Below are positions 1 to 64,000 of a DNA stretch of 64,000 nucleotides, one piece after another (the stretch's first letter is position 1; each line of letters begins with the position of its first letter). Both the position numbers and the translations under genes were made by a program. This DNA comes from Candidatus Parcubacteria bacterium. GTDB taxonomy: Bacteria; Patescibacteriota; Minisyncoccia; JACPXH01. Below the pieces are notes generated by a model. That model was not told the DNA's origin. It saw only the letters and a list, made by a program, of their open reading frames with translations, and made no database searches. The stretch is taken from positions 150,461 to 214,460 of the forward strand of contig JACPXH010000007.1 in the NCBI GenBank assembly GCA_016196625.1, read 5' to 3'.

Positions 1-1017
1 AAAGAATCAGAGACCAACCCGAAGGTGCAGATTCTGGAAGAGGCGGTCCGCGAGATTAAGGATCGCTTCGGCGAAGGAGCAATCATGCGGCTCGGCGAAG
101 CGCGGCGGGTTGAGGTTGATGCGATTCCAACCGGCTCCCTCTCTCTTGATTTAGCTTTGGGCGTGGGCGGGATCCCGAAGGGGCGGGTCGTGGAAATTTT
201 CGGTCCTGAGTCATCTGGCAAAACGACCTTAGCCTTGCATATCGTCGCCCAAGTGCAAAAGCGCGGGGGACTGGCTGCCTTCGTGGATGCGGAGCACGCC
301 CTTGATCCCGAGTACGCCAAGCGCATCGGCGTGAATGTAAACGACCTTTTCATTTCTCAGCCGGATACGGGCGAGCAGGCGCTCGATATTGTCGAGGCGC
401 TAGTCAAGTCTGAAGCGGTTGACGTGATTGTGGTGGATTCAGTGGCCGCGCTCACGCCGAGAGCCGAAATTGAAGGCGAGATGGGTGAACCGCACATGGG
501 TTTGCAGGCGCGGCTCATGTCCCAAGCCTTGCGGAAACTTACGGCCATTGTGGCCAAGGCCGGGGTTACGGTTATTTTCATCAACCAGATCCGCATGCAG
601 ATCGGCATCATGTTTGGCAATCCTGAGACTACCACCGGCGGAAAGGCCCTCAAGTTCTACGCCTCGGTCCGGATTGAGGTGCGCCGGGCCGCGCAAATCA
701 AGAAAGGGGAAGCGATTGTGGGTAACCTCGTGAAAGCTAAGGTTGTTAAAAACAAAGTGGCCCCGCCCTTTCGTACAGCCGAGTTTGCAATTTTGTATAA
801 CGAAGGGATTTCGTGGGAGGCGGACGTCGTGAACGCCGGCATCCGCTACGGCATCGTGCGCAAAGCCGGCAGTTGGCTCTTGTGGGAAAACGAGCAGCTC
901 GGTCAGGGCTTGGAACAGGCGCGCGCACATTTGAAAGAACATTCGGACATGGCGAAAAAGCTTGCGGAAACGATTCGGGCCGCGGCGGAAGCGCAAGAGG
1001 CGCTTGCCGTAGCGTAG
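1..1017 (+). CDS. recA: Recombinase RecA, 5' end outside the window. The reading frame is open from nt 1; a GTG at 25 is in frame.
   Basis: RecA core motifs are present in the translation ([13 protein letters not shown] Walker [21 protein letters not shown]). The frame is open to the window start with no stop. Confidence 0.9.
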
Positions 1018-1065
1018 TTCGGGGAGCGCGTTGTGACGGAGGTGGAAATTCGAAGCTGTACGAAT

Positions 1066-1103
1066 CCGCCCCCGGCCTTTGGCCGGGGGCGGATCGTTAT
1101 TTG
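1066..1103. terminator. GC hairpin between convergent recA and the HD hydrolase, usable by both strands
   Basis: A 12-bp stem CCGCCCCCGGCC / GGCCGGGGGCGG with a TTT loop (1066-1092) is followed by a T-rich tract on the + strand. Confidence 0.5.
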
Positions 1104-1690
1104 AGGAGTTTTTTCGCTTTCGCTTCGGCGAGGAGGTCTTCGAGAATGTCCCACAGAACGTCGCGTTTCTGCGGGAAGCGAGGCCAGATGTTGTTTTTTG
1201 CGGCTACGATTCGTTCGTACGTGAGTTTGCCCTTCTTCCATTCTCGGGCACCCGAAATGATGTTTTGGATGACCGGCAGGATTTTGTCGAGTGCCTTTAC
1301 GGTGCATGCTTCGGGGGAATACTTTGTTTCATATTCGTTCCAGAGCTGTCGGAGTTCTCTGCCGAGCGGCTTCGGGAGCTGGCGTGCAAGCCGGACAAGC
1401 GCCTTTTGCTCCCGTGCGTTTTTGTCTCGGTGTCCCTCGGTATCGAAGAAATACGTGTCGCCCGCGTAGATTTCTACTAGGTCGTGGACGAGCGCAAGTT
1501 CGACCGCCTTCGCAGTGTTGAGCCGGAATCCCAATTCGTCTTTCAGGAGCCACACCGCAAGCGCAAGGTGCCAACTGTGTTCAGCCGAATTCTCCTGCCG
1601 GCCGCTTGTGGTATGCACTTGGCGCTTGACTTCCTTGAGTTTGTCGATCTCCTTGAGAAACTCAACGATTTGCTTTGTGCTCCGTTTCAT
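1097..1690 (-). CDS. HD-domain phosphohydrolase (YfbR-like 5'-deoxynucleotidase family)
   Basis: HD motif in HDLVEIYAGDTYFFD and AEHSWHLALAV. Start chosen at MKRSTK (ATG at 1688-1690), not the upstream in-frame codon at 1804. Confidence 0.8.
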   Translation of the reverse strand: MKRSTKQIVEFLKEIDKLKEVKRQVHTTSGRQENSAEHSWHLALAVWLLKDELGFRLNTAKAVELALVHDLVEIYAGDTYFFDTEGHRDKNAREQKALVRLARQLPKPLGRELRQLWNEYETKYSPEACTVKALDKILPVIQNIISGAREWKKGKLTYERIVAAKNNIWPRFPQKRDVLWDILEDLLAEAKAKKLLK

Positions 1691-1722
1691 AAAAAAATCG
1701 CTGCTCGGTCTGGCAGCGTTCC

Positions 1723-1941
1723 TTACGTGAAGGTGTAGGGTAGGAGCGCCAGGAAACGTGCTCGTTTGATCGCCGTGGCCAGTGCGCGCTGGTGTTTGGC
1801 GCACAGCCCCGTTCGGCGAGGCGCGGCAATCTTGAATTGCCCCGTCAGAAACCGGCGCAGGAGTTCGGCGTCTTTGTAATCAATCACTTTGAGGTTGTGC
1901 TTGCAGAAGTGGCACTCTTTTTTTTGTACGATGGGGATCAT
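1723..1941 (-). CDS. rpsR: 30S ribosomal protein S18
   Basis: 72 aa with the S18 signature CHFCKHNLKVIDYKDAELLRRFLT...GLCAKHQRALATAIKRARFLALLPY. Confidence 0.9.
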   Translation of the reverse strand: MIPIVQKKECHFCKHNLKVIDYKDAELLRRFLTGQFKIAAPRRTGLCAKHQRALATAIKRARFLALLPYTFT

Positions 1942-1960
1942 GGTGCGTGCTTTGTTATCA

Positions 1961-2085
1961 CGTCATTGCGAGGAGCCGAGATCCCTCGGGCTCCCCCACT
2001 TCGTTCAGGACTCGCTCCGTTTGGCTCGGGACAGGCTCCGCAATCCCAGAGATTGCCGCGCGCCCGTTGGGCGCTCGCAATGACG
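1961..2085. repeat. Palindromic intergenic element with 12-bp terminal inverted repeats CGTCATTGCGAG / CTCGCAATGACG (family copy i)
   Basis: The termini at 1961-1972 and 2074-2085 are exact reverse complements. The GC-rich interior carries internal palindromes (GAGATCCCTCGGGCTC). It sits in the ssb-rpsR intergenic space. Related termini occur at 9909-9973, 10085-10096 and 25214-25269. Confidence 0.6.
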
Positions 2086-2096
2086 TATGGGGTTTT

Positions 2097-2561
2097 TTAG
2101 AACGGTATATCTTCCAGTTTAATTCCTCCCCCCTCGTCGGTCGGTTCATCGAGCTGAATTTCCGGCAGGTCTTCTTTTTTGTTTGCGCTTGCCGGGCTGG
2201 GAGCAGCCGGTTCGCTGGTTTCGCTTCGGTCGGCCCGGCGCGGTCCCAGCTGCAGCCCCTCGGCGATGATTTCGGTGCGCCAGCGTTTCTGTCCGTCCTG
2301 CCCCTGCCACGAGCGCGTCTGAAGCCTTCCTTCCACAAAAACGAGCCGGCCCTTGGCCAGGTACTGGCCCGCGATCTCCGCGAGCTTGCCCCACGCAACG
2401 ACCCGATGGAACTCGGCCTGCTCTTGCTTTTTGCCGTCGGCACCTGACCAGACGCGGTTGGTGGCCACGGTAAAGTTCGTAACCGTTTGCCCCGAGGGCG
2501 TGGTGCGGGTTTCGGGATCCTGCGTTACGTTGCCGAGGACCATGACGCGGTTGAAGTTCAT
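2097..2561 (-). CDS. ssb: Single-stranded DNA-binding protein
   Basis: OB-fold SSB sequence (MNFNRVMVLGNVTQDPE...TNFTVATNRVW...VVAWGKLAE) and an acidic C-terminal tail DEPTDEGGGIKLEDIPF. Start at ATG 2559-2561. Confidence 0.85.
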   Translation of the reverse strand: MNFNRVMVLGNVTQDPETRTTPSGQTVTNFTVATNRVWSGADGKKQEQAEFHRVVAWGKLAEIAGQYLAKGRLVFVEGRLQTRSWQGQDGQKRWRTEIIAEGLQLGPRRADRSETSEPAAPSPASANKKEDLPEIQLDEPTDEGGGIKLEDIPF

Positions 2562-2563
2562 AA

Positions 2564-2702
2564 GGAGTAATCGCGAATATACGAATTGTTGCAAATATAC
2601 AAATTACGGGATTTAGAGTAATCGCTAATATACGAATGTACACAAATATACAAATCGCCGCATTCGTATATTATTTCAGATTTGTATATTCGCGATTACT
2701 CC
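2564..2702. promoter_or_regulatory. Iteron-like AT-rich array occupying the whole rpsF-ssb intergenic space
   Basis: Four direct copies of the 11-mer AATATAC(G/A)AAT and two inverted copies ATT(C/T)GTATATT. Three copies of GTAATCGC. Exact 19-bp outer inverted repeat GGAGTAATCGCGAATATAC / GTATATTCGCGATTACTCC. Confidence 0.5.
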
Positions 2703-3160
2703 CACGACTGCAAAATTTCTTCCAGTTTCTTGTCGAAGTCTTGCCAGCTGGTTGCTTCCTTTGGTCGTGGGGTCGCCGCGCCTTCTGGTTGGGGCGTCGG
2801 CACTGCCGCGGCCGGAGCGGGACGGAATTTCAGGCGGGCTGGAGAAGGTTTGGTCGGCCTGCGGACCTGTTGGACTAATAGGTACCGAAGCAGGCTAGTC
2901 TGGTGCCGGAGTTCTTCTTTGAGTTTAGCCGAAACATCGGCTGTGGCGGTTACGGTCATCACGCCAAAGTAGGCTTGCTTTTCGTGTTTGATCTCATAGG
3001 CGAGCCGGCGCCGTTTGGAGGTTTCTTCGCGTTCAATAATGCCGCCTGCGTCCTGGATGATCTTCGCAATTTTGGCACTCTCTTGAACAGCTGCGTCCTC
3101 CTCAAGGTTGCCCGAGAGGAGATAGACGAGTTCATAGGGGCGGTAGCGAGTGTCGGGCAT
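2696..3160 (-). CDS. rpsF: 30S ribosomal protein S6 (a longer in-frame ORF runs to 3208)
   Basis: S6 core RYRPYELVYLL...AYEIKHEKQAYFGVMTVTA, and the conserved rpsF-ssb-rpsR gene order. Start chosen at ATG 3158-3160. The P/A-rich C-terminal tail is typical of some S6 proteins. Confidence 0.85.
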   Translation of the reverse strand: MPDTRYRPYELVYLLSGNLEEDAAVQESAKIAKIIQDAGGIIEREETSKRRRLAYEIKHEKQAYFGVMTVTATADVSAKLKEELRHQTSLLRYLLVQQVRRPTKPSPARLKFRPAPAAAVPTPQPEGAATPRPKEATSWQDFDKKLEEILQSWE

Positions 3161-3303
3161 GGTTTGGTTGTTGGGGCCATGATAGCTGAACGTCAGGTGA
3201 TTTGGCAATAGGGCGGCTACAAAAAAGCAAAAAGTTTATACCCCGAGCCGGGTCGAGGGCAAGATGACAAGGCGCCGTTGTTCTTGAATTTTCACGGTCC
3301 CGC

Positions 3304-3337
3304 CCCGCTCGCTTCGGCGAGCGGGACTCTGCTTTTT
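3304..3337 (+). terminator. Plus-strand-oriented intrinsic terminator-like hairpin with no annotated + strand gene upstream
   Basis: Stem CCGCTCGC / GCGAGCGG (plus a C-G pair) with TTCG loop, followed by ACTCTGCTTTTT. Confidence 0.35.
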
Positions 3338-3353
3338 AGTATGCGCTATTGTT

Positions 3354-3389
3354 CCTCCGCTACAATGTATCGATACATTGTAGCGGAGG
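3354..3389. repeat. Perfect 36-bp palindrome CCTCCGCTACAATGTATCGATACATTGTAGCGGAGG (family copy 1)
   Basis: Exact reverse-complement symmetry, checked base by base. The 28-bp core is identical to those at 50002-50031 and 50525-50560. Confidence 0.9.
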
Positions 3390-3393
3390 TGTC

Positions 3394-4440
3394 TTAACCG
3401 ATTCGAAATTCTATTACTTCTCCGTCGCGCATGATGTACTCTTTTCCCTCTGACCTGATTTTACCTAGTTCCCGCGCCTTGGCCCAGGAGCCGATGGTGA
3501 GGAGCTCCCGCCAGTCAATCACTTCAGCACGGATGAAGTTTTTTTCGAAATCAGAGTGGATTTTTCCGGCGGCTTTCTGCGCGCTCGTTCCCCTCGTGAT
3601 GGTCCAGGCGCGCGTTTCCTTGGGGCCGGTCGTCAAAAATGAAATAAGCCCCAGCACGTCGTAGCAAGCAGTGATCAAAAGCGGCAGGCGCGGCGCCTCA
3701 CCGAGCTCATGCTGCTCTGCTTCGGTCAGCGAGGCGAGATCGAGTTCGTGTTTAAGGTTGAGTGAGATGACGGGCGTTGCCTGCGGCATGTCGAATGCGG
3801 TGTGCGCGGTTTCGGGACCATCAGTATTTAGGACGCAGATGAGGGGTTTGAGCGTGAGGAGCTGTACGTCAATAAGGGATTCTTCTTCCGGTTTGAGTGG
3901 TTCGTTTCGGGCTGGCTCGCCGCGCCCCAGAAGTTCGTGAAGCCGCCCGTAGACCGCAAGGCGTTTTTTCGATTCCGGGTCGCCGGCGCGCGCTTCACCC
4001 TCGAGTTTCTCAAGACGTTTTTCAACCAGCGCGAGATCCGCAAGGGCAAGTTCGGTTGAGATGGTGTCAATGTCCGCGGTCGGATCAACGCGGCCCTCAA
4101 CGTGGATCACGTTGGGGTCTTCGAACGCGCGCACCACTTCGGCAATCGCGTCCACCGCTCGGATGTGCGAGAGGAATTGGTTACCCAGTCCCGCGCCTTT
4201 GTGCGCTTCTTTGACAAGCCCGGCAATGTCCACAAATTCGATTGCGGTTGGCACGATTTTCGCCGAGTTCGACATCGCGGCAAGCTTGTCCAGTCGTTCG
4301 TCAGGCACGGCAACCACGCCCACGTTGGGGTCAATGGTGGCAAACGGGTAGTTCGACATATCCACCTGTTTTTTGGTCAACGCCGAAAACAGCGTGGATT
4401 TCCCCACGTTCGGAAGCCCGACGATGCCGATGGAGAGCAT
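3394..4440 (-). CDS. ychF: Ribosome-binding ATPase YchF (Obg-family GTPase)
   Basis: N-terminal G1 motif in MLSIGIVGLPNVGKSTLFSALT, and a TGS-like C-terminus (RAWTITRGTSAQKAAGKIHSDFEKNFIRAEV). Start at ATG 4438-4440; the in-frame N-terminal extension to 4518 was not adopted. Confidence 0.85.
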   Translation of the reverse strand: MLSIGIVGLPNVGKSTLFSALTKKQVDMSNYPFATIDPNVGVVAVPDERLDKLAAMSNSAKIVPTAIEFVDIAGLVKEAHKGAGLGNQFLSHIRAVDAIAEVVRAFEDPNVIHVEGRVDPTADIDTISTELALADLALVEKRLEKLEGEARAGDPESKKRLAVYGRLHELLGRGEPARNEPLKPEEESLIDVQLLTLKPLICVLNTDGPETAHTAFDMPQATPVISLNLKHELDLASLTEAEQHELGEAPRLPLLITACYDVLGLISFLTTGPKETRAWTITRGTSAQKAAGKIHSDFEKNFIRAEVIDWRELLTIGSWAKARELGKIRSEGKEYIMRDGEVIEFRIG

Positions 4441-4500
4441 AAATGCAGTATAATAATACCCACTAGAAGAAGATAATACTAATCTCTGGGTGGGGCTAAG

Positions 4501-5763
4501 ATGAAGCTGCGTGCCCAAATCGTTTTTGGTCTAGTGGGTGTCATGTGGCTCGTGTTGGCGCAGCCAGCGCCTGGATTTGCCCGGGCATGGTACTACCCCA
4601 TGGATGCGCACGAGGCGCGGGCCTATCTCAAGGGGTTTGGTCAGCTCATTGATACTGTCTTCTATGAAGGGCAGGAAGAGCTCTTTCCATTCAACCGTTT
4701 CTACGGCTATCATGCGGGCGTAGACTTGGAGGTGTCTCCGTCTGAATTGAGCACGCGCGTGCCGGTCTATGCCGTGACCTCGGGCACGATTTCGTACGTC
4801 GGCTCCCTAGCTGGCTACGGCGGTGTCATTCTCCTGCGATTGGACGGTGAGGCTACGACGGCGCTGTACGGGCATGTAAAGATCACCGACCTGCCCTACC
4901 GCGTTGGCGACCAGGTGAGCGCGGGGAGCGTTCTCGCCCACCTCGGTGATGCTTTCAGCGCTGAAACGTCCCGCGAGCGCAAACACTTGCATTTCGCGAT
5001 CTACCGCGGCACGGATCAGTACTTTCGCGGCCATGAATCCACGCCAGAGCAGCTCTCTGCAAGGTGGGAAGATCCGCTGGCGTACCTGCTCGAGCACGGC
5101 GCCGTCTCACCCCGCCCCGCAGCCCCAGTCGCCACGAGCACTCCGCCGTTGGAAAATGGTCAGCCTATCTTATATAATTATAATGGCAGACACGTTCCCA
5201 TGAATCGCACCATCATTTTTGTTATTGCTGGGGGTTTAGCATTGCTTGGCCTGGGCGTGGTCGCGTACCGGCAGGCGCGGTCTCCAGAGACCCCTCTGTC
5301 TGTTCCAGTGCCTGCGTCAGCGCCGGCCCCCGTACCCGCCCCGCCCACTGTCGAACCCGCTGCCGAAGTCGATGAGGCGGCCGCGTTCCTCATTTATACG
5401 AATGGCCTCAAACGGAGCTTTGCCGCGCCCATGTACCACCGGCGTTCTCCGGATGCGTACCTCGAGGCGAGTCAGCCCGCCATAGTTCGCGTCAAGAAAC
5501 GCGGCGTGACTTGGGATGAATTTTTCAAGACGCTGCCGTTTCGGCTCACGGGCGAGTGCCTCACTACCGGCACGGGCGACACCTTCTGTAGCGGCGGTGA
5601 GGGCGAGCTAAAATTCTATCTCAACGGCGTTCGCGTGGCTGACCTCCTCGATCGGCAGATTCATGATGGCGATCGGGCTTTAATCTCTTACGGTGTTGAC
5701 GGCGAAGCCCAGATCCAGAAACAATTCAGTCAAGTGCCTGATCCTCGGAGCCTGACCGATTGA
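4501..5763 (+). CDS. M23-family (LytM-like) metallopeptidase with a signal peptide and a C-terminal transmembrane segment plus extra domain
   Basis: M23 signature FYGYHAGVDL...YGHV...HLHFAI. Hydrophobic N-terminus. Pro/Ala-rich linker and a TM helix near residue 235. Confidence 0.75.
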   Translation: MKLRAQIVFGLVGVMWLVLAQPAPGFARAWYYPMDAHEARAYLKGFGQLIDTVFYEGQEELFPFNRFYGYHAGVDLEVSPSELSTRVPVYAVTSGTISYVGSLAGYGGVILLRLDGEATTALYGHVKITDLPYRVGDQVSAGSVLAHLGDAFSAETSRERKHLHFAIYRGTDQYFRGHESTPEQLSARWEDPLAYLLEHGAVSPRPAAPVATSTPPLENGQPILYNYNGRHVPMNRTIIFVIAGGLALLGLGVVAYRQARSPETPLSVPVPASAPAPVPAPPTVEPAAEVDEAAAFLIYTNGLKRSFAAPMYHRRSPDAYLEASQPAIVRVKKRGVTWDEFFKTLPFRLTGECLTTGTGDTFCSGGEGELKFYLNGVRVADLLDRQIHDGDRALISYGVDGEAQIQKQFSQVPDPRSLTD

Positions 5764-7112
5764 CTGTGACGAGACTCAATCTATCAATTTTCCACGCCTA
5801 CGACATCCGGGGCAGGTATCCGGATGAGTTGAACGAAGAAGCGGCTGGAGAGATCGGCCGGGCGGTGAGTGAGATGGCGCGGCAATTCGAGCCCGGCCCG
5901 GTTCTGGTGGCCCGCGACGGCAGAATCTCCTCGCCGCAGATTGCCGCTGCGGTGATGCGTGGCCTTGTTGCCGGCGGCAGCCGCGTGGTTGACATGGGTG
6001 TTGCGACCACGCCACTTTTGTATTTCATTGCGGCTCGGCACGAGGTGTCGGCCGGGGTCATGGTAACGGCGTCGCACAGCCCGCCGGAATACAACGGTCT
6101 CAAGTTCGTCCGTCGGGGTTCAGTATCGTTCCCGGAGTTCGGCGGGTTGGATGAGCTTCGGCAGGTACTCACGCGGGGTCTGCCCGAACCACGCGCAGGC
6201 GGAGCGATCGAGCAGGCCGACTACTCCGACGAATACGTCGCGTTCCTCGTCGAGCATGCACCCGCGGGGCAGTTCCACGTTGCGATTGACTCCGGGAATG
6301 GCGCAGCAGGCGTTATCCTGCCCAAGCTTCTGGGTCGCTTGCCGAACGTCGTTGCTGAACGGCTCAACTTCGCACTCGATGGTTCGTTCCCCGGCCGCGG
6401 GCCAAACCCATTAAAGGAGGGTGCGCTTCAAGGGTTGCAACAGGTTGTTCGAAGCAGCGGCTGCCAATTGGGCGTTGCTTTTGATGGCGACGGCGATCGG
6501 GCGCTATTTGTGGATGAATCTGGCGTTACCATACATCCAGACTTCATTACCGCCCTCCTCGGCCGGGCGCAGCTTGCGAAGCAGAAGGGTGCGGTCGTCT
6601 ATGATATTCGCTCCAGCAAGATCGTGCCGGAGACGATTCGGCTGGCCGGCGGAGAGCCAGTCGTAAGCCCCATCGGGTACACGTTCATCAAGCAGGCGTT
6701 GCGCGAGCAGAGAGGGATTTTCGGCGGGGAGCGCTCGGGCCACTACTACTTTCCCGAGATGCAGTATATTGATTCGGGGTTGTTCGCGTTTCTGCAGCTG
6801 CTCAAGGCGCTGGCGCGGGAGGGCAAGCCGCTTTCTCAACTCATCCTGCCGCTTCAGAAGTATGTTCAGTCGGGTGAGCTCAATTTCCATGTTGCCGATC
6901 CCGCCGCTACGATTGAAAAAATCGCCGAGCATTACGTTGACGTAAAGCAATCGCGGCTCGACGGGCTCACCGTAGAATATCCGGAGTGGTGGTTTAACCT
7001 GCGGCCATCAAACACCGAACCGCTGGTGCGGCTTAATGTGGAAGCGAATGATTCCGTGACGCTTGCTTCTCGGCAGGCGGAGCTGACCGCGCTTATCAAC
7101 GGCCGTTCCTGA
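5760..7112 (+). CDS. Phosphoglucomutase/phosphomannomutase-family mutase (GlmM/ManB-like)
   Basis: Active-site loop TASHSPPEYNGLKF, metal-binding FDGDGDR, and the N-terminal AYDIRG motif. The TTG at 5760 overlaps the upstream stop; a GTG at 5766 is an alternative start. Confidence 0.85.
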   Translation: MTVTRLNLSIFHAYDIRGRYPDELNEEAAGEIGRAVSEMARQFEPGPVLVARDGRISSPQIAAAVMRGLVAGGSRVVDMGVATTPLLYFIAARHEVSAGVMVTASHSPPEYNGLKFVRRGSVSFPEFGGLDELRQVLTRGLPEPRAGGAIEQADYSDEYVAFLVEHAPAGQFHVAIDSGNGAAGVILPKLLGRLPNVVAERLNFALDGSFPGRGPNPLKEGALQGLQQVVRSSGCQLGVAFDGDGDRALFVDESGVTIHPDFITALLGRAQLAKQKGAVVYDIRSSKIVPETIRLAGGEPVVSPIGYTFIKQALREQRGIFGGERSGHYYFPEMQYIDSGLFAFLQLLKALAREGKPLSQLILPLQKYVQSGELNFHVADPAATIEKIAEHYVDVKQSRLDGLTVEYPEWWFNLRPSNTEPLVRLNVEANDSVTLASRQAELTALINGRS

Positions 7113-7123
7113 CGGCGTGGCAC

Positions 7124-7160
7124 AACAACCAGTGCGCCCCGCGCAGAAATTGCGCGGGGC
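7124..7160. terminator. Hairpin between the convergent mutase and SDR genes
   Basis: An 11-bp stem GCGCCCCGCGC / GCGCGGGGCGC with loop AGAAATT. Confidence 0.45.
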
Positions 7161-7184
7161 GCTTCACGTTAGATCTTACGACGC

Positions 7185-7922
7185 TTAAAGAATCGTCCGT
7201 CCTCCATCCACCGCAATGCATTGACCGGTGATGGCGTCGGTTTCGAGCAGGAATTTTACTGTCTTGGCGATTTCCTCTGCGCCGATCCAGCGCTTGAGGA
7301 GCGTGTCTTTGGCGGCTGCTTCAATTTCTTTTTGGGACATACCGGGCGGCGGCTCAATCGGCCCGGGGGCGATCGCGTTGACCAGAATGTGCGGCGCGCG
7401 AGTGCGCGCAAGATAGCGGGTGAGCGCGATCACCGCGCCTTTTGAAGGGAGGTACGATTCCCACCCGCGCTCGGCGTAGGGTTTGATCGCGGCTACGTCG
7501 GCAAAGAGTACCACGCGGCCTCCGCCCTGCTCGACCATGCCGGGTTCAAGCGCATCCACGAGGCGCGCCGCTCCTTTTACGTGGACGTCGTAGAACTTCT
7601 GCCAGTCTTCGTCGGTCGGATTGATGATGGGTGTGGTGTTGTAGAGCGAGGCCATGTAGACAAGTGCGGCCGGCTCTCCCAGCTCATGTGAGACGGTCTT
7701 GACGATGCGTTCAATGTCAGCTGAATCGGTGGTGTCGCCCTGCACCGTGATCGCCCGTACGTTAAACTCCGCGCGCACAGATTCGGCCGTCTCTTCGGCC
7801 GCATCCTTCGAGCCGCGAAAGGTGAGTGCGATGTGCATGTCCGTTTCAGCAAGCGCGCGCGCCACCACGCGGCCCACCCGAGCCGCGCCGGTAATCAGGA
7901 CAGTTTTGCCTTTGAGGCCCAT
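7185..7922 (-). CDS. Short-chain dehydrogenase/reductase (SDR) family oxidoreductase
   Basis: Rossmann motif TGAARVGRVVA at the N-terminus, and a YxxxK-type catalytic region (SYLPSKGAV). Confidence 0.8.
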   Translation of the reverse strand: MGLKGKTVLITGAARVGRVVARALAETDMHIALTFRGSKDAAEETAESVRAEFNVRAITVQGDTTDSADIERIVKTVSHELGEPAALVYMASLYNTTPIINPTDEDWQKFYDVHVKGAARLVDALEPGMVEQGGGRVVLFADVAAIKPYAERGWESYLPSKGAVIALTRYLARTRAPHILVNAIAPGPIEPPPGMSQKEIEAAAKDTLLKRWIGAEEIAKTVKFLLETDAITGQCIAVDGGRTIL

Positions 7923-8299
7923 AATCCAAGCTTGCGCGTGTAGTCCACATCGCCCGTTCTATAATCATAGGTCAGTTCTTCTCCGGGTTGGATGTCGCGG
8001 CTCGCGATGTCGGGGCCAGCAGGATCAGGGTTTATGGTTGTGGGTGTTTCGGAGTGGTTGCAGAACCGAGCATCGTCGGTACAAAGAACATATCGCCGAG
8101 TGTCCGGATCAAGGTAGCAATAGTGCAGGAACTGTGCTCGCGCCGGTTCTGACAATCGCTCAAGGTCTTCCGCCGTGTATTCCATGTCAAAGCCGTCAGT
8201 AAATTCCCAGACTGGCATCCCTTGGGGAATAAACTGATCAGCAAACAGCCCGATGCCGTGGATTTTACTCAGTCCGATTTTTGTTTTTACGAGCAGCAT
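7895..8299 (-). CDS. SET-domain protein (putative protein-lysine methyltransferase). The ORF is open to 8380; the ATG at 8297-8299 is preferred.
   Basis: SET motifs GIGLFA, RFCNHS and ELTYDY. Confidence 0.7.
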   Translation of the reverse strand: MLLVKTKIGLSKIHGIGLFADQFIPQGMPVWEFTDGFDMEYTAEDLERLSEPARAQFLHYCYLDPDTRRYVLCTDDARFCNHSETPTTINPDPAGPDIASRDIQPGEELTYDYRTGDVDYTRKLGLWASKAKLS

Positions 8300-8377
8300 G
8301 GCGCGTTGACGTTTCTTTTTCTCGTGTGATGAGCATGTGGGCAGCGCGAGAGGCGTCCATGTTTTCCTCGCAAGTTT

Positions 8378-8409
8378 CACTTTCTAATGTATTAATACAT
8401 TAGAAAGTG
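8378..8409. repeat. Perfect 32-bp AT-rich palindrome CACTTTCTAATGTATTAATACATTAGAAAGTG
   Basis: Exact symmetry, checked base by base. Its core AATGTAT-TA-ATACATT resembles the AATGTAT-CG-ATACATT core of the three-copy palindrome family. It lies between the trpS stop and the SET-domain gene start. Confidence 0.85.
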
Positions 8410-8423
8410 GGGAGGCCCGTTTT

Positions 8424-9398
8424 TCAGAGAAGTCCAATCGCCTCCTTGGCTTCGTGGAGTGTTTTGGCAGCTACCTCGCGGGCCTGCTTGGCGCTGTGCG
8501 AAAGCATAACCGTGACGTTCACGTCATGCTCAAGCTGGGCGCGGCGCGTGCGGATCGGTTCGAGGTAGACGCTGATAGCTTCGGCGAGTTTGGGTTTGAG
8601 TTCGGCGTACTGGAGCGTGCCGCGTTCGTACTGCTGGGCAAATTGTTCGTAGAAGTTCGGGCCGGTAGTTAACCGGAGCAGCTCGAGTAAATTGCGTCCG
8701 CCTTCACCACTCCCAGCTTGGCCAGTATCAGAAACTGCACCCTGAATTTTCTGTGCGATCGTCTCGGGCGAGTCCGACAAGTTGATGGCGTTATTCTCAC
8801 CGAGCGATTTGGACATTTTTTTGGTGGGATCGGTGAGCGACATGACTTTCGCTTCTGGGGTGAGGAGTTCTTTTGGCTCGGGGAAGATGGGTTTGTACGT
8901 ATCGTTAAACTTGCGAGCAATGGTGCGGCTAATCTCAATGTGCTGCGCTTGGTCTTGGCCCACCGGCACGGCATCGGCTTTATAGATGAGGATATCTGCT
9001 GCTTGCAGCACCGGATACGCAAACAAGCCGGCGTTGGGGCGTTCGCCGTGTTCGGCCATTTGCGCGGCTTTTTCCTTGTACTCCACCATGCGTTCTAGCT
9101 CGCCCATGGGCGTTAATGTTTCGAAAATCCAGGCCAGTTCCGTGTGTTCAGGCATATCTGATTGGCGGAAGATGACGCATTTTTCCGGATTAATGCCGGC
9201 TGCGAGCCAGTCGAGCACCATGTCGGTGGTGTCTGCGTGCAGGTTCCGCGCGGATTCCGGCGTGGTCAGCGCGTGGTAGTCAGCCACCATGAAATAACAG
9301 GTGGCTTTTGATTGTAGCTCCACCCAGTTTTTGAGCGCGCCGAAATAGTGTCCCAGATGGAGCTTGCCAGTTGGCCGCATGCCGGAGAGGATGGTCAT
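8424..9398 (-). CDS. trpS: Tryptophanyl-tRNA synthetase
   Basis: Class I HIGH motif (GKLHLGHY) and KMSKS (KMSKSLGE). Confidence 0.9.
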   Translation of the reverse strand: MTILSGMRPTGKLHLGHYFGALKNWVELQSKATCYFMVADYHALTTPESARNLHADTTDMVLDWLAAGINPEKCVIFRQSDMPEHTELAWIFETLTPMGELERMVEYKEKAAQMAEHGERPNAGLFAYPVLQAADILIYKADAVPVGQDQAQHIEISRTIARKFNDTYKPIFPEPKELLTPEAKVMSLTDPTKKMSKSLGENNAINLSDSPETIAQKIQGAVSDTGQAGSGEGGRNLLELLRLTTGPNFYEQFAQQYERGTLQYAELKPKLAEAISVYLEPIRTRRAQLEHDVNVTVMLSHSAKQAREVAAKTLHEAKEAIGLL

Positions 9399-9399
9399 A

Positions 9400-9517
9400 T
9401 CCTAAAAGTTCAAATTTCAAAATCCAAATTTCAAATCAAGTTCAAAGCTTAAAATCCAAAACAGTTTTGGCCTTTGGATTTGATTTGAACTTTGAGCTTT
9501 GGCATTTGGATTTATTG
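9400..9517. repeat. AT-rich word-repeat hairpin element (CAAAT / TTCAAA family copy 1)
   Basis: Left arm TTCAAATTTCAAAATCCAAATTTCAAATCAAGTTCAAAG and an imperfect inverted partner GGCCTTTGGATTTGATTTGAACTTTGAGCTTTGGCATTTGGATTT. The element fills the trpS / tRNA-binding-protein intergenic space. Confidence 0.5.
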
Positions 9518-9850
9518 TTAGGACAACACAGTCCCATTGAGCACTTCCCGATCCGGGTGTAGCAACACTGGCTTTCCATCCTCATTTGCACATACGATCA
9601 TCCCTTGGCTCTCAAGTCCCATGAATTGTCGTGATTCGAGGTTCGCGAGCACCGGGACTTGCTTGCCGATGAGCGTCGATGGTTCGTACCACTTTGCGAT
9701 GCCCGCGATGATTTGGCGTGGTCCGCCAGCTGGCGGGGCGCCGAGATCAACCATGAGCTTGAGCAGTTTTTCTGAACCCTCAATGCGCTCGGCTGCGGTG
9801 ATGGTGCCGATGCGGAGGTCGAGCTTTTTGAAATCGTCAATCGTAATCAT
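9518..9850 (-). CDS. tRNA-binding protein (CsaA / Trbp111 / MetRS C-terminal-like OB fold)
   Basis: 110 aa with DLRIGTI...AE and ...LKL..VDLG...RQI..G; the family assignment is by resemblance. Confidence 0.75.
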   Translation of the reverse strand: MITIDDFKKLDLRIGTITAAERIEGSEKLLKLMVDLGAPPAGGPRQIIAGIAKWYEPSTLIGKQVPVLANLESRQFMGLESQGMIVCANEDGKPVLLHPDREVLNGTVLS

Positions 9851-9852
9851 AC

Positions 9853-10040
9853 GAGAAGTTCAAATGCCAAAATCCTAATACCAAATCAAGTTCAAAGTGA
9901 CACCGCGTGTCATCCTGAGCCGAGAGGCGAAGGATCTCGAGATCCTTCGGTCGCTGCGCTTCCTCAGGATGACAACCGAGTTGTATTTTGGGTTTTGGGT
10001 TTGATTTGTCATTTGAGCTTTGACATTTGACATTTCTGTT
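9853..10040. repeat. Composite intergenic element: CAAAT-word arms (family copy 2) enclosing a GC-rich palindromic element GTCATCCTGAG...CTCAGGATGAC (9909-9973)
   Basis: Left arm AGTTCAAATGCCAAAATCCTAATACCAAATCAAGTTCAAAG. Right arm TTTTGGGTTTTGGGTTTGATTTGTCATTTGAGCTTTGACATTTGACATTT. The inner element has 11-bp terminal inverted repeats and an internal GATCTCGAGATC palindrome. Confidence 0.55.
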
Positions 10041-10084
10041 AGACGAGATTGCGGAGTTTATCCCGAGCGGAGCGAGGGACCTCG

Positions 10085-10096
10085 CTCGCAATGACG
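10085..10096. repeat. Solo terminus CTCGCAATGACG of the GTCATTGCGAG element family
   Basis: Exact match to the right terminus of the 1961-2085 element. Preceded by the local hairpin GCGAGGGACCTCGC. Confidence 0.4.
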
Positions 10097-10101
10097 CGGG
10101 G

Positions 10102-11919
10102 CTATACTTCTATAATAACAGGAAGTACCATCGGACGTCGTTGTGTCTTCGTGAACAAGAACTGCCCCAGTTTATCGCGGATGTTGTCTTTGACGTAGGC
10201 CCAGTTGATGGGTTTTTCGTGTCCCGTGGAGCGCGCCACGATTTCTTTAACTTTTCGCCGCATCAAGTTCATGAGGTCACGCGAGTCTTTCATATAGATA
10301 AACCCGCGCGAGATGATGTCAGGTTCGCCCCGCACCTTGCCAGTTTCAGAATCCACCACGGCAATGGTTACCACCATGCCGTCTTGGGCCATCACCTGCC
10401 GGTCCCGGAGCACGACGTTGCCAACGTCGCCCACGCCCAAGCCGTCCACCATGACGTAGTTGGCCGGCACGCGCTCCTTCAATTTTATCAGTTTGTCGCG
10501 GGCGAGCGCCACCACCTCGCCGTTCTCCGCGATGAGGATGTTCTGTTTGGGGATGCCTATTTCTTCGGCCAGCTCCGCATGGTTGAACATCATGGAATAC
10601 ATGCCGTGAATGGGCATGAAGAACTTGGGTTTGAGCAGCCGCATGATTTCGCGCTGATCTTCCCGGCGGGCATGCCCAGACGTGTGCAGCCCCAGATCGG
10701 CAGACTGGTAGACTTTGGCACCCTGTCGGTAGAGGTTGTCTTTGAGTGCCTGGACCGATCGTTCGTTGCCCGGAATGACCGAAGAGGAAAAGATGACCGT
10801 ATCACCCTTCTCAATGGCGAGGTCGCGGTGTTCCTTATTGACGAATCGCATTAAGACCGCATTGTCTTCGCCTTGCGCGCCGGTGCACAGGATCGTAAGG
10901 CGCCCCGCTGGATAGTTTTTGGCCTCGCGCGCGGTGGTGAAAGTGCCCTTTTGAGCCTTCAGGTACCCGAGTTCTTTGGCGATTGCCACGTTCGCTTTCA
11001 TGGAAAAACCTTCCACGATAACTTTGCGACCGTACTGTTCCGAGAGGCTCACCAGCTGCTGGATTCGGTTCAACATGCTGGAGAAGGTGGCCACGATAAT
11101 CCGACCCGCGGTGTTCTGGAAGACTGCCTCGAGGTTTTGCTGTACCGCTGTCTCTGAGATCGAATGCCCTTCCACTTCGGCCCCGGTTGAGTCAGACATA
11201 AGCAGCAGCACCCCCCGTTTGCCGAGTGCGGTGAGCGTGGCAATATCCGCGGGTTTCTCGTTGAGCGGCGTCAGATCTAATTTGAAGTCCGAGGTGTGGA
11301 TCATGAGGCCGACAGGAGTGGTGATGGCAAGTCCCAAGTCGTCAGGGATGGAGTGGTTCACATGGAAAAACTCCACTTGAAAATTGCCCAGCACCACCTT
11401 GTCTCCGGCTTTAATCTGATGAATTTCAAGTTTCGGCAGGCGCGGGAACTCTTCGTGGCGTTTGAGGAGCATGCCGCGCGTGAGGGGAGCGGTCCAGATG
11501 GGCGGGTTGCCGAGTTTTTCGACGAGGTAGGGCAGAGCGCCAATGTGGTCGTAGTGGCCGTGGGTGACGAGAACTCCGCGGATGCGATCTCTCTTGTCTT
11601 CGAGGTATTTGACGTTGGGGATGAGGAAATCAATGCCTGGCATGTCTTCGTCTGGGAAGCCGAAACCAACGTCGACGATGATGATATCGCCCGCGTATTC
11701 GAGCACCATCATGTTCCGTCCCACTTCGCCCAGTCCCCCCAAGGGGATAATGCGGACGTGATCGGTCTGTGGCCGGGTGCTTGCGGCTGAGGGGAACGGC
11801 GCCGCCGCGGGATGGGCGGGTTTGCCGTGAGGGGTTGTGGCCGTGCGGCGCTGGCGCGGGCGTTCGCGCTGGGCCGAGGCGCTGGCTAGAACGAATGAAA
11901 AATCGTTACGCATGTGCAC
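10102..11919 (-). CDS. rnj: Ribonuclease J (metallo-beta-lactamase / beta-CASP)
   Basis: HGHYDHIGALPYL metal-binding motif, and RNase J N-terminal RIIPLGGLGEVGRNMMVLEY. An unusual ~55-aa Pro/Ala-rich N-terminal extension sits before the conserved start. Confidence 0.85.
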   Translation of the reverse strand: MHMRNDFSFVLASASAQRERPRQRRTATTPHGKPAHPAAAPFPSAASTRPQTDHVRIIPLGGLGEVGRNMMVLEYAGDIIIVDVGFGFPDEDMPGIDFLIPNVKYLEDKRDRIRGVLVTHGHYDHIGALPYLVEKLGNPPIWTAPLTRGMLLKRHEEFPRLPKLEIHQIKAGDKVVLGNFQVEFFHVNHSIPDDLGLAITTPVGLMIHTSDFKLDLTPLNEKPADIATLTALGKRGVLLLMSDSTGAEVEGHSISETAVQQNLEAVFQNTAGRIIVATFSSMLNRIQQLVSLSEQYGRKVIVEGFSMKANVAIAKELGYLKAQKGTFTTAREAKNYPAGRLTILCTGAQGEDNAVLMRFVNKEHRDLAIEKGDTVIFSSSVIPGNERSVQALKDNLYRQGAKVYQSADLGLHTSGHARREDQREIMRLLKPKFFMPIHGMYSMMFNHAELAEEIGIPKQNILIAENGEVVALARDKLIKLKERVPANYVMVDGLGVGDVGNVVLRDRQVMAQDGMVVTIAVVDSETGKVRGEPDIISRGFIYMKDSRDLMNLMRRKVKEIVARSTGHEKPINWAYVKDNIRDKLGQFLFTKTQRRPMVLPVIIEV

Positions 11920-11927
11920 GTTATTCC

Positions 11928-12449
11928 TTATTGTTCTCCGTAGAAAATCTTTACCAACTTCGGCAGATCTCTTTTCGTTTTCTCGCCGCGGGAGATTCTC
12001 TCAAAGAGAGCCTTCGGGGTTAACCAAAAAGATTCAATGAAGTCGCGTTTGTTGTACTGGGGAGTTTCGTCCATTCGTATTTCGTAGACGTTCTCATGCG
12101 CCGAAACCCCGTCTTTCTGCGGCGTTAAATGACCCAGGAAACGGCAGGGAACTTTATCGGTATCAATATTCAGCTCTTCTTGCATCTCGCGCTTCAGCGC
12201 ATCGCCGTAGGTTTCGCCGTGCGTAACGTGGCCGCCCATGCTCATGTCCAAGCATAACGGGAAAATGTGTTTGTCGGCGGTTCTCCGAGGAATCCAAAGT
12301 TCGCCTTTCGCGTTTACCACAAAAGCATTTACGACCCGAAAGTTGGAAAGATTTTCCGCGTAGACCTCAGAGCGCTTTTTCTTCCCGATAACCGTGTCGT
12401 TTTCGTCAACGAGGTCTAAATACTCGTCAAGTGTATAAGCAGTGTCCAT
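11928..12449 (-). CDS. Nudix hydrolase
   Basis: Nudix box GGHVTHGETYGDALKREMQEELNI. Confidence 0.8.
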   Translation of the reverse strand: MDTAYTLDEYLDLVDENDTVIGKKKRSEVYAENLSNFRVVNAFVVNAKGELWIPRRTADKHIFPLCLDMSMGGHVTHGETYGDALKREMQEELNIDTDKVPCRFLGHLTPQKDGVSAHENVYEIRMDETPQYNKRDFIESFWLTPKALFERISRGEKTKRDLPKLVKIFYGEQ

Positions 12450-12463
12450 GCAAGTTTTCTTCT

Positions 12464-12550
12464 TGGTGGGCGCGGAGGGAGTCGAACCCTCAAGGACGTG
12501 AGTCCATACGCTCCTGAAGCGTACGCGTATTCCAGTTCCGCCACGCGCCC
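12464..12550 (-). tRNA. tRNA-Leu (anticodon CAG), type II long variable arm, CCA encoded
   Basis: The reverse complement folds as: acceptor GGGCGCG / CGCGCCC; anticodon stem TACGC / GCGTA with loop TTCAGGA; a 17-nt variable arm; T-arm GAGGG-TTCGACT-CCCTC; 3' ACCA. Confidence 0.8.
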
Positions 12551-12684
12551 CACCAGCCCCCGCATCAATTCTCTTATGAAACTACTTTAAGGAAAGAGCA
12601 AACCGAAGGCGATACCGAGCCGATAACTTCATTTCACTAATATATTCTCTCTGGAATTTGGTGCGGGGTTTCACCGCCTACCTA

Positions 12685-13704
12685 TTATTGCTCGGCGAGC
12701 CGGCTTTTGAGTTGTTCGACGATTTCAATGGGTGTGGGGTCAATGCCGTATTCCAGCGCCAAGTAGTACGACACGAGTTGCCCCCGAACTATCGTGGAGA
12801 AAATTTTCGCCAAGGGGGTTGAGCCGTCAATGGTTACCTCGTGCAGCGGGATGTCATGTTCGCGCAGAATTTTCTGGGTGGCTTCAATGCGTTTGGCCAT
12901 GCGGGGCTCTTCCTCGGGGTCTTTAAGCAGGATAACGTTCAGGTATTTCGCCGCGAGCTCGTGGGGGATATGTCCAATGGAACGGCTGAATCCAGCGAGC
13001 TCGTTGTGGTCGATCTCCGGGAAATGATTCCAGAACGCGGGGGTCTTCGCGTTTTCGTTGAGCGCCGCTTTCCAGCTGCGAGCGGTAACCTTCCACTGGT
13101 CTGACGCGTACACCACCGGTATTTTCCCCTTGAGCTCACGAGCGAGTTCTTCGGATTCGGTTTCGTAGGTATCGGGCTTGAGCCATGTGGCAAGCTGGCG
13201 CAGTTCTTCTTCAGCTGAAGCAATTACGCCTGCCTGTGCGAGTACCATAAGCATGGCGGTGTTGATTTCGCCCACTGCAAGCCGAGGCGGGATATCTTTG
13301 GTTTTGAGCTCAACTAGGTTGGAGTGATCCGCTCGTGCCAGCTCGGCCAGTTTTCCCCCACTCGTGATGGCCACGGTCGTGCAGCCCCGCTTTTTGGCTG
13401 CCTGGTAGGCCGAGATCGTCTCTTCGGTGTTGCCGGAATACGAGCTTGCGATCACCAGCACCCTTCCGGTGAGCCCTTTTGGCAGGTCGTAGCTGCGATG
13501 GACCCACACCGCTGTTTGGCTGCCGCGGGCGGTGGCCAGCGCCTGCAGGTGTTCGGCCGCAGCCATGGCCGAGCCGCCCATTCCGCAAACCACCGCCGCG
13601 TCAAAAGGTCCGGCAAGCTCCACCGCGCGCGCGGCTTCAAGCCCTCGCACGAACTGTTGCGGGAAATCGAGGATGACGGAGCGCATATCGTTTGGGTCGG
13701 GCAT
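12685..13704 (-). CDS. SIS-domain bifunctional phosphoglucose/phosphomannose isomerase
   Basis: SIS motif GMGGSAMAA. Length and architecture match the archaeal/bacterial PGI/PMI family. Confidence 0.75.
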   Translation of the reverse strand: MPDPNDMRSVILDFPQQFVRGLEAARAVELAGPFDAAVVCGMGGSAMAAAEHLQALATARGSQTAVWVHRSYDLPKGLTGRVLVIASSYSGNTEETISAYQAAKKRGCTTVAITSGGKLAELARADHSNLVELKTKDIPPRLAVGEINTAMLMVLAQAGVIASAEEELRQLATWLKPDTYETESEELARELKGKIPVVYASDQWKVTARSWKAALNENAKTPAFWNHFPEIDHNELAGFSRSIGHIPHELAAKYLNVILLKDPEEEPRMAKRIEATQKILREHDIPLHEVTIDGSTPLAKIFSTIVRGQLVSYYLALEYGIDPTPIEIVEQLKSRLAEQ

Positions 13705-13800
13705 GAAGCGAGCTTATAGCTTTTTAGCTTACTAGCTTTTAGCTTATTGGTCGAAGGTGCGTTGCGGGGCGTAAGCTAACCAGCTCATAAGCTAGAAAGC
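13705..13800. repeat. AGCTT-word inverted-repeat element
   Basis: GAGCTTATAGCTTTTTAGCTTACTAGCTTTTAGCTTATTGG ... GTAAGCTAACCAGCTCATAAGCTAGAAAGCTTATT. Same architectural style as the CAAAT elements. Confidence 0.4.
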
Positions 13801-15444
13801 TTATTTTCTCACCCGTTTCGTATTGATATACCACTCCTCTACGTGCACGAAGCGCTTGGAGGGTACGGTCACGAGCTGGGCGGAGATGCCTTTGATGCGG
13901 TTGGAGACGGGGTAGAGATAGGTGGGGGAATACAAGAATAACGCCGGGATGTCTTCGATTACGAGCTTGGAGAATTCTTCGTACTTGGCTCGGCGAGCCT
14001 CGCCGTCGAGTGTCTGGCGAGCCTCCTCCAGAAGTTTGTCGGCCGCACGGTTGTCGTAGAGTGCCAAGTTGAGCCCCGGGTTCTTCTTCTGCGATGAGTG
14101 CCAGAAGCTAAATGGATCGGGTTGGACGCCAAGGATTTCGCCAAAGAGAACCATCTCGTACTTCCGCGGCCGGATTACGTCTTGCTGAAGATCGAAAGAC
14201 GGCAGCACCCGGATATTCAGTTGCACCCCGATTGCCTTCCACGTGTTGCCGATGCGTTCGGCCACGCGCCGCAGCTCGTCATTGTCCGGGACGTGGAGCG
14301 TGAGCGCGAGCGGCGTGGATGAGGCGGTGGCGCCTGTCCCGAGTTGGCTCGAGGGGCCCAGCGTCTTTTCGCGCGTGCCGTCGCCGTCTTTGTCCTGCCA
14401 GCCGGCTCCGTCCAGCAGCTTGGTGGCCTCTTCCGGCGTGTACGGATAGCGGTTCGGATCAACTCCGGCGCCGGGCAGTCCCGGCGGGATTGGCCCCCAG
14501 ACGGTTTCTCCCAATCCGCCGAGCACCTCGCGGACAATGCCGTTGGCGTCAACAGAGCGGGCGAGCGCTTCGCGGACCGCTCGGTCGGCCAGAATCTTGG
14601 ACTGGGTTTGGTTAAAGAAGATTGTGAAGTATCGCGGCATCTTGAGGCGGTGGGTTGCCAGCTGCCGGCTGCGCAGTCGTTCAACGTTTTGGGCACTGAT
14701 GGCGCCGAGGCCCTCCACTTCCCGGCGGTTGAGTGCGGCGATCGCGTCTAGTTCCGAGTCGAAGAACTTAATTGTGATTTCGTTGAGGTAGGTTTTTGGG
14801 TCGTTCGCGCGTGGTGCGGCGCGCAGAGTGTAGGACTGAATACGGCCGTCTTTCGTCTTGCTAAGACGTGCGAACTGGTAGGGGCCGGCGCCGACGGGCT
14901 TGAGCATCCCTTCCGCCAGCGCCACTGACGAGGGATCGATTCCGCCCCAGACATGCTCCGGGGCAATGCCAACGGTGGTATTTTCAAGGAAGGGGGCGTA
15001 GGGGTTGTTAAGGGTGAACCGGATAGTCCGGTCGTCCACCTTCTCGGCTGTCACCCCCTGCCAGTTCAATCGGAGAGGCGAATCGTAGTCGGGATTCTGG
15101 ATCGCTTCAATAGTGAAGATGACGTCGTCGGCAGTCAGTTTTATCCCGTCGTGCCAGACAAGATTCGTCCGGAGCGTGAAAGTGTAGGTTTTGCCGTCGG
15201 CAGCGATGTCAACTTTCTCCGCGAGGTCGGGCTCGATCTCTCCGGTGGGGCCATAGCGCATGAGCCCCGAGAAGATGAGCTCGGTTAGATCTCGATCCAC
15301 GTCGCTGGCCGGGGCATACAGGGGGTTGACGTAACGGGGGCGACCCACAATTCCTTCCGCATAGGATCCGCCGGCGGCAGGGATCAGCTTTGTTTTGTTT
15401 TCGTATAGGCGCCAGCCAAGGAGCAGCGTCGCTCCGGCGAACAC
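13801..15444 (-). CDS. ABC transporter substrate-binding protein, family 5 (OppA/DppA-like)
   Basis: 547 aa with family-5 SBP features throughout (e.g. DVIFTIEAIQNPDYDSPL and the C-terminal lobe). The annotated N-terminus is hydrophobic, and the real start may be upstream. Confidence 0.75.
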   Translation of the reverse strand: MFAGATLLLGWRLYENKTKLIPAAGGSYAEGIVGRPRYVNPLYAPASDVDRDLTELIFSGLMRYGPTGEIEPDLAEKVDIAADGKTYTFTLRTNLVWHDGIKLTADDVIFTIEAIQNPDYDSPLRLNWQGVTAEKVDDRTIRFTLNNPYAPFLENTTVGIAPEHVWGGIDPSSVALAEGMLKPVGAGPYQFARLSKTKDGRIQSYTLRAAPRANDPKTYLNEITIKFFDSELDAIAALNRREVEGLGAISAQNVERLRSRQLATHRLKMPRYFTIFFNQTQSKILADRAVREALARSVDANGIVREVLGGLGETVWGPIPPGLPGAGVDPNRYPYTPEEATKLLDGAGWQDKDGDGTREKTLGPSSQLGTGATASSTPLALTLHVPDNDELRRVAERIGNTWKAIGVQLNIRVLPSFDLQQDVIRPRKYEMVLFGEILGVQPDPFSFWHSSQKKNPGLNLALYDNRAADKLLEEARQTLDGEARRAKYEEFSKLVIEDIPALFLYSPTYLYPVSNRIKGISAQLVTVPSKRFVHVEEWYINTKRVRK

Positions 15445-15672
15445 AGCCGCGAGAGTTAGGAAGATAGCTTTCTCTTTTCCCGTCAGGATTTCCGGCAGGT
15501 GCCGCCACTGTTGGCGGGTGGGCCACTTGTTTAGGAGCGAACGGAAGGCTGAAGTTGGTTTTGGCGGCCGGAGCGGCGGGATGATGTCGCGCGTTTCCGG
15601 TCCCGTTTTGTCGGATCCCGTTCCAGACGTATGGGGCAGGGGAGAGTTCGTAGGCGTGCGTGAATGATCAGT

Positions 15673-15891
15673 CTATCTGAAAAAGAGCTGTATGGCAGCA
15701 AGGCCGAGGAAGAGGGTCGTGAGTACAATCGTGCTGATGAAGAGAATCTTTTCGAGGCCGCGCTTGGAGCGGTAAATGTTTCCTTCGCCGCCAAAGGTTG
15801 CCGAAAGTCCGGTGCCGCGCTGCTGGAGCAAGACCGTTGCGATGAGCAAGATCGAGACAATGAGTTGAATGATGCCGATGAGGGGGTTCAT
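15673..15891 (-). CDS. secG: Preprotein translocase subunit SecG
   Basis: 72 aa, two TM helices, motif LLQQRGTGLSATFGG. Confidence 0.8.
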   Translation of the reverse strand: MNPLIGIIQLIVSILLIATVLLQQRGTGLSATFGGEGNIYRSKRGLEKILFISTIVLTTLFLGLAAIQLFFR

Positions 15892-15899
15892 GTTTCTAG

Positions 15900-16046
15900 G
15901 AGCGTGGCGGAGGTCTGTTCGGCGAGCGCTCGTTCGTCCAGCGACTCACTCGCTCTGTCCTCGCCGGTCGCCGAGCACTCAACGTGTTGAGTGCTCGGAC
16001 CGTGCCGACCGGCTGCGGATGTCGTCTCAAGACCTCCGCCACGCTC
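15900..16046 (+). other. Structured element, copy A (candidate ncRNA or cis-regulatory leader). It fills the intergenic space between the DUF360 gene and secG. Strand is undetermined.
   Basis: 17-bp closing stem GAGCGTGGCGGAGGTCT / AGACCTCCGCCACGCTC. Conserved block TCGTCCAGCGACTC. An 11-bp hairpin GAGCACTCAAC / GTTGAGTGCTC. Conserved tail CTCGGACCGTGCCGACCGGCTGCGGATGTCG. A second copy is at 22986-23223. Confidence 0.4.
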
Positions 16047-16050
16047 GAAT

Positions 16051-16413
16051 CTATTCGGTTTCGAGGCGGTCTTTCGGAAACGCCATCGTTATAAATAAGT
16101 TCGTGAGCCAGAGGATGATTACCGTCCAGACGTACGTCCAGACGCCGGAGATTGAAAGCTGCGGCAAGGCGAGATCCAATAGCCACAGCACCACTACGCT
16201 GATAATAATATTGAAGAGCCCAAAAGTTAGCAGAATCAGCGGGAAGGAGAATATTTTTAAGACGGGCTTTGCAAAAGCCTGGATGATACCGAGCACGATT
16301 GCGGCCAGCAGAATTGTACCAAATCCGCCGGCGAGTTGGAAGTTTGGCGCGAGGAGCTCGCGCGCAATCCAGAGGCCAATGCCGTTGGCGGCGATTTGAA
16401 CGATGATGCGCAT
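16051..16413 (-). CDS. DUF360 / phage-holin-4-like four-TM membrane protein
   Basis: PLILLTFGLFNIIISVVVLWLL...GVWTYVWTVIILWLTNLF matches the DUF360 consensus pattern. Confidence 0.65.
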   Translation of the reverse strand: MRIIVQIAANGIGLWIARELLAPNFQLAGGFGTILLAAIVLGIIQAFAKPVLKIFSFPLILLTFGLFNIIISVVVLWLLDLALPQLSISGVWTYVWTVIILWLTNLFITMAFPKDRLETE

Positions 16414-16577
16414 TGCGTTACCGGGTTCCCCCGGAGCGGCCGCTCGTGAGCGGGCCAGAAAGATACCCTAAGGGTAGCAGAACTCGGCTTAACTGTCAAA
16501 AGGCGTGTACGCGTCGGTTCAAAAGAAACGCCGCTCACCCCTACGGATCAGCGGCGTCGTGACGTGGACGATTCCGG

Positions 16578-17255
16578 TCACCCGATGGCTGGTAATCCCT
16601 CCAGCGGTGAGAGGAGCGGGTACTGGGCGAGTTCTTCAAGGAACGCCAGCACCGCATAGGCGAGCGGCGCTGGCAGCGATCCGAGGCTCTCGGCGAGGCG
16701 GCGGCCGCTCTCGGTGCTCTCTGCGCTGCGCAGCGTCGAATCAACAGCTGGCCTTAGCGATGGGCTAAAGAGATAGGCGCGGAGCCTGCCTACAACAGAA
16801 CGTCGGAGCGCGTTTCTTACCGCTGTAGCGTTGTTGCCGGTGTTCCCGCCCTCGAGTATAGGCCATACAGGTACGAATGCCTCGATGGTCCATCCGAGGT
16901 TTTGCTCAACTGTGGCGATGTTTTCGAGGGACCTGCGCATACCGACCACTGAATCGTATGCTCCCTCCATCACATGGATAGCGCCTATGACCGAGATGAG
17001 CGGTTTCCAGGAGAAGCCGAACGTCTCGCAAAGTTGCAGAGTACACTTGAGGGGGACGGGAGCTATGCCAGCTTCGATCAAACGGTAGGTGCTGGCGCTG
17101 ATCTCGAGACGGGGAGCGAGGCGTTCTATCTCGAATACGTCCTCATCAGCGGTCTCATTTCGTATTCGGTTGAGTACCAGTCCGAATGCGTAGCTGACGG
17201 GGTTCTTGTAAGGAATTTCGCCGCGATCCCGAGCCAGAGCCCGTTTCCTTGGCAT
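16578..17255 (-). CDS. Hypothetical protein, possible N-terminal XRE-like HTH
   Basis: Segment FGLVLNRIRNETADEDVFEIERLAPRLEISASTYRLIEAG resembles an HTH_XRE layout. The rest is unassigned. Confidence 0.45.
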   Translation of the reverse strand: MPRKRALARDRGEIPYKNPVSYAFGLVLNRIRNETADEDVFEIERLAPRLEISASTYRLIEAGIAPVPLKCTLQLCETFGFSWKPLISVIGAIHVMEGAYDSVVGMRRSLENIATVEQNLGWTIEAFVPVWPILEGGNTGNNATAVRNALRRSVVGRLRAYLFSPSLRPAVDSTLRSAESTESGRRLAESLGSLPAPLAYAVLAFLEELAQYPLLSPLEGLPAIG

Positions 17256-17347
17256 CCTCTACCTCCTTCTTTGTGGTTTCGGTTTCAAGCAGGATACTAT
17301 TTATACTCATACTTTGTCAAGTATGTTAGTTACAGTTATCCGAACGA

Positions 17348-18718
17348 TTAAGGCTTAACAGAAATCATTTTCTTCTGCCTCCAATGAAAATACTTGCGCG
17401 CGAACCGATGCGCTTCGTCGCGGAGGCGCAGGAGTAAATTGCGTGCTCCGTCCGGTAATTCGGCGAGCGGGATGAGCCCGGTTTCCGTGTGGATTTCGCT
17501 CAAGCCCTTGGCGTGGCCGATGGCGGGGATGTCGAGTTTATAGACGCGCAGTACCGAGAGTGCGGTGTTTCGTTGCGTCTTGCCGCCGTCAACCACGATC
17601 AAATCCGGATACGGCCATTCGGTATGCGCAATCCGGCGCTGGAGCACTTCGCGGATCATGGCGACATCATTCGGCCTGCCTGAAATTTTGATCTTGAATT
17701 TCCGGTAGAAGTTTTTGTTGGGGAGTCCGTTTTCAAAGGTAACCATGGAGCCGGTCGCAAGTTCGCCTTGGATATTGGCGACATCGTACGCTTCAATTCT
17801 CCGCGGCGGCGCTGCGAGGCGAAGTGTTTGCCCAAGCTCGCGTAGTTCGTGCATGCGGCTTGCGTGCGATGCCTTGGGCAGTTCAAGTGCGAACCGCGAA
17901 AGCACGCGCTCGTGCGCGAATAGCTCCTCAAGCCCACGGTACTGATCGCGGAGTTTGGCCGCCGCTTCAAAGTCTTGGCGTTTGGCCGCAGCGATGATTC
18001 CTTGCTTGAGCGTTTTGAGTAAGTCTTTTTTGCGGCCGGTGAGGATCGCTTTTAGGCTGCGGATGTTTCGACGGTAGGCGCTCGTGAGTTCGGCGCGTTC
18101 AGTCGCGGGCAGTTTGAGACGCGCCTGCGCTTTCAAGCAGCATAAACCAAGGCATTTGCCTAGCTGCGTTCGCACGCAGGGCCGTTCATGCGTTTCGGTA
18201 CAGGTGCAGTAGGGGAAGATGTGCCGGAGTGCTGCAAGAGTCTCGCGCGTGGCGGTAGCGCTCGTGAAGGGGCCGATTAGGTCCGCCTGGGCCCGGCTTG
18301 TCCGACCTCGGCCCGAGGCGCTGCCTTTCGGGCCGAGGTGCAGGACCTTCTTGAGCGCGAACTGGTGCGTGAAAAAGACGTGCGGGAATTCCTCTTTCGT
18401 AAACCCCACAAAGAGGTAATTCGTGTTGTCCTTGAGATCAACGTTGAACCGCGGCTCATACTTTTTTATGAGGTTTGCTTCTAAAATGAGCGCTTCGATT
18501 TCGGATTCGTTTTCGTACCAGTCAATGTGCGTTACGTTTTCGTAGAGGCCGATTTTAGTTGGATAGGCGGACGGCTTTGATTGGAAATGGGATCGGACGC
18601 GGTTTCGGAGGTTGATCGCTTTGCCGATGTAGAGAATCCGGCCGCGTTGGTTGCGGAATAGATATACCCCGGATGCAGTGGGGAGGCGGCGGATTTGGGC
18701 GGCAATCGACTTTGACAT
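17348..18718 (-). CDS. uvrC: Excinuclease ABC subunit C
   Basis: GIY-YIG (GVYLFRNQRGRILYIGKAINLRNRVRSHF), a UvrBC-interaction region, RNase H-like and HhH C-terminus. Start at ATG 18716-18718 (MSKSIAAQ). Confidence 0.85.
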   Translation of the reverse strand: MSKSIAAQIRRLPTASGVYLFRNQRGRILYIGKAINLRNRVRSHFQSKPSAYPTKIGLYENVTHIDWYENESEIEALILEANLIKKYEPRFNVDLKDNTNYLFVGFTKEEFPHVFFTHQFALKKVLHLGPKGSASGRGRTSRAQADLIGPFTSATATRETLAALRHIFPYCTCTETHERPCVRTQLGKCLGLCCLKAQARLKLPATERAELTSAYRRNIRSLKAILTGRKKDLLKTLKQGIIAAAKRQDFEAAAKLRDQYRGLEELFAHERVLSRFALELPKASHASRMHELRELGQTLRLAAPPRRIEAYDVANIQGELATGSMVTFENGLPNKNFYRKFKIKISGRPNDVAMIREVLQRRIAHTEWPYPDLIVVDGGKTQRNTALSVLRVYKLDIPAIGHAKGLSEIHTETGLIPLAELPDGARNLLLRLRDEAHRFARKYFHWRQKKMISVKP

Positions 18719-18824
18719 ATTTACGATGGTACGATACAGTATCTTGCACGGATTTGGAAGGGTTCTTTTTACGTTCTGAAAACCAGCAGCAGCCCGATTT
18801 CGAATCGGGCAGAGGGAGGCATCC

Positions 18825-19418
18825 ATGGGAGGAGTCGGGAGTAGCCAGCGAGATTTGTTTGGCCCTAGGTTCTCGCAACCCCAGCGGGAGTTTGTCCGGA
18901 AGCGCCTCGAGGAAGTTGGGTGGGTTTGGAAACGGGTCCTCTTGGCTACGCTGTCCTATCAGTTCACGGAGGAATTCCGGGAGACCCGTCCGGACGGAAG
19001 TTTTCGGCGGTTGCTCAAACGCCTCGCGGATAAGAATGCAAGGGATGTTGAGCGGCTGCGTACTCTTCAGGAGTCCAAGGGGCGAACCGAGCCGAAGTTG
19101 AAAGGGGCAGCGAAGCAAAAGCCTCGCTCCTACGAGGGGCCGACTCGTTTCAGTCCGGAAGAGGAACAGACGATCGTCTCGGTCGCGCCCGACTGCGTCA
19201 TCGTCGAGCACATCGTCGATTACGATGCGATTACTCGGAAACTCGACGAGATGTTCCCGGGACGACGCGGCAAGTGGAATCGTGACGGTATCCGAGCGAT
19301 CCTGAAGCGCCACGGCGTCTACGACCGTCTGCTGCAGGGCGAGCGGCCCATGCCAATCGTGGTCAGGCCGCCGAGCGACCCCGTGGAACATCACAAGCTG
19401 CTTCGGGGTCTACTGTAG
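18825..19418 (+). CDS. Hypothetical protein, divergent from uvrC
   Basis: The 197-aa ORF has balanced K/E/R/D composition, unlike the overlapping P/R/S-rich antisense ORF. No recognisable domain. Confidence 0.4.
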   Translation: MGGVGSSQRDLFGPRFSQPQREFVRKRLEEVGWVWKRVLLATLSYQFTEEFRETRPDGSFRRLLKRLADKNARDVERLRTLQESKGRTEPKLKGAAKQKPRSYEGPTRFSPEEEQTIVSVAPDCVIVEHIVDYDAITRKLDEMFPGRRGKWNRDGIRAILKRHGVYDRLLQGERPMPIVVRPPSDPVEHHKLLRGLL

Positions 19419-19423
19419 AGCGT

Positions 19424-19696
19424 ATGGGAAAGCTTAACACCGAGCTTGCGAAGCTGCGTGAGGCGCACGTCCGGGCGACGAGGGCGATTGAAGCCGCCGA
19501 GGCGCCAGTTGATGTTGGTCGTGATAGAGACGCAGGGCTTGTCCCCGCGCTCCATCCAGACGATCAAACACAGATCGTCCTTTCCGGAGGAGTGATTGCC
19601 AATTTGGTTGCATCCTCCATCGGTTATGGTTCCGGCGATCCCACAGACGAGGCAGACGAGGCGCCCTTCGCCTCAGACGACGTGCCCTTCGCTTAA
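19424..19696 (+). CDS. Hypothetical small acidic protein
   Basis: The 90-aa ORF is followed 19 bp downstream by an intrinsic terminator. Confidence 0.35.
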   Translation: MGKLNTELAKLREAHVRATRAIEAAEAPVDVGRDRDAGLVPALHPDDQTQIVLSGGVIANLVASSIGYGSGDPTDEADEAPFASDDVPFA

Positions 19697-19714
19697 CCAA
19701 AAGGTAGTCTCGTT

Positions 19715-19774
19715 GCGCCCCGTCTCGAGTCCGTCAGCTGGCGGATTGAGGGACGGGGCGCTTCTCTTTTTCTT
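19715..19774 (+). terminator. Intrinsic terminator
   Basis: 10-bp stem GCGCCCCGTC / GACGGGGCGC followed by TTCTCTTTTTCTT. Confidence 0.55.
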
Positions 19775-19801
19775 GCCATCTATTGACAGACGGCGTATAA
19801 T
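19773..19801 (+). promoter_or_regulatory. Putative sigma-70-type promoter for uvrA
   Basis: TTGCCA (19773-19778), 17-bp spacer, TATAAT (19796-19801). Confidence 0.45.
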
Positions 19802-19919
19802 TTTCATTCACCCCGTTAGAACGCCACCCATTCTGTCGGCGGCTAGAGAGGGGAATAACCATGGGAGTATGATGTTTCTATCGGCGGGTCGCAAAGCGTC
19901 CGCTCTAACGGGGTTCACC

Positions 19920-22913
19920 ATGCCGAGGGCAAAGAAAAAATCTACTGGGGGCGGCCCCATAGCATCGCCGATGCGGCGAGCTACGAGGCAAGGCGCGATT
20001 CGTATTCGAGGTGCACGAGTGCACAATCTCAAAAACATTGACGTGGACATCCCGCGCAATAAACTCGTCGTGATCACGGGTTTATCGGGATCAGGCAAGT
20101 CGTCCCTTGCGTTTGATACCCTCTACGCCGAAGGCCAGCGCCGGTACGTGGAATCACTCTCGGCCTACGCGCGCCAGTTCTTGGGTGTGATGGACAAGCC
20201 CGACGTGGATACAATCGAGGGGCTGTCCCCCGCTATTTCCATTGATCAAAAAAGTGTCTCCAAAAATCCGCGCTCCACGGTTGGTACGATTACCGAAGTG
20301 ATGGACTATCTGCGGTTGCTCTACGCCCGGGTGGGGAAGCCCCACTGCCCCAAGTGCGGACGCGCCGTAACGCGCCAGACCGTAACCCAAATTACCGATC
20401 AGGTCTTGAAGCTTCCGAAAACTTCGCGCGCGCTCATCTTGGCGCCCATGGTCAAAGATCGCAAAGGCGAGCACCGGCAGCTCTTGGTCGACTTGGAGCG
20501 CCGCGGCTTTAGCCGTGTGCTCATCAACGGCGAAGTCTTGCGTATTGAGGATGCCAAGCGTCTTATCTTTGATAAGCACACCAAGCACACGATTGACGTG
20601 GTCGTAGATCGTATCGAGATTGGAGCAGACGTTGACCGGCCGCGCGTGGCTGATTCGGTGGAGATCGCGCTGCGGCTTGGCGACGGCATGATGGCTGTGT
20701 CTGTGGTTGAAGACGCGACTAGGCTGCAGCTGCAGTCGCCGCGCCCGCCCAAAGTTGGCACCGCCAAGTCGCTCAAAGCCGGAGGCAGCCCTGGAGACCT
20801 CATTTTCTCCGAGCACTTCGCCTGCCAGCACTGCAACGTTAACCTCCCCGAGATAGAGCCGCGTACATTCTCGTTTAATAGCCCCCACGGCGCCTGCCCC
20901 ACCTGCACGGGTTTGGGAAGCTTGCTTAAGGTTGATCCCAAGCTGGTGTTTCCCAACCCACGTCTGACACTCGCCGAGGGTGCGATCCGTCCGTGGGCCT
21001 CGGCTTCGCACCGCGTGGGCCGGCAGTCGTGGTATTGGTGGATTTTGGACGAGCTGTCCAAGAAACACGGCTTTTCACTCTCGACGCCCGTGAAGGATCT
21101 GTCCAAGAAAATCATTGACCTGATTTTGTATGGTGAGCAGGGCGCTCTGATGCTCCGCTCAGGCGATTGGGAAGGCCGGACTGAATTTGAGGGCGTCATT
21201 CCCAACCTCGAGCGACGCTGGAAAGAAAGCGATTCGGAGTTCACGCGTGGCGAGATTGAACGCTATATGGTGATCACGAAATGCCACGCGTGTCTTGGCA
21301 AGCGTCTCCGGCCCGAAGCCTTGGCGGTGAAGGTTGTTGGTCAGACGATTGATCGGGTACTTAACTCGCCGGTGAGCGCATCAGCGACACTGTTCCGTTC
21401 GTGGCTTACGGATGGTGTATTTACCGTGGCCGAGCGCACGATTGCTACACCTCTCCTCAAAGAGATTTTGAACCGGCTCCAGTTTCTCCTTGAGGTGGGG
21501 CTCGATTACCTCACGCTTCATCGCGAGTCCACAACGCTTTCCGGTGGCGAAGGCCAGCGCATCAGGCTCGCCACACAAATCGGCTCGCAGCTGACCGGAG
21601 TGCTCTACATATTAGACGAACCTTCGGTGGGGCTGCATGCGCGCGATCAAGCTCGGCTCATCGCGACCTTGAAAGAACTTCGAGATTTGGGTAACACCGT
21701 GGTCGTGGTGGAGCACGATCCGCAGACGATCGAAGCGGCGGACTGGGTAGTGGACATCGGCCCGGGCGCGGGCAAGCACGGCGGGCGGGTGGTCTTTACC
21801 GGAACGCCTCGCGAGCTCAAGCGTTCAAAGACTTTAACCGGCGAGTATCTGTCCGGGCGCAAGCGCGTGGGCGCGCCCACGCCCGCAGAGCGCGGGCCAC
21901 ACGACGATGGCAAACGCCTTACGATCCGCGGCGCATCTGAACACAATCTGAAAAACATTGACGTTGCGATACCGCTCGGCAAGACGGTGTGCATCACGGG
22001 TGTGTCTGGCTCTGGCAAATCAACTTTGATGAACGACATCCTGGGGCAAGCGCTGCTCAACCGGTTCTACCACGCGCACACGCAGCCCGGCGCGCATGAA
22101 GCAATCGAAGGTTTCGAACAGCTTGATAAGGTGGTCATCGTGGATCAGTCGCCAATCGGCCGGACTCCCCGCTCAAACCCCGCCACCTACACCGGCGCTT
22201 TCGGTCCTGTCCGCGAACTATTTGCGAGAACCCAAGAAGCCCGCATGCGCGGCTACACGCCCGGGCGCTTTTCGTTTAACGTCAAAGGCGGCCGGTGCGA
22301 GACCTGCGAAGGCCAAGGGTTTAAGAGAATCGAGATGCAGTTTTTGGCAGACGTATATGTGGAGTGCGAGGATTGCCACGGAAAACGGTATAACCGTGAA
22401 GCACTTGAGGTTCAGTGGAACGGGAAGAACGTCGCCGAGGTGCTGGCCATGACGATTGAGGAAGCGCTCCAGTTTTTCAAAAACATCCCGGCAGTCAAAT
22501 CAAAAATCAAAACCATGGTGGAGGTGGGGCTCGGGTACATGCAGTTGGGCCAACCCGCGCCGTCTTTGTCTGGCGGCGAAGCCCAGCGCATTAAGTTGGC
22601 TGCCGAACTTTCGCGCCGCGCCACCGGCAAAACCTTATATATATTGGATGAGCCCACGACCGGCCTGCATTTTGATGATGTGCGTAAACTCTTGCACGTG
22701 TTGACTGAACTCGTGGCCAAGGGCAACACGGTTTTGGTGATTGAGCACAATCTTGACGTGGTCCGCTCGGCAGATTGGGTTATTGATCTTGGTCCGGAGG
22801 GCGGGGAAGATGGCGGTCGGATCGTCGCCGCCGGCACTCCAAAAGACATCGCAAAAGTGAAAGCGAGCTATACCGGGCAGTTTTTGCGACTTGCGGGTCG
22901 TGCAGGTCGTTAG
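19920..22913 (+). CDS. uvrA: Excinuclease ABC subunit A
   Basis: Two ABC ATPase modules ([14 protein letters not shown] and [13 protein letters not shown] Walker A; [12 protein letters not shown] and [12 protein letters not shown] signatures) and zinc-finger cysteines. Start at ATG 19920 (MPRAKKK). An alternative ATG 27 codons downstream (MRRATRQG) lies before the conserved [14 protein letters not shown]. The ORF is open upstream to 19596. Confidence 0.9.
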
Positions 22914-22985
22914 TCAGGTTACACGCATTTTGGACAGTTTGCCTCGGGCGTTACCTCGTTTGGACAAGTCATGCAACGTGTGGCA

Positions 22986-23223
22986 GGCGCCGCACTCCCT
23001 CAGCGATCGTTCGCTCGTCCAGCGACTCGCAATCAAGGAATGCTCCGGGGCGGCGCATTCGGCCTCGCGTCCCTCGATACAACTCGGGACAAGCTCGGCC
23101 GGCGCCGCCCGTTCGGAACCAAGCAGTTGGCTCCTCACCCTCGCTGGCGGCCGATCGCTCAACGCGTTGAGCGCTCGGACCGTGCCCGCCAGCTGCGGAT
23201 GTCGCTTCGGGAGCGACGGCGCC
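22986..23223 (+). other. Structured element, copy B, between uvrA and the three-gene operon. It is the same family as 15900-16046 with a ~110-bp insertion.
   Basis: Shares TCGTCCAGCGACTC (23015-23028), the hairpin GATCGCTCAAC / GTTGAGCGCTC with compensatory base changes relative to copy A, and the tail CTCGGACCGTGCCCGCCAGCTGCGGATGTCG. It has its own closing stem GGCGCCG...CGGCGCC. Confidence 0.4.
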
Positions 23224-23371
23224 TGACCCAATCGGTAGCAACCCTCGCCGATAGTGCGCGTCCGAAATGTGTTCGTCCCGACGCATCATTGACAAACCAT
23301 TATCGCTGTAGTTCCATTTGTTCGTGCGAGCGTTCTGTGGCCTGCAAACCGCCACAGAGGAGGACCGGGCA

Positions 23372-23713
23372 ATGGGAGGCGGAAGGGAGTACCTGCATTC
23401 CATTAAAGGGAGGGCACTTCTCATGGAGGCGTACAAGACGACTTGCGCCGATTGCGGGCATGTTCGGTTCTGGGTGGGCTACAAGACTGGGATCGGAAAG
23501 ACACCAGAGCAGCTACGGGCGATGGAAGAAGAGATGGTGACTTGCGTTGCCTGCGGTTCGAAGCAAGCCACCACCGATCTCGACCACGAAACAGAAGCCG
23601 GGAAGACGTTTGATGCGCAGGCGCAGATGCTCGTTCAGGCGATCGCCGGGTTACTTCGGAAGCCGCAGCTCGGCACAGATACCTCCGGTAATGGCAAAAG
23701 CAAAGGAGGGTAG
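23372..23713 (+). CDS. Hypothetical zinc-ribbon protein (113 aa)
   Basis: AGGAGG-type SD (GAGGAGG at 23357-23363) 8 nt before the ATG. Two CxxC pairs (CADCGH ... CVACGS). Confidence 0.5.
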   Translation: MGGGREYLHSIKGRALLMEAYKTTCADCGHVRFWVGYKTGIGKTPEQLRAMEEEMVTCVACGSKQATTDLDHETEAGKTFDAQAQMLVQAIAGLLRKPQLGTDTSGNGKSKGG

Positions 23714-23717
23714 CGCG

Positions 23718-24074
23718 GTGGGAGTGGAGAGTACGTACGTTCTGCCAGTAAAGGCAGGAACGGTGTTGCGAACCGATCGTGGGTTCCAGCGGATCGCCGA
23801 GGTGGGTTCGAGTTGTACTGATCCTTTCGGCTGTGTGGTGCCGGTTCGACTCGATGACGGCACCCACCGGCTCGTGGTCTGCGAGGGCATGCGGTTCCGG
23901 ACATTTGTGGCGGCAGACCACTTCGTGAACCAGTTGATTCACGAGTCTCCGGTCATGCCTAAGGTGGGTAACCTAGGTAGGGCGCGTTCCTTTTACATGG
24001 AGGTAGTCAGAAAGGATGGCGACCCCATCGATATCGAGTTGCCGCTTCCCTACTGCAATGAGAGGAGGGTGTAG
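23718..24074 (+). CDS. Hypothetical protein (118 aa)
   Basis: GTG start 8 nt after AGGAGG (23704-23709), 4 nt after the upstream stop. An alternative in-frame ATG at 23691 lacks an SD. No recognisable domain. Confidence 0.45.
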   Translation: MGVESTYVLPVKAGTVLRTDRGFQRIAEVGSSCTDPFGCVVPVRLDDGTHRLVVCEGMRFRTFVAADHFVNQLIHESPVMPKVGNLGRARSFYMEVVRKDGDPIDIELPLPYCNERRV

Positions 24075-24076
24075 CG

Positions 24077-24442
24077 ATGCCGTTCGCGCTCGTGTTCCAT
24101 CACGCGCACGTTTCGGTCGGAGAGCTGGATAAGCTTCGGCAGGGCCTTCCCCATGCGATTGCCGGAGCGCTCTCGGTTCCGGGGACCGAAGCAGCCCTCG
24201 AGCCGAGCGAGATCGAAGTCAAGATGTTTCCTTTCGGGCCGTTCGATGTTTCGCAGGGGTATGAGGTGGCCATTGTCATCTTTGCCAACGATTACCCCGA
24301 ACGTCGGAAGATTGTCGATGCTGCGGTAAAACGGATCGGCCAGGAAGCGCGTCGGTGCCTTGCTCCCAACACGCCCGGGTTCGTCTGGATTCGCTTGGCT
24401 CCGGCGGCTTTCTACGATTTTGGAGCCAGGGAGGGTCCGTGA
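24077..24442 (+). CDS. Hypothetical protein (121 aa), possibly a tandem beta-alpha-beta tautomerase-superfamily-like fold with N-terminal Pro1
   Basis: AGGAGG (24063-24068) 8 nt before the ATG. The N-terminus is MP-FALVFHH, followed by a predicted helix and strand. A second similar unit begins at EVAIVIFANDYPERRKIVDAAVKRIG. The fold assignment is inference. Confidence 0.45.
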   Translation: MPFALVFHHAHVSVGELDKLRQGLPHAIAGALSVPGTEAALEPSEIEVKMFPFGPFDVSQGYEVAIVIFANDYPERRKIVDAAVKRIGQEARRCLAPNTPGFVWIRLAPAAFYDFGAREGP

Positions 24443-24449
24443 ATGCATG

Positions 24450-24488
24450 CAGGGCGAGCGCCATCCGGCGCTCGCCCTGTTTCCTTCA
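24450..24488 (+). terminator. Hairpin terminator after the three-gene operon
   Basis: Perfect 13-bp stem CAGGGCGAGCGCC / GGCGCTCGCCCTG with loop ATCC, followed by TTTCCTTC. Confidence 0.45.
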
Positions 24489-24525
24489 TGGCGTCCTCCT
24501 TCGTTCTCTTTCGGCCGATACTTTC

Positions 24526-24554
24526 TTGACCGCACGTTTATCTTTAGATAAACT
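24526..24554 (+). promoter_or_regulatory. Putative promoter plus palindromic operator for the toxin-antitoxin pair
   Basis: TTGACC (24526-24531), 17-bp spacer, TAAACT (24549-24554), 8 nt before the antitoxin ATG. The inverted repeat TTATCTTTAGATAA overlaps the -10 region. Confidence 0.35.
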
Positions 24555-24562
24555 TTCACCAT

Positions 24563-24781
24563 ATGGCACATATTATTGGTTTGAAGGAGCTTCGCGAGAA
24601 CGTTGACGCGTACGTTTCCCAAGTGGGAAAAGGAAAATCGTTTATCGTTGTGCGGCGCTCCAAACCCATATTCAAAATTTCCTCCGCCTCCGAGGCACCA
24701 GAATCGTGGGAGCCAGTCGCTGATTTTACCAAGTTGAGGAAGGGAGGGGTTGGGCTTGAAGAATTGCTTGCGCGTCTCTAG
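24563..24781 (+). CDS. Type II antitoxin, Phd/YefM family
   Basis: 72 aa. N-terminus ELRENVDAYVSQVGKGKSFIVVRRSKPIFKI matches the Phd/YefM layout. It lies immediately upstream of a RelE/ParE-like gene with a 7-nt gap. Confidence 0.7.
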   Translation: MAHIIGLKELRENVDAYVSQVGKGKSFIVVRRSKPIFKISSASEAPESWEPVADFTKLRKGGVGLEELLARL

Positions 24782-24788
24782 GTTACAC

Positions 24789-25028
24789 ATGGATCGGATT
24801 GAAAAGGCGCTGCGGAAGCTTTCACCAAAGGAACGGGTGCGTGTGCGGCACATACTGGAGCGGTTTCAACGGAAAGATGTCCGCGGCCTCGACATGCAGA
24901 AACTGAAGGCCCGGAGCGATGTTTTTCGGGTCCACAAGGGCGACATTCGGATCATTTTTCGGACCAAAGGCGACGACATTTTCGTATTGGCGATTGAACG
25001 GCGGAGTGAGAGCACCTACCGCCTCTAA
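24789..25028 (+). CDS. Type II toxin, RelE/ParE family
   Basis: 79 aa from ATG 24789. C-terminal FRVHKGDIRIIFRTKGDDIFVLAIERRSE is typical of RelE/ParE. Confidence 0.7.
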   Translation: MDRIEKALRKLSPKERVRVRHILERFQRKDVRGLDMQKLKARSDVFRVHKGDIRIIFRTKGDDIFVLAIERRSESTYRL

Positions 25029-25059
25029 AATTGTTTGTGGTGCCAAAGGCAACAAACGC

Positions 25060-26103
25060 ATGGCGTATCCACTCAAAGACGCCGTCCTCGCCACCATCGC
25101 CTACCACGACGTGTTGGAGCTTCCCCTCACGCGCTTTGAGGTGGAGCGGTATTTGATCAGGCCCGAACTCCTTGGCGTTTTCCAAGGGGGGGTTCGTTTC
25201 ACGAAGCCATTCGGTCATCGCGAGGCCCCGGAGGGGCCGTGGCGATCTCGAGGGCTTGCTCGCAATGACGGGTCTGATTTGCCGCAGGACATCGGCGTTA
25301 CGCTTGAATCACTCCATCACGAAAAGAAGGTTAGCTGCCGAAACGGTTTTTGGTGTTTGCCCGGCCGCGAGCACGTGGTTACGGAACGCATCGAAAAGCA
25401 TAAGCTGGCCGAAACCAAGTGGAAAATTCTGCAACGGTGGGGGAGGCTGCTTGCGTACGTGCCGTTCGTGCGGCTGGTGTTGGCTTCGGGTTCGTTGGTG
25501 TTCCACAATACCCAACCGGGTTCGGATCTGGACGTGTTGCTCGTGGCGAAGTATGGCCGCATTTGGACGGTGCGAGCCTTGAGCACTGGTTTGTTGGAGT
25601 TGTTCGGCCAGCGCCGGCATGGGAGCAAAATCGCTGATCGCATCTGTTTTAACCACTTCCTCACGGATCAAACGCTCACCATGCCCTACCCGAGTCTGTA
25701 CAATGCCATGACGTACGTTCGGCTCATCCCGCTTTTGGAGCTCGGGGTAACGTTAAAGCATTTTCTTGCCGCCAATGCCTGGCTGGGCGAGTATCTTGAA
25801 CAGGTACCCCAACCGAATCTTGGTTCTTGGAAAACCGCGCGTCGGCCGCCGGGGTCAATGGCCGCCCAAACTTTTTTTGAATGGTTGCTCTCGGGTTTCT
25901 TTGGTAGATGGCTGGAGGCGCGGTTAAAGCAGATACAAAAGAGACGCATCGAGGCTGACCCGCGTAGTTTCGAGCCTGGCGGACGCGTGGTGGCCGACGA
26001 CACCCAACTCGAATTTCATCCGGCTTCGCCAGAAGGCGTGGTACTGGCCGATTATGAGGGTCGCCTGGCCGCACTTGGCTTGATAGAAGGGGAGGGGGGT
26101 TGA
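25060..26103 (+). CDS. Hypothetical protein with a polymerase-beta-like nucleotidyltransferase-fold motif
   Basis: GS...DLDV motif in ASGSLVFHNTQPGSDLDVLLV. Start at ATG 25060 (MAYPLKD), since the longer ORF from 24919 overlaps the toxin. A 56-bp palindromic repeat (25214-25269) lies inside the reading frame. Confidence 0.5.
   Translation: MAYPLKDAVLATIAYHDVLELPLTRFEVERYLIRPELLGVFQGGVRFTKPFGHREAPEGPWRSRGLARNDGSDLPQDIGVTLESLHHEKKVSCRNGFWCLPGREHVVTERIEKHKLAETKWKILQRWGRLLAYVPFVRLVLASGSLVFHNTQPGSDLDVLLVAKYGRIWTVRALSTGLLELFGQRRHGSKIADRICFNHFLTDQTLTMPYPSLYNAMTYVRLIPLLELGVTLKHFLAANAWLGEYLEQVPQPNLGSWKTARRPPGSMAAQTFFEWLLSGFFGRWLEARLKQIQKRRIEADPRSFEPGGRVVADDTQLEFHPASPEGVVLADYEGRLAALGLIEGEGG
25214..25269. 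repeat. GTCATCGCGAG...CTCGCAATGAC palindromic element embedded in a CDS (family copy iii)
   Basis: Termini match the 1961-2085 element with one mismatch. Interior has palindromes GGCCCCGGAGGGGCC and GATCTCGAG. Confidence 0.5.
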
Positions 26104-26128
26104 CTATTGTCTCAGTATCTGATATTAT
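26100..26128 (+). promoter_or_regulatory. Putative promoter for the 1015-aa surface protein gene
   Basis: TTGACT, 17-bp spacer, TATTAT. AAGGA lies 10 nt before the TTG start at 26146. Confidence 0.4.
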
Positions 26129-26145
26129 TAAAGGAATTCTAGTTT

Positions 26146-29100
26146 TTGCGAACTCTAATGCAAAAAATCACGCCATATCTTCTTGCTGGCTTGGTGTCGG
26201 TGGTTTTCGTTTTTGCGTTTGCGCTGACTGGAGCGACGCAGGTCGCAGCGGCGACGAATTGCGCGGCTGTGCCGGGCTATACCCTTTCGACCGCAGCCTT
26301 GTGCACGACGACTACCGTAACTCTCTCCGGCACGACTGCCACCATCACCTCCTCAACCGTGCGTCAGGATGCGTCGGGCACTGAGCAGGGCTTGCCGCCC
26401 TCAAACTGGGGCATTGCGAGCGACATTCGGGTGTTTATTGATGATAGGTATTACTGCGGCAGCTCAACCCACACGGTTAGCTGTTTCGTGGCCAATCTTT
26501 CTGGCGGTCCCCATCAATTCAAAACAATCTGGACGGGTAGCGCATCCAGTCAGAGCATATCCACCACCAACTACGATAGCTTCACGATTGCGCTCCCCAA
26601 CCTGACGGTAAGTTCCATTACTCCTATAGGCACGCCCACCGTAAATCAGTCATTCGCCATTCAAGCGGTCATCACGAATAACGGTACCGCATCGGCAGCA
26701 TCGTCGTGGGCGCAAACCGCAATCGGCGTACAAGGCAGTTCGAACGCTACGATCAGTGGCTTTACCACGCCTGCGCTTGCGGCCGGCAGTTCCTACACGG
26801 CAACATTTTCATACACGCCCGCTATTGCCGGCACATACGCGATCAACGTGTGCGCGGATGTGGGCGGCAGTGTGGCCGAGTCAAATGAAGACCCCTATAC
26901 CGATAACTGTAAAACCGTCCCGGTAACCGTTTCAGCGCCCGCCGTTACCTCCGTGACCGCCGACCTCAAAAGCAACGGCGCGGATGGGCCGCTGACTATC
27001 GGCTACCGTCAGTCAGTGCCGCTCTCTTGGATAAGCACGAACGCGACCGGTTGTTCTATTCTCATACCGGGCCTGAACTCGGTCTCCGGCGGGCCAAGCG
27101 GCTTTATGACTGCTGGACCTCTTGAATCATCCGGGGTAGTTGTGCTCACTTGTACGAACGCGAGTGGCGCAAACGGATCAGACACGCTCACCGTCAACGT
27201 AAGTCCGGCGCCCACGCCTTCAATTTCCAATGTGTTTGCCGCGCCCAGTACCTTCACGCGGGGCGATTATCTTACGATCACGATTGTGGGCGAAGAATTC
27301 GGCGCCACACCCGGCGTGCTCGAAGAGATGACCGGTTATGGCGGCACGGTTAAAAATAGTTATGTCCGCGGCGAGTACAACAGATGGGAGTTGACGTGGA
27401 GCAATACGCAAATCAGCGTACGGATTTTCCCCTCGGTTACGCAAGATTACGCGCTGGGGCCGCGGACGGTTTACGTGCGGGTTGCAAACCAGTTTAATCA
27501 ACGCAGTACCGTGCAACCAGTTACCGCAACCGTAAATCCGGGCTCTACCAGCGCTCTCGCTCCCACCCTGACCGAAGTGTACGTGAACCCACGTCCCGGC
27601 ATCCGCGGGCAAACAGCCACCGCATTTTTCAACGGTGTGCTCAACGCCGACTCCTGCACCTTTCAATATAAGGGTACCGGGGAGGCGGCGTGGGGCAACG
27701 CTACCACTGGCAGTTGCACCACCGGCGTTACCTTCACCGTGCCGGCAGATCTGCCGCGGGGTCTCTATTTGCTTCAGGGTAGGGCCTGTCGGAATGACGG
27801 CACCTGCTCGGAATATCGTCAGATGGTGGGCGAGTGGCAGATCAATCCGTCTCCGACTGAACCGGCCGTAACTTCCGGCCGAGCTGTCATTGACGGATTT
27901 CGCGTCATCACTCCGGACACCCTTTTGATCCCCGCAAGCACGAGCGCCGCTCCCACGACCAATGTTCATTTGACCGCCACATTGCGCCAAGCCTTGACCG
28001 TTTCGCTCTACTATCCATGTCGTGCGGGCTTCAACATTTTGACCGCGGCCAATGTGCAGCTTGCCTGCAATGACGAAACGACCAACACCTTCCCGCTTTC
28101 GAACGACTCGGGCGGGTTTCGGACCGCGGAGCCGATTGTGCTTGTCAGCAACGCCGTGGCCGGCGGCGGCACCATTGAGCTGCGGCTCAACGCCATCGGT
28201 CTCGACGGCGTCAGAGTCTCCCGATCCGTAACGTTCACGTTGGCAGGAGGGACGGCTGCTACGCCAATTCCGTCTCCAATTCCGTCTCCAACCTCGCCCA
28301 CCCCCTCCATCTTCAACACTTTCGCTGCTCCCTCAACCGTGGCCCAGGGCGACTACCTCACGATCACTCTCACCGGAGATAACTTCGGCGCAAACCCCGG
28401 CGTACTTGAAGAGATGACCGGTTACGGCGGCACGGTTAAAAATAGTTATGTCCGCGGCGAGTACAATCGTTGGGATCTCACCTGGACCAACACCCAGATC
28501 GCGTTCCGACTTTACCCGTCAGTCACCCAGACTTACACCACCGGTTCCCACACTCTCTATCTGCGGGTGACGAACTCGTTCAACCGGCAGAGCAATGTGG
28601 TTTCGGTGTCGGCAACTGTGACCGGAGGGACGGCTACCAATTCTCAATCGCAAACCCAAAGCCAAACGCAATCCCAGTCGCAAACGCCACCTCTCCAGAG
28701 TTCCGTGCGGCCGCTGGTCCGGGCGCAAAGCGACACGCGGGTGTTCGCCATTGTCAACAATCAACGGTTCTGGATTCCTGACACCCAGACCTTTGAGGCC
28801 GCGGGGTATCGGTGGAGCGATGTACGAGTGGTGTCAGACGTACAGGTTGGTCAGTACGCTCGGCTGCGCCTGGTGCGCGCGGGGTCTGATTCGGCGGTGT
28901 ATTACATTACGGAATCAGGCTTGAAACGTTTAATTCCCAGCCCGGCCGTGTTCGCGTCATACGGCAACCGCTGGGAGGACGTTGTGTCCATCAGTCAAGT
29001 AGAGTTGGCCGCGTATCAAAGCGTTGCATTCATTCACCGGGGAGATGGGCGAGTGTACAAAATCGAAAACGGCGTTAAGCGTTGGGTGAAAACCGAGGAG

Positions 29101-29193
29101 GCTTTCCGGCGCCTCGGCGGCCGGTGGGACCAGATTGCGCCGGTCAACCAAACCGAGTTTGAGAGCTACCCGCTTGGAGCTGATATCGAGTAG
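26146..29193 (+). CDS. Large secreted/cell-surface protein (1015 aa) with a signal peptide, internally duplicated ~105-aa domains and a (SQ/TQ)n low-complexity tract
   Basis: Hydrophobic N-terminus. Duplicated segment NVFAAPSTFTRGDYLTITIVGEEFGATPGVLEEMTGYGGTVKNSYVRGEYNRWELTW... versus NTFAAPSTVAQGDYLTITLTGDNFGANPGVLEEMTGYGGTVKNSYVRGEYNRWDLTW.... The tract is SQSQTQSQTQSQSQ. Confidence 0.7.
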   Translation: MRTLMQKITPYLLAGLVSVVFVFAFALTGATQVAAATNCAAVPGYTLSTAALCTTTTVTLSGTTATITSSTVRQDASGTEQGLPPSNWGIASDIRVFIDDRYYCGSSTHTVSCFVANLSGGPHQFKTIWTGSASSQSISTTNYDSFTIALPNLTVSSITPIGTPTVNQSFAIQAVITNNGTASAASSWAQTAIGVQGSSNATISGFTTPALAAGSSYTATFSYTPAIAGTYAINVCADVGGSVAESNEDPYTDNCKTVPVTVSAPAVTSVTADLKSNGADGPLTIGYRQSVPLSWISTNATGCSILIPGLNSVSGGPSGFMTAGPLESSGVVVLTCTNASGANGSDTLTVNVSPAPTPSISNVFAAPSTFTRGDYLTITIVGEEFGATPGVLEEMTGYGGTVKNSYVRGEYNRWELTWSNTQISVRIFPSVTQDYALGPRTVYVRVANQFNQRSTVQPVTATVNPGSTSALAPTLTEVYVNPRPGIRGQTATAFFNGVLNADSCTFQYKGTGEAAWGNATTGSCTTGVTFTVPADLPRGLYLLQGRACRNDGTCSEYRQMVGEWQINPSPTEPAVTSGRAVIDGFRVITPDTLLIPASTSAAPTTNVHLTATLRQALTVSLYYPCRAGFNILTAANVQLACNDETTNTFPLSNDSGGFRTAEPIVLVSNAVAGGGTIELRLNAIGLDGVRVSRSVTFTLAGGTAATPIPSPIPSPTSPTPSIFNTFAAPSTVAQGDYLTITLTGDNFGANPGVLEEMTGYGGTVKNSYVRGEYNRWDLTWTNTQIAFRLYPSVTQTYTTGSHTLYLRVTNSFNRQSNVVSVSATVTGGTATNSQSQTQSQTQSQSQTPPLQSSVRPLVRAQSDTRVFAIVNNQRFWIPDTQTFEAAGYRWSDVRVVSDVQVGQYARLRLVRAGSDSAVYYITESGLKRLIPSPAVFASYGNRWEDVVSISQVELAAYQSVAFIHRGDGRVYKIENGVKRWVKTEEAFRRLGGRWDQIAPVNQTEFESYPLGADIE

Positions 29194-29265
29194 CCACGGT
29201 TGATCCGGTCGGAGGGTTCAAGCGGAAACGATTGCGCCGCGGCAGCGGCGTGGTAGCATGATGTC

Positions 29266-29661
29266 ATGAACGGAGACGATCTCAAGAAAATCAAGCGAGC
29301 GGTTGGGGAAGTGGTCGAGCCGTACTTTACGGCTATTCAGGCCGACTTCAACCGGATAGACGAGCGATTTGATCGGCTTACGGATGACGTCAAAGATATT
29401 CAGGTTCGGCTGGCTTCCCTGGAGCGGCGAGTTATAGCCATTGAAGATATTCTCACCGAGCACGGTCAACTTCTGCGCAGCCACGATCAACTTCTCAAGA
29501 GCTACGATCGACTTCTGAAAAGTCACGATCGCGAGCTCAAGGCGATTAAAAAAGTGCTCATCGAGATTAAACACAATCAAGACAAGGACCACGGTCGCCT
29601 TGCCGAGCTAGAACATCGGGTGTTCCGTCTTGAGACAAAGGTTTACGGAAGGGTTTCTTAA
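29266..29661 (+). CDS. Hypothetical coiled-coil protein with short tandem repeats
   Basis: Heptad-like repeats HGQLLRSHDQLLKSYDRLLKSHDRELKA, encoded by DNA repeats CACGATCAACTTCT. Confidence 0.45.
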   Translation: MNGDDLKKIKRAVGEVVEPYFTAIQADFNRIDERFDRLTDDVKDIQVRLASLERRVIAIEDILTEHGQLLRSHDQLLKSYDRLLKSHDRELKAIKKVLIEIKHNQDKDHGRLAELEHRVFRLETKVYGRVS

Positions 29662-29713
29662 GTATTTTCTTCTTTTTGCATTTTACATAGTCATTTTGAA
29701 TTTTTCATTTATT

Positions 29714-31798
29714 ATGTCCCATCCCGATCTCATCCAATACATCCGCGACATGGTGCGGGAGGGGAGGAGTTGGTCCGAGGTAAAAGACGCGTTGGTCAAA
29801 GAAGGCTGGGCGGACGAGGATATCCGGCACGGCTTGGCCGAATACGCAACGCAGGAAGCGTTTGAGCTGCGCAAAGACGTTTCGAATATCAAATCCGAGT
29901 TCAAGGATCTCGTGCGCGAGTTGAAGCAGAGTATTACTGAAGAACTGCGCGAGCAAGGAGCGTCCGGCGGCGCGGGCGCCGCGGCGCCCGCGCCGCCTCC
30001 GTACCAAACCGTTCCTTCTGGCGCCACCCGGGAGGCGCCCGCACCGCCCCCCTATAGGGGCGAATCCTCGGGCTCCCAGCCGTACCGACCGTCCGCACTA
30101 AAAGCGGAAACCCAGAAACCCTTTGCTTCCCGCGACCTTGAAGCGCGCATCGGCGGCCAGTGGTTTGCGCGCATCGGCATCGTGGCCATGCTCATCGGGT
30201 TTGCCACGTTCTTCGCCTACGCGGTCAACCAAGGGTGGATCAACGAGCCGATGCGCGTGGTGATCGGCGTGGCTTGCGGCGCACTGGCTTTGGTTCTCGG
30301 CGAGATGTGGCGCGAGCGCTACCCCACCTACAGCCAGATTCTCACCGGCGGCGGACTTGCGCTTGAGTATTTCTCTTTTTACGCCGCGTTCAGTTTCTAC
30401 GGCCTCATTCCGTTTCCGGTGGCGTTTCTGATTTTTACGGCGATTACGGCTTCAGGCGGATGGCTGGCGCTACGGGCAAATGCGGTCGGGGTCGCCATCA
30501 TTGCTATTTTGGGCGGATTTTCAACTCCGATTTTCCTTGGCTGGGATAAAAACCAAATCGGCTTATACTTCACGTACTTTGCAATTCTTGATTTGGGGGT
30601 GCTGGGGCTGGCCGCGCTGCGGCCATGGCGGGCACTCAACCTGTTGAGTTTCATTGCCACGCTTGTCTGGATGCTCAGTTGGTACGGCGGGTTTTATGCA
30701 AGCGCGGATCTGCCGCTGTTTATGGCGTTTCTCACGCTTTTCTTTGTAATTTTCACCTTAGCAGGTATTGCCCATCATGTTATCCGGCGCGAGCGCGAAG
30801 AAGGATTTGATCTGGCCTTGCTTTTGCTTTCGGCCGCGTTTTACTTCCTCCTCGGGCATACGGTCTTAAAGCCGGAGTTTGGCGACTTCCTCGGTCTTTT
30901 TGCCGCGGGACTCGCAGGGCTGTATCTGTTTCTCGCGCTGCTTGTGCGCTCGATACATCCTAAAGGAAGCAAGGTTACGTGGACGCTCGTTGCGCTCGCC
31001 ATTGCCTTCCTCACGATTGCAGTCCCGCTGCAATTTGACGGCCGTCCCATTACGCTCGCGTGGGCAGCCGAGGCGGCGGTATTGGTGTTTGCAGGTTTTC
31101 AGGTGGCGAGTTCACGGCTGCGGATCGCAGGGGTGATTTTACTTACGCTCGTCGCGCTGCGGCTGTTTGCCACTGAATACGAAATCGATCTGCAAAATTT
31201 CGTGCCGGTGGCGAACGGCCGCTTCCTCACGTACGCCTTCGCCATTGCGGCAATGTTTGCCGTTGCCTGGCGCTACAAAGTAGCGTGGGCGACAGTGGAC
31301 AAGCAGGAACGGTTCCTTGTGCCTACGCTGGCGCTCGCGGCAAATTTCTTTGCGCTTTACATTTTGAGTGCCGAGGCGATTGCGTATTTCGATAGCGAGA
31401 TTATTCGTTCACATTCACCTTCCCTGTGCACCACGGGCATCCCCCCATACTGTTTATCAACTGCGAAAGCTGATGCGGTTGGCATCCAGAGCGCGAAGAA
31501 CCTCTCGCTCTCCGTCATCTGGGGCTTGTATTCAATCGGCATGCTCGTCTCCGGCATCATCCGGCGGTTCCAGCCGGTGCGGTTGGCAGCGATCGCTCTG
31601 TTCTGGGTTACGATTTTCAAGGTGTTCTTATATAATTCATCGAATCTTGAGACGCCGTACCGCATCGTTGCCTTCATCGGCCTCGGGGCCTTGCTTTTGG
31701 TAACCGCATACTTCTACAATCGCTACAAGGATCGCATCAACGAGTTTATCTTGCACAGGGATTATGCCGGAGTAACCCCATCCGCGTCCTCCCCTTGA
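29714..31798 (+). CDS. Multi-pass membrane protein with an N-terminal ~45-aa cytoplasmic module and a Pro-rich linker
   Basis: N-terminus MSHPDLIQYIRDMVREGRSWSEVKDALVKEGWADEDIRHGLAEY is paralogous to the N-termini of the proteins at 51789 and 53533. More than 10 predicted TM helices. Confidence 0.65.
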   Translation: MSHPDLIQYIRDMVREGRSWSEVKDALVKEGWADEDIRHGLAEYATQEAFELRKDVSNIKSEFKDLVRELKQSITEELREQGASGGAGAAAPAPPPYQTVPSGATREAPAPPPYRGESSGSQPYRPSALKAETQKPFASRDLEARIGGQWFARIGIVAMLIGFATFFAYAVNQGWINEPMRVVIGVACGALALVLGEMWRERYPTYSQILTGGGLALEYFSFYAAFSFYGLIPFPVAFLIFTAITASGGWLALRANAVGVAIIAILGGFSTPIFLGWDKNQIGLYFTYFAILDLGVLGLAALRPWRALNLLSFIATLVWMLSWYGGFYASADLPLFMAFLTLFFVIFTLAGIAHHVIRREREEGFDLALLLLSAAFYFLLGHTVLKPEFGDFLGLFAAGLAGLYLFLALLVRSIHPKGSKVTWTLVALAIAFLTIAVPLQFDGRPITLAWAAEAAVLVFAGFQVASSRLRIAGVILLTLVALRLFATEYEIDLQNFVPVANGRFLTYAFAIAAMFAVAWRYKVAWATVDKQERFLVPTLALAANFFALYILSAEAIAYFDSEIIRSHSPSLCTTGIPPYCLSTAKADAVGIQSAKNLSLSVIWGLYSIGMLVSGIIRRFQPVRLAAIALFWVTIFKVFLYNSSNLETPYRIVAFIGLGALLLVTAYFYNRYKDRINEFILHRDYAGVTPSASSP

Positions 31799-31824
31799 AA
31801 AGTGGAGGGGTCGAGCAAGCCTTT

Positions 31825-32298
31825 ATGTCGCCAAGCAAAGCCCGAGAGACATTTCTGTATTTGCTTATGTTTGTCTCGCTCGCCATAACAGCAATGGCGG
31901 TGGGCGGGGCGTATTTCAATGTTATTGATGCCTATATTCAAGATCCGCTTGACTACGCGGGGCCGTACCGGTTTGAGTCGTTGCGCTGGCAGCTCTCCGC
32001 CATTATCGTGGCTTCCCCCGTGTTTTTATTTGTGACGCGAGCGGTCAGGCGTCTCGTGGCGCGCGAACCGGACCTGCGCCGGTCGGGCATTCGCAAGTGG
32101 ATTACGTATTTGGCGCTCTTCATTGCCGCAGCCGTCATACTGGGAGATTTAATTAACGTGCTCGCGAAGTTTTTCGGGGGAGAGCTCACGCCGCGGTTTA
32201 TATGGAAGTCAATTACCGTGCTCATGGTTTCGGGTTTGGTGTTTGGGTACTACTTTCTTGAAATGCGTCAGGATGATCCTGTAACCTCTAGCGTATAG
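31825..32298 (+). CDS. Small membrane protein (DUF5671-like, tentative)
   Basis: Four predicted TM segments. Start at ATG 31825 (MSPSKARETF); the TTG at 31795 is an alternative. Confidence 0.45.
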   Translation: MSPSKARETFLYLLMFVSLAITAMAVGGAYFNVIDAYIQDPLDYAGPYRFESLRWQLSAIIVASPVFLFVTRAVRRLVAREPDLRRSGIRKWITYLALFIAAAVILGDLINVLAKFFGGELTPRFIWKSITVLMVSGLVFGYYFLEMRQDDPVTSSV

Positions 32299-32371
32299 CT
32301 GTTGGTTTTTAGGTTTCGGTCAGGCAGAGTGGAAACTAAAAGCTAGAAGCCAAAAGCTAACAACTCGCCCC

Positions 32372-32848
32372 ATGGCTCCCTACCAACGTTTAATCTCGTG
32401 GACTGGCGCGGCGCTCGTGCTTGGCGCGCTTGGGCTCGGCTTTGTCGTGGCCGGCTCGCCCCAGCGGGCGCGCGACTTCCGGGCGGATGAGGAACGCCTC
32501 CAAAACCTCCAGCAGATTGTGAGCAGCATCCAGAGCTACTACGATGACAAAGGCTCTCTGCCCGCCACACTTGAGACATTGCTGGCGGCTGGTCGGCTCT
32601 TTGGGGGAGAGGCGGTCCGGCATGACCCCATTACCAAAGAAGCATACGACTACCGGATAGCAGGGGCGAAGACTTTTGAGCTGTGCGCTACGTTTGTCCT
32701 GTCGTCTAAAGATGGCCGGGGAAGGGAGCTGCGGGCTATTCCCGTGGGGCCCGGGAAAACAGGTTTTGTGAACTGGGATCATCCAGCCGGCCGCCACTGT
32801 TTCTCGATCGAAGTGTCTGAATCTGGCAAACCGAACCGTGAGCAGTGA
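32372..32848 (+). CDS. Hypothetical protein with an N-terminal TM helix followed by a pseudopilin-like segment
   Basis: ISWTGAALVLGALGLGFVVAG, then RARDFRADEERLQNLQQIVSSIQSYYDDKGSLPATLETL. This resembles the conserved post-helix region of type IV pilins/pseudopilins but lacks a canonical prepilin cleavage motif. Confidence 0.45.
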   Translation: MAPYQRLISWTGAALVLGALGLGFVVAGSPQRARDFRADEERLQNLQQIVSSIQSYYDDKGSLPATLETLLAAGRLFGGEAVRHDPITKEAYDYRIAGAKTFELCATFVLSSKDGRGRELRAIPVGPGKTGFVNWDHPAGRHCFSIEVSESGKPNREQ

Positions 32849-33189
32849 GTGCGTTCTTTGACCTTTGCATCGAGGAGGGATCGCTATGGCGAAGGATACG
32901 TGGGGGGCGTGGGGTCGGCCCGCTGTCGTTCAGGCGGCGTCAAACTCCGCCGCTAATCCGAGCCGACTCACCGCCAGACCTTGGTTCATTTTCAGTGTCG
33001 TGATTGGCGTAATCCTGTATGTCGGGGGTTGCAGCATCGGCCTTTTCTTGGCCATTCGAGCAGCCCAAGGTTAGGCAGCGTTCCCCCGACAGTTTATGAG
33101 GCCGCGAGTCATCAGGCTCGCGGCTTTCCCGTTTTGGCTTGCCAGCGGCGAACCGCATGCCCTCGGGCAGCGGTTCTTTTTTACACCTC

Positions 33190-33217
33190 TTGACACGTCC
33201 GTTTGCATCCCTACAAT
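33190..33217 (+). promoter_or_regulatory. Sigma-70-type promoter of groESL
   Basis: TTGACA (33190-33195), 16-bp spacer, TACAAT (33212-33217). Confidence 0.55.
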
Positions 33218-33227
33218 AGGGGGGTGC

Positions 33228-33252
33228 TGGCACTCTGTCAGTCGGAGTGCTA
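33228..33252 (+). promoter_or_regulatory. CIRCE element (HrcA operator)
   Basis: TGGCACTC-N9-GAGTGCTA. This matches the CIRCE consensus TTAGCACTC-N9-GAGTGCTAA at 7 of 9 positions in the left arm and 8 of 9 in the right arm. Confidence 0.75.
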
Positions 33253-33328
33253 CCTAGTCTTAGGGCAGACCTAGACCCAGCATCAACAACTGCGAACTGC
33301 AACTAATAACTTTTAACCAAGAACCGTT

Positions 33329-33625
33329 ATGTCCGTCAAACTCAAACCGTTGGGAGACCGGGTCGTGATTGAACCCATTACGCCCGAAGAGAAGACGAAA
33401 TCTGGTATCGTGCTGCCTGCCACGGCCGACAAAGAGCGGCCCGAGCAGGGCAAGATTATTGCCGTGGGTCCGGGTCGCATGACCGACGAAGGCAAACTCA
33501 TCCCGTGTCGCGTCAAGAAAGGCGATCGGGTGCTGTTTACCAAATATGGTCCCAACGAAGTCAAAGTGGACCGCAAAGAGTATCTGATTGCGAAAGAAGA
33601 GGATATTCTTGCAATCTTGGAGTAA
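33329..33625 (+). CDS. groES: Co-chaperonin GroES
   Basis: 98 aa with the canonical GroES sequence (KPLGDRVVIEP...GIVLPATA...GKIIAVGPG). Confidence 0.9.
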   Translation: MSVKLKPLGDRVVIEPITPEEKTKSGIVLPATADKERPEQGKIIAVGPGRMTDEGKLIPCRVKKGDRVLFTKYGPNEVKVDRKEYLIAKEEDILAILE

Positions 33626-33632
33626 AAGGTTG

Positions 33633-33736
33633 GAAGTTCAAAGCCCAAATGACAAATCAAGCTCAAAACCCAAAACGCTTTGAACTTTAAGCTTTGGATT
33701 TGATTTGAAATTTGGATTTTGTCATTTGTCATTTAA
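33633..33736. repeat. CAAAT / TTCAAA word-repeat hairpin element (family copy 3) between groES and groEL
   Basis: AAGTTCAAAGCCCAAATGACAAATCAAGCTCAAAACCCAAAAC ... TTTGAACTTTAAGCTTTGGATTTGATTTGAAATTTGGATTTTGTCATTTGTCATTT. Confidence 0.5.
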
Positions 33737-35386
<1,650 letters not shown>

Positions 35387-35402
35387 AGGTAAAACAGAGG
35401 AG

Positions 35403-35443
35403 AAAAAAGCTGCCGGACATCATCCGGCAGCTTTTGTTTTTTT
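35403..35443 (+). terminator. Intrinsic terminator after groEL
   Basis: Stem GCTGCCGGA / TCCGGCAGC with loop CATCA, followed by TTTTGTTTTTTT. Confidence 0.7.
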
Positions 35444-35669
35444 GAAAACTTGAAACTTTTCTGAAAGTGGGTTTCTGTAAACAGACAGGGATAAGCCATG
35501 TGTGAAATGAAAAACATCCTGTTGATAACTAAACTATTTTTGCACTCTTGCGGACGCGATAAATAGTGTAAAATTAGGAGTAGCGGTGTGCGCGAGTAAT
35601 ACATTTTGGCCGCCTCGTAAATTTTATCCGCCTTCGCAGAAAACCGTGGGCGTAAGCCCGCGGAACTTC

Positions 35670-37832
<2,163 letters not shown>

Positions 37833-37896
37833 ATTGGCAGTGTGTCAGGGTCAAATTCAAAGAGTACTTAATCGTTCCTGAAGGGCTACCGAAGTT

Positions 37897-40800
37897 TTGG
37901 TTTTCGATCTTCATATGATCCGTATCAAGCGTCCCCCCAAGGGGAAAAAGCGCGACTCGCTCACCAAGCGTCTCTTTGCCGCAGGTGCTGCAGGGGTAAC
38001 CATGTTTACCGGCGGCGTCCTTGGAGTGCGTGCGGCCGGAACAGTCAAGCCGCCCTTCGCGCAGGTGCGGCTGCGCACGGATCGCGTTTCGGGTGCAGGG
38101 CGGACGCCGGGTGAGGCTGGCGCGGGTACGAAAATTTCTACAGAGGAGGAAGCGCGCATCAAGGCTGAAACCGGTCGCTTCTTGGGCGAACTGCGCAAAG
38201 TAGCAGGGGAGACTGACAGCCAGAGTTTCTTTGCCCGGGTGCTGAACATCTCTCCGGCCGAAGCCGGGTCAGACCTCAATGCTGCGATTCAGGATTTGTA
38301 TAACTCCGGCAATTTGACCCAGGCCGTGCAGAGCGTGCTGGCCAGCGGAGCATATACCCCCGATCAGGCAGCTGCCGCCCTTCGAGAAGCTGAAACAGCG
38401 GGCGTCATCCCTGCGGGAACGACGCTTGATATCGCCGTCAACCTCGGCGCAACGCCCGAGCAGGCGGCTGCGTACGCCCAGCCCTCCTACGTGCCATCAT
38501 CTGAGGCGGATGTCTACGTTCCGCCGCCTGCAGCTGCGGTGCTTCCCGCAGCACCCGTTGCCCCGATTATCCCGCCGCCGGCTGTGGAGTCCGGACCGCC
38601 GGTTTTACCGTCCGTGCCCGCCGCGGCGCGGACCCCCGAAGTGCCACCGCTTCCACCGCCGGTCATCCGCATTGATGAAGAGAGAGGCATCGGGCATGTG
38701 GCCATGCCCGCGGCGCCGGTCGTGCCGGTTGCCCGCGAGGAGCCGACCCCGACGCCTGAACGTACGGTGCAAACCGAAGGCGGGACGTTTATCGTGACGC
38801 CAGGAGGCGCGGTGTTAGATGCAAACCGGAATCCAACCCCCTACTCCGTTGATGCAGGCGGACAAGTGAGTTATCAGGGCACGCCGGTTGGTCGGCTCGA
38901 ATTCCAGCAGCCCGGTATTGAGGAGATGCCTCGAGAAGTCTTTATCCCTACTCCACCACCAGCGCCACCGGTCCAAGCTCCAGGACCCGTCATTATCGTC
39001 CCGCCGGGCGAAAGCATAGTCGTCCCGGAGGGCGAGAGCAGATTTGTGTTAACGCCGGACATCAAGCAGGCTATCCAGGACATCTACCAGAACGAGGGCC
39101 TTGATTCACTCACCAAAGCAGTGGGCGTTCAGATCAACAAGGGCGTGGTGAGTCCGGCCGATGCGGCCCAAGCGCTGCAAGCTGCTGGCATTCCTGTTGC
39201 AGACATTGCCTACATTGCCCGAAACCTCGGGGCCACGCCCGAGCAGATCGCGGCGCTGGTGCCGTCAGCTCCGCCTCCGCCAGCTAAACTGGAAGAGCCG
39301 ACGCTTCCTCCGCCGTCCGCTGCCCCGCTTCCCAGAGGCGCCGAACCCTCCGCACCGCCGGTAGAGATCGGCCCGCCCGTCTGGCAGATTACCCATCCCA
39401 CAGTCCCGGGCCTCACTGTTGACGTTGACGCCGATGGCAACTTCCGTCTGCCTGTTGATTCTGGACTGGGCGAGTTCTCGGGCGCCTTCGGCCAAGTGAA
39501 TAAAGGTACGCTCACCTATACAGTGCGTAGCACCAGCGGCACCGAACAAAGTGGTGATCTGCGGGCTGAAGGTTGGCTCATTGCCGCCGTGACTCCCGCC
39601 TCGCCGGCCAAGCCAGCTGCGCCAGCTCCGGCCCTTCCAACCCCTGCCCCAGTCTTTACCCTCCACATTGGGGATAAAACTTTTCAGATCGACCCCGAGA
39701 CCTTAATCGTCACCAAACCAGAAAGCGACCCTAATCAGTACGTGCTCTATCCAGCTGGTACACCTGGTCAGTACATCATTACAGTGAATGGAGTCTCTAC
39801 CTTTCGGTTAGACACCGCCACCGGCAACCTCACCCAGTTCACTCCCGCTGGCGAGACCAAACCCATTGGGCGTTTTACGCCGGGTGGCGCCGCTGGTCCT
39901 GGTAATACTTTTACGTTTACCCCGAATCCCCCTGCCACTACCACCCCGACATCAACCTCGCCTGTATCATTTCCCGGCGCAACGCCAACGACGACCGTTC
40001 CCGTCATACCCAGACCAGTTCCCCCGGGCGTGATCGGACCCAGTCAACCGCACGAGCTATGGACGAACGTCGTCATTGATAACCAGCGCTATAACCTCTA
40101 TCAAGACGGTGCCGTCAATGCCGTTGATGCGGCGGGCGGAGAAGTCGCGACGCCGTATGTCATTCACTACAACGAAAACGCTCAGAAGTATGAACTCTGG
40201 CGTGCTGCCAATCACGGTGAAACGGTATTTGCGATTCTCAACCCGAGCGGTCAGCTCGAGCAAACTTTCCATCTTTTTTTCAGCCCGGGTCCCTTCGGTA
40301 CCACCCTTCGGGTCAACGATCGTCCCTACCGGATCAATGCGGATGGCACGGTGCTGAATCCGCCCGGCGACACTCAGCGGTACTTTATGGATGTACGCGG
40401 GAACATCCATCTGAACGATCAATACGGTCCCTTCCTCTACCTTATTCTTGTGGACGGTACCGTCCGCGATGCTCAACATCGAACGGTTGGACGAGTAGAA
40501 CCCAGCGGTACTTTTGTTCCGACACCGGGATCGGTTGGCGCGCCTGTACCGGCCCTTCCAACCCCTGCCCCAGTCTTTACCCTCCACATTGGGGATAAAA
40601 CTTTTCAGATCGACCCCGAGACCTTAATCGTCACCAAACCAGAAAGCGACCCTAATCAATATATGCTGTATCCAGCCGGCACACCTGGTCAGTACATCAT
40701 TACAGTGAATGGGGTCTCTACCTTTCGGTTAGACACCACCAACGGCAACCTCACCCAGTTCACCCCAGCTGGTGAGACCAAACCCATTGGGCGCTTCACG

Positions 40801-43800
40801 CCCGATGGCGCCGTGGGTCCGGGCACTACTTTCACGTTTACCCCGAGCCCCGTCGCTACCACCACGCCAACGTCGACCGCGCCGATCTCTCCTGCGTCCA
40901 CTCCCGCGCAGCCAGCTGCCGGGCCTGCCACCGTTCCCCCGGCTGCAGAAGCCGCACCTTCAGTTCCTGCCGCTACCCCCGCTCTCCCCGAGGTGCGCGT
41001 GCGTATCAACGACGCGATCTACCGGATCATGCCCGACGGCACGGTGGTGAGCCCGCCGTCTGACCCGAACACCTACTCGGTGACCCGCAACCCTGACGGC
41101 ACCGCTGCGATCAGCCGCGAAGGGCAGGTGATGTATACGGTCAACGCCCAAGGCGAAGTCCGCACTCCCGACAACCAGACAGTGGGCCAGTTTGATGTGC
41201 CCAAGGCTGAAGTCGTAACCGACTACACCGCCGGCCGAGTTGACTACTACCTGCGTAAAGCCGAGAAAGTCGGCCAAACTGATGCCGCTACGATTCGGGA
41301 GCTCGCGGACAGTGGCGTCAGTCCCACCGTGATTGCGGAGCGTGCTCTTAAAGAGTGGGGCGGAGATGCGCGGCGGGTCGCGGTGGCGGCAGCGGAAGCC
41401 GGTGCTGCGCCTCACCTGATTGCCGAGGTTTTGAAAACGAAAGAATTGAAGGTGCAAAATCCAGACGGCACGAGTCGAACCGTGGACGCTTTTACCTTGG
41501 CTTTGGAGCAAGCAGTGGGGCAGGTAGCCGCGGTGCCGGAATCAAACCAAAGGCTGCAGGGGATGGGTTCGATTGCCGATTTTCTGCGCCGCGCTGGCAT
41601 CTCGGCCCAAGAAGCCAGAGATCGGCTCAAGGCCGCTGGTTTCACTGACGATCCCACGTCCATCCTGAGCGCTGTTGGTTACAGCGCCGAGGGGCTGGCC
41701 ACCACCTTCCCCGTAACTCCGACCCAAATTCGGGCCGTCAATGTGGACGGCACGTGGCTCGCGCTCTCGCCCGATGGGACGGTCTACATTCCGCAGGCTG
41801 GCAGCGCGGCTGAGCTCAAAGTGATTGACGGTGAGACCCGGATCCTGTTCAAGGACCGCACCGGGCGCATCGTACCGCTCCCCATAGCCCGGATCGAGCA
41901 GGTTTCAGACGTAGACCTCCTGCGTTTGGCGCAAGCCAAGTTTCAGGCCCAGGGGTTGACCCGGCCTCAAGCCAATGAGCGGATTTTTCCCCTGGCGGTT
42001 GCTGCCGGTTGGAGCGATCCCGGCCGGGTTATTCGGGCTGCGCTGGAAGCCGGCTTTTCTCCGACAGACATTGTGAGCGGGCTGGCCAGCATTGACAGCG
42101 CTCGCCGCGAGAACAATCAAGAGAGCCATTATCTGGAAGAGGGGATCATGGCGGCGCTCGATGCCGCGCGAAGTCCTGAAGCGCGGCAGGCGACTGCGGA
42201 TACGATCATCGCGGCCCTGCGCGAATCCGACCTCGGTCGCGAGCGGCTCGATGAGCTTATCCAGTACCTCGCCCCGCGGCTCAACGTGCCGGAAAGTCAG
42301 CTTCGCGAGCAGTTGGGGGTTAATCAGCCTTTGTATAAAGCGGCGTTTCGTCTCGAACTGGACCTACCTCGTTATCTTCCAGAATCGCTGCGGCAATCCC
42401 AGAAGGTATTCACTGGAAGATCGCTTCGGGTTATAAGTCAAGTCCCCATACACGAATACGCCGCCACGTTGACTTCGGTTTCCACTGGTCAGCAAACAGC
42501 GCCTGCTGTTACGCGCAAAAGTTCGCACGTCATTAAAATCGCCATTCCGGCAGAACTCAGGGCTGATCAATATCAGCTTACCATTACAATTGATGGTCAG
42601 GCGCAAACATTTCCCATAGAAGTGGAGCGCCCACTCCAAAAGGCCCAAGCGCCCGTGGAGGTTGTGCCCTTGACGTCAGTCGAACAGGCTGCGATTGCGT
42701 TCAGGACCACTCTGTGCACGAATTGCGCATCTGAAGGAGTGTTTAGCGGAGATCCCAATGACGCGAATAAACTCATTCATATCAGCAATACCAGAGATTT
42801 GGTGCGATCAACTGACGGCGGTAGGTCTTGGCACGCGTTGTCGATCGATAACGCCGCACAGTATCCGCGCGCCCAGGTCTTATATGTTGGCGATCCCAAA
42901 GTAGTGAGTTTACCCGATGGTTCATTTATAATCACCAGCCTCGGTAGCGATCATAATAAGAATTTTACTTTAGGCGGATTGATATACCGAGGCACCTACA
43001 CGGGCGGGCTTAACGCCACCTTTTTTCAAGACATCCCTTCAAATTTGCCGGCGAACCAAGATATCGTTGTGGATAGACCAATTTTGGCAGTCGATCAGAG
43101 AAACTCTGCCGTATATATTGCCGTCAATGGCGCCTGGTTTGGCGAAAGAGGAGAATCCGACTTCGAACATGCAATCTACTTCTCTCAGGACGGCGGTCAA
43201 ACATTTAAGAAGGGCAGGATCGGTCATGGACTCGCAATCCACTCGATGACAGTTGGTGCCGACGGGACGCTCTACGCCGCTCGTCTCGGCGAGCCGCATG
43301 AACTGTTCCGCTTTTCTTCTCTCGACCCGGTGCGGTATGAAGTGCTACCGTTACCGGGCCGTCATCAGACCTGGGAGGGTTCGGTAAGAATATCGACCAC
43401 CAGCCGACGTGCCTGGGTTGGCTACGAAGGTCCGGAAGTCATCGCCGATACTAGCCCAACAAGTCCTCATCAAGGGCGGTTGTATGCGGTGTGGTCGCAG
43501 TCCGAGCGGGTCGTTGATGATCAAAACTTTGAGTATAAGCACTATGGGTTTAACCATGACGTATTTGTCAGTTATTCCGACGATCGAGGCGTTAGTTGGT
43601 CTCCGCCAGCGAAGGTGAACGACGATATCGGATCCGGCGATCAAGTATTCCCGTCAGCCCGACTTGACACGAACGGTGCTCTTCACGTTGCCTTCTTCGA
43701 TCACCGGAATAATCAGAGTGACGCAGTGTTCGACGTGTACTATGCGAAGTCCACCGACGGTGTGAATTTTTCCAAGAATCTTAGGTTAAACGAGGAGCCG

Positions 43801-46800
43801 ATCCCAAACGAGTATGGCGGACGGTTCCTTGGCGACTACATAGATATGGTCATGCCATATCCGGATCGTGTCTATGTCGCATATCCAGACGCGCCACTGT
43901 TTGCCAATGGTAAACGTTCAACCATGGCAACGGCCGTGAAGTTTGTGGAGATTTCCCAGGCGGCGCTTGCGCCACTCATGCCGTCGAGGGGGGCTTTCAG
44001 CCTTGATCGTTGGCGCACAGCAGGAGAACGCATAGAGACACTCCATTCGCTTCTTGTATCAGGGTGGACGCCCGCAGAAATCATCCGAGCCCTTGCCGCG
44101 GTAGACGCATCTGCCAAGGCCGCAGGCCGCGAGACTCATTACCTCGAAGAGGGGATCATGGCGGCACTGGAAGCCGCGCCAAACCCAGAAGCGCGGCAGG
44201 CGACGGCGGATACGATCATCGCGGCTCTCGGCGAAGCGGGGTTGAGCCGGGAGCAGACGCAAGAGTTGATTCGGAATCTTGCCCCGCGGCTCAACATGAC
44301 CGAAGAACAGCTGCGTAGTGCATTGGGGATCGGCCAGCTTGCGCGTCAAACCTCTCGACTCACGCGACAAATGACCCGTCAGACTCGCCCTACCGTCCCG
44401 CGCGCGACACTCGTCAAAGTAGATGAGCCGGAGTTTGCCAAGCAAGAGTTGGTGTTGCCGCCCACACTGTTGCCCGCGCCAAACTCGCGCGATGTTCAGG
44501 GCTTTTTAGGGTCAGCTTCAAGCGAGGTGGCTTTCCAGCTTGTTTCACTCATTCGCGACCGGTTCCAGCTTGGGGCAAGCGCGTCGCGCCGCGGTTCGGT
44601 TGAACTGGGCGACGAGGTTACGATTACTCTCCAAGTCAAAGGCCAAGATGTTCCGCCCGACAAATTAGTTACGTTCGACGCCCTCGTGCCTTCAAAGTTC
44701 CGGTACGTGTCCGGGTCCTTAGTGGTCAACAATGTGCCATCGTCTGATCCGGAATTCATCCTCCGCACACCCTTCGCCACCGTCGTCGACGAAGAAACGC
44801 AGGTCCTCCGGCTTGAGCACGGGGTCTGGTCTTACGGAAACACCACGCGGACGTATCGGTTCCGAATGCGCGCTGATACTATCGGCCGGCCCGGCAATTT
44901 GGACGTGAAGGCGTATCTGGACGTTGGTCCGCAGTTGGCCCAGATTGCCGGGGTGGGTCCTTTCACCACGAGCGTGCGCACGAGCGGTCCGCGGCGAGAA
45001 GCCCAGCAGACAACGGAGCGCAACGACGAATTCTCCGGTTATGCCTTTGATCAAACGTTCTCCGGCGGCCGGACGCTGGGCGAAGCTCCGCTGCCCGGGC
45101 GGGCGGGCGAGTTGGTGCCGGGTGAAGCGAATCAGTTTATGCCCGCGCAGGCGATTGAACTTTCGCCGCACGAACGCAACACCATTTCGGTTCGCTATCA
45201 TTTTACGAAACGCTCGCCGGATGCCGCCAATACCCTGCGGCTCAAATACACCGTCGAACTGCCCGGAGAGGTCGAATACCTGTGGCGGTCAGCCCGAATT
45301 GACGGGGCGTTGATTGACACCGAGCCTCTCCGGACACTCCCCGAAGAGCGTACGCCGGCCGGGACGCGACTTGTTACGATAGTGGATCGAGAGACGCCGG
45401 TTGACGAACGGCCGCACGAACTTTCGTTTCAAATTTTTACCGCGGCTGCGCCAGAAACCCAGGCGCGCGCCCCTTTGGTGACGCAGCTGTGGGTTAACGA
45501 CAAGCTGGTCCGAAAGGATCGCTGGGAGCCGATTATCATCCGGGCAGCACAGCCCGCGCCGCCGCGAGACGCCGCGCCGGCTCCGGGCGCCCCTTCGGCG
45601 CCGCCCATATCTGAACCGCCCTCTCCGCCCACCAACTGGGAGCCGCGGTACGTCAGGTTCGACTCAAGCCTTGAGTTTTCCCGGCGCGAGGTGCGGGCTG
45701 GTGAGCGGGTTGACATTACGGCGCGGCTCGAGCGGATCGATTCCGGAGGCCCCATTGAGAATTTTCAATACCTTTTGGAGCTGTCTCCGGGATTACGATT
45801 CGTCGCGGATCAGGGCGTGTCAGTTGATTCTACGCAGCGCCTCGAGCCCGAGGTTTCCGAACGGAACGGCATCCAGCGAGTACGGGTTCGCATGCGGTTT
45901 CCGGCCGGAAGTACAAGGGCTACAGGGGATGTATCAGCTGGGTTCGGGGATCGGCCGACCACGTCAATCCGTTTTACCGCGCAGGCCGCGGCGGATGTAT
46001 CGCCGGGCGAGAAACTTTTGGTGGGTAAGTTTTCCGGCGACGGGTTGCAGCTTGGGCTTGACGCCGCGAATGTCTTGGTTCGCGCGCCTGAAGTCCAGCC
46101 TCGCTTTACCGGCGAGATGTTCACGATTCCTGCGGCCGAGGCGCGGCCGGGAGAAGCACTGGCGGTACAAATCCGACTCTTTCGTACTGATGCGGCGGGT
46201 CGGGTTGGAGATGTCGTTTATGAGCTGGAAGTGCCGGCTGGATTTGAGTATGTTACCGAGTCAGGCGGAGCATCAATTGATGGTCGGTCTCTTGCGGTCA
46301 CGGTGGTGTCTCGGACCGACGGCGCGCAGGTGGTGCGGACCGATTCGTTCTTTTCTCCCGGCGGCAACAATTCCCAGGCTATTACCGTGTTCCTGCGTGC
46401 GAAGTCAGATGTTCCCGCTGGCGAGAAAACCTTTGTGGGTCGGATTTCGGTCAGAAACCGTCAGGTCCTCGAACAGCGCACGAGCGTTCAGGTGCCGGAG
46501 CTGGCAACGGTTCGGATTGACCCGTTCCTGTTCTTCTATGGAAGAGCGACGGTGGGCGATGAGTTTACTGTCTATGCCGATCTCGGTCGTCGCGATACCG
46601 GCGGGCCGATCCCGCAGGTAGATTATCGTCTCCAACTGCCTCGCGGATTCGAATTTCTCCCCAACAGGTCCGATGTGTACTTTTGGGATACGGGCCGCTC
46701 CCAACCGCTCAACGCGGGCGTCTCGGACGGGGTCGTTACGGCCACAATCGCAAACTTTCCCGCCGGGCCGGGGGGGCGCACGATTCGATTTCGACTGCGC

Positions 46801-49113
46801 GCAACCGATACCGTGATACCGGGCGAGCACACGCTCCGGGGCGAGATTTCCGCCGCTGGCCGCGCGCTCGGGTCGGCGAGCGCCACCCTCACCGTTAGGG
46901 CCGCGCCCGAAGTGCGCTTTGATTCCAGCCTCGCGTTGTCTCAACTGGAGGTGGAAAACGGACAGTCGTTTGAACTGACCGCGTCTCTGACTCGCGTTGA
47001 TGACGGCGGGCCTGTTGAACGAGCCGAGTACAATCTGCAGGTGCCTGAAGGTTTTGTGCTGGCCCAAGTGCCTGATGCGATTACCTTTCGGGGAGCGACG
47101 GTGCTCATTGATTCGACTTCTTCGCCGGAGAACGGTTTACTGGTCGTGCGGCTGGAAAATATCCCCGCGCGCCAGCAGTCATTTGGCACTCCCGTGGTGG
47201 CGAACATCTTGCGTTTCAAGCTGCAGGCGGTTGGCGCCGCTCCCGGTGCGCAACAGTTCTCCGGCACGCTCTTTGCGTTGGAGCCCACGAGACGCGAATT
47301 GAGCACTGCCTCCGCTTCGATCAATGTCCGCCAGCCTCTGCCGCAGATCAGTGACGGCGTTCTGCAGCTTACCGAAGGGATTGTGGAGGCAGACCGTGTC
47401 TTTCGCGTCATCACCAGGTTCAGGCGCATAGATCGCAGCGATGACATTGAGCACTTCGGCTACGAGCTGCGTCTGCCTCAAGGGTTTCGGCTCGTGCCCG
47501 CTCAAGAGGGAGGCGGGGCAGAGCTTGATGGTCAGCAAGTAGCGGTGACGGTTTCGAGCACCACGCCAGACGGAGTGCAGATTATGCGCCTTGAGATTGA
47601 GCGTCTCACGCAGGCCGGGGCAGAACATCGGTTGAGATTTACGTTACGCGCTCCCAGCGAAGAAGGACAGTACTCTCTGGACGGAGGATTCTTTGTCGGC
47701 ACAAGCCCCGTCTTCAGCAGCAGCACGGTCGGCTTTGAAGTCCTGCAGTCGGTAGCCAACGTGAGGTTCAGAAATAGACTTGAGGCTTCTAGCGATCGCG
47801 TGGCCAACGATCAGGTTTTTGCGATAACTGCGCAACTCACGCGAGAAGATGCCGGCGACACGATCAGGCGCGCTCGGTATAGGCTTTATTTTCCGTACGG
47901 CTCCCGGTTCGTTGGCGGCCCGGAGGGGGTAACATTCAACGGTATGCCCATTGAGCCGCGCTTTATCACTACGTACTCGAGCCTCGGTAGTTACTACATA
48001 GATGTGGATTTAAGCGGCTATCCGACTGGCGCGGGAGTTACTTCACCGCTTGTCTTCCAGGTGAAGGCGCCGCCCGCGCTGATAGTGGGTACGCAGCAGT
48101 TTTTCGGCTCGCTCGTGCTCAATAACGATACCAATCGCGCGTACCAAGCCGACCCGCTCAACATCACCGTTGTACCGGCGCAGTCAGCCGGGCCGCAGCT
48201 GAGACCGTATGTTTCCGGTCCTTGGTCAGCCGTGGCAGCCGGCGATCAGTTTTATCTTGACGTGAATCTCCAGAGACTCGATGACGGGGACGTAATCCGA
48301 AATTTTGAATACGCCATCCATCTGCCCCGGGGGTTTGAGTACGCTCCATTCGTGCTGCAAGGGGGCAGAGAGGACAGGACAGTGGGGTTTGGCGATCAAT
48401 CTGTGCCCGTTGAAGTGGTCACTGATCAAAGCGGCACACAGGTTTTGAAGATTCGGGTTGACTACCCTGCGGGCATAACCTCGCGCGCTTTCGGCGTGCC
48501 GCTTCGGGCGACTGCGGACGTTCAAACTGGGACGGCGACTGTTTTGATCACGTTTTCTGCCGAAGGTCGGGAGCTGGCGAGAGCTGAAACGGCGATCAAC
48601 GTTGAACAAGCGCCAGTAGAGATTGCGTTTGAGCCGCGCGATCTGTTCCTGTGGGGGGCGGTGTCATATCCCAATACGCATGAAGCTAGGCCCGACTTAG
48701 AGAGTTTTGTGTACGCGCCGCTCGTCCGCTTGGACACCGGCGGCCCGATTCAAAACTTTGAGTACCGGTTGGTGCTGCCCGCTGGGTTTGCGTATGCGCC
48801 GGGCGAAGACAGCGTCTGGTTTGACGGCGCGCGAGTGCGGGCCGAGGCGATTGACGTTTCTACCGATATAGCTGGCAGGCAGACAGTGACGGTGAGGCTG
48901 GAGTATCCTGCTTCGAGGAGGCGGGAGCGCGGCGTACAAGTGAAAATTCGCTCCACTGCAGAGATCGCCCCGGGACAGAAGGCGTTTGCCGGTCAGGCAG
49001 TTGTTGACGGCCGCGTGCTTGAACCCCAATTTACCGCCACGGTCAACTTGGTTCCAGCCGGTCCGAACTCGGGCGGCGCCGGATTTTTTGACTCGCCGCA
49101 GCCGATGGGCTAG
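37897..49113 (+). CDS. Giant repeat-rich surface protein (3738 aa)
   Basis: Single uninterrupted ORF of 11.2 kb. Hydrophobic N-terminus. N-terminal region has repeated GATPEQAAAYA / GATPEQIAALV motifs and Pro-rich linkers. BNR/Asp-box repeats STDGGRSWHA, SQDGGQTFKKG, SDDRGVSWSP and STDGVNFSK (about 42700-43950) imply a sialidase-like beta-propeller. About 12 tandem ~150-aa modules share the pattern FDSSL.(S/L)..EV..G....TA.L.R.D.GGPI..F.Y.L.LP.GF.Y (about 45650-49080). Confidence 0.7.
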   Translation: MVFDLHMIRIKRPPKGKKRDSLTKRLFAAGAAGVTMFTGGVLGVRAAGTVKPPFAQVRLRTDRVSGAGRTPGEAGAGTKISTEEEARIKAETGRFLGELRKVAGETDSQSFFARVLNISPAEAGSDLNAAIQDLYNSGNLTQAVQSVLASGAYTPDQAAAALREAETAGVIPAGTTLDIAVNLGATPEQAAAYAQPSYVPSSEADVYVPPPAAAVLPAAPVAPIIPPPAVESGPPVLPSVPAAARTPEVPPLPPPVIRIDEERGIGHVAMPAAPVVPVAREEPTPTPERTVQTEGGTFIVTPGGAVLDANRNPTPYSVDAGGQVSYQGTPVGRLEFQQPGIEEMPREVFIPTPPPAPPVQAPGPVIIVPPGESIVVPEGESRFVLTPDIKQAIQDIYQNEGLDSLTKAVGVQINKGVVSPADAAQALQAAGIPVADIAYIARNLGATPEQIAALVPSAPPPPAKLEEPTLPPPSAAPLPRGAEPSAPPVEIGPPVWQITHPTVPGLTVDVDADGNFRLPVDSGLGEFSGAFGQVNKGTLTYTVRSTSGTEQSGDLRAEGWLIAAVTPASPAKPAAPAPALPTPAPVFTLHIGDKTFQIDPETLIVTKPESDPNQYVLYPAGTPGQYIITVNGVSTFRLDTATGNLTQFTPAGETKPIGRFTPGGAAGPGNTFTFTPNPPATTTPTSTSPVSFPGATPTTTVPVIPRPVPPGVIGPSQPHELWTNVVIDNQRYNLYQDGAVNAVDAAGGEVATPYVIHYNENAQKYELWRAANHGETVFAILNPSGQLEQTFHLFFSPGPFGTTLRVNDRPYRINADGTVLNPPGDTQRYFMDVRGNIHLNDQYGPFLYLILVDGTVRDAQHRTVGRVEPSGTFVPTPGSVGAPVPALPTPAPVFTLHIGDKTFQIDPETLIVTKPESDPNQYMLYPAGTPGQYIITVNGVSTFRLDTTNGNLTQFTPAGETKPIGRFTPDGAVGPGTTFTFTPSPVATTTPTSTAPISPASTPAQPAAGPATVPPAAEAAPSVPAATPALPEVRVRINDAIYRIMPDGTVVSPPSDPNTYSVTRNPDGTAAISREGQVMYTVNAQGEVRTPDNQTVGQFDVPKAEVVTDYTAGRVDYYLRKAEKVGQTDAATIRELADSGVSPTVIAERALKEWGGDARRVAVAAAEAGAAPHLIAEVLKTKELKVQNPDGTSRTVDAFTLALEQAVGQVAAVPESNQRLQGMGSIADFLRRAGISAQEARDRLKAAGFTDDPTSILSAVGYSAEGLATTFPVTPTQIRAVNVDGTWLALSPDGTVYIPQAGSAAELKVIDGETRILFKDRTGRIVPLPIARIEQVSDVDLLRLAQAKFQAQGLTRPQANERIFPLAVAAGWSDPGRVIRAALEAGFSPTDIVSGLASIDSARRENNQESHYLEEGIMAALDAARSPEARQATADTIIAALRESDLGRERLDELIQYLAPRLNVPESQLREQLGVNQPLYKAAFRLELDLPRYLPESLRQSQKVFTGRSLRVISQVPIHEYAATLTSVSTGQQTAPAVTRKSSHVIKIAIPAELRADQYQLTITIDGQAQTFPIEVERPLQKAQAPVEVVPLTSVEQAAIAFRTTLCTNCASEGVFSGDPNDANKLIHISNTRDLVRSTDGGRSWHALSIDNAAQYPRAQVLYVGDPKVVSLPDGSFIITSLGSDHNKNFTLGGLIYRGTYTGGLNATFFQDIPSNLPANQDIVVDRPILAVDQRNSAVYIAVNGAWFGERGESDFEHAIYFSQDGGQTFKKGRIGHGLAIHSMTVGADGTLYAARLGEPHELFRFSSLDPVRYEVLPLPGRHQTWEGSVRISTTSRRAWVGYEGPEVIADTSPTSPHQGRLYAVWSQSERVVDDQNFEYKHYGFNHDVFVSYSDDRGVSWSPPAKVNDDIGSGDQVFPSARLDTNGALHVAFFDHRNNQSDAVFDVYYAKSTDGVNFSKNLRLNEEPIPNEYGGRFLGDYIDMVMPYPDRVYVAYPDAPLFANGKRSTMATAVKFVEISQAALAPLMPSRGAFSLDRWRTAGERIETLHSLLVSGWTPAEIIRALAAVDASAKAAGRETHYLEEGIMAALEAAPNPEARQATADTIIAALGEAGLSREQTQELIRNLAPRLNMTEEQLRSALGIGQLARQTSRLTRQMTRQTRPTVPRATLVKVDEPEFAKQELVLPPTLLPAPNSRDVQGFLGSASSEVAFQLVSLIRDRFQLGASASRRGSVELGDEVTITLQVKGQDVPPDKLVTFDALVPSKFRYVSGSLVVNNVPSSDPEFILRTPFATVVDEETQVLRLEHGVWSYGNTTRTYRFRMRADTIGRPGNLDVKAYLDVGPQLAQIAGVGPFTTSVRTSGPRREAQQTTERNDEFSGYAFDQTFSGGRTLGEAPLPGRAGELVPGEANQFMPAQAIELSPHERNTISVRYHFTKRSPDAANTLRLKYTVELPGEVEYLWRSARIDGALIDTEPLRTLPEERTPAGTRLVTIVDRETPVDERPHELSFQIFTAAAPETQARAPLVTQLWVNDKLVRKDRWEPIIIRAAQPAPPRDAAPAPGAPSAPPISEPPSPPTNWEPRYVRFDSSLEFSRREVRAGERVDITARLERIDSGGPIENFQYLLELSPGLRFVADQGVSVDSTQRLEPEVSERNGIQRVRVRMRFPAGSTRATGDVSAGFGDRPTTSIRFTAQAAADVSPGEKLLVGKFSGDGLQLGLDAANVLVRAPEVQPRFTGEMFTIPAAEARPGEALAVQIRLFRTDAAGRVGDVVYELEVPAGFEYVTESGGASIDGRSLAVTVVSRTDGAQVVRTDSFFSPGGNNSQAITVFLRAKSDVPAGEKTFVGRISVRNRQVLEQRTSVQVPELATVRIDPFLFFYGRATVGDEFTVYADLGRRDTGGPIPQVDYRLQLPRGFEFLPNRSDVYFWDTGRSQPLNAGVSDGVVTATIANFPAGPGGRTIRFRLRATDTVIPGEHTLRGEISAAGRALGSASATLTVRAAPEVRFDSSLALSQLEVENGQSFELTASLTRVDDGGPVERAEYNLQVPEGFVLAQVPDAITFRGATVLIDSTSSPENGLLVVRLENIPARQQSFGTPVVANILRFKLQAVGAAPGAQQFSGTLFALEPTRRELSTASASINVRQPLPQISDGVLQLTEGIVEADRVFRVITRFRRIDRSDDIEHFGYELRLPQGFRLVPAQEGGGAELDGQQVAVTVSSTTPDGVQIMRLEIERLTQAGAEHRLRFTLRAPSEEGQYSLDGGFFVGTSPVFSSSTVGFEVLQSVANVRFRNRLEASSDRVANDQVFAITAQLTREDAGDTIRRARYRLYFPYGSRFVGGPEGVTFNGMPIEPRFITTYSSLGSYYIDVDLSGYPTGAGVTSPLVFQVKAPPALIVGTQQFFGSLVLNNDTNRAYQADPLNITVVPAQSAGPQLRPYVSGPWSAVAAGDQFYLDVNLQRLDDGDVIRNFEYAIHLPRGFEYAPFVLQGGREDRTVGFGDQSVPVEVVTDQSGTQVLKIRVDYPAGITSRAFGVPLRATADVQTGTATVLITFSAEGRELARAETAINVEQAPVEIAFEPRDLFLWGAVSYPNTHEARPDLESFVYAPLVRLDTGGPIQNFEYRLVLPAGFAYAPGEDSVWFDGARVRAEAIDVSTDIAGRQTVTVRLEYPASRRRERGVQVKIRSTAEIAPGQKAFAGQAVVDGRVLEPQFTATVNLVPAGPNSGGAGFFDSPQPMG

Positions 49114-49226
49114 GCCAGGCTTGCTTGAAGAAACAGCGAACGCGGGAGAGTGTGTCATTTCTAGCTGCAGCGCAGAGTACGGCACGGCGCCGTAACCGCC
49201 TATAAACAGCTTGCGTTATTACCGTC

Positions 49227-49273
49227 AGATGAAGTAACGTTACTATGTATTGATATATAGTAACGTCTCATCT
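49227..49273. repeat. AT-rich imperfect inverted repeat between the giant gene and lemA
   Basis: AGATGAAGTAACGTTACTAT / ATAGTAACGTCTCATCT arms around the centre GTATTGATAT. It contains the ATGTAT half-site seen in the palindrome family. Confidence 0.4.
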
Positions 49274-49311
49274 TAGAGTGTTGGCGGTCGTCTTATCTTT
49301 ATTTGTCATAG

Positions 49312-49878
49312 ATGCCTATGAGCCTCACCTGGATTTTTAGCGTCGCGGCAGCGCTGGTCGTTGTTTGGTTTATCCTAGCCTATAACAGTTTGGTCCGGCG
49401 TCGGACACGGGTGGACGAAGGTTGGGCCGACATTGATGTTCAGTTAAAACGGCGCTACGACCTCATTCCGAATTTGGTCGAGACCGTGAAGGGTTACGCG
49501 GCTCACGAGTCTCAAGTTTTTGAGCGGGTTACGTCGGCGCGGGCCGCGGCCATGGGAGCGCAAAGCCCGCAGCAAAAGGCCGCGGCCGAAGGCATGCTGG
49601 CCGGAGCCCTGAAGAGTTTGTTTGCCGTGGCTGAGGCTTATCCCCAATTGCGCGCGGCAGAAAACTTTACGCGCTTGCAGCAAGACCTCGCAGATACCGA
49701 AGACAAAATCCAGGCCTCGCGGCGCTTTTATAACGGCGTCGTGCGCGACTACAACATTGCAACCCAAGTTTTCCCCACAAGTATCGTGGCGGGGCTGTTC
49801 GGTTTCACCAAGCGCGAATTCTTCGAGATTGAAGAAGAGCGCGCTGAAGAGCGCTCGCCGGTGAAAGTTTCGTTCTGA
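49312..49878 (+). CDS. lemA: LemA-family membrane protein
   Basis: N-terminal TM helix, then YNSLVRRRTRVDEGWADIDVQLKRRYDLIPNLVETVKGYAAHE, typical of LemA. Confidence 0.8.
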   Translation: MPMSLTWIFSVAAALVVVWFILAYNSLVRRRTRVDEGWADIDVQLKRRYDLIPNLVETVKGYAAHESQVFERVTSARAAAMGAQSPQQKAAAEGMLAGALKSLFAVAEAYPQLRAAENFTRLQQDLADTEDKIQASRRFYNGVVRDYNIATQVFPTSIVAGLFGFTKREFFEIEEERAEERSPVKVSF

Positions 49879-50001
49879 CAGATGGGAGGCGGGTGAGCGC
49901 ATTATTTTCATCCCGGTAGATGCCCCGCCCGGGGTAAGCCTAATATAAGCGAGTATAAGCGCAGCGCCAGGGTTCGCCTCGCCGAGTTGACCTTCGCCCC
50001 C

Positions 50002-50031
50002 GCGCTACAATGTATCGATACATTGTAGCGC
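50002..50031. repeat. Perfect 30-bp palindrome GCGCTACAATGTATCGATACATTGTAGCGC (family copy 2), 18 bp upstream of the TrpR-like gene
   Basis: Exact symmetry. Same 28-bp core as copies 1 and 3, with different but still complementary flanks. Confidence 0.9.
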
Positions 50032-50048
50032 ATAGACTTCATGCGATT

Positions 50049-50513
50049 ATGCCACAGATATCCAGGTTCAAATTGAGCGCCCGGGCCGAGCAAGAGCTAT
50101 CCGAAACATTCCTGGAAAGCTTGGTACTGATTCGTGATAAAGAATTTGCTCGGCAGGTGGTGGCTGATCTTTTAACCCCAACCGAGAAAGTCATGTTGGG
50201 CAAACGGATTCTGATCGCAGTTCTCTTGCAGGAAGGGTACAGTTACCGAGATGTTGTGAGGTCGTTGAAGGTGGCACCGGGTACGGTCAACAACATTCGC
50301 CTTACGCTCGCGCGGTCAGGCGCGGGATTTAAGGGTTTGGTCGGCTTACTTGGGGGCTCTCGTGTCGCCCAACGAGAGCGGTATCGCCGCGAAGATCGTC
50401 GAGAGTTGATCGCGAATAAGATCTATCAGATCATCGACGCCTTGCGGTTGCCGGTGAAAGGGTCGAAGACCGATATGGTGCGGTGGCGTAAAGCTTTGGA
50501 TAAATTGGCGTAA
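50049..50513 (+). CDS. TrpR-like (YerC/YecD family) helix-turn-helix protein
   Basis: LESLVLIRDKEFARQVVADLLTPTEKVMLGKRILIAVLLQEGYSYRDVVRSLKVAPGTVNNIRLTL aligns with the B. subtilis YerC pattern (..QGYTY..I....GAS.ATISRV). Start chosen at ATG 50049, because the upstream in-frame codons are translation of the palindrome. Confidence 0.65.
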   Translation: MPQISRFKLSARAEQELSETFLESLVLIRDKEFARQVVADLLTPTEKVMLGKRILIAVLLQEGYSYRDVVRSLKVAPGTVNNIRLTLARSGAGFKGLVGLLGGSRVAQRERYRREDRRELIANKIYQIIDALRLPVKGSKTDMVRWRKALDKLA

Positions 50514-50524
50514 TGAGACGAGTC

Positions 50525-50560
50525 CGACCGCTACAATGTATCGATACATTGTAGCGGTCG
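50525..50560. repeat. Perfect 36-bp palindrome CGACCGCTACAATGTATCGATACATTGTAGCGGTCG (family copy 3), 12 bp downstream of the TrpR-like gene
   Basis: Exact symmetry with the identical 28-bp core. Confidence 0.9.
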
Positions 50561-50642
50561 TTGAAACACGGGGTCTTGCCTGCATAAGTTCAGATACATT
50601 TTACATTTGGCACTCTCGTCTTCTGTGTGGTAAAGTAATGGC

Positions 50643-51542
50643 ATGGCCACCCTTTACACCCACATTGATCAGAACATTGCCAAGACTTGGGCGCTTATGG
50701 GAGCGTTCTTGGCGCTGGTGATTGCGATCGGGTTTCTGTTTGCGCAAGCCATGGGCGAGCCAGCAATTCTTTACATCGCGGTGGGCTTTTCGCTCTTCAT
50801 GAATTTCCTCTCGTATTGGTTTGCCGACAAGCTCGTGCTCTCGCTTTCCCGCGCCCGCGAGATCAAGCGTGAAGATCACGAAGAGCTTTTTCGGATAGTT
50901 GAGAACTTGGTCATCGCCGCGGGCCTGCCCATGCCCAAGTTGTATATAATAGAAAGTGCGGCCTCGAACGCCTTTGCAACGGGCCGGAACCCCGAGCATG
51001 CAGCAGTTGCGGTTACGCGGGGGTTGCTCGAGCGTTTGAACCGGCAAGAACTTGAAGGCGTACTCTCACACGAACTTGCTCACATCGGTAACCGCGACAT
51101 GCTGGTGGCCACCATCGCGGTCATCCTCGCGGGATTCATCGCGATCCTCGCCGATTTCTTCCTGCGCATTAGTTTCTATGGTGGCGGCCGGCGCGAAAGC
51201 CGCGAAGGCGGCAACGCCCTTATGGCCTTGGCTATTGTCGCGGCGATTCTTGCGCCGATTGCAGCCACGCTTCTGCGCCTCGCCATTTCCCGAAAGCGCG
51301 AGTTCCTCGCGGACGCATCGGGCGCGCTGCTCACCCGCAACCCCGAAGCGCTTGCGTCAGCCCTCGTCAAAATTTCCACCGATTCCGATCCCTTGGAGAC
51401 CGCCCGCGTCCAGACCGCGCATCTGTTCATCGACGATCCTTTCAAGAACCGTCATGGCAAGACGCGGTGGTTTATCAAACTGTTCATGACCCATCCGCCC
51501 ATAGAAGAACGTATACGAGCATTGCGCGGTATGGAGGTATAA
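50643..51542 (+). CDS. htpX: Zinc metalloprotease HtpX (M48)
   Basis: HELAHIGNRD zinc-binding motif. TM topology and a conserved C-terminus (FMTHPPIEERIRALRGM). Confidence 0.85.
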   Translation: MATLYTHIDQNIAKTWALMGAFLALVIAIGFLFAQAMGEPAILYIAVGFSLFMNFLSYWFADKLVLSLSRAREIKREDHEELFRIVENLVIAAGLPMPKLYIIESAASNAFATGRNPEHAAVAVTRGLLERLNRQELEGVLSHELAHIGNRDMLVATIAVILAGFIAILADFFLRISFYGGGRRESREGGNALMALAIVAAILAPIAATLLRLAISRKREFLADASGALLTRNPEALASALVKISTDSDPLETARVQTAHLFIDDPFKNRHGKTRWFIKLFMTHPPIEERIRALRGMEV

Positions 51543-51715
51543 AATACTATTGAAACGAGTCTCGCCCCGCACCAACGTTGCCATACTTTCTTGAGGTTAT
51601 GATTCTATTGAATGCATTGTCCCTTATTTTGAGCGAAGCGCGCGGTCGAACAGGCCACCTCGCTGTGGGCGCAGCGCTTCACCATGGCACGCTTCGCAAC
51701 ATTTGGTGCGGGGTG

Positions 51716-51772
51716 ACACCCGCCCGCCGATAGAGGAACGCGTACGCGCGTTACGAGGCATGGAGATATAAA
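51716..51772 (+). pseudogene. Decayed duplicate of the htpX 3' terminus (gene fragment)
   Basis: CACCCGCCCGCCGATAGAGGAACGCGTACGCGCGTTACGAGGCATGGAGATATAAA parallels the htpX end CCATCCGCCCATAGAAGAACGTATACGAGCATTGCGCGGTATGGAGGTATAAA. It encodes ..IEERVRALRGMEI-stop with a 4-nt insertion. Confidence 0.45.
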
Positions 51773-51788
51773 CAAAGGGAACTCCATT

Positions 51789-53474
51789 TTGGATCCGGCC
51801 TTACTTTCTTACATTCTCGAGGCGCGCGCAGCGGGGCTCACCGATGACCAGATCGTCGAAGAGCTACAACGCGCAGGCTGGGACGAAACTGCCGTCAGGG
51901 AAGCAGTCGGCGCTTCGGAGTATCAGTCCTTTACCGGGCCTCCGGCGCTCTACACTCCCCGGCCCGAGAATCAGCTTGTGCGCCTCTTTCACAACGCCCG
52001 CCGCAGCCTTGGCTTCAAGATGGGCGTTGCTGTTTTGGGTCTTGCTGCCATTGGCGCAGGTGCGTATGCTGGCTGGCGCTATTACGATTCGCTTCCGGCC
52101 AAGGCCTTGGCAGACATGCCGCGCAAAATGGCTGATCTCAAGAGTGCCTCCTACCGGGCGGAAGTCAGAGTTCGGCTTGGTCCTTCCAGTAAAAAGTCCG
52201 CTGTCTTGAACGAGACAGACGTTCGGGTGGCGTTGGCTCAAGTGGAGCCAAATGCGGTTCAGGTTTTGCCTAAAGGAATCGAGAATGCCCAAATCGAGTG
52301 GCGGGTGAGCGGAGCATACGCCACCCGGGCTGGGGCGCCGAGCGACTTTTCGGCGCTCCTTGATTTCAACCTTGAGATGGGTCGGGAAACGATTGCGGTG
52401 ACCATTGAACTTCGGCAGGTGGAGGGCACGTTTTATTTGAGGCTCGTTAAGTTTCCCACTGAGCTATTGGGAGGGTTTTCGTCAGACGACTTGAGCCGCT
52501 ACCTCAACCAGTGGTACTCGTTCAAGATCGAAAGCCTCAAGAAGTATCTGCCCGATTTTGAACGCGAAAGCGTGAACGCGAATCTCAATCTAGACCAAGA
52601 GCAAAAAATCAGAGCGCTCGTGGCGAAAGCCAATCTGTACCACATTCAGTCTGTAACCCGCAACGAAAAAGTTGAGGGTGCGGGCGTGTACCGTTACCTC
52701 GTAAATCTGCTTACGGAAAACTTTATCACCCTCGTGCGTGAGGCTTCGGCCGTGCTCAACGAGCGGGCCCTTACGCCGGAGGCGGAAGCCGGATTGCGCA
52801 ACGTTCTCGGGCAGTTCGCCCAGGCCAAGGTGCAGTTGTGGGTTGGCAAGGACGATCACCTGCTGCGCCGGTCGCATATCACGATTGACGATCTTGGCGT
52901 GGGCGGGTATTCCCTGCCAGCTGAAATAACCCTTGAACTTTCCGACTTCAACCGGGCTGTCGTTACCGCCCCCGAAGGCGCTCTGCCGCTGGAAAAGGTG
53001 ATTGAGGACGCACTCAATGCTTCTCGTATCAAGTCTCGCGATGCGCGCCGTCTGGCCGATATGCGCCAGATTCAGCTGGCGCTCGAACTGTTTGCCGACA
53101 ATCACCGGCAAGCCTACCCTCCAGACATCTATGCTCTTACCCCCTGCGGCCGCGCCAGCGCTTGCGGCCTTGCTTCGCCCGATGCCTGCGGCAGCACGTC
53201 GTGCATCGCTGTGGTGCCGGTTGATCCGTTGGATGGCGGGCGGTACGTGTATAATCCACACCTGACCCGCCGCACGATTGATGCGTATCACCTCGGTACA
53301 AGCCTGGAAGATCCAGCCAGAGCAGAGCTGCAAAGCGATCGCGACTGCAATTCGGCCACCGGCGAAAATTGTCCCTTTCCTTCAGGCTGGGATAAACTGA
53401 AGGTCTTCAACGGCTCTGACCGCCAGGGCTGTTTAGGCGAGGCTGGCCGCGCGTGCTACGATCTGACACCCTGA
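51789..53474 (+). CDS. Membrane-anchored protein with the shared N-terminal module, one TM helix and a large extracytoplasmic domain
   Basis: TTG start. N-terminus MDPALLSYILEARAAGLTDDQIVEELQRAGWDETAVREAVG. TM helix LGFKMGVAVLGLAAIGAGAYAGW. C-terminal pseudopilin-like segment SRDARRLADMRQIQLALELFADNHRQAYP. Confidence 0.65.
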   Translation: MDPALLSYILEARAAGLTDDQIVEELQRAGWDETAVREAVGASEYQSFTGPPALYTPRPENQLVRLFHNARRSLGFKMGVAVLGLAAIGAGAYAGWRYYDSLPAKALADMPRKMADLKSASYRAEVRVRLGPSSKKSAVLNETDVRVALAQVEPNAVQVLPKGIENAQIEWRVSGAYATRAGAPSDFSALLDFNLEMGRETIAVTIELRQVEGTFYLRLVKFPTELLGGFSSDDLSRYLNQWYSFKIESLKKYLPDFERESVNANLNLDQEQKIRALVAKANLYHIQSVTRNEKVEGAGVYRYLVNLLTENFITLVREASAVLNERALTPEAEAGLRNVLGQFAQAKVQLWVGKDDHLLRRSHITIDDLGVGGYSLPAEITLELSDFNRAVVTAPEGALPLEKVIEDALNASRIKSRDARRLADMRQIQLALELFADNHRQAYPPDIYALTPCGRASACGLASPDACGSTSCIAVVPVDPLDGGRYVYNPHLTRRTIDAYHLGTSLEDPARAELQSDRDCNSATGENCPFPSGWDKLKVFNGSDRQGCLGEAGRACYDLTP

Positions 53475-53532
53475 GTGGGCGCGAAAAGCCGATGAAGCTA
53501 GGTGAAGCCATACGTTTAGAAGGTTTAAATCT

Positions 53533-54549
53533 ATGGACCCAACTCTAGAATCTTATATCCGTGAAGCCCGCGCGGCAGGCAAATCCGAAGCTCAAATTCG
53601 GACCGAACTGTATGAGCAAGGCTGGCCCGAGCATGTGGCTGACGAAGCCCTCACCGGCAGGGCAGCGAGCAGCCAAACGGGCGAACTGAAGCCTTTTGGA
53701 GAATTATTTACCCAAACGCGCCGTAGCTACGGGTACTTATTTCGTATTTTCTGGCCGGTGTTCGCGCTGCTTTTTGTTTTGCAGGTGGTCCCCTCGTTCT
53801 TGCCGGGTGGCGCGTCGGCCGCGGTCGTGCTTCAAGGCGCGGTTTGGCTTGCGGCGTTGGTGTTAACAATGCTTTTGCCCATCGCCATGATTTTGGCGCT
53901 TGATCAGCGCGAGCGCGCCAACCCGACCCCGAATTTGGTTGGGCTCTGGCGCGAGGCACGCTCGAAATTCTGGGGGTTTGTGTGGGTGGGGATGGTATCT
54001 ACGCTGGTGGTCATGGGGGGATTTGTGGCGCTGGTCGTGCCCGGGCTCGTGCTTTCTATCCAGAACTTTTTCGCAAGTTATATCTACGTGTTGGAGGGGC
54101 GCCGGGGGCTTGCGGCGGTGGAAACGAGTCGGCAGATGGTGCGAGGGTTGGGCTGGCCGGTGTTCGGACGTCTTTTCCTGATGGGACTTATGGCTATGGC
54201 GGTGTTTTTAGTGGTGGTTGTCATCACCGTGCTTCTGGCTATTCCCGCCTTCATTCATATTACGCCCGGCTCGGCCCCGTATCCCTCTCCGGAGCCGAAG
54301 CTTACGCCCATGCAGGAAGCGGCGGTGAACGGCCTCCAAGGGTTAGCGAACCTGTTTCTGTTTCCCGTTTTTGCCGCCTTTCCGTACTGGCTCTACCGTG
54401 AAGTGCGGCGATTGCGCGGCGCGCCCGAGGTACAACAGCCCTCGCAGAGTACCAAGGTGTTTTTGGGTTTGGGCATCGCGGGGGTGGCGGTGTTTTTGGC
54501 GGCCTTCCTGTCTGTTATTGCCTTGGCTATCCGGAAATTTATAGGATAG
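53533..54549 (+). CDS. Multi-pass membrane protein with the shared N-terminal module
   Basis: N-terminus MDPTLESYIREARAAGKSEAQIRTELYEQGWPEHVADEALTG, then about 6 predicted TM helices. Confidence 0.65.
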   Translation: MDPTLESYIREARAAGKSEAQIRTELYEQGWPEHVADEALTGRAASSQTGELKPFGELFTQTRRSYGYLFRIFWPVFALLFVLQVVPSFLPGGASAAVVLQGAVWLAALVLTMLLPIAMILALDQRERANPTPNLVGLWREARSKFWGFVWVGMVSTLVVMGGFVALVVPGLVLSIQNFFASYIYVLEGRRGLAAVETSRQMVRGLGWPVFGRLFLMGLMAMAVFLVVVVITVLLAIPAFIHITPGSAPYPSPEPKLTPMQEAAVNGLQGLANLFLFPVFAAFPYWLYREVRRLRGAPEVQQPSQSTKVFLGLGIAGVAVFLAAFLSVIALAIRKFIG

Positions 54550-54560
54550 ACTGAAAGCCC

Positions 54561-54645
54561 GGTGAGGTGGCCGAGCGGTCTAAGGCGCACGCTTGGAGCG
54601 CGTGTATACCGAAAGGTATCGTGGGTTCGAATCCCACCCTCACCG
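54561..54645 (+). tRNA. tRNA-Ser (anticodon GGA), long variable arm
   Basis: Acceptor GGTGAGG / CCTCACC. D-arm GCCGAGCGGTCTAAGGCG. Anticodon stem CACGC / GCGTG with loop TTGGAGC. Variable arm TATACCGAAAGGTATC. T-arm GTGGG-TTCGAAT-CCCAC. CCA not encoded. Confidence 0.8.
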
Positions 54646-54871
54646 CATTATACTTTCTTTGGCCATCTCTTGATGGTTAAAGAAAGTATAAATAGGGTAC
54701 GGTGGGATTCGAAGGGTAGTTCTGCAACGCAAACTGCTTTGCGTTGCAGAACACCCGGGCTGCGGAGGAGGAGCGGAGCATGTGCCGCAGGCACGGCGAA
54801 GCGACGGGGGAGAAGGAATCCCACCCTCACCGCCAGTGTATCCTTTCATGTTTTTGCGATTACGTTGGCCT

Positions 54872-55330
54872 ATGATCAAATTTATTATCGCGGCAGTTGT
54901 ATTAGTGGGCGTTGGTGTCGCCATCTATTATGGCCGGTTTTTGTTCACGAAGAAGGTCGTACGGGAAGAAGTGCCGGTAGAGATGAAGGCCTCGAGTCGC
55001 AGCCTGCGAGAAGGATCCTTCGAAAACATTGATTTCATCCACAAAGGTTCTGGCAGGGCGCTCATATTGGAAGATGCCAACGGACACAAGCTGCTGCGGT
55101 TTGAAAATTTAGAAGTTACGAACGGTCCGGATCTCTATGTGTACCTTTCCCGAAATCCCCGACCGACGAAAGACAAGGATAGTTTGGGAGATTTCATCAA
55201 CCTTGGTCGGCTCAAGGGAAATGTCGGCGACCAAAACTACGAGCTTACCCAGAACAGCGACGGCTATCAAAGCGTGGTGATCTGGTGCCGTCAGTTCAAC
55301 GCCCTCTTTTCTTTCGCGACTTTGAGATAA
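54872..55330 (+). CDS. DM13-domain protein with an N-terminal TM anchor
   Basis: FENLEVTNGPDLYVYLS ... GDQNYELTQNSDGYQSVVIWCRQFNALFSFA matches the DM13 pattern (GPDL.VyL ... Q.Y.i ... sVvIWC..F...F). Start at ATG 54872. Confidence 0.6.
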   Translation: MIKFIIAAVVLVGVGVAIYYGRFLFTKKVVREEVPVEMKASSRSLREGSFENIDFIHKGSGRALILEDANGHKLLRFENLEVTNGPDLYVYLSRNPRPTKDKDSLGDFINLGRLKGNVGDQNYELTQNSDGYQSVVIWCRQFNALFSFATLR

Positions 55331-55395
55331 TTTTTTGGATCCGGGCGCCCGAGGCAGGTAGATGGATTTTGTAACAGGCGTGCCCAGCGCTACCC

Positions 55396-57258
55396 ATGAA
55401 TTCACCCATTGACGACATCAAATCGCGGCTCAACATCGTTGACGTCGTGGGCTCGTACCTCCGGCTTCAGAAAGCCGGCATAAACTTTCGAGCACTCTGT
55501 CCGTTTCATAACGAAAAAACCCCGTCGTTTTTCGTCTCGCCCGCGCGCCAGAGCTGGAGGTGTTTTGGGTGCTCGAAAGGGGGCGATATGTTCGGGTTCA
55601 TCAAGGAGATTGAGGGCGTGGAGTTTCCGGAGGCGCTTCGAATGTTGGCCGATCGGGCCGGTGTTACGCTTCGGGCGGTTGATCCGTCTCTCATCTCTGA
55701 ACGCACGAAACTCTTCGATATTTGCGAGGCTGCCGCCAGATTCTTTGAGCGGGAGCTGGAGACTTCCGTTGGCGGCAAAGCGGCGTGGACGTATCTGCAG
55801 GAACGGGCGGTGTCTCTTGAGACGCGCCGGGCTTTTCGTCTGGGCTTTGCGCCGGCGCGCTGGGACGGACTGCTCAAAGAGCTTCGCTCGGCCGGTTTTC
55901 GCGATGGCGACGCGGAGCGCGCCGGTCTTGCCGTTCCCAGCCGGAACGAAAATCGAGCCGAGCGCCACTATGATCGGTTTCGATCAAGAATCATATTCCC
56001 CATTTTTGATCTGTCCGGAAAGGTGGTGGGGTTTAGCGGGCGGATATTTGGCGAATCAGGAATCGAGAATCAGGAATCAGGGAATGTGGAGGCTAAGTAC
56101 ATCAATACTCCGCAGACTCCCATTTACGACAAGGGGAGCATTCTTTACGGTTTGGACAAGGCAAAAGTTCCCATCCGCAAGGAAGATCGGGCGGTGCTGG
56201 TGGAGGGGAATATGGATGCGCTCATGAGCCATCAGGCCGGAATTGCGGCCACGGTGGCCACTTCCGGAACCGCGCTCACCGACCACCACTTAAAGCTCCT
56301 CAAGCGCTATAGCGAGCAGGTCGTGATGGCCTTTGACGAAGATTCGGCCGGCGCGGCCGCGACCAGACGCGGGGTGGAGCTGGCGCATCGAGCCGGCATG
56401 AACGTGCGGATCGTGTCGGTGGCAGGAGCCAAAGACCCGGCCGACCTCGTCAAAGAAAACGCCGAGGCGTGGCGTACGGCCGTGGCCTCGGCCAAACCGA
56501 TTTTGGATTTTTTCTTTGAGAAGATTACCAAGCAGTTTTTACCCCGAAGCGTGGAAGGGAAAAAAGCGATCGGCCGAGAGTTTCTGCCAATCCTGGCGCT
56601 CACCGCAAACCGGATTGAGCAGGCGCATTGGGTGGGCGAAGTGTCGCAGGCACTCGGGGTGCGCGAAGAGGCGGTGTGGGCAGAACTGGTTAAGGCCGAG
56701 CCCGGCGAGTCGCGCGCACCGGCTCGAGCAGGCATCGCGGCGTCCCGGCCGCAACCGACGCGTTCGCGCCTGGAGCGGCTTGAAGAAGAGGTGTTGGCCG
56801 CAGCGCTTGGCGCAGAGAGCCGCCAAGAGCTGCTCGCGCATCTGGAAAATCCTTGCATCTCCGCGCCCGCGCGGGTATTCTTTGGCCTGCTGCAGAGTGC
56901 TGACGTTTCGGCGCTCGAAGCTGACGGCTGGCGCAGGGGAGTGGATGAGAGCTATCATGGGTATATTGAAAACGTAGTGTGGCTTTCTGAAACTCTGCCT
57001 TCCACCCCGGACGAGCGCGCGGCCACGTTCGTCGAGGGCGTGCGGCAGTTGACGAAACTCAAGGCGCAAAGCGAGCTTGAAGCGCTGGCGGACGAAATTC
57101 GAGCGGCCGAGCGGGCCGGAGAAGAGGAGCGAACGGAGAATTTACTCAGGCGTTTTCAGGAGGTTGCGGCGGGTTTGATAACCGATCCGGCGTCTCCAAA
57201 ACAGCCTGCCAGCAGCCGGCCTTATCCGCCCAACTGGCCAGAGCCAAAGACCGTTTAA
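55396..57258 (+). CDS. dnaG: DNA primase
   Basis: Zinc-ribbon [11 protein letters not shown]...CFGC, and a TOPRIM domain (EGNMDAL, DEDSAG). Confidence 0.9.
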
Positions 57259-57266
57259 TTTATTTT

Positions 57267-58487
57267 ATGAAACGAAAGTCCGCAAAATCTGGCGGGCGGT
57301 CAAAACCTGCGCTCCGCAAGGGCAGTCGCAGCCCGGTCAAAGCGGTTGCGCGCCGAGCTCCCCGCAAGAGCCGGCCGCCCCGTCCGGCCAAAAAAGTTGA
57401 AGCGCCGCGCGTGACCGAAGAAAAAATTGCCAAGCTCATCGCCAAAGCCAAAGGCCGGGGGTTCATTACATACGCCGAGATTCTCCATTCCGTCCCGGAG
57501 ATCGAAAAGGACATTCAGGGCTTGGAGCTTCTCTACGATCGGCTGGAAGAGGCCAACATTAAAATCAAGGAGGCGCGTGAGCTCTTGGAGGTGGCCGCGG
57601 AGCACGAATCCGAAGAATCCGAACGCCGGCGCGCCTCTTACGCGCTGGACGCGGATCTCACTTCCGATTCGGTGCAGATGTACTTGCGTGAGATTGGTCG
57701 GGTGCCGTTGCTCAACGCCGATCAGGAAAAGGAGCTCGCGCGCGGCATCGAGAAAGGCGATACCCACGCGCGCGAGAAACTGATCAATTCAAACCTGCGG
57801 CTAGTGGTGTCCATTGCGAAACGCTACGTGGGCCGCAGTCCCAACCTGACGCTTCTGGATTTGATTCAGGAGGGTAATTCAGGCCTCATGAAGGCGGTCG
57901 AAAAGTTTGACTACCGCAAAGGCTACAAGTTTTCAACCTATGCGACTTGGTGGATCCGCCAAGCAATCACCCGAGCCCTCGCCGATCAAGCGCGGACGAT
58001 TCGGATTCCTGTACACATGGTTGAGACCATATCCAAATACACGCAGGTCAAGCGCCGGCTACTCCAAGATTTGGGGCGTGAGCCGCTGCCCGAAGAGGTG
58101 GCGGCCGAGATGGGGGTCGAAGTTGAGAAAGTACGCTACATCATGAAAATTTCCCAAGAGACTCTGTCTTTGGAAGCACCGGTGGGCGAGGGCGAAGAGG
58201 ATAGCATGCTGGGAGATTTCATCGAGGACGAAAAAGAACTTTCGCCCAATCAGGTGGCCGCCTTAAACTTATTGAGAGATCAGGTGCGCGAGGTGCTGGT
58301 AGATTTGATGCCCAGAGAGCAGCGGATTTTGCGGATGCGTTTCGGGCTTGACGATGGGGTTACGCATACGCTGGAAGAAGTGGGGCGTGAATTTGGGGTT
58401 ACGCGCGAACGGATACGTCAGATCGAGGCCAAGGCCCTCGAGAAAATTCGTCAGCATCGTTTGGTCAAAAAACTCGAAGGTTACTGA
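57267..58487 (+). CDS. rpoD: RNA polymerase sigma factor RpoD (sigma-70)
   Basis: Region 2 ([25 protein letters not shown]) and regions 3/4 ([26 protein letters not shown]). K/R-rich N-terminal extension. Confidence 0.9.
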
Positions 58488-58533
58488 TTGAGCCTTGGCG
58501 GCTCGGCGCGCGCCTCCGACCGCGGTCCAACAT

Positions 58534-59250
58534 ATGGTCGCTTTGCGAAAACCGGCGTTGGTCTTTGCGCTTGGAACCGCCGGTGCCGTGGCGGCAGCGG
58601 CCCTCTTTGCGTTTGGTTTCGGAGGAGCGGCGTTCTTTCGAGCGCGGAGCGATCTGGCCGCGACCATACCTCTGGCCGTGCCAATAGTCAGCCTCGTGCC
58701 GGCCGAAGTTGAGACCACCCAACGCGATATCCCGGCGCTTGCGCCGGCCGTGTTGCCGGAGGCGCCGCGCGCCTACCCCGACGTCCCCACTTCTTATGAG
58801 CAGAGTTTGTCTGAACATGACATTGTGACCGTGCGCGATTTTCTCGTCGGCTACGGCGCCAATTTTGTCGAAATTGATTTGGGCGTTCAGACCATGACGG
58901 CGTGGGAGCGGGGAAGTGTGCTTTGGACAAGCCGCATCTCCACGGGCCGCAAGGACAAACCCACCCGGGCCGGAGTCTGGAAGGTGTTAGACAAACTTGA
59001 TGTGGCGTGGGGGAGCGCCTACGATGACGGTTCGGCGCAGGTCTGGAAGATGCCGTATTGGCTTGGCATCTACTACGCCGGCGCCTCTGAAAACGGCATC
59101 CACGAATTGCCCTTCATAAATGGCGTGCGCGAGGGCGAACGGTCCTTGGGGCGCGCGGTCTCGCACGGGTGCGTTCGAGTACCCAAAGGCACGGCGAAAA
59201 CTCTCTTTGATTGGGTTCAAGTGGGCACGCCAGTGGTCATCCATCACTGA
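58534..59250 (+). CDS. L,D-transpeptidase (YkuD domain) with N-terminal TM anchor
   Basis: Catalytic SHGCVRV motif near the C-terminus. Start at ATG 58534; the longer ORF from 58495 is an alternative. Confidence 0.75.
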   Translation: MVALRKPALVFALGTAGAVAAAALFAFGFGGAAFFRARSDLAATIPLAVPIVSLVPAEVETTQRDIPALAPAVLPEAPRAYPDVPTSYEQSLSEHDIVTVRDFLVGYGANFVEIDLGVQTMTAWERGSVLWTSRISTGRKDKPTRAGVWKVLDKLDVAWGSAYDDGSAQVWKMPYWLGIYYAGASENGIHELPFINGVREGERSLGRAVSHGCVRVPKGTAKTLFDWVQVGTPVVIHH

Positions 59251-59368
59251 CGAGTTCGAACTCCTAAATTGTGCCTCCACAGGAAAAATGTTTGGTTTCG
59301 TGTATACTGGTGGTGGTAGCAGGTCGAAACAGAATAACTTATTTATTCCTTTAAGTTTCGTTGTGCTT

Positions 59369-59572
59369 ATGAGCAAATTCTCTATGACGTGCAGTTGTGG
59401 GGATGTCATGAGCGTTGAAGCTGAAAATCGAGAGGAAGCCGTTGCCAAGCTCAAAGCCATGATGACCGATGAAGCCGTGGCCGCGCACATGGCCGACAAG
59501 CACCCGGGCGATCCGGTGCTCCCAACGAGCCAAGTGCATGCCATGATTGAGCAGGGCACGCAGCCGGCTTAA
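59369..59572 (+). CDS. DUF1059-family small metal-binding protein
   Basis: MSKFSMTCSCGDVMSVEAENREEAVAKLKAMMTDEAVAAHMADKHPGDP fits the DUF1059 pattern. Confidence 0.6.
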   Translation: MSKFSMTCSCGDVMSVEAENREEAVAKLKAMMTDEAVAAHMADKHPGDPVLPTSQVHAMIEQGTQPA

Positions 59573-59588
59573 ATATTTTCCGATCGGA

Positions 59589-59640
59589 ACGAAACAGAGG
59601 GGTGGTTTCACTCCTCTGTTTTCGTTTCGAACCGTTTTTT
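59589..59640 (+). terminator. Intrinsic terminator
   Basis: Stem GAAACAGAGG / CCTCTGTTT(T)C with a 12-nt loop, followed by GTTTCGAACCGTTTTTT. Confidence 0.55.
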
Positions 59641-59789
59641 GACGAAGCAGAGAACTTAAAAGGTGTGGTTTATAAAAAAGAGGCCCGTCCCGTGCAGATT
59701 GCGCAAAAAGCGCTTGCTTTAGGACGCTTTTCTGGTTCCGCGCGCTTCATGCATAGTGAATGTACATGGCTTTTAGGAATTGGTGGAGG

Positions 59790-60878
59790 TTAGGTGGCAA
59801 TCTTGAGAAAAACTTTCTCGTATTCATCTACCATTTTTTCAAGCCCAAAATTTTCCTCAGTGTGTTTACGGCAGAAGTTACGATCGATGTGATCAATCCT
59901 CTTCGTCGCCTCAACCATTTCTTCCACGGTGTTCACAATAAAACCAGTTTTCCCGTCAACCACAACTTCCGGGACTGAACCTCTACGAAATGCGACCACC
60001 GGCGTGCCCGCGGCCATTGATTCGATCATGACCAGCCCAAATGGTTCTTCCCACTGAATAGGCACAAGAGTTGCTTTTGCGTTGCCGTAATACTCGTAGA
60101 GTTCGCGCCTTGAAACAACGCCGATATGGCGGATTTTGTCTCTAAGATACGGCTTTACTTTTTTATCCCAGTATTCGCCGGTAACCGGCGGGCCAAGAAT
60201 CAAGAGTTCTTCGTCGGTTTTTCGCGCGACTTCCACCGCTTCAGCCACGCCTTTTTCAGGATGAAGCCTGCCTACAAATAAAAGATGATTTCCTTTCGGC
60301 TTTTGGATAAATGGTACTTCGCCGATGGCGATGCCGTTATAGATAGTTGCAAGATAATTCAGATCGGGAGCGGGAATTCGTTGGGCATCGCTAATGGATA
60401 CATAATATTGATTAGGCGATGAAAACATCTGAAACGCCTCGGCTCTCCACGGGTAAATCGGGTCGTGGAGTGTATAGACGGTTGGGATGCTGCGTATTGC
60501 ATACGCCAGAGGGAGTGCGCGGTCTACAGGATGAATGTGGACTATATCAAACTTGCCCTCTAGAGCTGCTTTATATATTGCCGAAAGGAGAAACTGATCC
60601 CAAAGATTGTAAATCTTCGCTCCTTCCGCGCCGCCAACATTTGATCCTGCTAAAATAGAAAGTTCTCCATTCTGGCGAAGGGCTTTCAATTTATTTGTCC
60701 TTACCTCCGATACCTTTATTTTTGACCCTTCTGGCGCAAAAAAGGTTACTTCGTGGCCGCGCCGAGTGAGCCCCTCGCTTATAGCCATCGCGATATCCAT
60801 CGGCGCATAGATGACGCCGAAGGGTGGGGGCGTAGTGAAGTGGCCAGTGACCATTGTGGCAATGCGAAGTTTCCTCAT
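59790..60878 (-). CDS. Glycosyltransferase family 1 (GT-B)
   Basis: GT1 C-terminal EX7E-type region (PIQWEEPFGLVMIESMAAGTPVVAFRRGSVPEVV). Start at ATG 60876-60878. Confidence 0.8.
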   Translation of the reverse strand: MRKLRIATMVTGHFTTPPPFGVIYAPMDIAMAISEGLTRRGHEVTFFAPEGSKIKVSEVRTNKLKALRQNGELSILAGSNVGGAEGAKIYNLWDQFLLSAIYKAALEGKFDIVHIHPVDRALPLAYAIRSIPTVYTLHDPIYPWRAEAFQMFSSPNQYYVSISDAQRIPAPDLNYLATIYNGIAIGEVPFIQKPKGNHLLFVGRLHPEKGVAEAVEVARKTDEELLILGPPVTGEYWDKKVKPYLRDKIRHIGVVSRRELYEYYGNAKATLVPIQWEEPFGLVMIESMAAGTPVVAFRRGSVPEVVVDGKTGFIVNTVEEMVEATKRIDHIDRNFCRKHTEENFGLEKMVDEYEKVFLKIAT

Positions 60879-60880
60879 GA

Positions 60881-62044
60881 TTATTCCAAAAGAAAGTTTA
60901 ATAATGCTCCGCTTGCCCAAGCCTGCGGCGAGCACGCGACATAGATTTTTTCTATTTTCCCTTTGATTACCGTATATAGTTCCGGGATTTCTCCGAGGAC
61001 TTGATAGGCGTCAAGAAGGGCATATTTTATTTTTCCATACTCGCGCTCATGCCCACACTTTTTAAGTCCTTGAGCAATAATCCAGTTGTCGTGCGGCCAG
61101 ATAGAGCCGAGATGGTAGCTCATAGGATTGAAGTCGGGATTTGATTCGGCATGGGTGCGGATACCGTACGGCGTCCACATATCGTTTTGAAAAAGTCGAT
61201 TCACGACCGCTTTAATTTTATCATCTTCGCCGTCAAGAATCCCGCTGAAAAGGAGATGGCCGGGATTGGAAGAAATTCTGTTGTCTGGGAATTTTGATCC
61301 CGAAAGGGCGGTGGTAAAAAACTTTTCCTCGGGAAGCCAAAATTCTCTTATGACCGCTTCCTTTAATTTTTCGGCACGCGCGCGAAGCTTCTTTTCGAGA
61401 GATTCGTTTTTTAGCATTAACGCAAGCTCCGCGGCTCCGCGAAGCGCGGCGTAGTAATACCCTTGTGCCTCAACGAGCTCTATCGGCGGCGTGAGCCCCA
61501 AATGATCCATGCGGCTGTCTTTCCATCCTTGGTGGCGGAGGCCGACGGGATTTTTTCTTCCGTATTCAAGGAGCGTATCGCCGTCAAAATCTCCGTATTT
61601 TTCGCACCAATCCAGAGCGGAAACGATATGCGGCCAGTATTGGAGAAGCCACTCGGTATCCACGCTTTTTTCATAGTAGAGGCCGCACAGGTATATAAAA
61701 AGCGGGGTTGAATCCACCGAGCCGTAATACGGCAGAGGCCACGGCAGAAATTTATATTCCGATGGATTCTGGTGCCACTCATGGACGATTTTCCCCGGCT
61801 CTTCTTCGCTGGCGTTATCAATTTCTTTTCCTTGCAATTCAGCGAGCAACTCAATTGTCCGCCGGGCAATCATTGCGTCATAATCAATTAATTGCCACGA
61901 AACAATGCAGGAGTCCCTGGCAAAAAGAGCGGCAAATCTCGGGAGCCCCGCGCGAATATAGCCGAGTTCCGGGTCTCGCAATGTCTCAATGTCTTCTTCC
62001 AGCTCCTGTTTGATATTTCTAATCGCTATCTTTGCTTTAGGCAT
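60881..62044 (-). CDS. Glycoside hydrolase, amylo-alpha-1,6-glucosidase / GDE_C-like (glycogen-debranching-enzyme C-terminal domain family)
   Basis: (alpha/alpha)6-barrel-type motifs FARDSCIVSWQL, RHQGWKDS and GSIWPHDNWI resemble the GDE_C / GH63-like family. The assignment is by resemblance. Confidence 0.65.
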   Translation of the reverse strand: MPKAKIAIRNIKQELEEDIETLRDPELGYIRAGLPRFAALFARDSCIVSWQLIDYDAMIARRTIELLAELQGKEIDNASEEEPGKIVHEWHQNPSEYKFLPWPLPYYGSVDSTPLFIYLCGLYYEKSVDTEWLLQYWPHIVSALDWCEKYGDFDGDTLLEYGRKNPVGLRHQGWKDSRMDHLGLTPPIELVEAQGYYYAALRGAAELALMLKNESLEKKLRARAEKLKEAVIREFWLPEEKFFTTALSGSKFPDNRISSNPGHLLFSGILDGEDDKIKAVVNRLFQNDMWTPYGIRTHAESNPDFNPMSYHLGSIWPHDNWIIAQGLKKCGHEREYGKIKYALLDAYQVLGEIPELYTVIKGKIEKIYVACSPQAWASGALLNFLLE

Positions 62045-63147
62045 AGTTCATAGTAGAGTTTTTCGTACTCATCGACCATTCGCTCTTTGCTGAAATTATC
62101 TTCCGTATATTTGCGAACCGCGCCGCGATCAATTTGATCAATCCATCCCATCGCTTCAATAAGTTTTTCGATGTCACTCTCGATCACAAAGCCGCTTTTG
62201 CCGTCTTTGATAAGTTCTTCCATCGACCCACGCTTATACGCAATCACGGGCGTGCCGCACGCCATCGCTTCTGCAACCACAAGACCGAATGGCTCTTCCC
62301 ATTCAATGGGGTACAAAAGTGCCCTGGCACTGCCGTAAAAGTCAGGAAGTTCATTATCCTTAAGTTCGCCCACATATTGTATCTTTTCATTAATATGCGG
62401 CTTGATAATTTTTTCAAAATACTCCTGTTGGGTGGGATCAATTCTTCCCGCTAGGAGAAGTTCGGCATTTAGTCGCTCGCATGCCGCAATGGCATTCTCA
62501 ACGCCCTTATGTTTATTCATCCGCGCGATCCAGATAAAATGTTCGCCGCCTTTTTTGTTGAAGTGAAAATGTTCGAGATCGATGCCGTTGTAGATGACCC
62601 GGCTTTTGGGCAAATCTACCATCGCAAGTTTCCGCGCCGATTCGCTGATGAATACGATGTCGGTGCGAGACGATTCTTCGGTAAAAAGCCGCAGCCGATC
62701 ATCTTTAGTGGCATCGGCGTTGGTGCGGTAAAGAGGGTTATGCATGGTGTGTATTGAAGGAACTTTCGTCAGGTTTTGAAAAAAGAGCGCCCAGAGATCA
62801 AGGTGGGAGTGAACAATATCAAACGCGCCATTATTCGCCATTTCGAATGCTGCTGAAAGATTTCTTAAATTCCAGATAGGATTTGACCAAGAGATATTTG
62901 CCTCGCTTAGAGACCTGTCAAAAACCGAGACGAGTTTTGCGGAAGTTCGCGAACCGGGAGCCGCAAAAAGCGTTATTTCGTGCCCTCGGAGCGTGAGCTC
63001 TTCCGCGAGCATCGAAACAATGCGCTCAATCCCGCCGTATCCTTTCGGCGGAATGGTAAACCAAAGGGGTGCTACTTGAGCGATACGCAGGTTTTTTCCG
63101 ATTCGTTTTTTACGCAAGTTTTTCATAGATTTTCTCATATTTATCAA
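62026..63147 (-). CDS. Glycosyltransferase family 1 (GT-B)
   Basis: PIEWEEPFGLVVAEAMACGTPVIAYKRGSMEELI. Confidence 0.8.
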   Translation of the reverse strand: MINMRKSMKNLRKKRIGKNLRIAQVAPLWFTIPPKGYGGIERIVSMLAEELTLRGHEITLFAAPGSRTSAKLVSVFDRSLSEANISWSNPIWNLRNLSAAFEMANNGAFDIVHSHLDLWALFFQNLTKVPSIHTMHNPLYRTNADATKDDRLRLFTEESSRTDIVFISESARKLAMVDLPKSRVIYNGIDLEHFHFNKKGGEHFIWIARMNKHKGVENAIAACERLNAELLLAGRIDPTQQEYFEKIIKPHINEKIQYVGELKDNELPDFYGSARALLYPIEWEEPFGLVVAEAMACGTPVIAYKRGSMEELIKDGKSGFVIESDIEKLIEAMGWIDQIDRGAVRKYTEDNFSKERMVDEYEKLYYELCLKQR

Positions 63148-64000
63148 CCATTTGTTTCAAAGAAAACTTCTCTTCAATCGTCTTGCGGCATGTCTTTCGA
63201 TTAATTTCCGGGAGCCGTTCTGTCGCCTTAATCATTTCCTCCGGCGCATCCACGACGAAACCGGTTCTCCCATGTTCTATTATTTCGGGCACCGAACCTT
63301 TTCTAAAACCAATCACCGGGGTTCCGCAAGCCATCGCTTCTGTCATAACAAGGCCAAACGGTTCTCGACGATCAATTGGAAAAAGAAGCGCTCTGGCATT
63401 TTTCAAAAGTTCCACTTTTTCTTCAAAATTCACTTGTCCGCGAAAACTGATGTGCTCATCATTGAGACGCGGTTGGATTTCATGCAGGAAGAATGACCAC
63501 TCGGCGTTTCCCGCGCTGTTTCCGGCGATAATCAGTTTCTGCCCCGCGGCTCTAGCCACTTCGATGGCGGTCAGCACGCCTTTCTCCATGTTAAGGCGGC
63601 TCAAATACAAAAGATAATCGCCGGGAGAATCATTGAATTCGTAACGCGCGGGATCGATGCCGTTATAGACCACGCCGCATACGGGAACGCCGAACTCCTC
63701 AATGCTTTTTTTATGATCTTCAGAAATCGCCACAAATTTGATTTTGTGGTAGGCCTTCATTGCCTCGGCGTACTGCTTGTCTACCGGCCGATGAACCGTA
63801 GTCAGAAATTGCGGACAATCAAGTCGAAGCGAGAGCGGAAACATGAAAAAGTTGAAATGGTTGTGGAGAATGTCGAATTCATAAAACCGATCAAATACCT
63901 CTTTCAACATCTGCATCACCGGCGCGTGCGGATTTTTCAATTCGTGGTCAAGCCAAATTGCCTTTTCGATGACAGGAATGAATTTTGCGGATGTTTTTGA
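63110..64000 (-). CDS. Glycosyltransferase family 1, N-terminus beyond the window end
   Basis: PIDRREPFGLVMTEAMACGTPVIGFRKGSVPEII. The frame stays open upstream of the track's TTG at 63940, through to the window edge (...IPVIEKAIWLDHELKNPH). Confidence 0.7.
   Translation of the reverse strand, partial: SKTSAKFIPVIEKAIWLDHELKNPHAPVMQMLKEVFDRFYEFDILHNHFNFFMFPLSLRLDCPQFLTTVHRPVDKQYAEAMKAYHKIKFVAISEDHKKSIEEFGVPVCGVVYNGIDPARYEFNDSPGDYLLYLSRLNMEKGVLTAIEVARAAGQKLIIAGNSAGNAEWSFFLHEIQPRLNDEHISFRGQVNFEEKVELLKNARALLFPIDRREPFGLVMTEAMACGTPVIGFRKGSVPEIIEHGRTGFVVDAPEEMIKATERLPEINRKTCRKTIEEKFSLKQMVDKYEKIYEKLA

Follow-up and report, generated by a model that had tools for sequence, protein, structure and literature searches.

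The closest described relatives of the system presented here are small DNA-binding proteins of the TrpR fold. HisR (the YerC protein) and TrpR bind lineage-specific palindromes of 20 bp and are often autoregulated (PMC9413887). For the Patescibacteria, our search of the literature on a Trp repressor, its regulon and palindromic repeats returned nothing relevant, nor any description of a CPR regulon. Very few recognisable regulators are found in these bacteria. Here we analyse palindrome A, which lies just downstream of ychF in a stretch of 64 kb from a Candidatus Parcubacteria bacterium (hereafter the window, meaning this whole stretch). Comparison of its sequence with that of related loci leads us to propose, with a probability of about one half, that palindrome A serves a TrpR/YerC-family protein as a remote binding site which is incorporated in the 3' hairpin of ychF.

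A family of palindromes in the window

The following features of the window are used below.

1723–1941, minus strand: rpsR, in the rpsF-ssb-rpsR operon
2097–2561, minus strand: ssb, in the same operon
2696–3160, minus strand: rpsF (ribosomal protein S6), first gene of the operon
3179–3208, minus strand: promoter-like site of rpsF, TTGCCA-N18-TATCAT, conserved in L081, L082 and L083
3304–3337, plus strand: GC-rich hairpin with a T run; stem at 3304–3325, then CTCTGCTTTTT; on the rpsF strand an A run precedes the stem
3354–3389, no strand assigned: palindrome A, type 1a, perfect over 36 bp, with the shared 28-bp core at 3358–3385
3394–4440, minus strand: ychF, 348 aa, identical to P0031 / MBI3305183.1
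8378–8409, no strand assigned: palindrome D, type 1b, perfect over 32 bp, CACTTTCTAATGTATT|AATACATTAGAAAGTG (= CACTTTCTAATGTATTAATACATTAGAAAGTG), 15 nt past the trpS stop codon and upstream of a SET-domain gene
49237–49266, no strand assigned: palindrome E, type 1c, 30 bp with one mismatch, ACGTTACTATGTATTGATATATAGTAACGT, ending 45 nt upstream of the lemA ATG
49312–49878, plus strand: lemA, upstream neighbour of the TrpR-like gene
50002–50031, no strand assigned: palindrome B, type 1a, 30 bp, ending 17 nt upstream of the TrpR-like start codon, 124 nt past the lemA stop codon
50049–50513, plus strand: gene of a TrpR/YerC-family HTH protein of 154 aa (P0001 / MBI3305218.1, 'Candidatus Parcubacteria bacterium'), the presumed binding protein
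50525–50560, no strand assigned: palindrome C, type 1a, 36 bp, 12 nt past the TrpR-like stop codon, with the htpX ATG following 83 nt downstream
50643–51542, plus strand: htpX (M48 peptidase), downstream neighbour, with a promoter-like TTGGCA-N18-TAAAGT just before its ATG

Palindrome A reads CCTCCGCTACAATGTATC|GATACATTGTAGCGGAGG. It lies 4 nt past the ychF stop codon, and 194 nt separate it from the rpsF ATG further downstream. An earlier note on this DNA had described it as a perfect 36-bp palindrome between ychF and the rpsF-ssb-rpsR operon, some 47 kb away from two copies of its core that flank a TrpR-like gene, with flanks that differ between copies yet remain complementary. Our analysis bears this description out. 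The arms are of 18 nt each with zero spacer, the gene calls place ychF, rpsF, ssb and rpsR all on the minus strand, and palindrome A is separated from copy B by 46.6 kb. The window contains three exact copies of the 28-mer CGCTACAATGTATCGATACATTGTAGCG, at 3358, 50003 and 50529 (0.00 expected from 100 shuffles). The perfect palindromes around them measure 36 bp at A, 30 bp at B and 36 bp at C, and the bases next to the 28-mer are CCTC/GAGG at A, G/C at B and CGAC/GTCG at C. Two relatives, D and E, extend the set beyond what the earlier note listed. The core ATGTATnnATACAT is common to all five sites with at most two mismatches, against 0.6 sites expected, and three of the five fall within 1.3 kb around the TrpR-like gene. 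The slot after trpS is occupied not only in the window (by D) but also in L081, which carries there a palindrome of type 1c, as palindrome E (751–776, GTTACTATGTATCGATACATAGTAAC). Palindrome E may be the site of a third paralogue of the TrpR-like protein. We know of no match between the spacing of these palindromes and that of the LexA, NrdR, CIRCE, OhrR, AcrR, NsrR, cre, parS or dif boxes.

Folded as RNA, the palindromes reach -20 to -29.5 kcal/mol. For palindrome A, both strands fold to between -27 and -29.5 kcal/mol, with z-scores from -6 to -7.6, and the hairpin at -29.5 kcal/mol has 16 bp in its stem and 4 nt in its loop. It thereby offers the stable stem-loop just downstream of a stop codon that is typical of intrinsic terminators; no T run (U tract) follows its stem on either strand, and the other terminator-like hairpins of the window likewise lack T runs. 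Palindrome A might therefore be a plain structural hairpin, serving as the ychF terminator or as an mRNA-stabilising 3' hairpin, shared with B and C by copying or homogenisation and read by no protein. Its position and stability speak for this possibility, as does the general lack of T runs. However, the ordinary terminator-like hairpins of the window are GC-rich, have real loops and are not repeated, and a purely structural role leaves unexplained why the AT-rich core is kept between genomes of 45% and 57% GC. Together with the evidence discussed below, this makes a plain hairpin a rather unlikely account.

Scans of wider collections with the 20-mer pattern ACAATGTATNNATACATTGT matched 13 genome stretches, 56 metagenome stretches and 1 viral stretch. 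Beyond Parcubacteria/Sungbacteria, most of the matches were long palindromes from unrelated taxa, and a TrpR-like gene was absent from their vicinity. Since a palindromic 18-base pattern has nine free positions, and perfect palindromes are very many in terabases of DNA, chance matches have to be expected; we set the out-of-clade matches aside as presumably fortuitous and do not count them as members of the family. In Bdellovibrio-like MAGs (L001 1538–1639; L006 1280–1311 and 3086–3113; L036; L066), palindromes of the form ..ACAATGTATATATACATTGT.. stand beside ORFs of one protein family. By eye these proteins resemble AbiEii toxins, and the palindromes may be operators of that toxin–antitoxin system; they are probably unrelated to the palindrome A family.

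The window also holds other palindromic elements. An element of ~75 nt is repeated at ~15955–16035 and 23135–23215 around a CIRCE-like palindrome (CCGAGCACTCAACGTGTTGAGTGCTCGG, CCGATCGCTCAACGCGTTGAGCGCTCGG), and its outer stem changes in a compensatory manner between the copies (GCCGGTCG/CGACCGGC versus GCTGGCGG/CCGCCAGC). Both copies lie in stretches of 1–2 kb in which no ORF matches Pfam; one of the two is downstream of uvrA. The element has no match in Rfam and looks like a structured RNA or the end of a mobile element. At 9900–9980, a 22-bp perfect palindrome (CGAAGGATCTCGAGATCCTTCG) is nested in an inverted repeat (GTCATCCTGAG...CTCAGGATGAC), upstream of the gene at 9518–9850 and downstream of a large ORF at 10102–11919.

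TrpR-like genes are bracketed by lineage-specific palindromes

P0001 matches the Pfam family Trp_repressor (PF01371) with an E-value of 2.4e-6, just above the cutoff. Against NCBIfam yecD_yerC its family scores 19–37 bits, below the cutoff of 42, and we therefore regard it as a distinct subfamily. A sequence search of the PDB matched three YerC/HisR-like crystal structures (3kor, 3g1c and 3frw). The same three are the best Foldseek hits of the AlphaFold2 model (target TM-score 0.75–0.84), followed by E. coli TrpR, including its operator complex 1tro. With a pLDDT of 77 and a poorly modelled C-terminal extension of ~50 residues, P0001 thus models as a TrpR/YerC(HisR) fold. With a threshold of E ≤ 1e-10, a profile search recovered 2,175 representative clusters, and with E ≤ 1e-30 it recovered 192. 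Given these 192 clusters, and given that most of the best 150 relatives are 140–155 aa long, the subfamily is a large one; it is also widespread, with thousands of relatives in metagenomes.

We compared the gene in nine lineages: the window, L014, L016, L017-19, L007, L077, L078, L079 and L080, whose proteins are 32–90% identical to P0001. In all nine, the TrpR-like gene is bracketed by two copies of a palindrome that is specific to the lineage. The upstream copy invariably lies 4–30 nt before the ATG, and the downstream copy lies at most 30 nt past the stop codon (in L079 it overlaps the stop codon), with the exception of L007, where the distance is 151 nt. A core of ATG-N8-CAT is common to the whole family, and the bracketing palindromes compare as follows.

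Window: GCTACAATGTATCGATACATTGTAGC
L007 (Sungbacteria): as in the window, but with a TA centre
L016: CTTTCTAATGTATTAATACATTAGAAAG
L017: CACTTCAATGTAATGATACATTGAAGTG
L078: CTATGATTCGAATCATAG
L079: TGAATGAATTAATTCATTGA
L080: TTTCAATGTTTTAAAACATTGAAA
L077: TGATGATCCGAATCATCA

The conserved core spans 24–28 bp, and the recognition helix of the TrpR-like proteins varies in parallel with the palindrome. The arrangement occurs in diverse gene neighbourhoods (X being the TrpR-like gene): lemA-X-htpX, which is kept in L014 and L017-L019, argS-X, ftsK...X-recA, dnaB-X-tRNA and NTP-transferase-X. A TTGACA-17-TAATCT promoter abuts the upstream palindrome in L077, placing the site at about +1; a convincing promoter for the TrpR-like gene was also looked for in the window, and none was found there. 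Directly upstream of lemA, the window encodes a protein of 3,738 aa with internal repeats (37897–49113), whose orthologue in L014 reaches 3,936 aa or more. CPR bacteria typically have giant surface proteins.

The pairing of protein and palindrome extends to a paralogue. P0006 (MBI3305262.1, locus L016) is bracketed by CTTTCTAATGTATTAATACATTAGAAAG, which is the sequence of window site D; its accession falls in the same block as MBI3305183.1 and MBI3305218.1, which makes it in all likelihood a paralogue that the same MAG encodes on another contig. Each of the two paralogues, P0001 and P0006, thus has its own palindrome type around its own gene and at least one remote copy. Taken together, the bracketing in nine lineages, the pairing of paralogues with palindrome types and the precedent of HisR and TrpR make recognition of the conserved core by the protein the simplest reading. 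A plain hairpin accounts neither for the bracketing nor for the paralogue-specific types, and the short, imperfect palindromes of the AT-rich lineages suit a protein site better than a structural element. We envisage that a dimer of P0001 would read the central ~24–28 bp (CTACAATGTAT-CG-ATACATTGTAG, with the core ATG-N8-CAT), in the way that TrpR and HisR read their 20-bp palindromes. At its own gene, P0001 would bind the copy before the ATG, resulting in autoregulation, and also the copy after the stop codon.

Food for discussion is the orientation of the bracketing copies, which are direct repeats wherever asymmetry permits the test (L017, L077, L078 and L079), with up to 31 identical nucleotides. 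Regulation needs no such arrangement, and this counts against our reading. The direct repeats could stem from gene conversion between nearby sites, or from an origin by duplication or recombination. They also raise the possibility of recombination sites (dif/pdif-like sites or cassette att sites), in which the 28-bp core would be organised as 11+6+11, the TrpR-like gene would be a module between direct repeats and palindrome A would be a solo site. The length of the core would suit such sites, its likeness to dif being presumed on our part, and the flanking repeats take in asymmetric bases and, in L079, even the stop codon. However, the window ORFs that were scanned with Pfam include no recombinase gene. 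Moreover, the bracketing persists down to ~32% protein identity, and the lemA-X-htpX order is stable at 59–90%, which argues for a maintained function and not for the scars of insertion. We consider recombination sites very improbable.

The ychF–rpsF spacer and the outer arms

The earlier note had tied palindrome A to the TrpR-like protein and suggested that it might be an operator of a regulon. The tie is strengthened by the bracketing in nine of nine lineages and by the pairing of P0006 with palindrome D (type 1b), whereas a plain operator of the rpsF operon does not fit. Palindrome A starts ~150 nt upstream of the conserved rpsF promoter, with a conserved hairpin in between, and copy A therefore lacks the promoter overlap of a classical operator, an observation that also counts against the reading we prefer. 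One could still imagine that the TrpR-like protein, bound at A, represses or activates rpsF-ssb-rpsR from a distance, for example through a second promoter-like site further upstream (TTGCCC-N16-TATAAA) or by looping, with the hairpin being incidental. In favour of such a remote operator, each of the five window sites precedes a co-directional gene, at 30–210 nt from its start codon, and a palindrome is kept in the ychF–rpsF slot of three genomes. Additionally, a related palindrome (TCTGTTACAATGTATTAATACATTGTAACAGA) was found at 1299–1318 of the metagenome contig L062, between rplD (L4) and rplW (L23), where the S10 operon is normally tightly packed. Nonetheless, the second promoter-like site is present in the window and L082 only, whereas the promoter ~150 nt away is conserved in four genomes. 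Since a remote operator also explains neither the copies between convergent genes nor the pairing of the outer arms (see below), we judge it unlikely.

The hairpin between palindrome A and the rpsF promoter deserves attention of its own. The earlier note had reported a terminator-like hairpin on the plus strand at 3304–3337, and it is indeed present and conserved in L082. The whole block 3161–3337, its run of T5-6 included, is nearly identical to L082 1880–2057, whereas the nucleotide identity of ychF between the two genomes is only 82%. No promoter or gene on the plus strand and no Rfam family were found for this hairpin. At gathering thresholds, Rfam detected two tRNAs only in the whole window; at E ≤ 5, the region 3050–3500 gave sub-threshold noise only, and L005 and L007 had no match. 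A small transcript from the hairpin region, as the earlier note suggested, is a possibility, and the block may act as the conserved leader of rpsF, stop antisense transcription or encode a small RNA.

A ychF terminator of conserved sequence, which the earlier note had set against a link with the TrpR-like protein, is not what the orthologous spacers contain. In L082, which derives from the same MAG as L017, the ychF–rpsF spacer holds a 50-bp perfect palindrome (1799–1848), and in L081 it holds one of 42 bp (6093–6134). Both belong to another family, fam2 (TTTCCTAATTATATCACGTACGTGATATAATTAGGAAA; arms TTTCCTAATTATATCACG..CGTGATATAATTAGGAAA), each arm of which carries an outward-facing TGnTATAAT extended -10 motif. 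This family is also found upstream of lemA in L017-19 (L017 3758–3795, 38 bp with an unpaired 2-nt centre); it differs from the palindrome that brackets the TrpR-like gene of the same genome. L083, from the same MAG as L014, has at the position of palindrome A just a short hairpin, CCGCTACAGGGTAGTGG, which looks like a remnant that has lost its centre. Its spacer (5893–7085) is expanded by a 1.2-kb insertion, with two small ORFs called on the opposite strand. In the same locus, a 38-bp perfect palindrome (TATCTACACTTTTCCGCGGCCGCGGAAAAGTGTAGATA, 4796–4833) lies between the divergent PGM and ychF genes. The ychF–rpsF spacer is thus a conserved slot for a palindrome whose sequence is not conserved (window, L081 and L082, with the remnant in L083). 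Because fam2 looks unrelated to palindrome A, a structural requirement alone could explain the slot, and this again favours a plain hairpin. In two genomes, the ychF–rpsF junction and the lemA/TrpR-like locus share palindromes, as would be predicted if one factor co-regulated both; a structural need combined with copying within the genome would lead one to expect the same sharing equally well.

Further information comes from the outer arms, which vary between copies while their pairing is kept: CCTCCGC/GCGGAGG in A, CGACCGC/GCGGTCG in C and CGTCCGC/GCGGACG in the L014 downstream copy, the orthologue of C. The sole unpaired change (TCGA to TCAA) falls in the would-be loop; in the L014 upstream copy the outer pairing is lost. 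An alignment of 15 copies shows double changes at pairs 8–15 with almost no unpaired cells, and its covariation score is 0.377, where shuffles give 0.18 and slid registers no more than 0.16. Covariation at the inner positions fits a symmetric dimer site as well as a hairpin and does not discriminate between them. At the outer positions the situation is different: here the copies vary within one genome, where presumably one protein reads them all, and still remain paired, so that a hairpin must be of importance or arise at some stage, be it in RNA or in DNA that is single-stranded or cruciform. These compensatory changes are what a plain hairpin would predict, as are the copies between convergent genes. 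In Sungbacteria three of four copies have such a position, and the downstream copy of L079 fills the 22-nt spacer between convergent genes. At such places there is no promoter to be controlled, and hence a promoter operator is not an explanation for these copies.

Our preferred reading, a protein site built into a 3' hairpin, accommodates both the conserved core and the paired arms. At the sites past stop codons (A, C and D), variable GC-rich outer arms would lengthen the palindrome into a very stable hairpin. This hairpin, probably strengthened by the bound protein acting as a roadblock, would end the ychF transcript or insulate it from rpsF-ssb-rpsR. We infer binding of the protein at the sites, termination by the hairpin and a read-through into rpsF that binding would modulate.

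A more far-reaching interpretation, which we regard as doubtful, is that the CPR TrpR-fold family as a whole consists of self-bracketed modules of protein and palindrome. These would act as a protein-dependent bidirectional terminator or insulator, or as an HTH-based analogue of REP–RAYT systems, and would not form an ordinary metabolite-sensing regulon. This interpretation would cover at least 192 clusters (50% identity, E ≤ 1e-30), at least two paralogues in the source genome and the copies at the 3' ends of other genes. In any case, the finding provides a concrete candidate pair of protein and site, and types 1a and 1b offer a built-in control of specificity. Should the sites also work as terminators reinforced by the protein, this would reveal how transcription units are kept apart in a compact genome whose terminators have no U tracts. 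A REP-like nature would make this the first system of its kind to depend on an HTH protein. Failing both, we would be dealing with an ordinary autoregulated repressor and a small regulon.

Comparison with known systems

The layout of the palindromes is reminiscent of REP/REPIN sequences and their RAYT proteins, and the earlier note had proposed a dispersed REP-like element. In such a system, each TrpR-fold paralogue would be cognate to the palindromes that bracket it, and these would spread to extragenic sites past stop codons. The layout does fit: the palindromes flank their cognate gene, every paralogue goes with a repeat family of its own, solitary copies lie past stop codons and the hairpin stems change in a compensatory manner. 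The fact that different palindrome families occupy the same intergenic slot in different genomes fits as well. Moreover, the CTAC...GTAG ends of type 1a resemble GTAG-tagged REPs (PMC3733652). However, types 1b and 1c and the types of L017, L078, L079 and L080 carry no such tag, and the conserved part is here the apical core and not a 5' GTAG/CGTC tag. According to Pfam, the AlphaFold2 model and Foldseek, the partner protein is an all-helical HTH protein in which HUH and Tyr transposase features are absent, and no gene for an HUH-Y1 (IS200/IS605-like) transposase or RAYT accompanies the palindromes. Copy number is low in the sequence available, with three exact and two related copies in the 64-kb window, four in the 17.8-kb Sungbacteria contig and the flanking two only in the 20-kb L014 locus. 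Signs of recent mobility are missing from the lemA-X-htpX locus, which is stable at 59–90% protein identity. The viral collection yielded one match to the palindrome pattern; a relative of the TrpR-like protein and the fam2 palindrome were both absent from it. We therefore consider a REP-like mobile palindrome improbable, even though the layout fits.

With intrinsic and roadblock terminators, the sites share a stable stem-loop at the stop codon, which by its symmetry could act both ways between convergent genes. The differences are the lack of a U tract, the AT-rich centre, the repeated and conserved sequence and the tie to the gene of a DNA-binding protein. Pairs of operators such as lambda CI OL/OR, lac O1/O2/O3 and gal OE/OI offer another parallel, in that two identical sites ~500 bp apart bracket the regulated gene, and looping would be allowed. 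Here, however, every lineage has its second site exactly where the regulator's own gene ends, and more copies are found at the 3' ends of other genes.

Closest of all are the operators of HisR (YerC/YecD) and TrpR, where a small dimeric HTH protein of the TrpR fold is combined with lineage-specific palindromes of ~20 bp and an autoregulatory site in front of its own gene (PMC9413887). The proteins described here differ from these in their length of ~145–155 aa, in their basic C-terminal extension and in scoring below the NCBIfam cutoffs. Their sites have an ATG-N8-CAT core, unlike the TrpR and HisR consensus, and form perfect hairpins of 30–36 bp and up to 50 bp, with the second copy always past the stop codon. 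The host, finally, is a CPR bacterium, and the CPR genomes of which we know are without amino-acid biosynthesis.

Follow-up and report, generated by a model that had tools for sequence, protein, structure and literature searches.

The 147-base element that lies upstream of secG in the stretch of DNA analysed here (the window, 64 kb in all) is, on balance, probably a member of a dispersed family of modular palindromic repeats of the ERIC/MITE-like kind, non-autonomous and co-transcribed with its neighbours. We refer to this element as copy A. Members of the family share a structure that covaries, stand beside unrelated genes at sites that are variably occupied and can carry modules nested inside them, and copy A is more alike in two lineages than are the genes on either side of it. 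On our best reading the family, which appears to be specific to the Patescibacteria (CPR), is made up of non-coding elements of about 145 nt that are longer where hairpin modules are nested within them. Small palindromic intergenic repeats are a known kind of element; this family, in this phylum and with this organisation, appears to be undescribed in Rfam and in the literature searched. What sets the organisation apart is that termini free in sequence surround a near-invariant, asymmetric three-way-junction core, an arrangement that itself appears undescribed. The Patescibacteria account for a large part of bacterial diversity; their genomes are tiny and contain hardly any non-coding DNA, and in the literature searched we found no repeat or non-coding RNA family described from them beyond the universal RNAs and introns. 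Because spacers are few and known families scant, a conserved and covarying spacer element of 145 nt is notable, as are its apparent exchange between lineages and the retention of a GC-rich core even in AT-rich hosts.

Copy A fills a spacer of 159 nt between a holin-like gene and secG, its stem ends lying 4 nt from the stop codon of the former and 8 nt from the start codon of the latter (Table 1), and it scores 120.9 bits against covariance model R3 (E 5e-32, to be taken as rough, like all the model E-values). An earlier note, made from the sequence alone, had described a 17-bp perfect closing stem, and the two arms are indeed complementary along their whole length. The perfect 11-bp internal hairpin of the same note needs amendment: the two apical 11-mers (GAGCACTCAAC and GTTGAGTGCTC) are perfect complements but only GT lies between them, so that the actual hairpin is CCGAGCACUCAA/UUGAGUGCUCGG, with 12 bp and a 4-nt loop. 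The folding energy of copy A is -90.9 kcal/mol on the + strand against -60.6 +/- 4.5 kcal/mol for shuffled sequences (z = -6.7), and the opposite strand folds equally well (-91.1, z = -7.6).

Table 1. Coordinates in the window of copy A, copy B, their parts and the genes beside them
Feature	Position	Strand	Remarks
Copy A, whole element	15900..16046	+	Family consensus on + strand
Holin-like gene	16051-16413	-	Flanks copy A
secG	15673-15891	-	Flanks copy A
P1 closing stem, 5' arm	15900..15916	+	GAGCGTGGCGGAGGTCT; pairs 17/17 with 16030-16046
P1 closing stem, 3' arm	16030..16046	+	AGACCTCCGCCACGCTC; stops 4 nt short of the holin-like stop codon
Near-invariant 21-nt block	15927..15947	+	CGCTCGTTCGTCCAGCGACTC; holds hairpin P3
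Hairpin P3	TCGTT 15930-15934, loop CGTCC, AGCGA 15940-15944	+
Conserved pyrimidine-rich single strand from P3 to the long arm	15948..15955	+	CUCRCUCRCU in the family
Long arm P4-P5-P6	15956..16021	+
P4	15956-15960 with 16017-16021	+
P5	15962-15970 with 16006-16015	+
P6, apical hairpin	15971-15982 with 15987-15998	+	12 bp, 4-nt loop
7-nt 3' bulge ACCGTGC	15999..16005	+	Family consensus ACCRUGC
Copy B, whole	22982..23228	+	Architecture as copy A; core 23002-23206
uvrA	19596-22913	+	Copy B sits 3' of the gene
Hairpin module nested in copy B	23029..23135	+	After the conserved block; not in copies A and C
Segment between uvrA and the next gene missing from relative L028	22914..23288	+	Includes copy B
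Outer helix around copy B	22923-22935 with 23260-23272	+

Near-identical blocks recur further along the window, as the earlier note had seen, and define a second copy, copy B. A 31-nt block at 15994-16024 (CTCGGACCGTGCCGACCGGCTGCGGATGTCG) is found again at 23174-23204 with 3 mismatches (0 matches in shuffles), and a 14-mer (TCGTCCAGCGACTC) occurs exactly at 15934 (15934-15947) and at 23015. The compensatory changes reported for the internal hairpin come down to one true double change (A-U to G-C), the other change being a pair-breaking G-to-T; the helix below the apical hairpin has three double changes (CCGGTCG/CGACCGG in copy A versus CTGGCGG/CCGCCAG in copy B). A distance of 69 nt separates the uvrA stop codon (22913) from the start of copy B, which scores 99.6 bits with model R1 and 62.8 bits with model R3. 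It has the architecture of copy A with a nested module of about 107 nt added, and this module also occurs free-standing upstream of tRNA-Arg in a relative (L023 2128-2197; 90% identity over 71 nt). Copy B is embedded in a longer rod (about 22923-23272), the whole segment folding as one. The closing stems of the two copies (GAGCGTGGCGGAGGTCT in A, CAGGCGCCGC.ACTCCC in B) are unrelated in sequence, which upholds the earlier argument that they are not conserved inverted repeats of the transposase type.

A covariance-model search, which the earlier note had put forward as a check, brought out further covarying copies in relatives and metagenomes. Pattern scans and covariance models together gave 17 or more distinct copies, from close relatives and from JGI metagenome contigs, the host contigs having CPR-like gene content and 34-68% GC, or 34-57% by another count; the relatives are metagenome-assembled fragments throughout. 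The window holds exactly two copies, A and B (three covariance models, filters off). A scan of GTDB (one genome per species) with the 3' block as pattern returned 25 loci, 24 of them chance matches in coding sequence and one a true additional copy (copy C, in L023), whose closing stems are B-like with compensatory changes. The JGI metagenomes were scanned with the 5' block (CGYTCGYTCGTCCAGCGACTC, a 21-mer), and 25 loci were again obtained; the core model accepts 13 of them, with scores of 38-68 bits, and L046, with a long insertion, adds a 14th. These 14 copies represent 10 distinct loci once duplicate contigs are removed together with L038, treated as a chimera (L038 and L048 have mismatched halves and may be metagenome assembly chimeras rather than recombinants), while six distinct loci carrying the 21-mer failed the model and were treated as chance. 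With the family-wide model, diverged copies that do not carry the exact 21-mer were found in the same contigs (L050 6248-6408 and L030 7750-7903), and a variant, copy D, lies at L023 379-529; the ACCRUGC bulge is present even there. Covariance-model scores in unrelated contigs range up to 153 bits. The density in the sequence examined is about one copy per 30-50 kb, based on two copies in the 64-kb window, three in 49 kb of the genome to which L023, L174 and L180 belong, and two or three extra in about 130 kb of contig flanks. The strict 3' pattern gave no match in the JGI metagenomes and viral contigs, a 14-mer gave nothing beyond chance matches in viral contigs, and plasmid and phage collections gave no match to the family. 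With Rfam 15 at gathering thresholds the window, L174, L178, L027 and L023 yielded tRNAs only, and in an E-value search of the copy A region and five family members nothing overlapped the element; no family of that database matches, whether 6S, SRP, RNase P, tmRNA, Y RNA, ribozymes or the IS605-orfB and HEARO RNAs, and the earlier note had likewise recognised no RNase P, SRP, tmRNA or 6S features. Literature searches with sequence words, and with CPR combined with repeat or RNA terms, returned nothing relevant.

The architecture is common to all members. P1 is a closing stem of about 17-26 bp that differs in sequence from locus to locus and is always paired, often with a symmetric CUCG/CUCG internal loop beyond which it continues into an outer helix. 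Inside it lies a near-invariant block of 21-28 nt (CGYTCGYTCGTCCAGCGACTCRCTCRCT) with a 5-bp hairpin, and the order of parts is junction, P3 (UCGYU-CGUCC-AGCGA), the CUCRCUCRCU strand, the long arm P4-P5-P6 and a 3' junction strand of only 3-9 nt. The 3' side of the long arm carries the conserved 7-nt bulge ACCRUGC, in which A, C, C, T, G and C are invariant columns. Covariation was measured over 12 aligned members on a MAFFT alignment that was not fitted to the structure. Pairing extends to 83% of the cells of this alignment, where shuffles give 64% and slid partners 38-46%, and 31 of the 40 pairs have changed on both sides (18/20 in helix 1, that is P1, and 7/8 in P5); in 500 shuffles the observed value was never reached for four of five measures and was reached once for the fifth. 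The selection on secondary structure that the earlier note had read from two copies is thus borne out across the family. The P3 block is invariant among the 12 aligned members because these were selected with that 21-mer as scan pattern, and the ascertainment of members by exact sequence patterns inflates the apparent conservation of the core more generally; in diverged copies found independently of the pattern P3 covaries, as CCGCU/AGCGG and GCCGC/GCGGC. Length varies at three places only, namely the tip of P6, with about 130 nt in L027/L174 and some 150 nt in L046, the stretch that follows P3, with some 107 nt in copy B, and the outer stem. Even where the genome has 34-35% GC the core is still rich in GC, and it is the closing stems that have moved towards the composition of the host.

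Several other readings of the conserved parts were considered and set aside. A pseudoknot between the bulge and the junction strand was rejected, inspection of the alignment giving no consistent complementarity across subgroups, and a peptide coded by the conserved block was rejected because the block is a covarying hairpin. Some AT-rich copies have a small ORF on the reverse strand (AGGAGG-N8-ATG), the ATG of which is ACG in other copies. Motifs of box C/D, k-turn, parS, sigma-54 promoter, boxA and attC core-site type do not fit in order or spacing. Two smaller observations concern the variable parts: pieces of the tip insertion in L027 resemble the centre of an element in the groES-groEL spacer of L180, and closing-stem sequence is common to different loci of one metagenome in two instances (L032 with the L050-type copies, and L031 with L037).

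The genome belongs to the Parcubacteria (CPR): UvrA, the solute-binding protein and SecA of the window have their best matches among Parcubacteria/Patescibacteria proteins, and SecA is 100% identical to an NCBI protein from 'Candidatus Parcubacteria bacterium'. The window is a housekeeping region (recA, S6, ychF, RNase J, PGI, secG, uvrC, uvrA, groES/EL, secA, dnaG and rpoD), and the neighbours of the family are unrelated to one another (groEL, lysS, rsmH, a NUDIX gene, a gyrB-like gene, rpoC, dcd, pilus genes, uvrA and secG; genes at loci outside the window were called by a longest-ORF heuristic). The element nearly fills the spacer at each locus, with the core 20-46 nt from the flanking genes, so that the stems abut stop and start codons. 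Occupancy of the sites varies. The copy B site is empty in L028, where the spacer 3' of uvrA is 77 nt and that of the window is longer by about 375 nt, and in L174 it holds 613 nt of unrelated sequence. Comparison of the filled with the empty site gives only the imperfect TCGTTAG/TCATTGA, and no conserved flanking tetranucleotide was seen at this sole empty-versus-filled comparison. CTCG, present on both flanks, was considered as a target-site duplication and rejected: it is a symmetric internal loop within a longer stem (the P0 helix in L030, L047 and L039). At the copy A site L027 and L174, apparently of one species, carry the same element in a long-tipped version, and in L178 a different, AT-rich palindromic hairpin element precedes secG, one whose family is also represented at 2564-2702 of the window.

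The window, L027 and L178 are about equidistant from one another (72-78% in the secG coding sequence). Copy A of the window and its counterpart in L027 agree at 126 of 135 nt (93-94%), against 67-72% identity for the holin-like gene and secG on either side; 16 of the 17 closing-stem positions are the same, though free to vary in the family. A 26-nt stretch of P6 plus bulge is likewise identical in L023 and the unrelated contig L032. Taken together, the closing-stem identity, the excess of identity over the flanks and the L023/L032 match point to recent shared ancestry of the copies, that is to exchange, rather than to constraint alone. Retention of copy A at the orthologous site in two lineages could alternatively reflect purifying selection. 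As to enzymes that might move the element, the window genes scanned against Pfam (most ORFs of at least 90 aa) include no transposase, reverse transcriptase or integrase, and the 64-kb window has no RAYT transposase. No HUH or Y1 transposase gene was found in any sequence examined, no related autonomous transposase-bearing element in about 400 kb of Patescibacteria-type sequence, and no reverse transcriptase adjoining the element at any locus, the neighbours being housekeeping genes.

The ERIC/IRU elements of the Enterobacteriaceae are 127-bp imperfect palindromes (Hulton 1991; Sharples & Lloyd 1990; Wilson & Sharp 2006). The present family is like them in size (about 130-150 nt), in being an imperfect palindrome with a long hairpin, in lying in short intergenic spacers that are transcribed (presumably so here), in its low to moderate copy number, in being conserved in sequence across hosts while differing in location, in having longer variants that arise by insertion at fixed internal positions (here A', B and L046), and in having no known mobilising mechanism. 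It differs in that the conserved part of ERIC is a central inverted repeat, whereas here it is an asymmetric block plus a bulge set in a three-way junction, and in its free termini, its occurrence in another phylum and the absence of any sequence relationship. The resemblance is therefore one of functional analogy, by description, and we do not claim membership of that family. Correia/NEMIS of Neisseria, RUP of Streptococcus and RPE of Rickettsia offer a second parallel, being small, non-coding, dispersed, present or absent at given sites and co-transcribed with their neighbours, with a long double-stranded RNA stem that is a possible RNase III substrate; RPE, moreover, occurs in the reduced genomes of host-dependent bacteria, as does our family. 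In contrast to such MITEs, copies A and B have no terminal inverted repeats in common (some copies in one metagenome share stems), no target-site duplication was demonstrated and no transposase-bearing parent was found. When the family is compared with classical (DDE-type) MITEs, dispersed copies with presence and absence at sites are seen and conserved terminal inverted repeats are not, and with its termini not conserved and no duplication shown we do not assign it to that class.

Integron attC sites and the ends of IS200/IS605 elements are single-strand hairpin recombination substrates. The family resembles them in that structure is conserved more than stem sequence and in its extrahelical bases, variable terminal structure and strand asymmetry; it differs in having no cassette arrays, no integrase or Y1 transposase nearby and no core-site motifs at the outer ends. 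With neither cassette arrays nor an integrase, an attC site was rejected. 6S RNA has a central bubble in which both strands are unpaired, with about 10-15 nt each. As in 6S and in retron msr-msd RNA, the 5' and 3' ends of the element pair in a long terminal stem, an asymmetric internal region bears a small hairpin and the apical hairpin is long, but the 3' strand of its 'bubble' is only 3-9 nt, with no open-promoter mimic, and the 5' side forms P3. In view of the missing two-sided bubble and the absence of any Rfam 6S match, 6S RNA was discarded, as was a retron msr-msd RNA, no reverse transcriptase gene being adjacent at any locus. REP sequences are 20-40 bp long with a stem of 8-9 bp and a terminal unpaired GTAG or CGTC tag, and occur in high copy number (Di Nocera et al. 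2013, PMC3733652). Like REPs and REPINs (PMC3733652; Bertels & Rainey 2011, PMC3116915) the elements are extragenic palindromes, often between co-directional genes, that plausibly form RNA hairpins and whose stem pairing is kept by compensatory change; unlike them they are about 145 nt long and branched and have no terminal tag, CGTC occurring only in the loop of P3. Size, branching, the missing tag and a count of two copies in 64 kb rule out a REP or REPIN.

In the model that we favour, that of a dispersed non-autonomous repeat, the family lodges in short spacers between housekeeping genes and is gained, lost and swapped between lineages. Since no promoter or terminator was detected, the element is probably transcribed within the neighbouring operon. 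Its single strand is predicted to fold so that the long closing stem brings the two flanks together and leads into a three-way junction formed by the small conserved hairpin, the pyrimidine-rich strand and the long arm with its conserved bulge. It may spread as a non-autonomous mobile element served by an enzyme acting in trans, or through recombination of DNA that has been taken up. What a strand-specific nuclease or transposase, or an RNA-binding host factor, recognises may be the asymmetric core, and a closing stem flush with stop and start codons would keep the cistrons adjacent in the folded transcript, so that the insertion might be tolerated. Against mobility it must be said that no target-site duplication was demonstrated and that neither an autonomous parent nor a mobilising enzyme was found. 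Against the mobile-element reading there are also the low density and the fact that conservation is highest in an asymmetric block inside the element, in the manner of a functional RNA, and not at the termini; conservation of an internal block is atypical of cut-and-paste MITEs. If the family is selfish DNA it would be a marker of genetic exchange and spacer turnover in organisms that are supposed to be streamlined, and also a source of chimeras in metagenome assembly. The covariance model from this analysis could be used to annotate the element across public genomes.

We would also suggest, tentatively and as something that we think somewhat unlikely, that the three-way-junction core (P3, CUCRCUCRCU and ACCRUGC) represents a new class of functional nucleic-acid structure in Patescibacteria rather than inert repeat DNA. 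It might then be an RNA excised from operon transcripts (a ribozyme or a ribonucleoprotein scaffold) or the recognition module of an undescribed strand-specific mobilisation system.

The first of the alternatives to a dispersed repeat is a functional structured RNA, which we regard as possible though doubtful. In operon transcripts an RNase III-like cut of the 17-26-bp closing stem, or self-processing by a ribozyme, would free a core of about 100 nt that could act in trans or within a ribonucleoprotein, and the scatter of loci would reflect turnover of a gene family or hitch-hiking on a mobile carrier; the result would be a new CPR-wide RNA class. Helices that covary freely in sequence, conserved unpaired nucleotides and length changes limited to helix tips and one junction speak for such an RNA, as does the maintenance of a GC-rich core inside drifting stems. 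The consensus strand is moreover the coding strand of the downstream gene at about 12 of 14 loci, and P3 has U-G on that strand in three lineages. For copy A and the copy beside rpoC (L032), however, the consensus strand is antisense to the neighbours (secG in the case of copy A), and it is the reverse complement that would be transcribed. Read on the consensus strand, the closing stems contain 10 A.C and 3 G.U mismatches, and in 12 of 13 members it is the reverse strand that has the better fold; an RNA on the consensus strand would lead one to expect the contrary in both respects. The G.U versus A.C test of strand gives signals that conflict between helices. No promoter-like or terminator-like site was seen at copy A or copy B, and stems that abut the neighbouring stop and start codons leave no room for a separate transcription unit. 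The element is also dispensable at given sites.

Some of the same evidence would suit an element that acts as single-stranded DNA, an explanation that we consider improbable. Here the strand would fold during replication and be recognised by a strand-specific enzyme of the HUH/Y1 type in the style of IS200/IS605, REP-RAYT or attC, with the conserved block, the bulge and the CTCG loops as recognition and cleavage signals. Asymmetric conserved motifs and extrahelical bases in a hairpin of free stem sequence would be expected of it, the types of mismatch misfit an RNA on the consensus strand, and the CUCG/CUCG loop, a tandem U.C mismatch when read on the consensus strand, forms a tandem G.A pair (CGAG/CGAG) on the opposite one. 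The genes around copy A and those around copy B run in opposite directions, yet each copy is on the G-rich strand, as would fit a single-strand mechanism tied to replication, and most other loci have the same sign of skew; the L032 copy, on the other hand, is on the C-rich strand, and the direction of the genes confounds any GC skew measured over a few kb. The absence of an HUH/Y1 gene from all the sequence examined, and of a conserved flanking tetranucleotide from the one empty-versus-filled site, weighs against this explanation. Both the RNA and the single-stranded-DNA explanations overlap with the dispersed-repeat reading.

A cis-acting leader or attenuator of secG, which the earlier note had entertained, is very improbable. 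Copy A does occupy the whole spacer in front of secG, where L027 and L174 also retain it, but the family adjoins many unrelated genes, L178 carries a different hairpin element at the site, the consensus strand is antisense to secG and the second copy lies 3' of uvrA. The fallback offered in the same note, a 'REP-like structural element', is closer to the evidence. More generally a gene-specific leader or riboswitch was rejected, the element being neither constantly associated with one gene family nor constantly oriented towards one. Least credible of all is the view that copy A is a commonplace intergenic hairpin, such as a terminator or processing stem, and resembles copy B by accident, for although this genome is full of long intergenic palindromes, the 31-nt block and the high-scoring matches in unrelated contigs, together with a stem that lacks a U-tract and a core conserved across the family, contradict it. 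Those other long intergenic palindromes lie, in the window, at 2564-2702, 3357-3386, 33620-33741, 35389-35451, 50002-50557 and 54626-54713.

Two metagenome contigs (L038 and L048) carry copies of the structured element in which the 5' half is from one element type and the 3' half from another, and whose closing arms therefore lack complementarity. Either recombination between copies gave rise to them, or they are chimeras of the assembly, seeded by the repeat. On a third contig (L050) a single gene, for a 420-aa membrane protein, lies between two diverged copies of opposite orientation, a layout that is like a composite transposon in having two inverted element copies around one gene; this likeness may be a coincidence. 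The near-invariant 21-nt core block of the family was also found, together with about 6 more bases, directly 3' of a tRNA-3'-end-like sequence (GGTTCGAATCC) at a single locus sampled in five metagenomes (L033, L040, L041, L044 and L045). This occurrence is without the remainder of the element, on a contig that is GC-rich and not CPR-like in appearance; it was treated as presumed chance. Nested in copy B, the copy 3' of uvrA, is a hairpin module of about 107 nt which is also present as a free-standing unit in a related genome (L023), upstream of tRNA-Arg(GCG) and with 90% identity over 71 nt to the copy B module. This module is a small repeat family of its own.

Other palindromic sequences recur in the window and its relatives (see the table). 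A second, AT-rich family of palindromic elements has the arms GGAGTAATCGCGAATATAC / GTATATTCGCGATTACTCC and contains a 51-nt direct repeat; in the relative L178 it is this element that is in the holin-secG spacer, whereas the window has copy A there. AT-rich hairpin repeats are common to two spacers of the window, one close to a tRNA synthetase gene and the other between groES and groEL. In two further sequences (L180 and L181) the groES-groEL spacer shares these AT-rich arms, which there enclose a GC-rich centre with abundant CGCTCGCT; a hairpin of this L180/L181 spacer is seen again in the insertion at the tip of copy A', the version of copy A in relatives L027 and L174. A perfect 30-nt palindrome (CCGCTACAATGTATCGATACATTGTAGCGG) also recurs within the window, and because two of its copies flank a Trp-repressor-like gene, one on each side, it is suggested to be a putative operator.

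In L174 uvrA is followed by a spacer of 613 nt, which gave no match to Rfam even at E = 1. It includes a non-coding, GC-rich stretch of about 450 nt and holds a perfect 32-nt palindrome. Just downstream of copy C, a family member in L023, is an 82-aa ORF (C-terminal end ...FVQRGGE) with a putative resemblance, judged by eye, to the prokaryotic ubiquitin-like protein Pup; if true, this would be unusual in Patescibacteria. Immediately after tRNA-Ser(GGA) in the window, 42 nt repeat the 3' end of this tRNA in inverted orientation (81% complementary); they could be what is left of an attachment site, or else a long terminator. Two sets of internal repeats occur in a single 3,738-aa ORF of the window, which has counterparts of 3,936 and 4,017 aa in relatives, immediately 3' of secA.

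Positions of the features described in the window, relatives and metagenome contigs
Feature	Sequence	Positions	Strand
Mixed-type element copy	L038	720-814	
Mixed-type element copy	L048	1888-2034	
Diverged element copy	L050	4831-4983	-
Diverged element copy	L050	6248-6408	+
Hairpin module in copy B	window	23029-23135	
Free-standing hairpin module	L023	2128-2197	
AT-rich palindromic element, adjoining S6 gene	window	2564-2702	
AT-rich palindromic element, holin-secG spacer	L178	1149-1242	
AT-rich hairpin repeats	window	9399-10042, 33620-33741	
AT-rich hairpin repeats	L180	6470-6604	
30-nt palindrome	window	3357-3386, 50002-50031, 50528-50557	
Degenerate copy of 30-nt palindrome	window	49237-49266	
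Related palindrome	L174	15982-16021	
Trp-repressor-like gene	window	50010-50513	
uvrA 3' spacer	L174	1216-1828	
32-nt palindrome	L174	1784-1815	
82-aa ORF	L023	7247-7495	-
tRNA-Ser(GGA) with inverted copy	window	54561-54713	
Complementary arms	window	54626-54667 with 54672-54713	
3,738-aa ORF	window	37897-49113	
Internal repeats of ORF	window	39619/40540, 42121/44131

Follow-up and report, generated by a model that had tools for sequence, protein, structure and literature searches.

Three small genes lie head to tail downstream of uvrA in the genome of a Candidatus Parcubacteria bacterium, and their layout raises the question of whether they form one functional system or share little more than a transcript. 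We studied them in the window, i.e., the whole stretch of 64,000 nucleotides that was analysed, and call them P1, P2 and P3; NCBI labels all three "hypothetical". We think it likely that they make up a genuine three-gene transcription unit, that this unit is a lineage-specific mosaic rather than a three-component system, and that P3 belongs to a CPR family with a tautomerase fold. The unit consists of the following parts:

23283..23371, + strand: promoter-like region and 5' leader, with a TTGACA -35-like hexamer (23289-23294), the motif CTGCAAACCG and, at its end, GAGGAGG (23357-23363)
23423..23713, + strand: P1 (HYZ80_02690), a 96-aa zinc-ribbon mini-protein, its start set by 28 homologous clusters, all with a MEAYK start
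23718..24074, + strand: P2 (HYZ80_02695), a 118-aa clade-restricted orphan with a conserved start (GTG at 23718), preceded by AGGAGG (23704-23709)
24077..24442, + strand: P3 (HYZ80_02700), a 121-aa two-unit (β-α-β)2 protein with a predicted tautomerase-superfamily fold (AF2/Foldseek), preceded by AGGAGG (24063-24068)
24450..24479, + strand: terminator-like hairpin with a 13-bp perfect stem (24450-24462/24467-24479) and a 4-nt loop, followed by TTTCCTTC

As first listed, the ORFs ran from 23372 to 23713 (113 aa, ATG), 23718 to 24074 (118 aa, GTG) and 24077 to 24442 (121 aa, ATG), and the intergenic distances read from the sequence are 4 nt (ORF1/ORF2) and 2 nt (ORF2/ORF3). These gaps stand, as does the compact, co-directional, SD-coupled arrangement with a strong terminal hairpin that an earlier note on this DNA described, but the first of its ORFs is 17 codons too long. 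Each listed start codon also has the claimed SD site 8 nt before it, GAGGAGG for the first ORF and AGGAGG for the other two. AGGAGG occurs in the window about as often as chance predicts (20 copies on the + strand vs 20.3 expected); only the trio's three copies stand 8 nt ahead of an ORF of 50 codons or more. The unit is probably strongly translated.

The hairpin said to close the set was recovered by an inverted-repeat search and has a fold energy of -33.7 kcal/mol (z = -4.85). A terminator scan made no call there because the T-tract, TTTCCTTC, is weak. The leader is the sole intergenic stretch that aligns as conserved among the window, a close MAG (L005) and two sister lineages (L004 and L001), and the first gene after it varies. 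A sigma-70 scan called no promoter in the leader, and an Rfam search of 22800-24600 gave no match. Judging from its sequence, the leader probably functions as a promoter, and from such signals we infer where the transcript begins and ends.

The start of the first gene needs correction. ORF1 almost certainly begins at ATG 23423 (96 aa) instead of 23372 (113 aa) because 28 of 28 P1 homologues begin with MEAYKT. P1 has its own SD (AAGGGAGGG at 23406-23414) before this ATG, and the NCBI product (MBI3305201.1) is likewise 96 aa. The upstream ATG is not in frame with P1 in L005, owing to a 1-nt indel. The sequence around that ATG is a feature in its own right:

23368..23402, + strand: relic copy of the region where P2 translation begins, comprising the SD spacer, ATG 23372 and about 10 codons

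This relic is identical to the start of the L005 P2 gene at 31 of 34 positions (Smith-Waterman score of 51 vs a null of 15.5 +/- 2.5); in L004, its homologue is the leader together with the P2 start. It is in frame with P1 in the window genome and forms an 11-codon uORF in L005. Since 23368-23402 duplicates the start of gene 2, two of the three SD geometries are paralogous and therefore not independent. The shared AGGAGG/8-nt geometry thus reflects duplication and translational coupling in a tight operon and is no sign of a common function. The P1 gene may have entered the locus at the 5' end of P2, duplicating the P2 RBS and first ~10 codons; alternatively, P1 may have been lost from L004 through recombination between the repeats.

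A more sweeping suggestion is that P2, like the 17-codon extension of P1, is a decaying or spurious ORF that a GC-rich genome leaves open by chance. For the extension, which is frame-broken in L005, we accept this explanation: it is not a functional protein. P2 itself gives the suggestion some weight, as its dN/dS against L005 is 0.91 and a search of 5.8 billion clusters found only an identical copy and the homologues in L005 (84% identity) and L004 (53%), i.e., none outside the clade. However, the P2 ORF is intact, with start and end shared by three lineages at identities as low as 53% and with 54 invariant columns, its dN/dS falls to 0.50 over the longer distance to L004, and a perfect SD sits at a conserved distance from its start. 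As a whole, the suggestion is therefore quite unlikely. The P2 start codon is ATG in L005 and L004 and GTG in the window; the NCBI call is 127 aa from ATG 23691, a start with no counterpart in L005. P2 had no match in Pfam, NCBIfam, PHROG or PADLOC, nor any among phages by tblastn. By these sequence comparisons, P2 is a fast-evolving, clade-specific orphan under weak constraint.

P1 is a different kind of gene. Its family shares the motif MEAYKTxCxxCGHVRFWVGYKTGxGKT...CxxCGS, which bears out the two CxxC pairs and zinc ribbon proposed for the first protein: among 28 family members, C8, C11 and C44 never vary and C41 is kept in at least 90%. The two Cys-x2-Cys knuckles lie ~30 residues apart and could bind one Zn. 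Small CxxC...CxxC zinc-ribbon proteins (Pfam Zn_Ribbon_TF and Zn_ribbon_8, NCBIfam ECs_2282) have the same knuckles and match P1 weakly; such weak matches are all that Pfam, NCBIfam, PHROG and PADLOC yielded for P1. The best Pfam model, PF08271 (Zn_Ribbon_TF), scores 21.2 bits vs a cut-off of 29, and NCBIfam NF047912 scores 20.9 bits vs a cut-off of 37, so both are sub-threshold; P1 reaches the cut-off of no curated, named Zn-ribbon model in Pfam or NCBIfam, and PDB sequence and profile searches gave chance-level matches only. Unlike those proteins, P1 sits in its own highly conserved CPR family, marked by MEAYKT...GYKTGxGKT. Its dN/dS of 0.41 indicates purifying selection. Elsewhere, genes of this family are solitary and in unrelated contexts. 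One member is wrongly named 'ribosomal protein L32' in one source. A 121-aa gene near the P1 homologue of L037 was checked as a possible relative of P3 and is not related. On the sequence evidence, P1 is a zinc-ribbon mini-protein in its own right, conserved widely among CPR bacteria.

Whether the three genes belong together can be judged from the same locus in related genomes, for which the flanking genes serve as anchors:

19920..22913, + strand: uvrA, the upstream anchor, from its ORF translation and synteny with Pfam UvrA-domain genes in L001 and L005
24563..25028, + strand: Phd/YefM-like antitoxin (24563-24781) and ParE/RelE-like toxin (24789-25028), from Pfam
25060..26103, + strand: 347-aa conserved hypothetical protein, which anchors the locus downstream

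The uvrA start (MPRAKKK) was placed via comparison with L001. The toxin-antitoxin pair matches PhdYeFM_antitox (E 1.7e-5) and ParE_toxin (E 0.0034), both under the curated cut-offs, and a promoter scan found a promoter-like site of its own at 24526-24554. The trio does have uvrA upstream and a Phd/ParE-like pair downstream, in line with the uvrA and toxin-antitoxin context given in the earlier note. Among relatives, the pair is present in L003 and not in L001, L002 or L004. The 347-aa protein matches nothing in Pfam or NCBIfam; its homologues in L001-L004 follow P3 directly or come after the toxin-antitoxin pair.

Between these anchors, the gene content changes from lineage to lineage. The order is uvrA, P1, P2, P3 in L005. 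By tblastn, it is uvrA, P2, X, P3, 347-aa gene in L004; uvrA, X, P3, 347-aa gene in L001; and X, P3, Phd, RelE, 347-aa gene in L003. Protein X of these sister lineages is unrelated to P1 and P2 and occupies their place. P3, the last gene of the set, is the one gene fixed at the locus and is always present. We read the region from uvrA to the conserved 347-aa gene as a variable slot: its promoter/leader is kept and would drive small genes that change between lineages, with P3 as the constant member.

This bears directly on the reading that P1, P2 and P3 work as one functional module, e.g., a defence or stress system, a possibility that the earlier note had raised. The 4-nt and 2-nt gaps and three consensus SDs do suggest coupled, stoichiometric translation, which would also suit products that cooperate in this lineage, and the operon occupies a variable slot beside a toxin-antitoxin pair. 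Synonymous divergence from L005 is also far lower for the trio (0.09-0.21) than for the flanking uvrA (0.74), as expected of a recently exchanged accessory cassette. However, co-occurrence of the three genes is limited to the window's own population (L007 and L008, identical to the window) and one close relative (L005, 84-90% aa identity), which essentially undoes the proposal. In the sister lineages, the unrelated X stands in for P1 and P2, giving P2-X-P3 or X-P3. P1- and P3-family genes are never together elsewhere: the partner genes are absent at ~21 other P3-family loci and in 3 P1-family contexts, and a neighbour search showed no gene that recurs beside the P3 family. Against L005, P2 shows almost no constraint, and PADLOC, searched at E<=1, matched none of the trio. 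With each gene separately distributed, a single module is very unlikely, and the lineage-specific mosaic is the reading that we carry forward.

The constant member, P3, belongs to a large family: 558 representative clusters at E<=1e-3 and 188 at E<=1e-10, with members of ~120 aa. Every named member and each of the six genome loci belongs to Patescibacteria, so by sequence the family is large, unannotated and apparently confined to CPR bacteria. Scans of genomes and metagenomes for this family used the ANDYPER-subset alignment; with the close-family alignment instead, metagenomes gave no match. P3 begins MPF, confirming the MP- start pointed out for the third protein, and 127 of 150 matches start with MP; in the 126-sequence alignment, the proline after the initiator Met (Pro2) is present in 116 members (92%). 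Arg76, within the ANDYPER motif, is invariant (126/126), and D57 (90%) and W104 (88%) are highly conserved. Arg83 is 77% conserved, but it is Ala in the window's P3. P3 is under purifying selection (dN/dS 0.22-0.45), with uvrA at 0.06-0.10 for comparison, a misaligned uvrA pairing with L001 being left out.

Sequence methods place this family poorly. P3 itself had no match in Pfam, NCBIfam, PHROG or PADLOC. The Pfam tautomerase models (Tautomerase, MIF, CHMI) matched 0 of 126 members, and PDB sequence and profile searches with P3 gave chance-level matches only. Three members weakly match the NCBIfam PptA, DmpI and 4-OT models (E 0.013-0.041). Aligning the P3 profile to single 4-OT and cis-CaaD sequences with hhalign gave a sensible register and no significant score; the sole aligned stretch puts R76 on cis-CaaD Arg-73 (E 0.065, not significant), a residue equivalent to 4-OT Arg-11 (PMC5818174). 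Because curated models and PDB sequence searches fail and hhalign is not significant, the superfamily assignment below rests on predicted structure.

AF2 with the 126-sequence alignment gave a P3 model with a pLDDT of 96.7 and a pTM of 0.88. Its topology is β-α-β-β-α-β (E3-8, H14-32, E47-52, E64-71, H74-93, E101-108), with Arg76 at the β3-to-α2 junction. Foldseek against the PDB returned 148 matches at E<=1e-3 with this model, the best being 7puo (E 2.6e-6, TM 0.65). The top 50 consist entirely of 4-OT, fused 4-OT, cis-CaaD, Cg10062, CHMI, MSAD, D-DT, MIF or derived designs, although TM-scores to tautomerase-superfamily structures are moderate (0.55-0.65); viral structures gave no match. Structure prediction followed by Foldseek, a check proposed along with the idea of a tautomerase-like fold with a Pro1, thus favours that idea for P3. 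At the level of predicted structure, P3 is a fused two-unit β-α-β tautomerase-superfamily protein, and its family appears to be a new sequence family inside a known superfamily.

The fold prediction depended on alignment depth. An AF2 model from a 6-sequence alignment (pLDDT 73) had PII/GlnK proteins as its best Foldseek matches (E ~0.01, TM 0.4-0.5), which would make P3 a PII-like or ferredoxin-like βαββαβ signalling protein. That model is of low confidence and has 0 matches at E<=1e-3, whereas the 126-sequence model has tautomerase-superfamily matches only, three to four orders of magnitude better. PII/GlnK proteins are absent from the matches of the pLDDT 96.7 model and P3 carries no PII sequence signature, so we rejected this fold as extremely unlikely.

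Within the superfamily, fused 4-OTs and 'linker' proteins (6blm, 6vvr, 5unq and the engineered tandem 4-OT 7puo) are the best structural matches (E 2.6e-6 to 7e-5, TM 0.57-0.65). They share with P3 a length of about 120-130 aa, two β-α-β units, an N-terminal Pro and, going by the P3 model, an Arg where the second unit passes from strand to helix. However, there is no detectable sequence-profile relationship, and P3 has its own motifs (LPxIVAxAL, DIEV, ANDYPER, GFVWV..P..F.EF), a 7-residue insertion before β2 and no evident equivalent of 4-OT Arg-39. The predicted fold is also like that of cis-CaaD (E about 3e-5, TM about 0.6), but cis-CaaD His-28 and Arg-70 have no counterparts in P3, which has Val/Ile and Tyr there; P3 also lacks the ~30-residue C-terminal extension of cis-CaaD and is distributed in CPR only. 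MIF/D-dopachrome tautomerase, MSAD and CHMI are two-unit monomers of ~115-130 aa that form trimers and use a catalytic Pro-1. Structures of this type are among the matches (8vdy, 4gum, 8ur2, 2aag, 4jj9), but the likeness is weaker (TM 0.45-0.57), with no sequence-model match and different auxiliary catalytic residues.

These comparisons suggest how P3 might work. With Met1 removed, the exposed N-terminal proline would act as catalytic acid or base, and the invariant Arg76 (Arg-75 in Pro-1 numbering), where the second helix begins, would bind the carboxylate of the substrate as 4-OT Arg-11 and cis-CaaD Arg-73 do. The active form would be a homotrimer, with a small enol, keto or unsaturated carboxylic acid as substrate. 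Alternatively, P3 may have the fold and no enzyme activity, serving as a small-molecule-binding, regulatory or structural trimer. The reduced metabolism of CPR genomes speaks for this, as do the lack of equivalents of cis-CaaD His-28 and Arg-70 and 4-OT Arg-39 in a hand alignment and the absence of Pro after Met in ~8% of the family; some tautomerase-superfamily members are possibly non-enzymatic (PMC5818174). Against it, Pro2 is 92% conserved and Arg76 invariant, at positions that would correspond to catalytic or binding residues, a pattern poorly explained by fold stability alone. We therefore consider a non-enzymatic P3 unlikely and prefer a Pro-1-dependent enzyme.

Two general points follow from the locus. 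It is a clean, small case of gene turnover after a fixed leader, with the duplication scar still visible. It also shows that the look of a three-gene 'system' can mislead, and that an AlphaFold model from a shallow alignment can suggest the wrong fold.

CPR bacteria have reduced genomes and are often host-dependent. A bolder proposal, which we regard as a long shot, combines two ideas: that P3 represents a sixth, CPR-specific tautomerase subgroup with a cis-CaaD-like site (Pro-1, Arg-75, Trp/Tyr-103, Glu/Asp-113) for hydration or tautomerisation of scavenged metabolites, and that the uvrA-adjacent slot is a cassette-exchange site, a miniature and loosely integron-like expression platform. If the latter were true, recombination at a duplicated translation-initiation region would capture small genes behind one leader. 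The five known subgroups of the superfamily were defined mainly through sequence networks (PMC5818174), and about 560 P3-family clusters escape curated profiles yet are predicted to fold confidently with Pro-1 and an invariant Arg. Should this structure prediction hold, the P3 family would supply an enzyme candidate for CPR metabolism, which is poorly understood, and a fresh branch in which to study the diversification of Pro-1 chemistry.

The three small genes downstream of uvrA, whose products we call P1, P2 and P3, are a real operon with the make-up of an ordinary lineage-specific mosaic. The layout reported in the earlier note is all present in the sequence, with gaps of 4 nt (ORF1/ORF2) and 2 nt (ORF2/ORF3) read from the sequence and the ORF list, and Shine-Dalgarno (SD) motifs at a constant spacing.

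Features of the operon and its upstream flank
22913, end of uvrA, upstream flank of the operon
23357-23363, GAGGAGG SD motif, 8 nt from the start codon of ORF1
23372-23713, ORF1, co-directional with the other two, 113 aa counted from the first ATG
23704-23709, AGGAGG SD motif, 8 nt from the start codon of ORF2
23718-24074, ORF2 (P2), co-directional, GTG start, 118 aa
24063-24068, AGGAGG SD motif, 8 nt from the start codon of ORF3
24077-24442, ORF3 (P3), co-directional, ATG start, 121 aa

AGGAGG is not enriched on the + strand of the window (20 copies observed, 20.3 expected), and apart from these three no copy in the window stands exactly 8 nt ahead of an ORF of 50 codons or more. The perfect 13-bp hairpin said to end the set was also found (24450-24479, 3' of the last stop codon; -33.7 kcal/mol, z = -4.85), with a weak T-tract. 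The setting is likewise as described: uvrA upstream and, downstream, a Phd-like and then a ParE/RelE-like gene with a promoter-like site of their own. All three proteins are identical to "hypothetical proteins" of Candidatus Parcubacteria bacterium (HYZ80_02690, 02695 and 02700).

ORF1 exists, but the 113-aa protein proposed for it starts too early; the true start is almost certainly 23423 (96 aa). All 28 of 28 P1 homologues open with MEAYKT, NCBI annotates the 96-aa form (MBI3305201.1, HYZ80_02690), and in L005 (GCA_016186565.1), the closest relative, the upstream ATG opens just an 11-codon uORF owing to a 1-nt indel. A separate SD for P1, AAGGGAGGG, lies at 23406-23414. The segment at 23368-23402 is identical to the L005 P2 start at 31/34 positions (score 51, null 15.5 +/- 2.5), so the upstream SD-8nt-ATG duplicates the site where P2 translation begins. 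Because this segment copies the P2 start, and because the relative locus L004 has the same leader with P2 directly behind it, the P2 initiation region is present on both sides of the P1 gene, either as a scar of P1 insertion or as the substrate for P1 deletion in L004.

Annotated P2 starts disagree between genomes: in the window, NCBI gives P2 127 aa by starting at an ATG (23691) without counterpart in L005, and in L005 it gives 102 aa from a TTG (L005:1774). GTG 23718 is the equivalent of the ATG that starts P2 in L005 and L004, and this conserved, SD-linked start gives 118 aa. For uvrA, the automatically called ORF starts at TTG 19596 (1105 aa), and comparison with L001 points to ATG 19920 (MPRAKKK, 997 aa).

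Related loci from other genomes, compared using tblastn among other comparisons, differ in gene content.

Gene orders at related loci (X, a small, unrelated protein encoded just upstream of P3 in sister lineages)
Window and L005: uvrA, P1, P2, P3
L004: uvrA, P2, X, P3, 347-aa gene
L001: uvrA, X, P3, 347-aa gene
L003: X, P3, Phd, RelE, 347-aa gene

Judged by these orders, the variable genes are P1, P2, X and the toxin-antitoxin pair, and P3 is the fixed one. A promoter-like region and leader of together about 85 nt (23283-23371, TTGACA at 23289) is kept at all of these loci despite the differing first gene. X (121-127 aa; MxTVVIVNAGGWGxLSAEKGSYD...; L004:767-1150, L003:15-398, L001:7613-7978) is absent from the window and, in the sister lineages, occupies the place of P1, of P2 or of both immediately ahead of P3; it has dN/dS 0.33-0.43 and no Pfam match. 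The Phd/ParE-like pair (24563-25028; GC 0.52, neighbours 0.58-0.60) is a variable insert, present in the window and L003; in L001, L002 and L004, no such pair separates the 347-aa gene from P3. The conserved 347-aa protein (25060-26103, +) matched nothing in Pfam or NCBIfam; by eye, its stretch GSLVFHNTQPGSDLDVLLV looks similar to the Pol-beta-type nucleotidyltransferase signature G[GS]...DxD.

The uvrA-operon intergenic region (22914-23288; 375 nt, GC 0.62) also varies. It folds (377 nt folded) as a long closed structure with its ends paired together (-171 kcal/mol, z = -3.77), contains a 28-nt palindrome (23151-23178) that is single-copy in the window, and has no Rfam match. Its ends are conserved in L005 and its centre is indel-rich; L004 lacks it and L001 carries a different 600-nt spacer.

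The trio had been proposed as a defence or stress module. It is not a conserved system, since a PADLOC scan gave no match, no neighbour recurs among about 21 loci with P3-family genes, and the three genes occur together beyond the window in one close relative only (L005). Between the window (23423-24300) and L005, synonymous divergence is 0.21 for P1, 0.09 for P2 and 0.15 for P3, four- to eight-fold below the adjacent uvrA C-terminus (0.74). Such low values suggest that an accessory cassette was exchanged recently or that synonymous positions are under selective constraint; noise from short genes would be a further alternative to exchange.

The three proteins have different histories. P1 belongs to a family tightly conserved in CPR (45-86% identity across lineages differing greatly in GC content), with invariant residues including M1-E-A-Y-K, C8, C11, W17, a G19-x-K-T-G-x-G-K block and C44, and matched no curated model above its cut-off. 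Its contexts elsewhere are unrelated (after ftsX, before a radical-SAM gene, among membrane proteins), and in none of those examined in other genomes is P1 adjacent to a P2 or P3 relative. At L041:4001-5693, the P1-family gene and the downstream radical-SAM gene share 8 nt, with genes for a methyltransferase and a glycosyltransferase behind them; only this context hints at an operon partner, and the arrangement is missing in the other two. The relatives of P2 are confined to L005 and L004, and it has no match in family, phage or defence databases. Comparison with L005 gives P2 a dN/dS of 0.91 and comparison with L004 one of 0.50; the corresponding values are 0.41 for P1, 0.22-0.45 for P3 and 0.06-0.10 for uvrA.

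For P3, word-indexed search found only five homologues, missing almost the whole family, and an exhaustive search with a profile brought the number to 558 representative clusters at E<=1e-3 (188 at E<=1e-10). Members are mostly 115-126 aa, MP is the N-terminus of 127 among the 150 best matches, and the consensus is MPLVxV...LPxIVAxALxVP...LxPxDIEV...G..D...IxIxANxYPER..NL..R...GFVWVLL.PG.F.EF. Arg76 is conserved in 100%, Pro2 in 92%, Asp57 in 90% and Trp104 in 88%. Named members are all "hypothetical protein" and all from Patescibacteria (Moranbacteria, Azambacteria, Vogelbacteria, Paceibacteria, Moraniibacteriota and one Saccharibacteria-labelled MAG). No family member matched the Pfam tautomerase models, and sequence search of the PDB with P3 found nothing.

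The tautomerase-like fold with Pro1 suggested earlier was borne out for fold and hallmark residue. An AF2 model from a 126-sequence alignment (pLDDT 96.7, pTM 0.88) has β-α-β-β-α-β topology. Foldseek against the PDB gave 148 matches at E<=1e-3 (best 7puo, E 2.6e-6, TM 0.65), and all of the top 50 were tautomerase-superfamily structures or derived designs (tandem or fused 4-OT, CHMI, cis-CaaD, Cg10062, MSAD, D-DT, MIF). Three family members weakly matched the NCBIfam PptA, DmpI and 4-OT models. A weaker result comes from hhalign, where the only stretch aligned with cis-CaaD puts invariant Arg76 on Arg-73, the equivalent of 4-OT Arg-11 (PMC5818174). These two weaker results agree with the structural matches. 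By hand alignment, P3 Trp104 and Asp/Glu114 would adjoin cis-CaaD Tyr-103 and Glu-114, whereas cis-CaaD His-28 and Arg-70 would lack P3 counterparts.

Alignment depth decided the fold: a 6-sequence AF2 model (pLDDT 73) gave the wrong family, PII-like, and was displaced by the confident 126-sequence model. Separately, a 119-aa ORF (MKKVIPTVKVWCLPEGLSEDQLLILHQGIVKVL...; L013:3611-3967, also L036) lies directly upstream of a P3-family gene; it has a β-α-β-like sequence pattern and no Pfam match, and is a candidate for a second tautomerase-like gene of divergent sequence.

P3 may form trimers and act enzymatically on a substrate. P3 appears to represent an unannotated, CPR-restricted family with a predicted tautomerase-superfamily fold, in which the sequence family is new and the superfamily known.

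Follow-up and report, generated by a model that had tools for sequence, protein, structure and literature searches.

Three otherwise unrelated membrane proteins encoded in a 64,000-nucleotide stretch of DNA from a Candidatus Parcubacteria bacterium (the window) begin with a homologous segment of approximately 42 residues, which according to structure modelling is an autonomous three-helix-bundle domain. Profile searches show that this module belongs to a large family for which neither Pfam nor NCBIfam has a dedicated model, and which has the RecX tri-helical repeats as distant relatives. The module may serve as an interaction or scaffold domain. It occurs in CPR bacteria and DPANN archaea, groups that are rich in unannotated membrane and surface proteins thought to mediate host attachment.

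An N-terminal module common to the open reading frames starting at 29714, 51789, and 53533 had been proposed in an original prediction, and the homology of the three segments is borne out. The first copy (m1, MSHPDLIQYIRDMVREGRSWSEVKDALVKEGWADEDIRHGLAEY; 29714–29845, forward strand) starts with ATG at 29714, the second (m2, M/L DPALLSYILEARAAGLTDDQIVEELQRAGWDETAVREAVG; 51789–51911, forward strand) with TTG at 51789, and the third (m3, MDPTLESYIREARAAGKSEAQIRTELYEQGWPEHVADEALTG; 53533–53658, forward strand) with ATG at 53533. All three peptides are encoded at these positions, each from the first possible start codon of its open reading frame, and the NCBI gene calls also include the 694-aa and 338-aa products. 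In pairwise phmmer comparisons against the six-frame open reading frames of the window, m2 and m3 match each other with an E-value of 2e-7 (47% identity), m1 and m3 with 0.016 (30% identity), and m1 and m2 with 0.9–1.2 (20% identity). As the values for m1, the most divergent copy of the three, are weak, it would not be acceptable on pairwise comparison alone. However, an independent profile of 107 module copies from other organisms, with the window sequences left out, recovers m1 (31.6 bits, E 7.5e-9), m2 (44.3 bits, E 8.1e-13), and m3 (55.4 bits, E 2.8e-16), and finds no fourth copy among the open reading frames of the window, the next best having an E-value of 2.1. At the DNA level, the synonymous sites of the three module-coding segments have diverged, and the similarity is therefore that of a conserved protein sequence; this divergence rules out recent duplication as the origin of the three copies. 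The residue pattern quoted in the original prediction is not matched throughout by m1, which has SHP in place of DP, V in place of I, and D in place of E, among several deviating positions. Leu5, Tyr8, Gly16, Ile22, Leu26, Gly30, and Trp31 are present in all three copies, except for the valine at position 22 of m1, and the copies are acidic, with net charges of −4, −6, and −5.

The AF2 model based on a 110-sequence alignment is a three-helix bundle (helices 3–14, 19–29, and 33–41; pLDDT 84.8), in keeping with the small helical module that had been anticipated, and a single-sequence AF2 model of m3 has the same helices. The consensus of the module is L..Y[IV]......G.[ST]..[QE]I[KR]..L...GW.E..[IV]D.A[LF]. 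Strong conservation is confined to hydrophobic residues spaced on one face of the helices, two glycines in the inter-helix loops, and a tryptophan beside the second glycine (Gly16 97%, Leu26 97%, Gly30 95%, Trp31 92%, Leu5 91%, Tyr8 88%, and Ile22 87%). Surface residues are poorly conserved, the module alignment contains no conserved polar cluster suggestive of catalysis or of a small-molecule ligand, and the net charge varies across the family around a center near zero (mean −0.4). Foldseek searches of the PDB with two module models give nothing at E ≤ 0.001, and PDB sequence searches with 3- and 110-sequence profiles bring up no significant match to a natural protein of solved structure (RecX, E 0.11; EF-Ts, E 0.12).

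The bodies that follow the module differ completely, and the protein types originally described (ten or more TM helices, a single-pass protein with a large ectodomain, and six TM helices) hold, with approximately 15 hydrophobic segments, one TM helix, and five or six TM helices, respectively. In the 694-aa protein (29714–31798, forward strand), the module is followed by a coiled coil and a proline-rich linker containing two PPPY motifs, and then by a DUF2339 (PF10101) body of approximately 15 TM helices, which scores 279.7 bits against a Pfam gathering threshold of 33.6. Because only three full-length relatives, at 83–100% identity (P0004–P0006), carry the module among 120 DUF2339 homologues, the module is not a part of DUF2339. 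The 561-aa protein (51789–53474, forward strand) consists of the module, one TM helix (aa 74–92), and a C-terminal part of approximately 470 aa that presumably lies outside the cell; no Pfam family is found in this part, and the precomputed Pfam record of the protein is empty. An orthologue of this protein, P0254, has the same N-terminal module. In the 338-aa protein (53533–54549, forward strand), the module precedes a body of five or six TM helices that weakly resembles DUF7847 and GPDPase_memb, and on which a newer precomputed Pfam annotation places DUF7847. The module is kept in its orthologues P0182 and P0185, and is found at both ends of P0222, whose body is related. A gene for a DUF5671 membrane protein without the module (31795–32298, forward strand) has a 4-base overlap with the DUF2339 stop, and P0201 combines the module with a DUF5671 body. 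The inspected genes near the three encode a coiled-coil protein, DUF5671, LemA, HtpX, DM13, and DnaG. Searches with the full-length proteins return only close orthologues of the 338-aa protein or module-less DUF2339 homologues.

A profile search of 1.84 billion representatives retrieves at least 1,473 proteins at E ≤ 1e-3, counted as clusters at 50% identity, of which 50 match at E ≤ 1e-10. A domain specific to one lineage, as had been considered, is not what emerges: the 1,473 matches lie in CPR bacteria and, mainly, in DPANN archaea (Woesearchaeota/Nanoarchaeia), a taxonomic picture drawn from the organism names found by cluster look-up for 7 of 30 proteins and from neighboring genes. On the window copies, every Pfam and NCBIfam model stays below its cut-off, and the module has no significant match to a well-known ubiquitous domain, the finding by which the original prediction would have been refuted. 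A newer precomputed Pfam annotation gives a weak HTH_78 match on one relative, but HTH_78 is ruled out as the family of the module by its absence from the records of eight other module-bearing relatives. A word-indexed protein search with a 47-aa alignment finds nothing because too few 5-mers are shared, a GTDB scan with degenerate patterns returns just two loci, and a scan of viral contigs returns none. Literature searches on DPANN giant proteins, on RecX-like three-helix domains and membranes, on Woesearchaeota with RecX, and on Pfam PF26555, HTH_78, and PF25231 yielded no description of the module.

Among the best 148 of the 1,473 matches, ranked by a summed score that favors multi-copy proteins, the single N-terminal copy ahead of a variable C-terminal architecture, from which the module had been recognized, is not the prevailing arrangement; tandem copies in the C-terminal tail are more common, and the commonest placement is two or three of them in the tail of a surface protein. 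Within these 148, 87 carry one to eight copies after the last TM helix, with a median distance to the C-terminus of 3 residues. A signal-peptide-like N-terminus is present in 53 of the 87, which are often giant surface proteins, and all organism-named proteins of this type are from Woesearchaeota. The module is N-terminal in 21 of the 148, where it begins at Met1 and lies ahead of the first TM helix, the arrangement of the window proteins; copies flank a TM helix on both sides in 6, and 31 have no predicted TM helix. The N-terminal single-copy type comprises the three window proteins, proteins of other CPR bacteria, and some of Nanoarchaeia. One tandem array has eight copies with a period of 44–45 residues, and five apparently complete soluble proteins (P0134, P0152, P0173, P0179, and P0269) are built solely of modules. 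Several module proteins occur per genome, with three in the window and two per locus in L004 and L007, and the bodies to which the module is fused are diverse (DUF2339, DUF5671, DUF7847-like, and LPG_synthase_TM).

The cytoplasmic placement originally proposed for the window proteins is most probably correct. In all three, the module extends from residue 1 with no signal peptide, the first TM helix begins at aa 154, 74, and 65, and lysine and arginine are richer on the module side of that helix (3 before it vs 1, 2, and 0 after it), with TM helices and topology called by a crude hydropathy script rather than a trained predictor. The same bias toward the module side is seen family-wide, in 13 vs 5 N-terminal and 59 vs 14 C-terminal placements. 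C-terminal tails are placed in the cytoplasm because the N-terminal parts of these proteins carry typical extracellular domains (MopE, NEW3, LamG, PKD, beta-helix, S8 protease, and PGF-pre-PGF), and the best reading is that the module is mostly cytoplasmic and juxtamembrane across the family. In four related proteins (P0194, P0217, P0238, and P0246), a signal peptide and a Cys-rich ectodomain are followed by a module, a TM helix, and a second module, an order that puts one copy outside the cell, so that a strictly cytoplasmic partner cannot account for every copy.

The distant relationship to RecX is indicated by recurrent rather than strong matches. RecX gives the most recurrent of the weak matches in both Pfam and NCBIfam. 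Of 110 single modules, 12 match the Pfam family RecX_HTH1 and 9 match RecX_HTH2 at E ≤ 0.01, a level at which roughly one false match would be expected over all families. In the window, m3 scores 22.7 bits against RecX_HTH1 and 21.5 bits against RecX_HTH2, both below the Pfam cut-off of 26, and neither m1 nor m2 has a RecX match in Pfam. The summed scores of some multi-copy relatives pass this cut-off (48 bits in P0124, 41.6 in P0126, and 27.7 in P0155), and NCBIfam RecX models run colinearly over three tandem modules (residues 49–180 of P0142 to model positions 77–208, and 216–346 of P0137 to 19–147). The RecX equivalog models of NCBIfam give 17–33 bits on related module-bearing proteins vs cut-offs of 146–351. 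In each of the three RecX proteins examined, it is repeat 2 that the module profile matches, although two of these proteins are only partial sequences from HMMER alignment printouts. One two-module protein bears the JGI name "SOS response regulatory protein OraA/RecX". The similarity could be partly convergent; the sequence signal is largely a generic fold grammar, because the top-scoring sequences in the PDB belong to de novo designed three-helix (HHH) miniproteins and helical repeats (8skx, 8vl3, and 5cwb; E 1.3e-5 to 2e-4).

As to function, the reading to which we give an even chance is that the module is a protein–protein interaction or scaffold domain, cytoplasmic in the window proteins, which provides unrelated membrane proteins with a common handle. 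This reading is based on architecture and analogy, and is supported by the tandem arrays, the all-module soluble proteins, the presence of several module proteins per genome, and the shuffling of the module onto many bodies. The module would make contact with other copies of itself, with the soluble proteins built solely of modules, or with a common partner in the cytoplasm, and may thereby cluster or couple unrelated membrane proteins; it would not be catalytic, and nucleic-acid binding would be unlikely in the window. A common interaction of the module proteins, as originally proposed, is plausible. The poor conservation of the surface fits a purely structural role as well.

Such a structural role, in which the module is a partnerless, fast-folding, and stable terminal mini-domain that fixes topology and stops single-pass anchors from being pulled out, is a doubtful but serious alternative. 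Conservation only at fold-determining residues, the likeness to idealized designed miniproteins, and the location of modules at the extreme ends of proteins and near a TM helix (median gaps of 24 and 35 residues) all agree with a passive cap, and the outer-face copy of some proteins fits a partner-independent role. In proteins with at least 2000 aa ahead of the first module, the mean copy number is 4.1, compared with 2.4–2.7 in smaller ones, but this link between copy number and size is weak (rho 0.21, p 0.06) and biased by the summed-score ranking of the matches. Moreover, the soluble all-module proteins need no anchor or topology signal, and multi-pass proteins such as the DUF2339 protein with its approximately 15 TM helices need no stopper.

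A more elaborate proposal, which we consider improbable, is that the module forms a RecX-derived family of CPR bacteria and DPANN archaea, spread by gene transfer between them, whose tandem tails are solenoid-like couplings of giant host-contact proteins to a cytoplasmic polymer or scaffold. The polymer might be a RecA/RadA-fold or cytoskeletal filament, or a lattice of the soluble all-module proteins, and the single N-terminal copies of the window would connect the DUF2339 protein, the DUF7847-like protein, and the single-pass protein to this network. A functional role like that of RecX or of an HTH domain, in which the module binds DNA or a RecA/RadA-type filament and so tethers it to the membrane or regulates recombination, has little likelihood. 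RecX is the closest sequence family, one relative carries the OraA/RecX name, and the weak structural neighbors in Foldseek include HTH domains. However, the window copies are acidic in a family of nearly neutral mean charge, their RecX scores all lie below curated cut-offs, they occur singly rather than in the three-repeat architecture, at least one copy is extracellular in some proteins, and recA was not found among the inspected genes adjoining the three window genes, which encode LemA, HtpX, DnaG, DUF5671, and a coiled-coil protein.

A UBA-like role, with binding of a ubiquitin-like protein or of another small protein modifier, is still less probable. The three-helix bundle has a Gly-aromatic first loop recalling the "MGF" loop of UBA, the EF-Ts N-terminal domain appears at E 0.1 in a PDB sequence search, and the UBA domains of p47 and HHR23A are among the non-significant Foldseek matches. 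The Pfam UBA matches are weak (3 of 110 modules at E ≤ 0.01, best E 2.4e-4; 14.1 bits for m2), all of them under the cut-offs (22.4 bits for UBA/TS-N, PF00627) and less frequent than those to RecX_HTH, and no ubiquitin-like system was seen in the examined parts of the window. An anti-sigma factor (approximately 80 aa, often with HxxxCxxC) was rejected for a 42-aa module that lacks a Cys/His motif and has a net charge of −4 to −6, and the charge, size, and context of the module led to the rejection of a DNA-binding or membrane-tethered HTH regulator as well; among the anti-sigma and HTH families of Pfam, none gives a significant match to the module, and no sigma factor gene was seen adjacent to the window genes. 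A chance or compositional likeness of amphipathic N-termini without common origin, to which the marginal pairwise similarity of m1 to m3 and m2 might point, is refuted to near certainty by the independent profile, which finds all three copies and nothing else in the window, and by the 1,473 database relatives with near-invariant Gly16, Leu26, Gly30, and Trp31.

A new domain model would be of use to curators, as no fewer than 1,473 clusters (50% identity) currently lack annotation or are occasionally mislabeled as RecX, and the module could act as a topology marker for hundreds of giant proteins. As a putative interaction or scaffold domain, it would also offer a small and easily expressed bait for whatever links surface proteins to the cell interior. 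If the sharing between CPR bacteria and DPANN archaea reflects gene transfer, it would add to the evidence of exchange between these ultra-small groups, and if tandem tails do couple to a cytoplasmic polymer, ultra-small episymbionts would have a common inside–outside coupling system. Should the module prove to be no more than a structural cap, the gain would be an improvement in annotation and little more.

Among known systems, RecX (PF21982 HTH1, PF02631 HTH2, and PF21981 HTH3; COG2137) is a soluble, basic protein of approximately 150–280 aa with exactly three repeats, usually encoded beside recA, which caps or inhibits RecA filaments. Its repeats resemble the module in being three-helix units of approximately 40–45 aa with a Gly-x-[GST] turn ahead of helix 2 and a glycine after it, in a sequence pattern that is colinear between E. 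coli RecX and YIREARAAGKSEAQIRTELYEQGWPEHVADEAL in m3, and in their tendency to occur in two or three tandem copies. In contrast, the module is fused to membrane proteins, is often acidic, and has a near-invariant GW that is missing from the aligned RecX sequences. Its relatives have one to eight copies, mostly on a TM anchor, and in each window protein a single copy stands ahead of TM helices, in place of three consecutive soluble repeats.

UBA and EF-Ts N-terminal domains (PF00627) are similar to the module in size, in the three-helix bundle, in the Gly-aromatic loop after helix 1, and in often being terminal accessory interaction modules, but GW and the L..Y[IV] conserved in helix 1 of the module are not features of UBA, and there is no significant match in sequence or structure; a compact three-helix bundle does not establish UBA membership, because many unrelated families share it. 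The designed HHH proteins share a near-ideal three-helix sequence grammar with the module (e.g., VEELLRRGYSEEDIRRYLKKQGIDDREVDRAI), a convergent resemblance that is silent on function, as these proteins are not its homologues. The logic of deployment is the same as that of small cytoplasmic N-terminal modules of bacterial membrane proteins such as zinc_ribbon_2/DZR and GYF_2, autonomous domains of approximately 40–60 aa that, within a lineage, occupy the cytoplasmic end of many membrane proteins, single- or multi-pass, that are otherwise unrelated; unlike these, the module is all-helical, has no metal ligands, is found in both CPR bacteria and DPANN archaea, and forms long C-terminal tandem arrays.

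The N-terminal segments of three membrane proteins in the window belong to a juxtamembrane domain that is tri-helical, RecX-like and uncurated, and that is widespread in CPR and DPANN organisms. Protein 1 (694 aa, 29714..31798), protein 2 (561 aa, 51789..53474) and protein 3 (338 aa, 53533..54549) each carry one copy of this ~42-aa module, termed m1, m2 and m3, respectively. All three lie on the (+) strand, and the ORFs begin where the original prediction had placed the N-terminal peptides, at the first possible start codons (ATG 29714, TTG 51789 and ATG 53533); the 694-aa (DUF2339) and 338-aa products are also called by NCBI. When compared with all six-frame ORFs of the window, m2 and m3 match each other with 47% identity (phmmer E 2e-7), and m1 alone is marginal, with E 0.016 against m3 and about 1 against m2; an independent profile was therefore built from 107 copies from other organisms, excluding the window sequences, and run on the window. 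This profile recovers m3 (55.4 bits, E 2.8e-16), m2 (44.3 bits, E 8.1e-13) and m1 (31.6 bits, E 7.5e-9), and detects no fourth copy in the window (next-best ORF, E 2.1). Judged by these sequence matches, m1, m2 and m3 are all homologous, confirming the predicted common module. At the DNA level, the synonymous sites of the three coding segments have diverged, so it is the protein sequence that is conserved, and recent duplication is ruled out as the source of the likeness.

The small helical nature proposed for the module agrees with the AlphaFold2 model (110-sequence alignment; mean pLDDT 84.8), which places helices at residues 3–14, 19–29 and 33–41; identical helices are obtained by single-sequence structure prediction. 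The consensus of 237 aligned copies is L..Y[IV]......G.[ST]..[QE]I[KR]..L...GW.E..[IV]D.A[LF], and the most conserved positions (G16 97%, L26 97%, G30 95%, W31 92%, L5 91%, Y8 88% and I22 87%) comprise hydrophobic residues spaced for one helix face, two loop glycines and the adjoining tryptophan, with no conserved polar cluster among the aligned copies. In line with structure-only conservation, the PDB sequences that match best (E 1.3e-5 to 2e-4) belong to three-helix miniproteins designed de novo and to helical repeats; Foldseek searches with the module models gave no significant match.

A word-indexed protein search found nothing, as the query is too short, but when 1.84 billion representatives were searched exhaustively with a profile, 1,473 proteins matched at E<=1e-3, 50 of them at E<=1e-10. 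Among the best 148 of these, excluding two window proteins, 87 carry one to eight copies after the last TM helix, with a signal-peptide-like N-terminus in 53 of the 87 and the last copy of this C-terminal type stopping a median of 3 residues short of the C-terminus. The window-like N-terminal placement, with one to five copies before the first TM helix, is found in 21/148; copies flank a TM helix on both sides in 6, no TM helix is predicted in 31, and 3 have no copy at the domain threshold used. One protein contains eight copies at a 44–45-residue spacing, and some apparently complete soluble proteins are made of modules alone. In one subfamily (P0144, P0179, P0184, P0190 and P0269), the linker after helix 3 is conserved (…[LIV][LIVMF].[EDN]VH.…, ~10 residues, then L..Y[IV]), giving a repeat unit of ~55–60 aa and hinting that adjacent modules pack against each other.

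The module is not confined to one lineage, as had been considered, and the family spans CPR bacteria and DPANN archaea, although only a minority of the matches are organism-labelled and the proportions are uncertain. The labelled C-terminal-type matches are all from Woesearchaeota (P0124, P0133, P0143 and P0151), a further Woesearchaeota protein (locus L002) has a single copy after its TM helix, and P0147 (Nanoarchaeia) combines five N-terminal copies with an LPG_synthase_TM-like body. Locus L004 is archaeal, since it includes Cdc6 and aIF5B neighbours. On the bacterial side, the module is borne by the window, from a Candidatus Parcubacteria MAG, by its relative with a Saccharibacteria label (L001, L010), and by P0266, a neighbour of which weakly matches PG_binding_1. 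The C-terminal-type proteins P0128 and P0130, at archaeal loci L003 (3536-4878) and L007 (5674-7150), have downstream neighbours in common, an HVO_2718-like HTH_3 protein on the opposite strand and an HTH_20 regulator, which may reflect conserved synteny or mere close relatedness.

The bodies to which the module is attached are diverse. Protein 1 has ~15 hydrophobic segments and a DUF2339 match of 279.7 bits; among 120 DUF2339 homologues, the module occurs in 3, only full-length relatives at 83–100% identity. Between its module and first TM helix (aa 45–153, 29846-30175), a coiled-coil-like stretch is predicted (ELRKDVSNIKSEFKDLVRELKQSITEELRE); the low-complexity linker after it is rich in Ala and Pro and contains PPPY twice (APAPPPYQ..., APAPPPYR...). 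Its stop codon is overlapped by 4 bases by a module-free DUF5671 membrane protein gene (31795-32298, +; 102.8 bits), suggesting an operon, and P0201, from another organism, joins the module directly to a DUF5671 body. Just upstream of the protein 1 gene lies a 131-aa coiled-coil protein (29266-29661, +) with repeated HDQLLKSYDRLLKSHDRELK-type heptads and only weak coiled-coil matches in Pfam (DUF7310, CdvA-like). A putative 1,015-aa surface protein with a CARDB domain (26146-29193, +) contains SQTQ and PSPI low-complexity runs and a near-identical ~70-aa segment twice (…FAAPSTFTRGDYLTITIVGEEFGATPGVLEEMTGYGGTVKNSYVRGEYNRWELTWSNTQI…, near aa 365 and aa 735). Protein 2 has a single TM helix (aa 74–92) followed by ~470 residues that match no family; its C-terminal ~125 aa (53100-53474) contain SRIKSRDARRLADMRQIQLALELFADNHRQAYP…DPLDGGRYVY, have no Pfam match, and presumably resemble pseudopilin-like domains of CPR proteins. 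Protein 3 has 5–6 TM helices and a weakly DUF7847/GPDPase_memb-like body. Orthologues of both protein 2 and protein 3 retain the module. A LemA (203.9 bits) and HtpX/Peptidase_M48 gene pair (49312-51542, +) immediately precedes protein 2, and the close relative L010 has the same succession of LemA, HtpX, protein 2 and protein 3; in the more distant relative L012, other genes adjoin the protein-3 orthologue. An apparent giant protein, encoded by 3,743 codons without a stop (37882-49110, +), contains no module copy (best domain E 18).

The predicted cytoplasmic location holds for most copies, most probably including those of the window, but not strictly. The N-terminal parts of C-terminal-type proteins carry extracellular-type domains (MopE, NEW3, LamG, PKD, beta-helix, subtilase and PGF-pre-PGF), so their module tails must be cytoplasmic, and the K+R content near the adjacent TM helix marks the module side as the probable inside in 13 vs 5 N-terminal and 59 vs 14 C-terminal placements. 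In the window proteins, K+R is 3 on the module side vs 1, 2 and 0 beyond the first TM helix. However, in four related proteins (P0194, P0217, P0238 and P0246), a signal peptide and a Cys-rich ectodomain precede a module and a TM helix, after which come a basic stretch and a second module; one copy must thus lie outside the cell, and the domain occurs on both faces of the membrane. The motif 'VYG.EE.P' lies between the first module and the TM helix in these proteins (e.g., P0194 aa 888–1013).

Taken together, the data confirm the shared module and bear out part of the interpretation proposed for it. They show a three-helix, terminal, TM-adjacent domain that lies for the most part on the cytoplasmic side, frequently occurs in tandem and has been extensively shuffled. 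We infer, with roughly an even chance of being right, that it serves as a protein–protein interaction or scaffold unit through which unrelated membrane proteins would gain a common cytoplasmic handle. This reading fits the occurrence of tandem arrays, of soluble proteins built of modules alone and of several bearers in one genome. The main rival, a rather doubtful one, is that the module works without a partner, as a folded cap by which topology is fixed or anchoring strengthened; it is favoured by the purely structural conservation, the copies outside the cell and a copy number that is slightly raised among the largest proteins (4.1 vs about 2.5; rho 0.21, p 0.06).

The window copies match no Pfam or NCBIfam model at cut-off, and thus no well-known ubiquitous domain at significance; newer precomputed Pfam annotations likewise give no family for the module, and no description of it was found in the literature searched. 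HTH_78 was rejected as its family, being matched weakly by one relative and absent from eight others. The most recurrent weak matches are RecX three-helix domains: at E<=0.01, RecX_HTH1 is matched by 12 and RecX_HTH2 by 9 of 110 single modules (~1 false match expected over all families), the scores of multi-copy tails against RecX models rise to 48 and 41.6 bits (cut-off 26), and NCBIfam RecX models align colinearly over three tandem modules. Conversely, the module profile falls on repeat 2 of RecX from E. coli, Xanthomonas and Lactobacillus, with ~10 bits in each case; the Xanthomonas and Lactobacillus sequences are partial, taken from alignment printouts. We conclude that the module and the RecX repeat are distantly related, or at least that no other family is a closer sequence analogue; UBA-like domains are a second, weaker candidate. 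Binding of DNA or RecA is unlikely given the charge and gene context of the module, and the module is not itself RecX: unlike RecX, the window copies are single, fused to membrane proteins and acidic (net charge −4 to −6), with no neighbouring recA.
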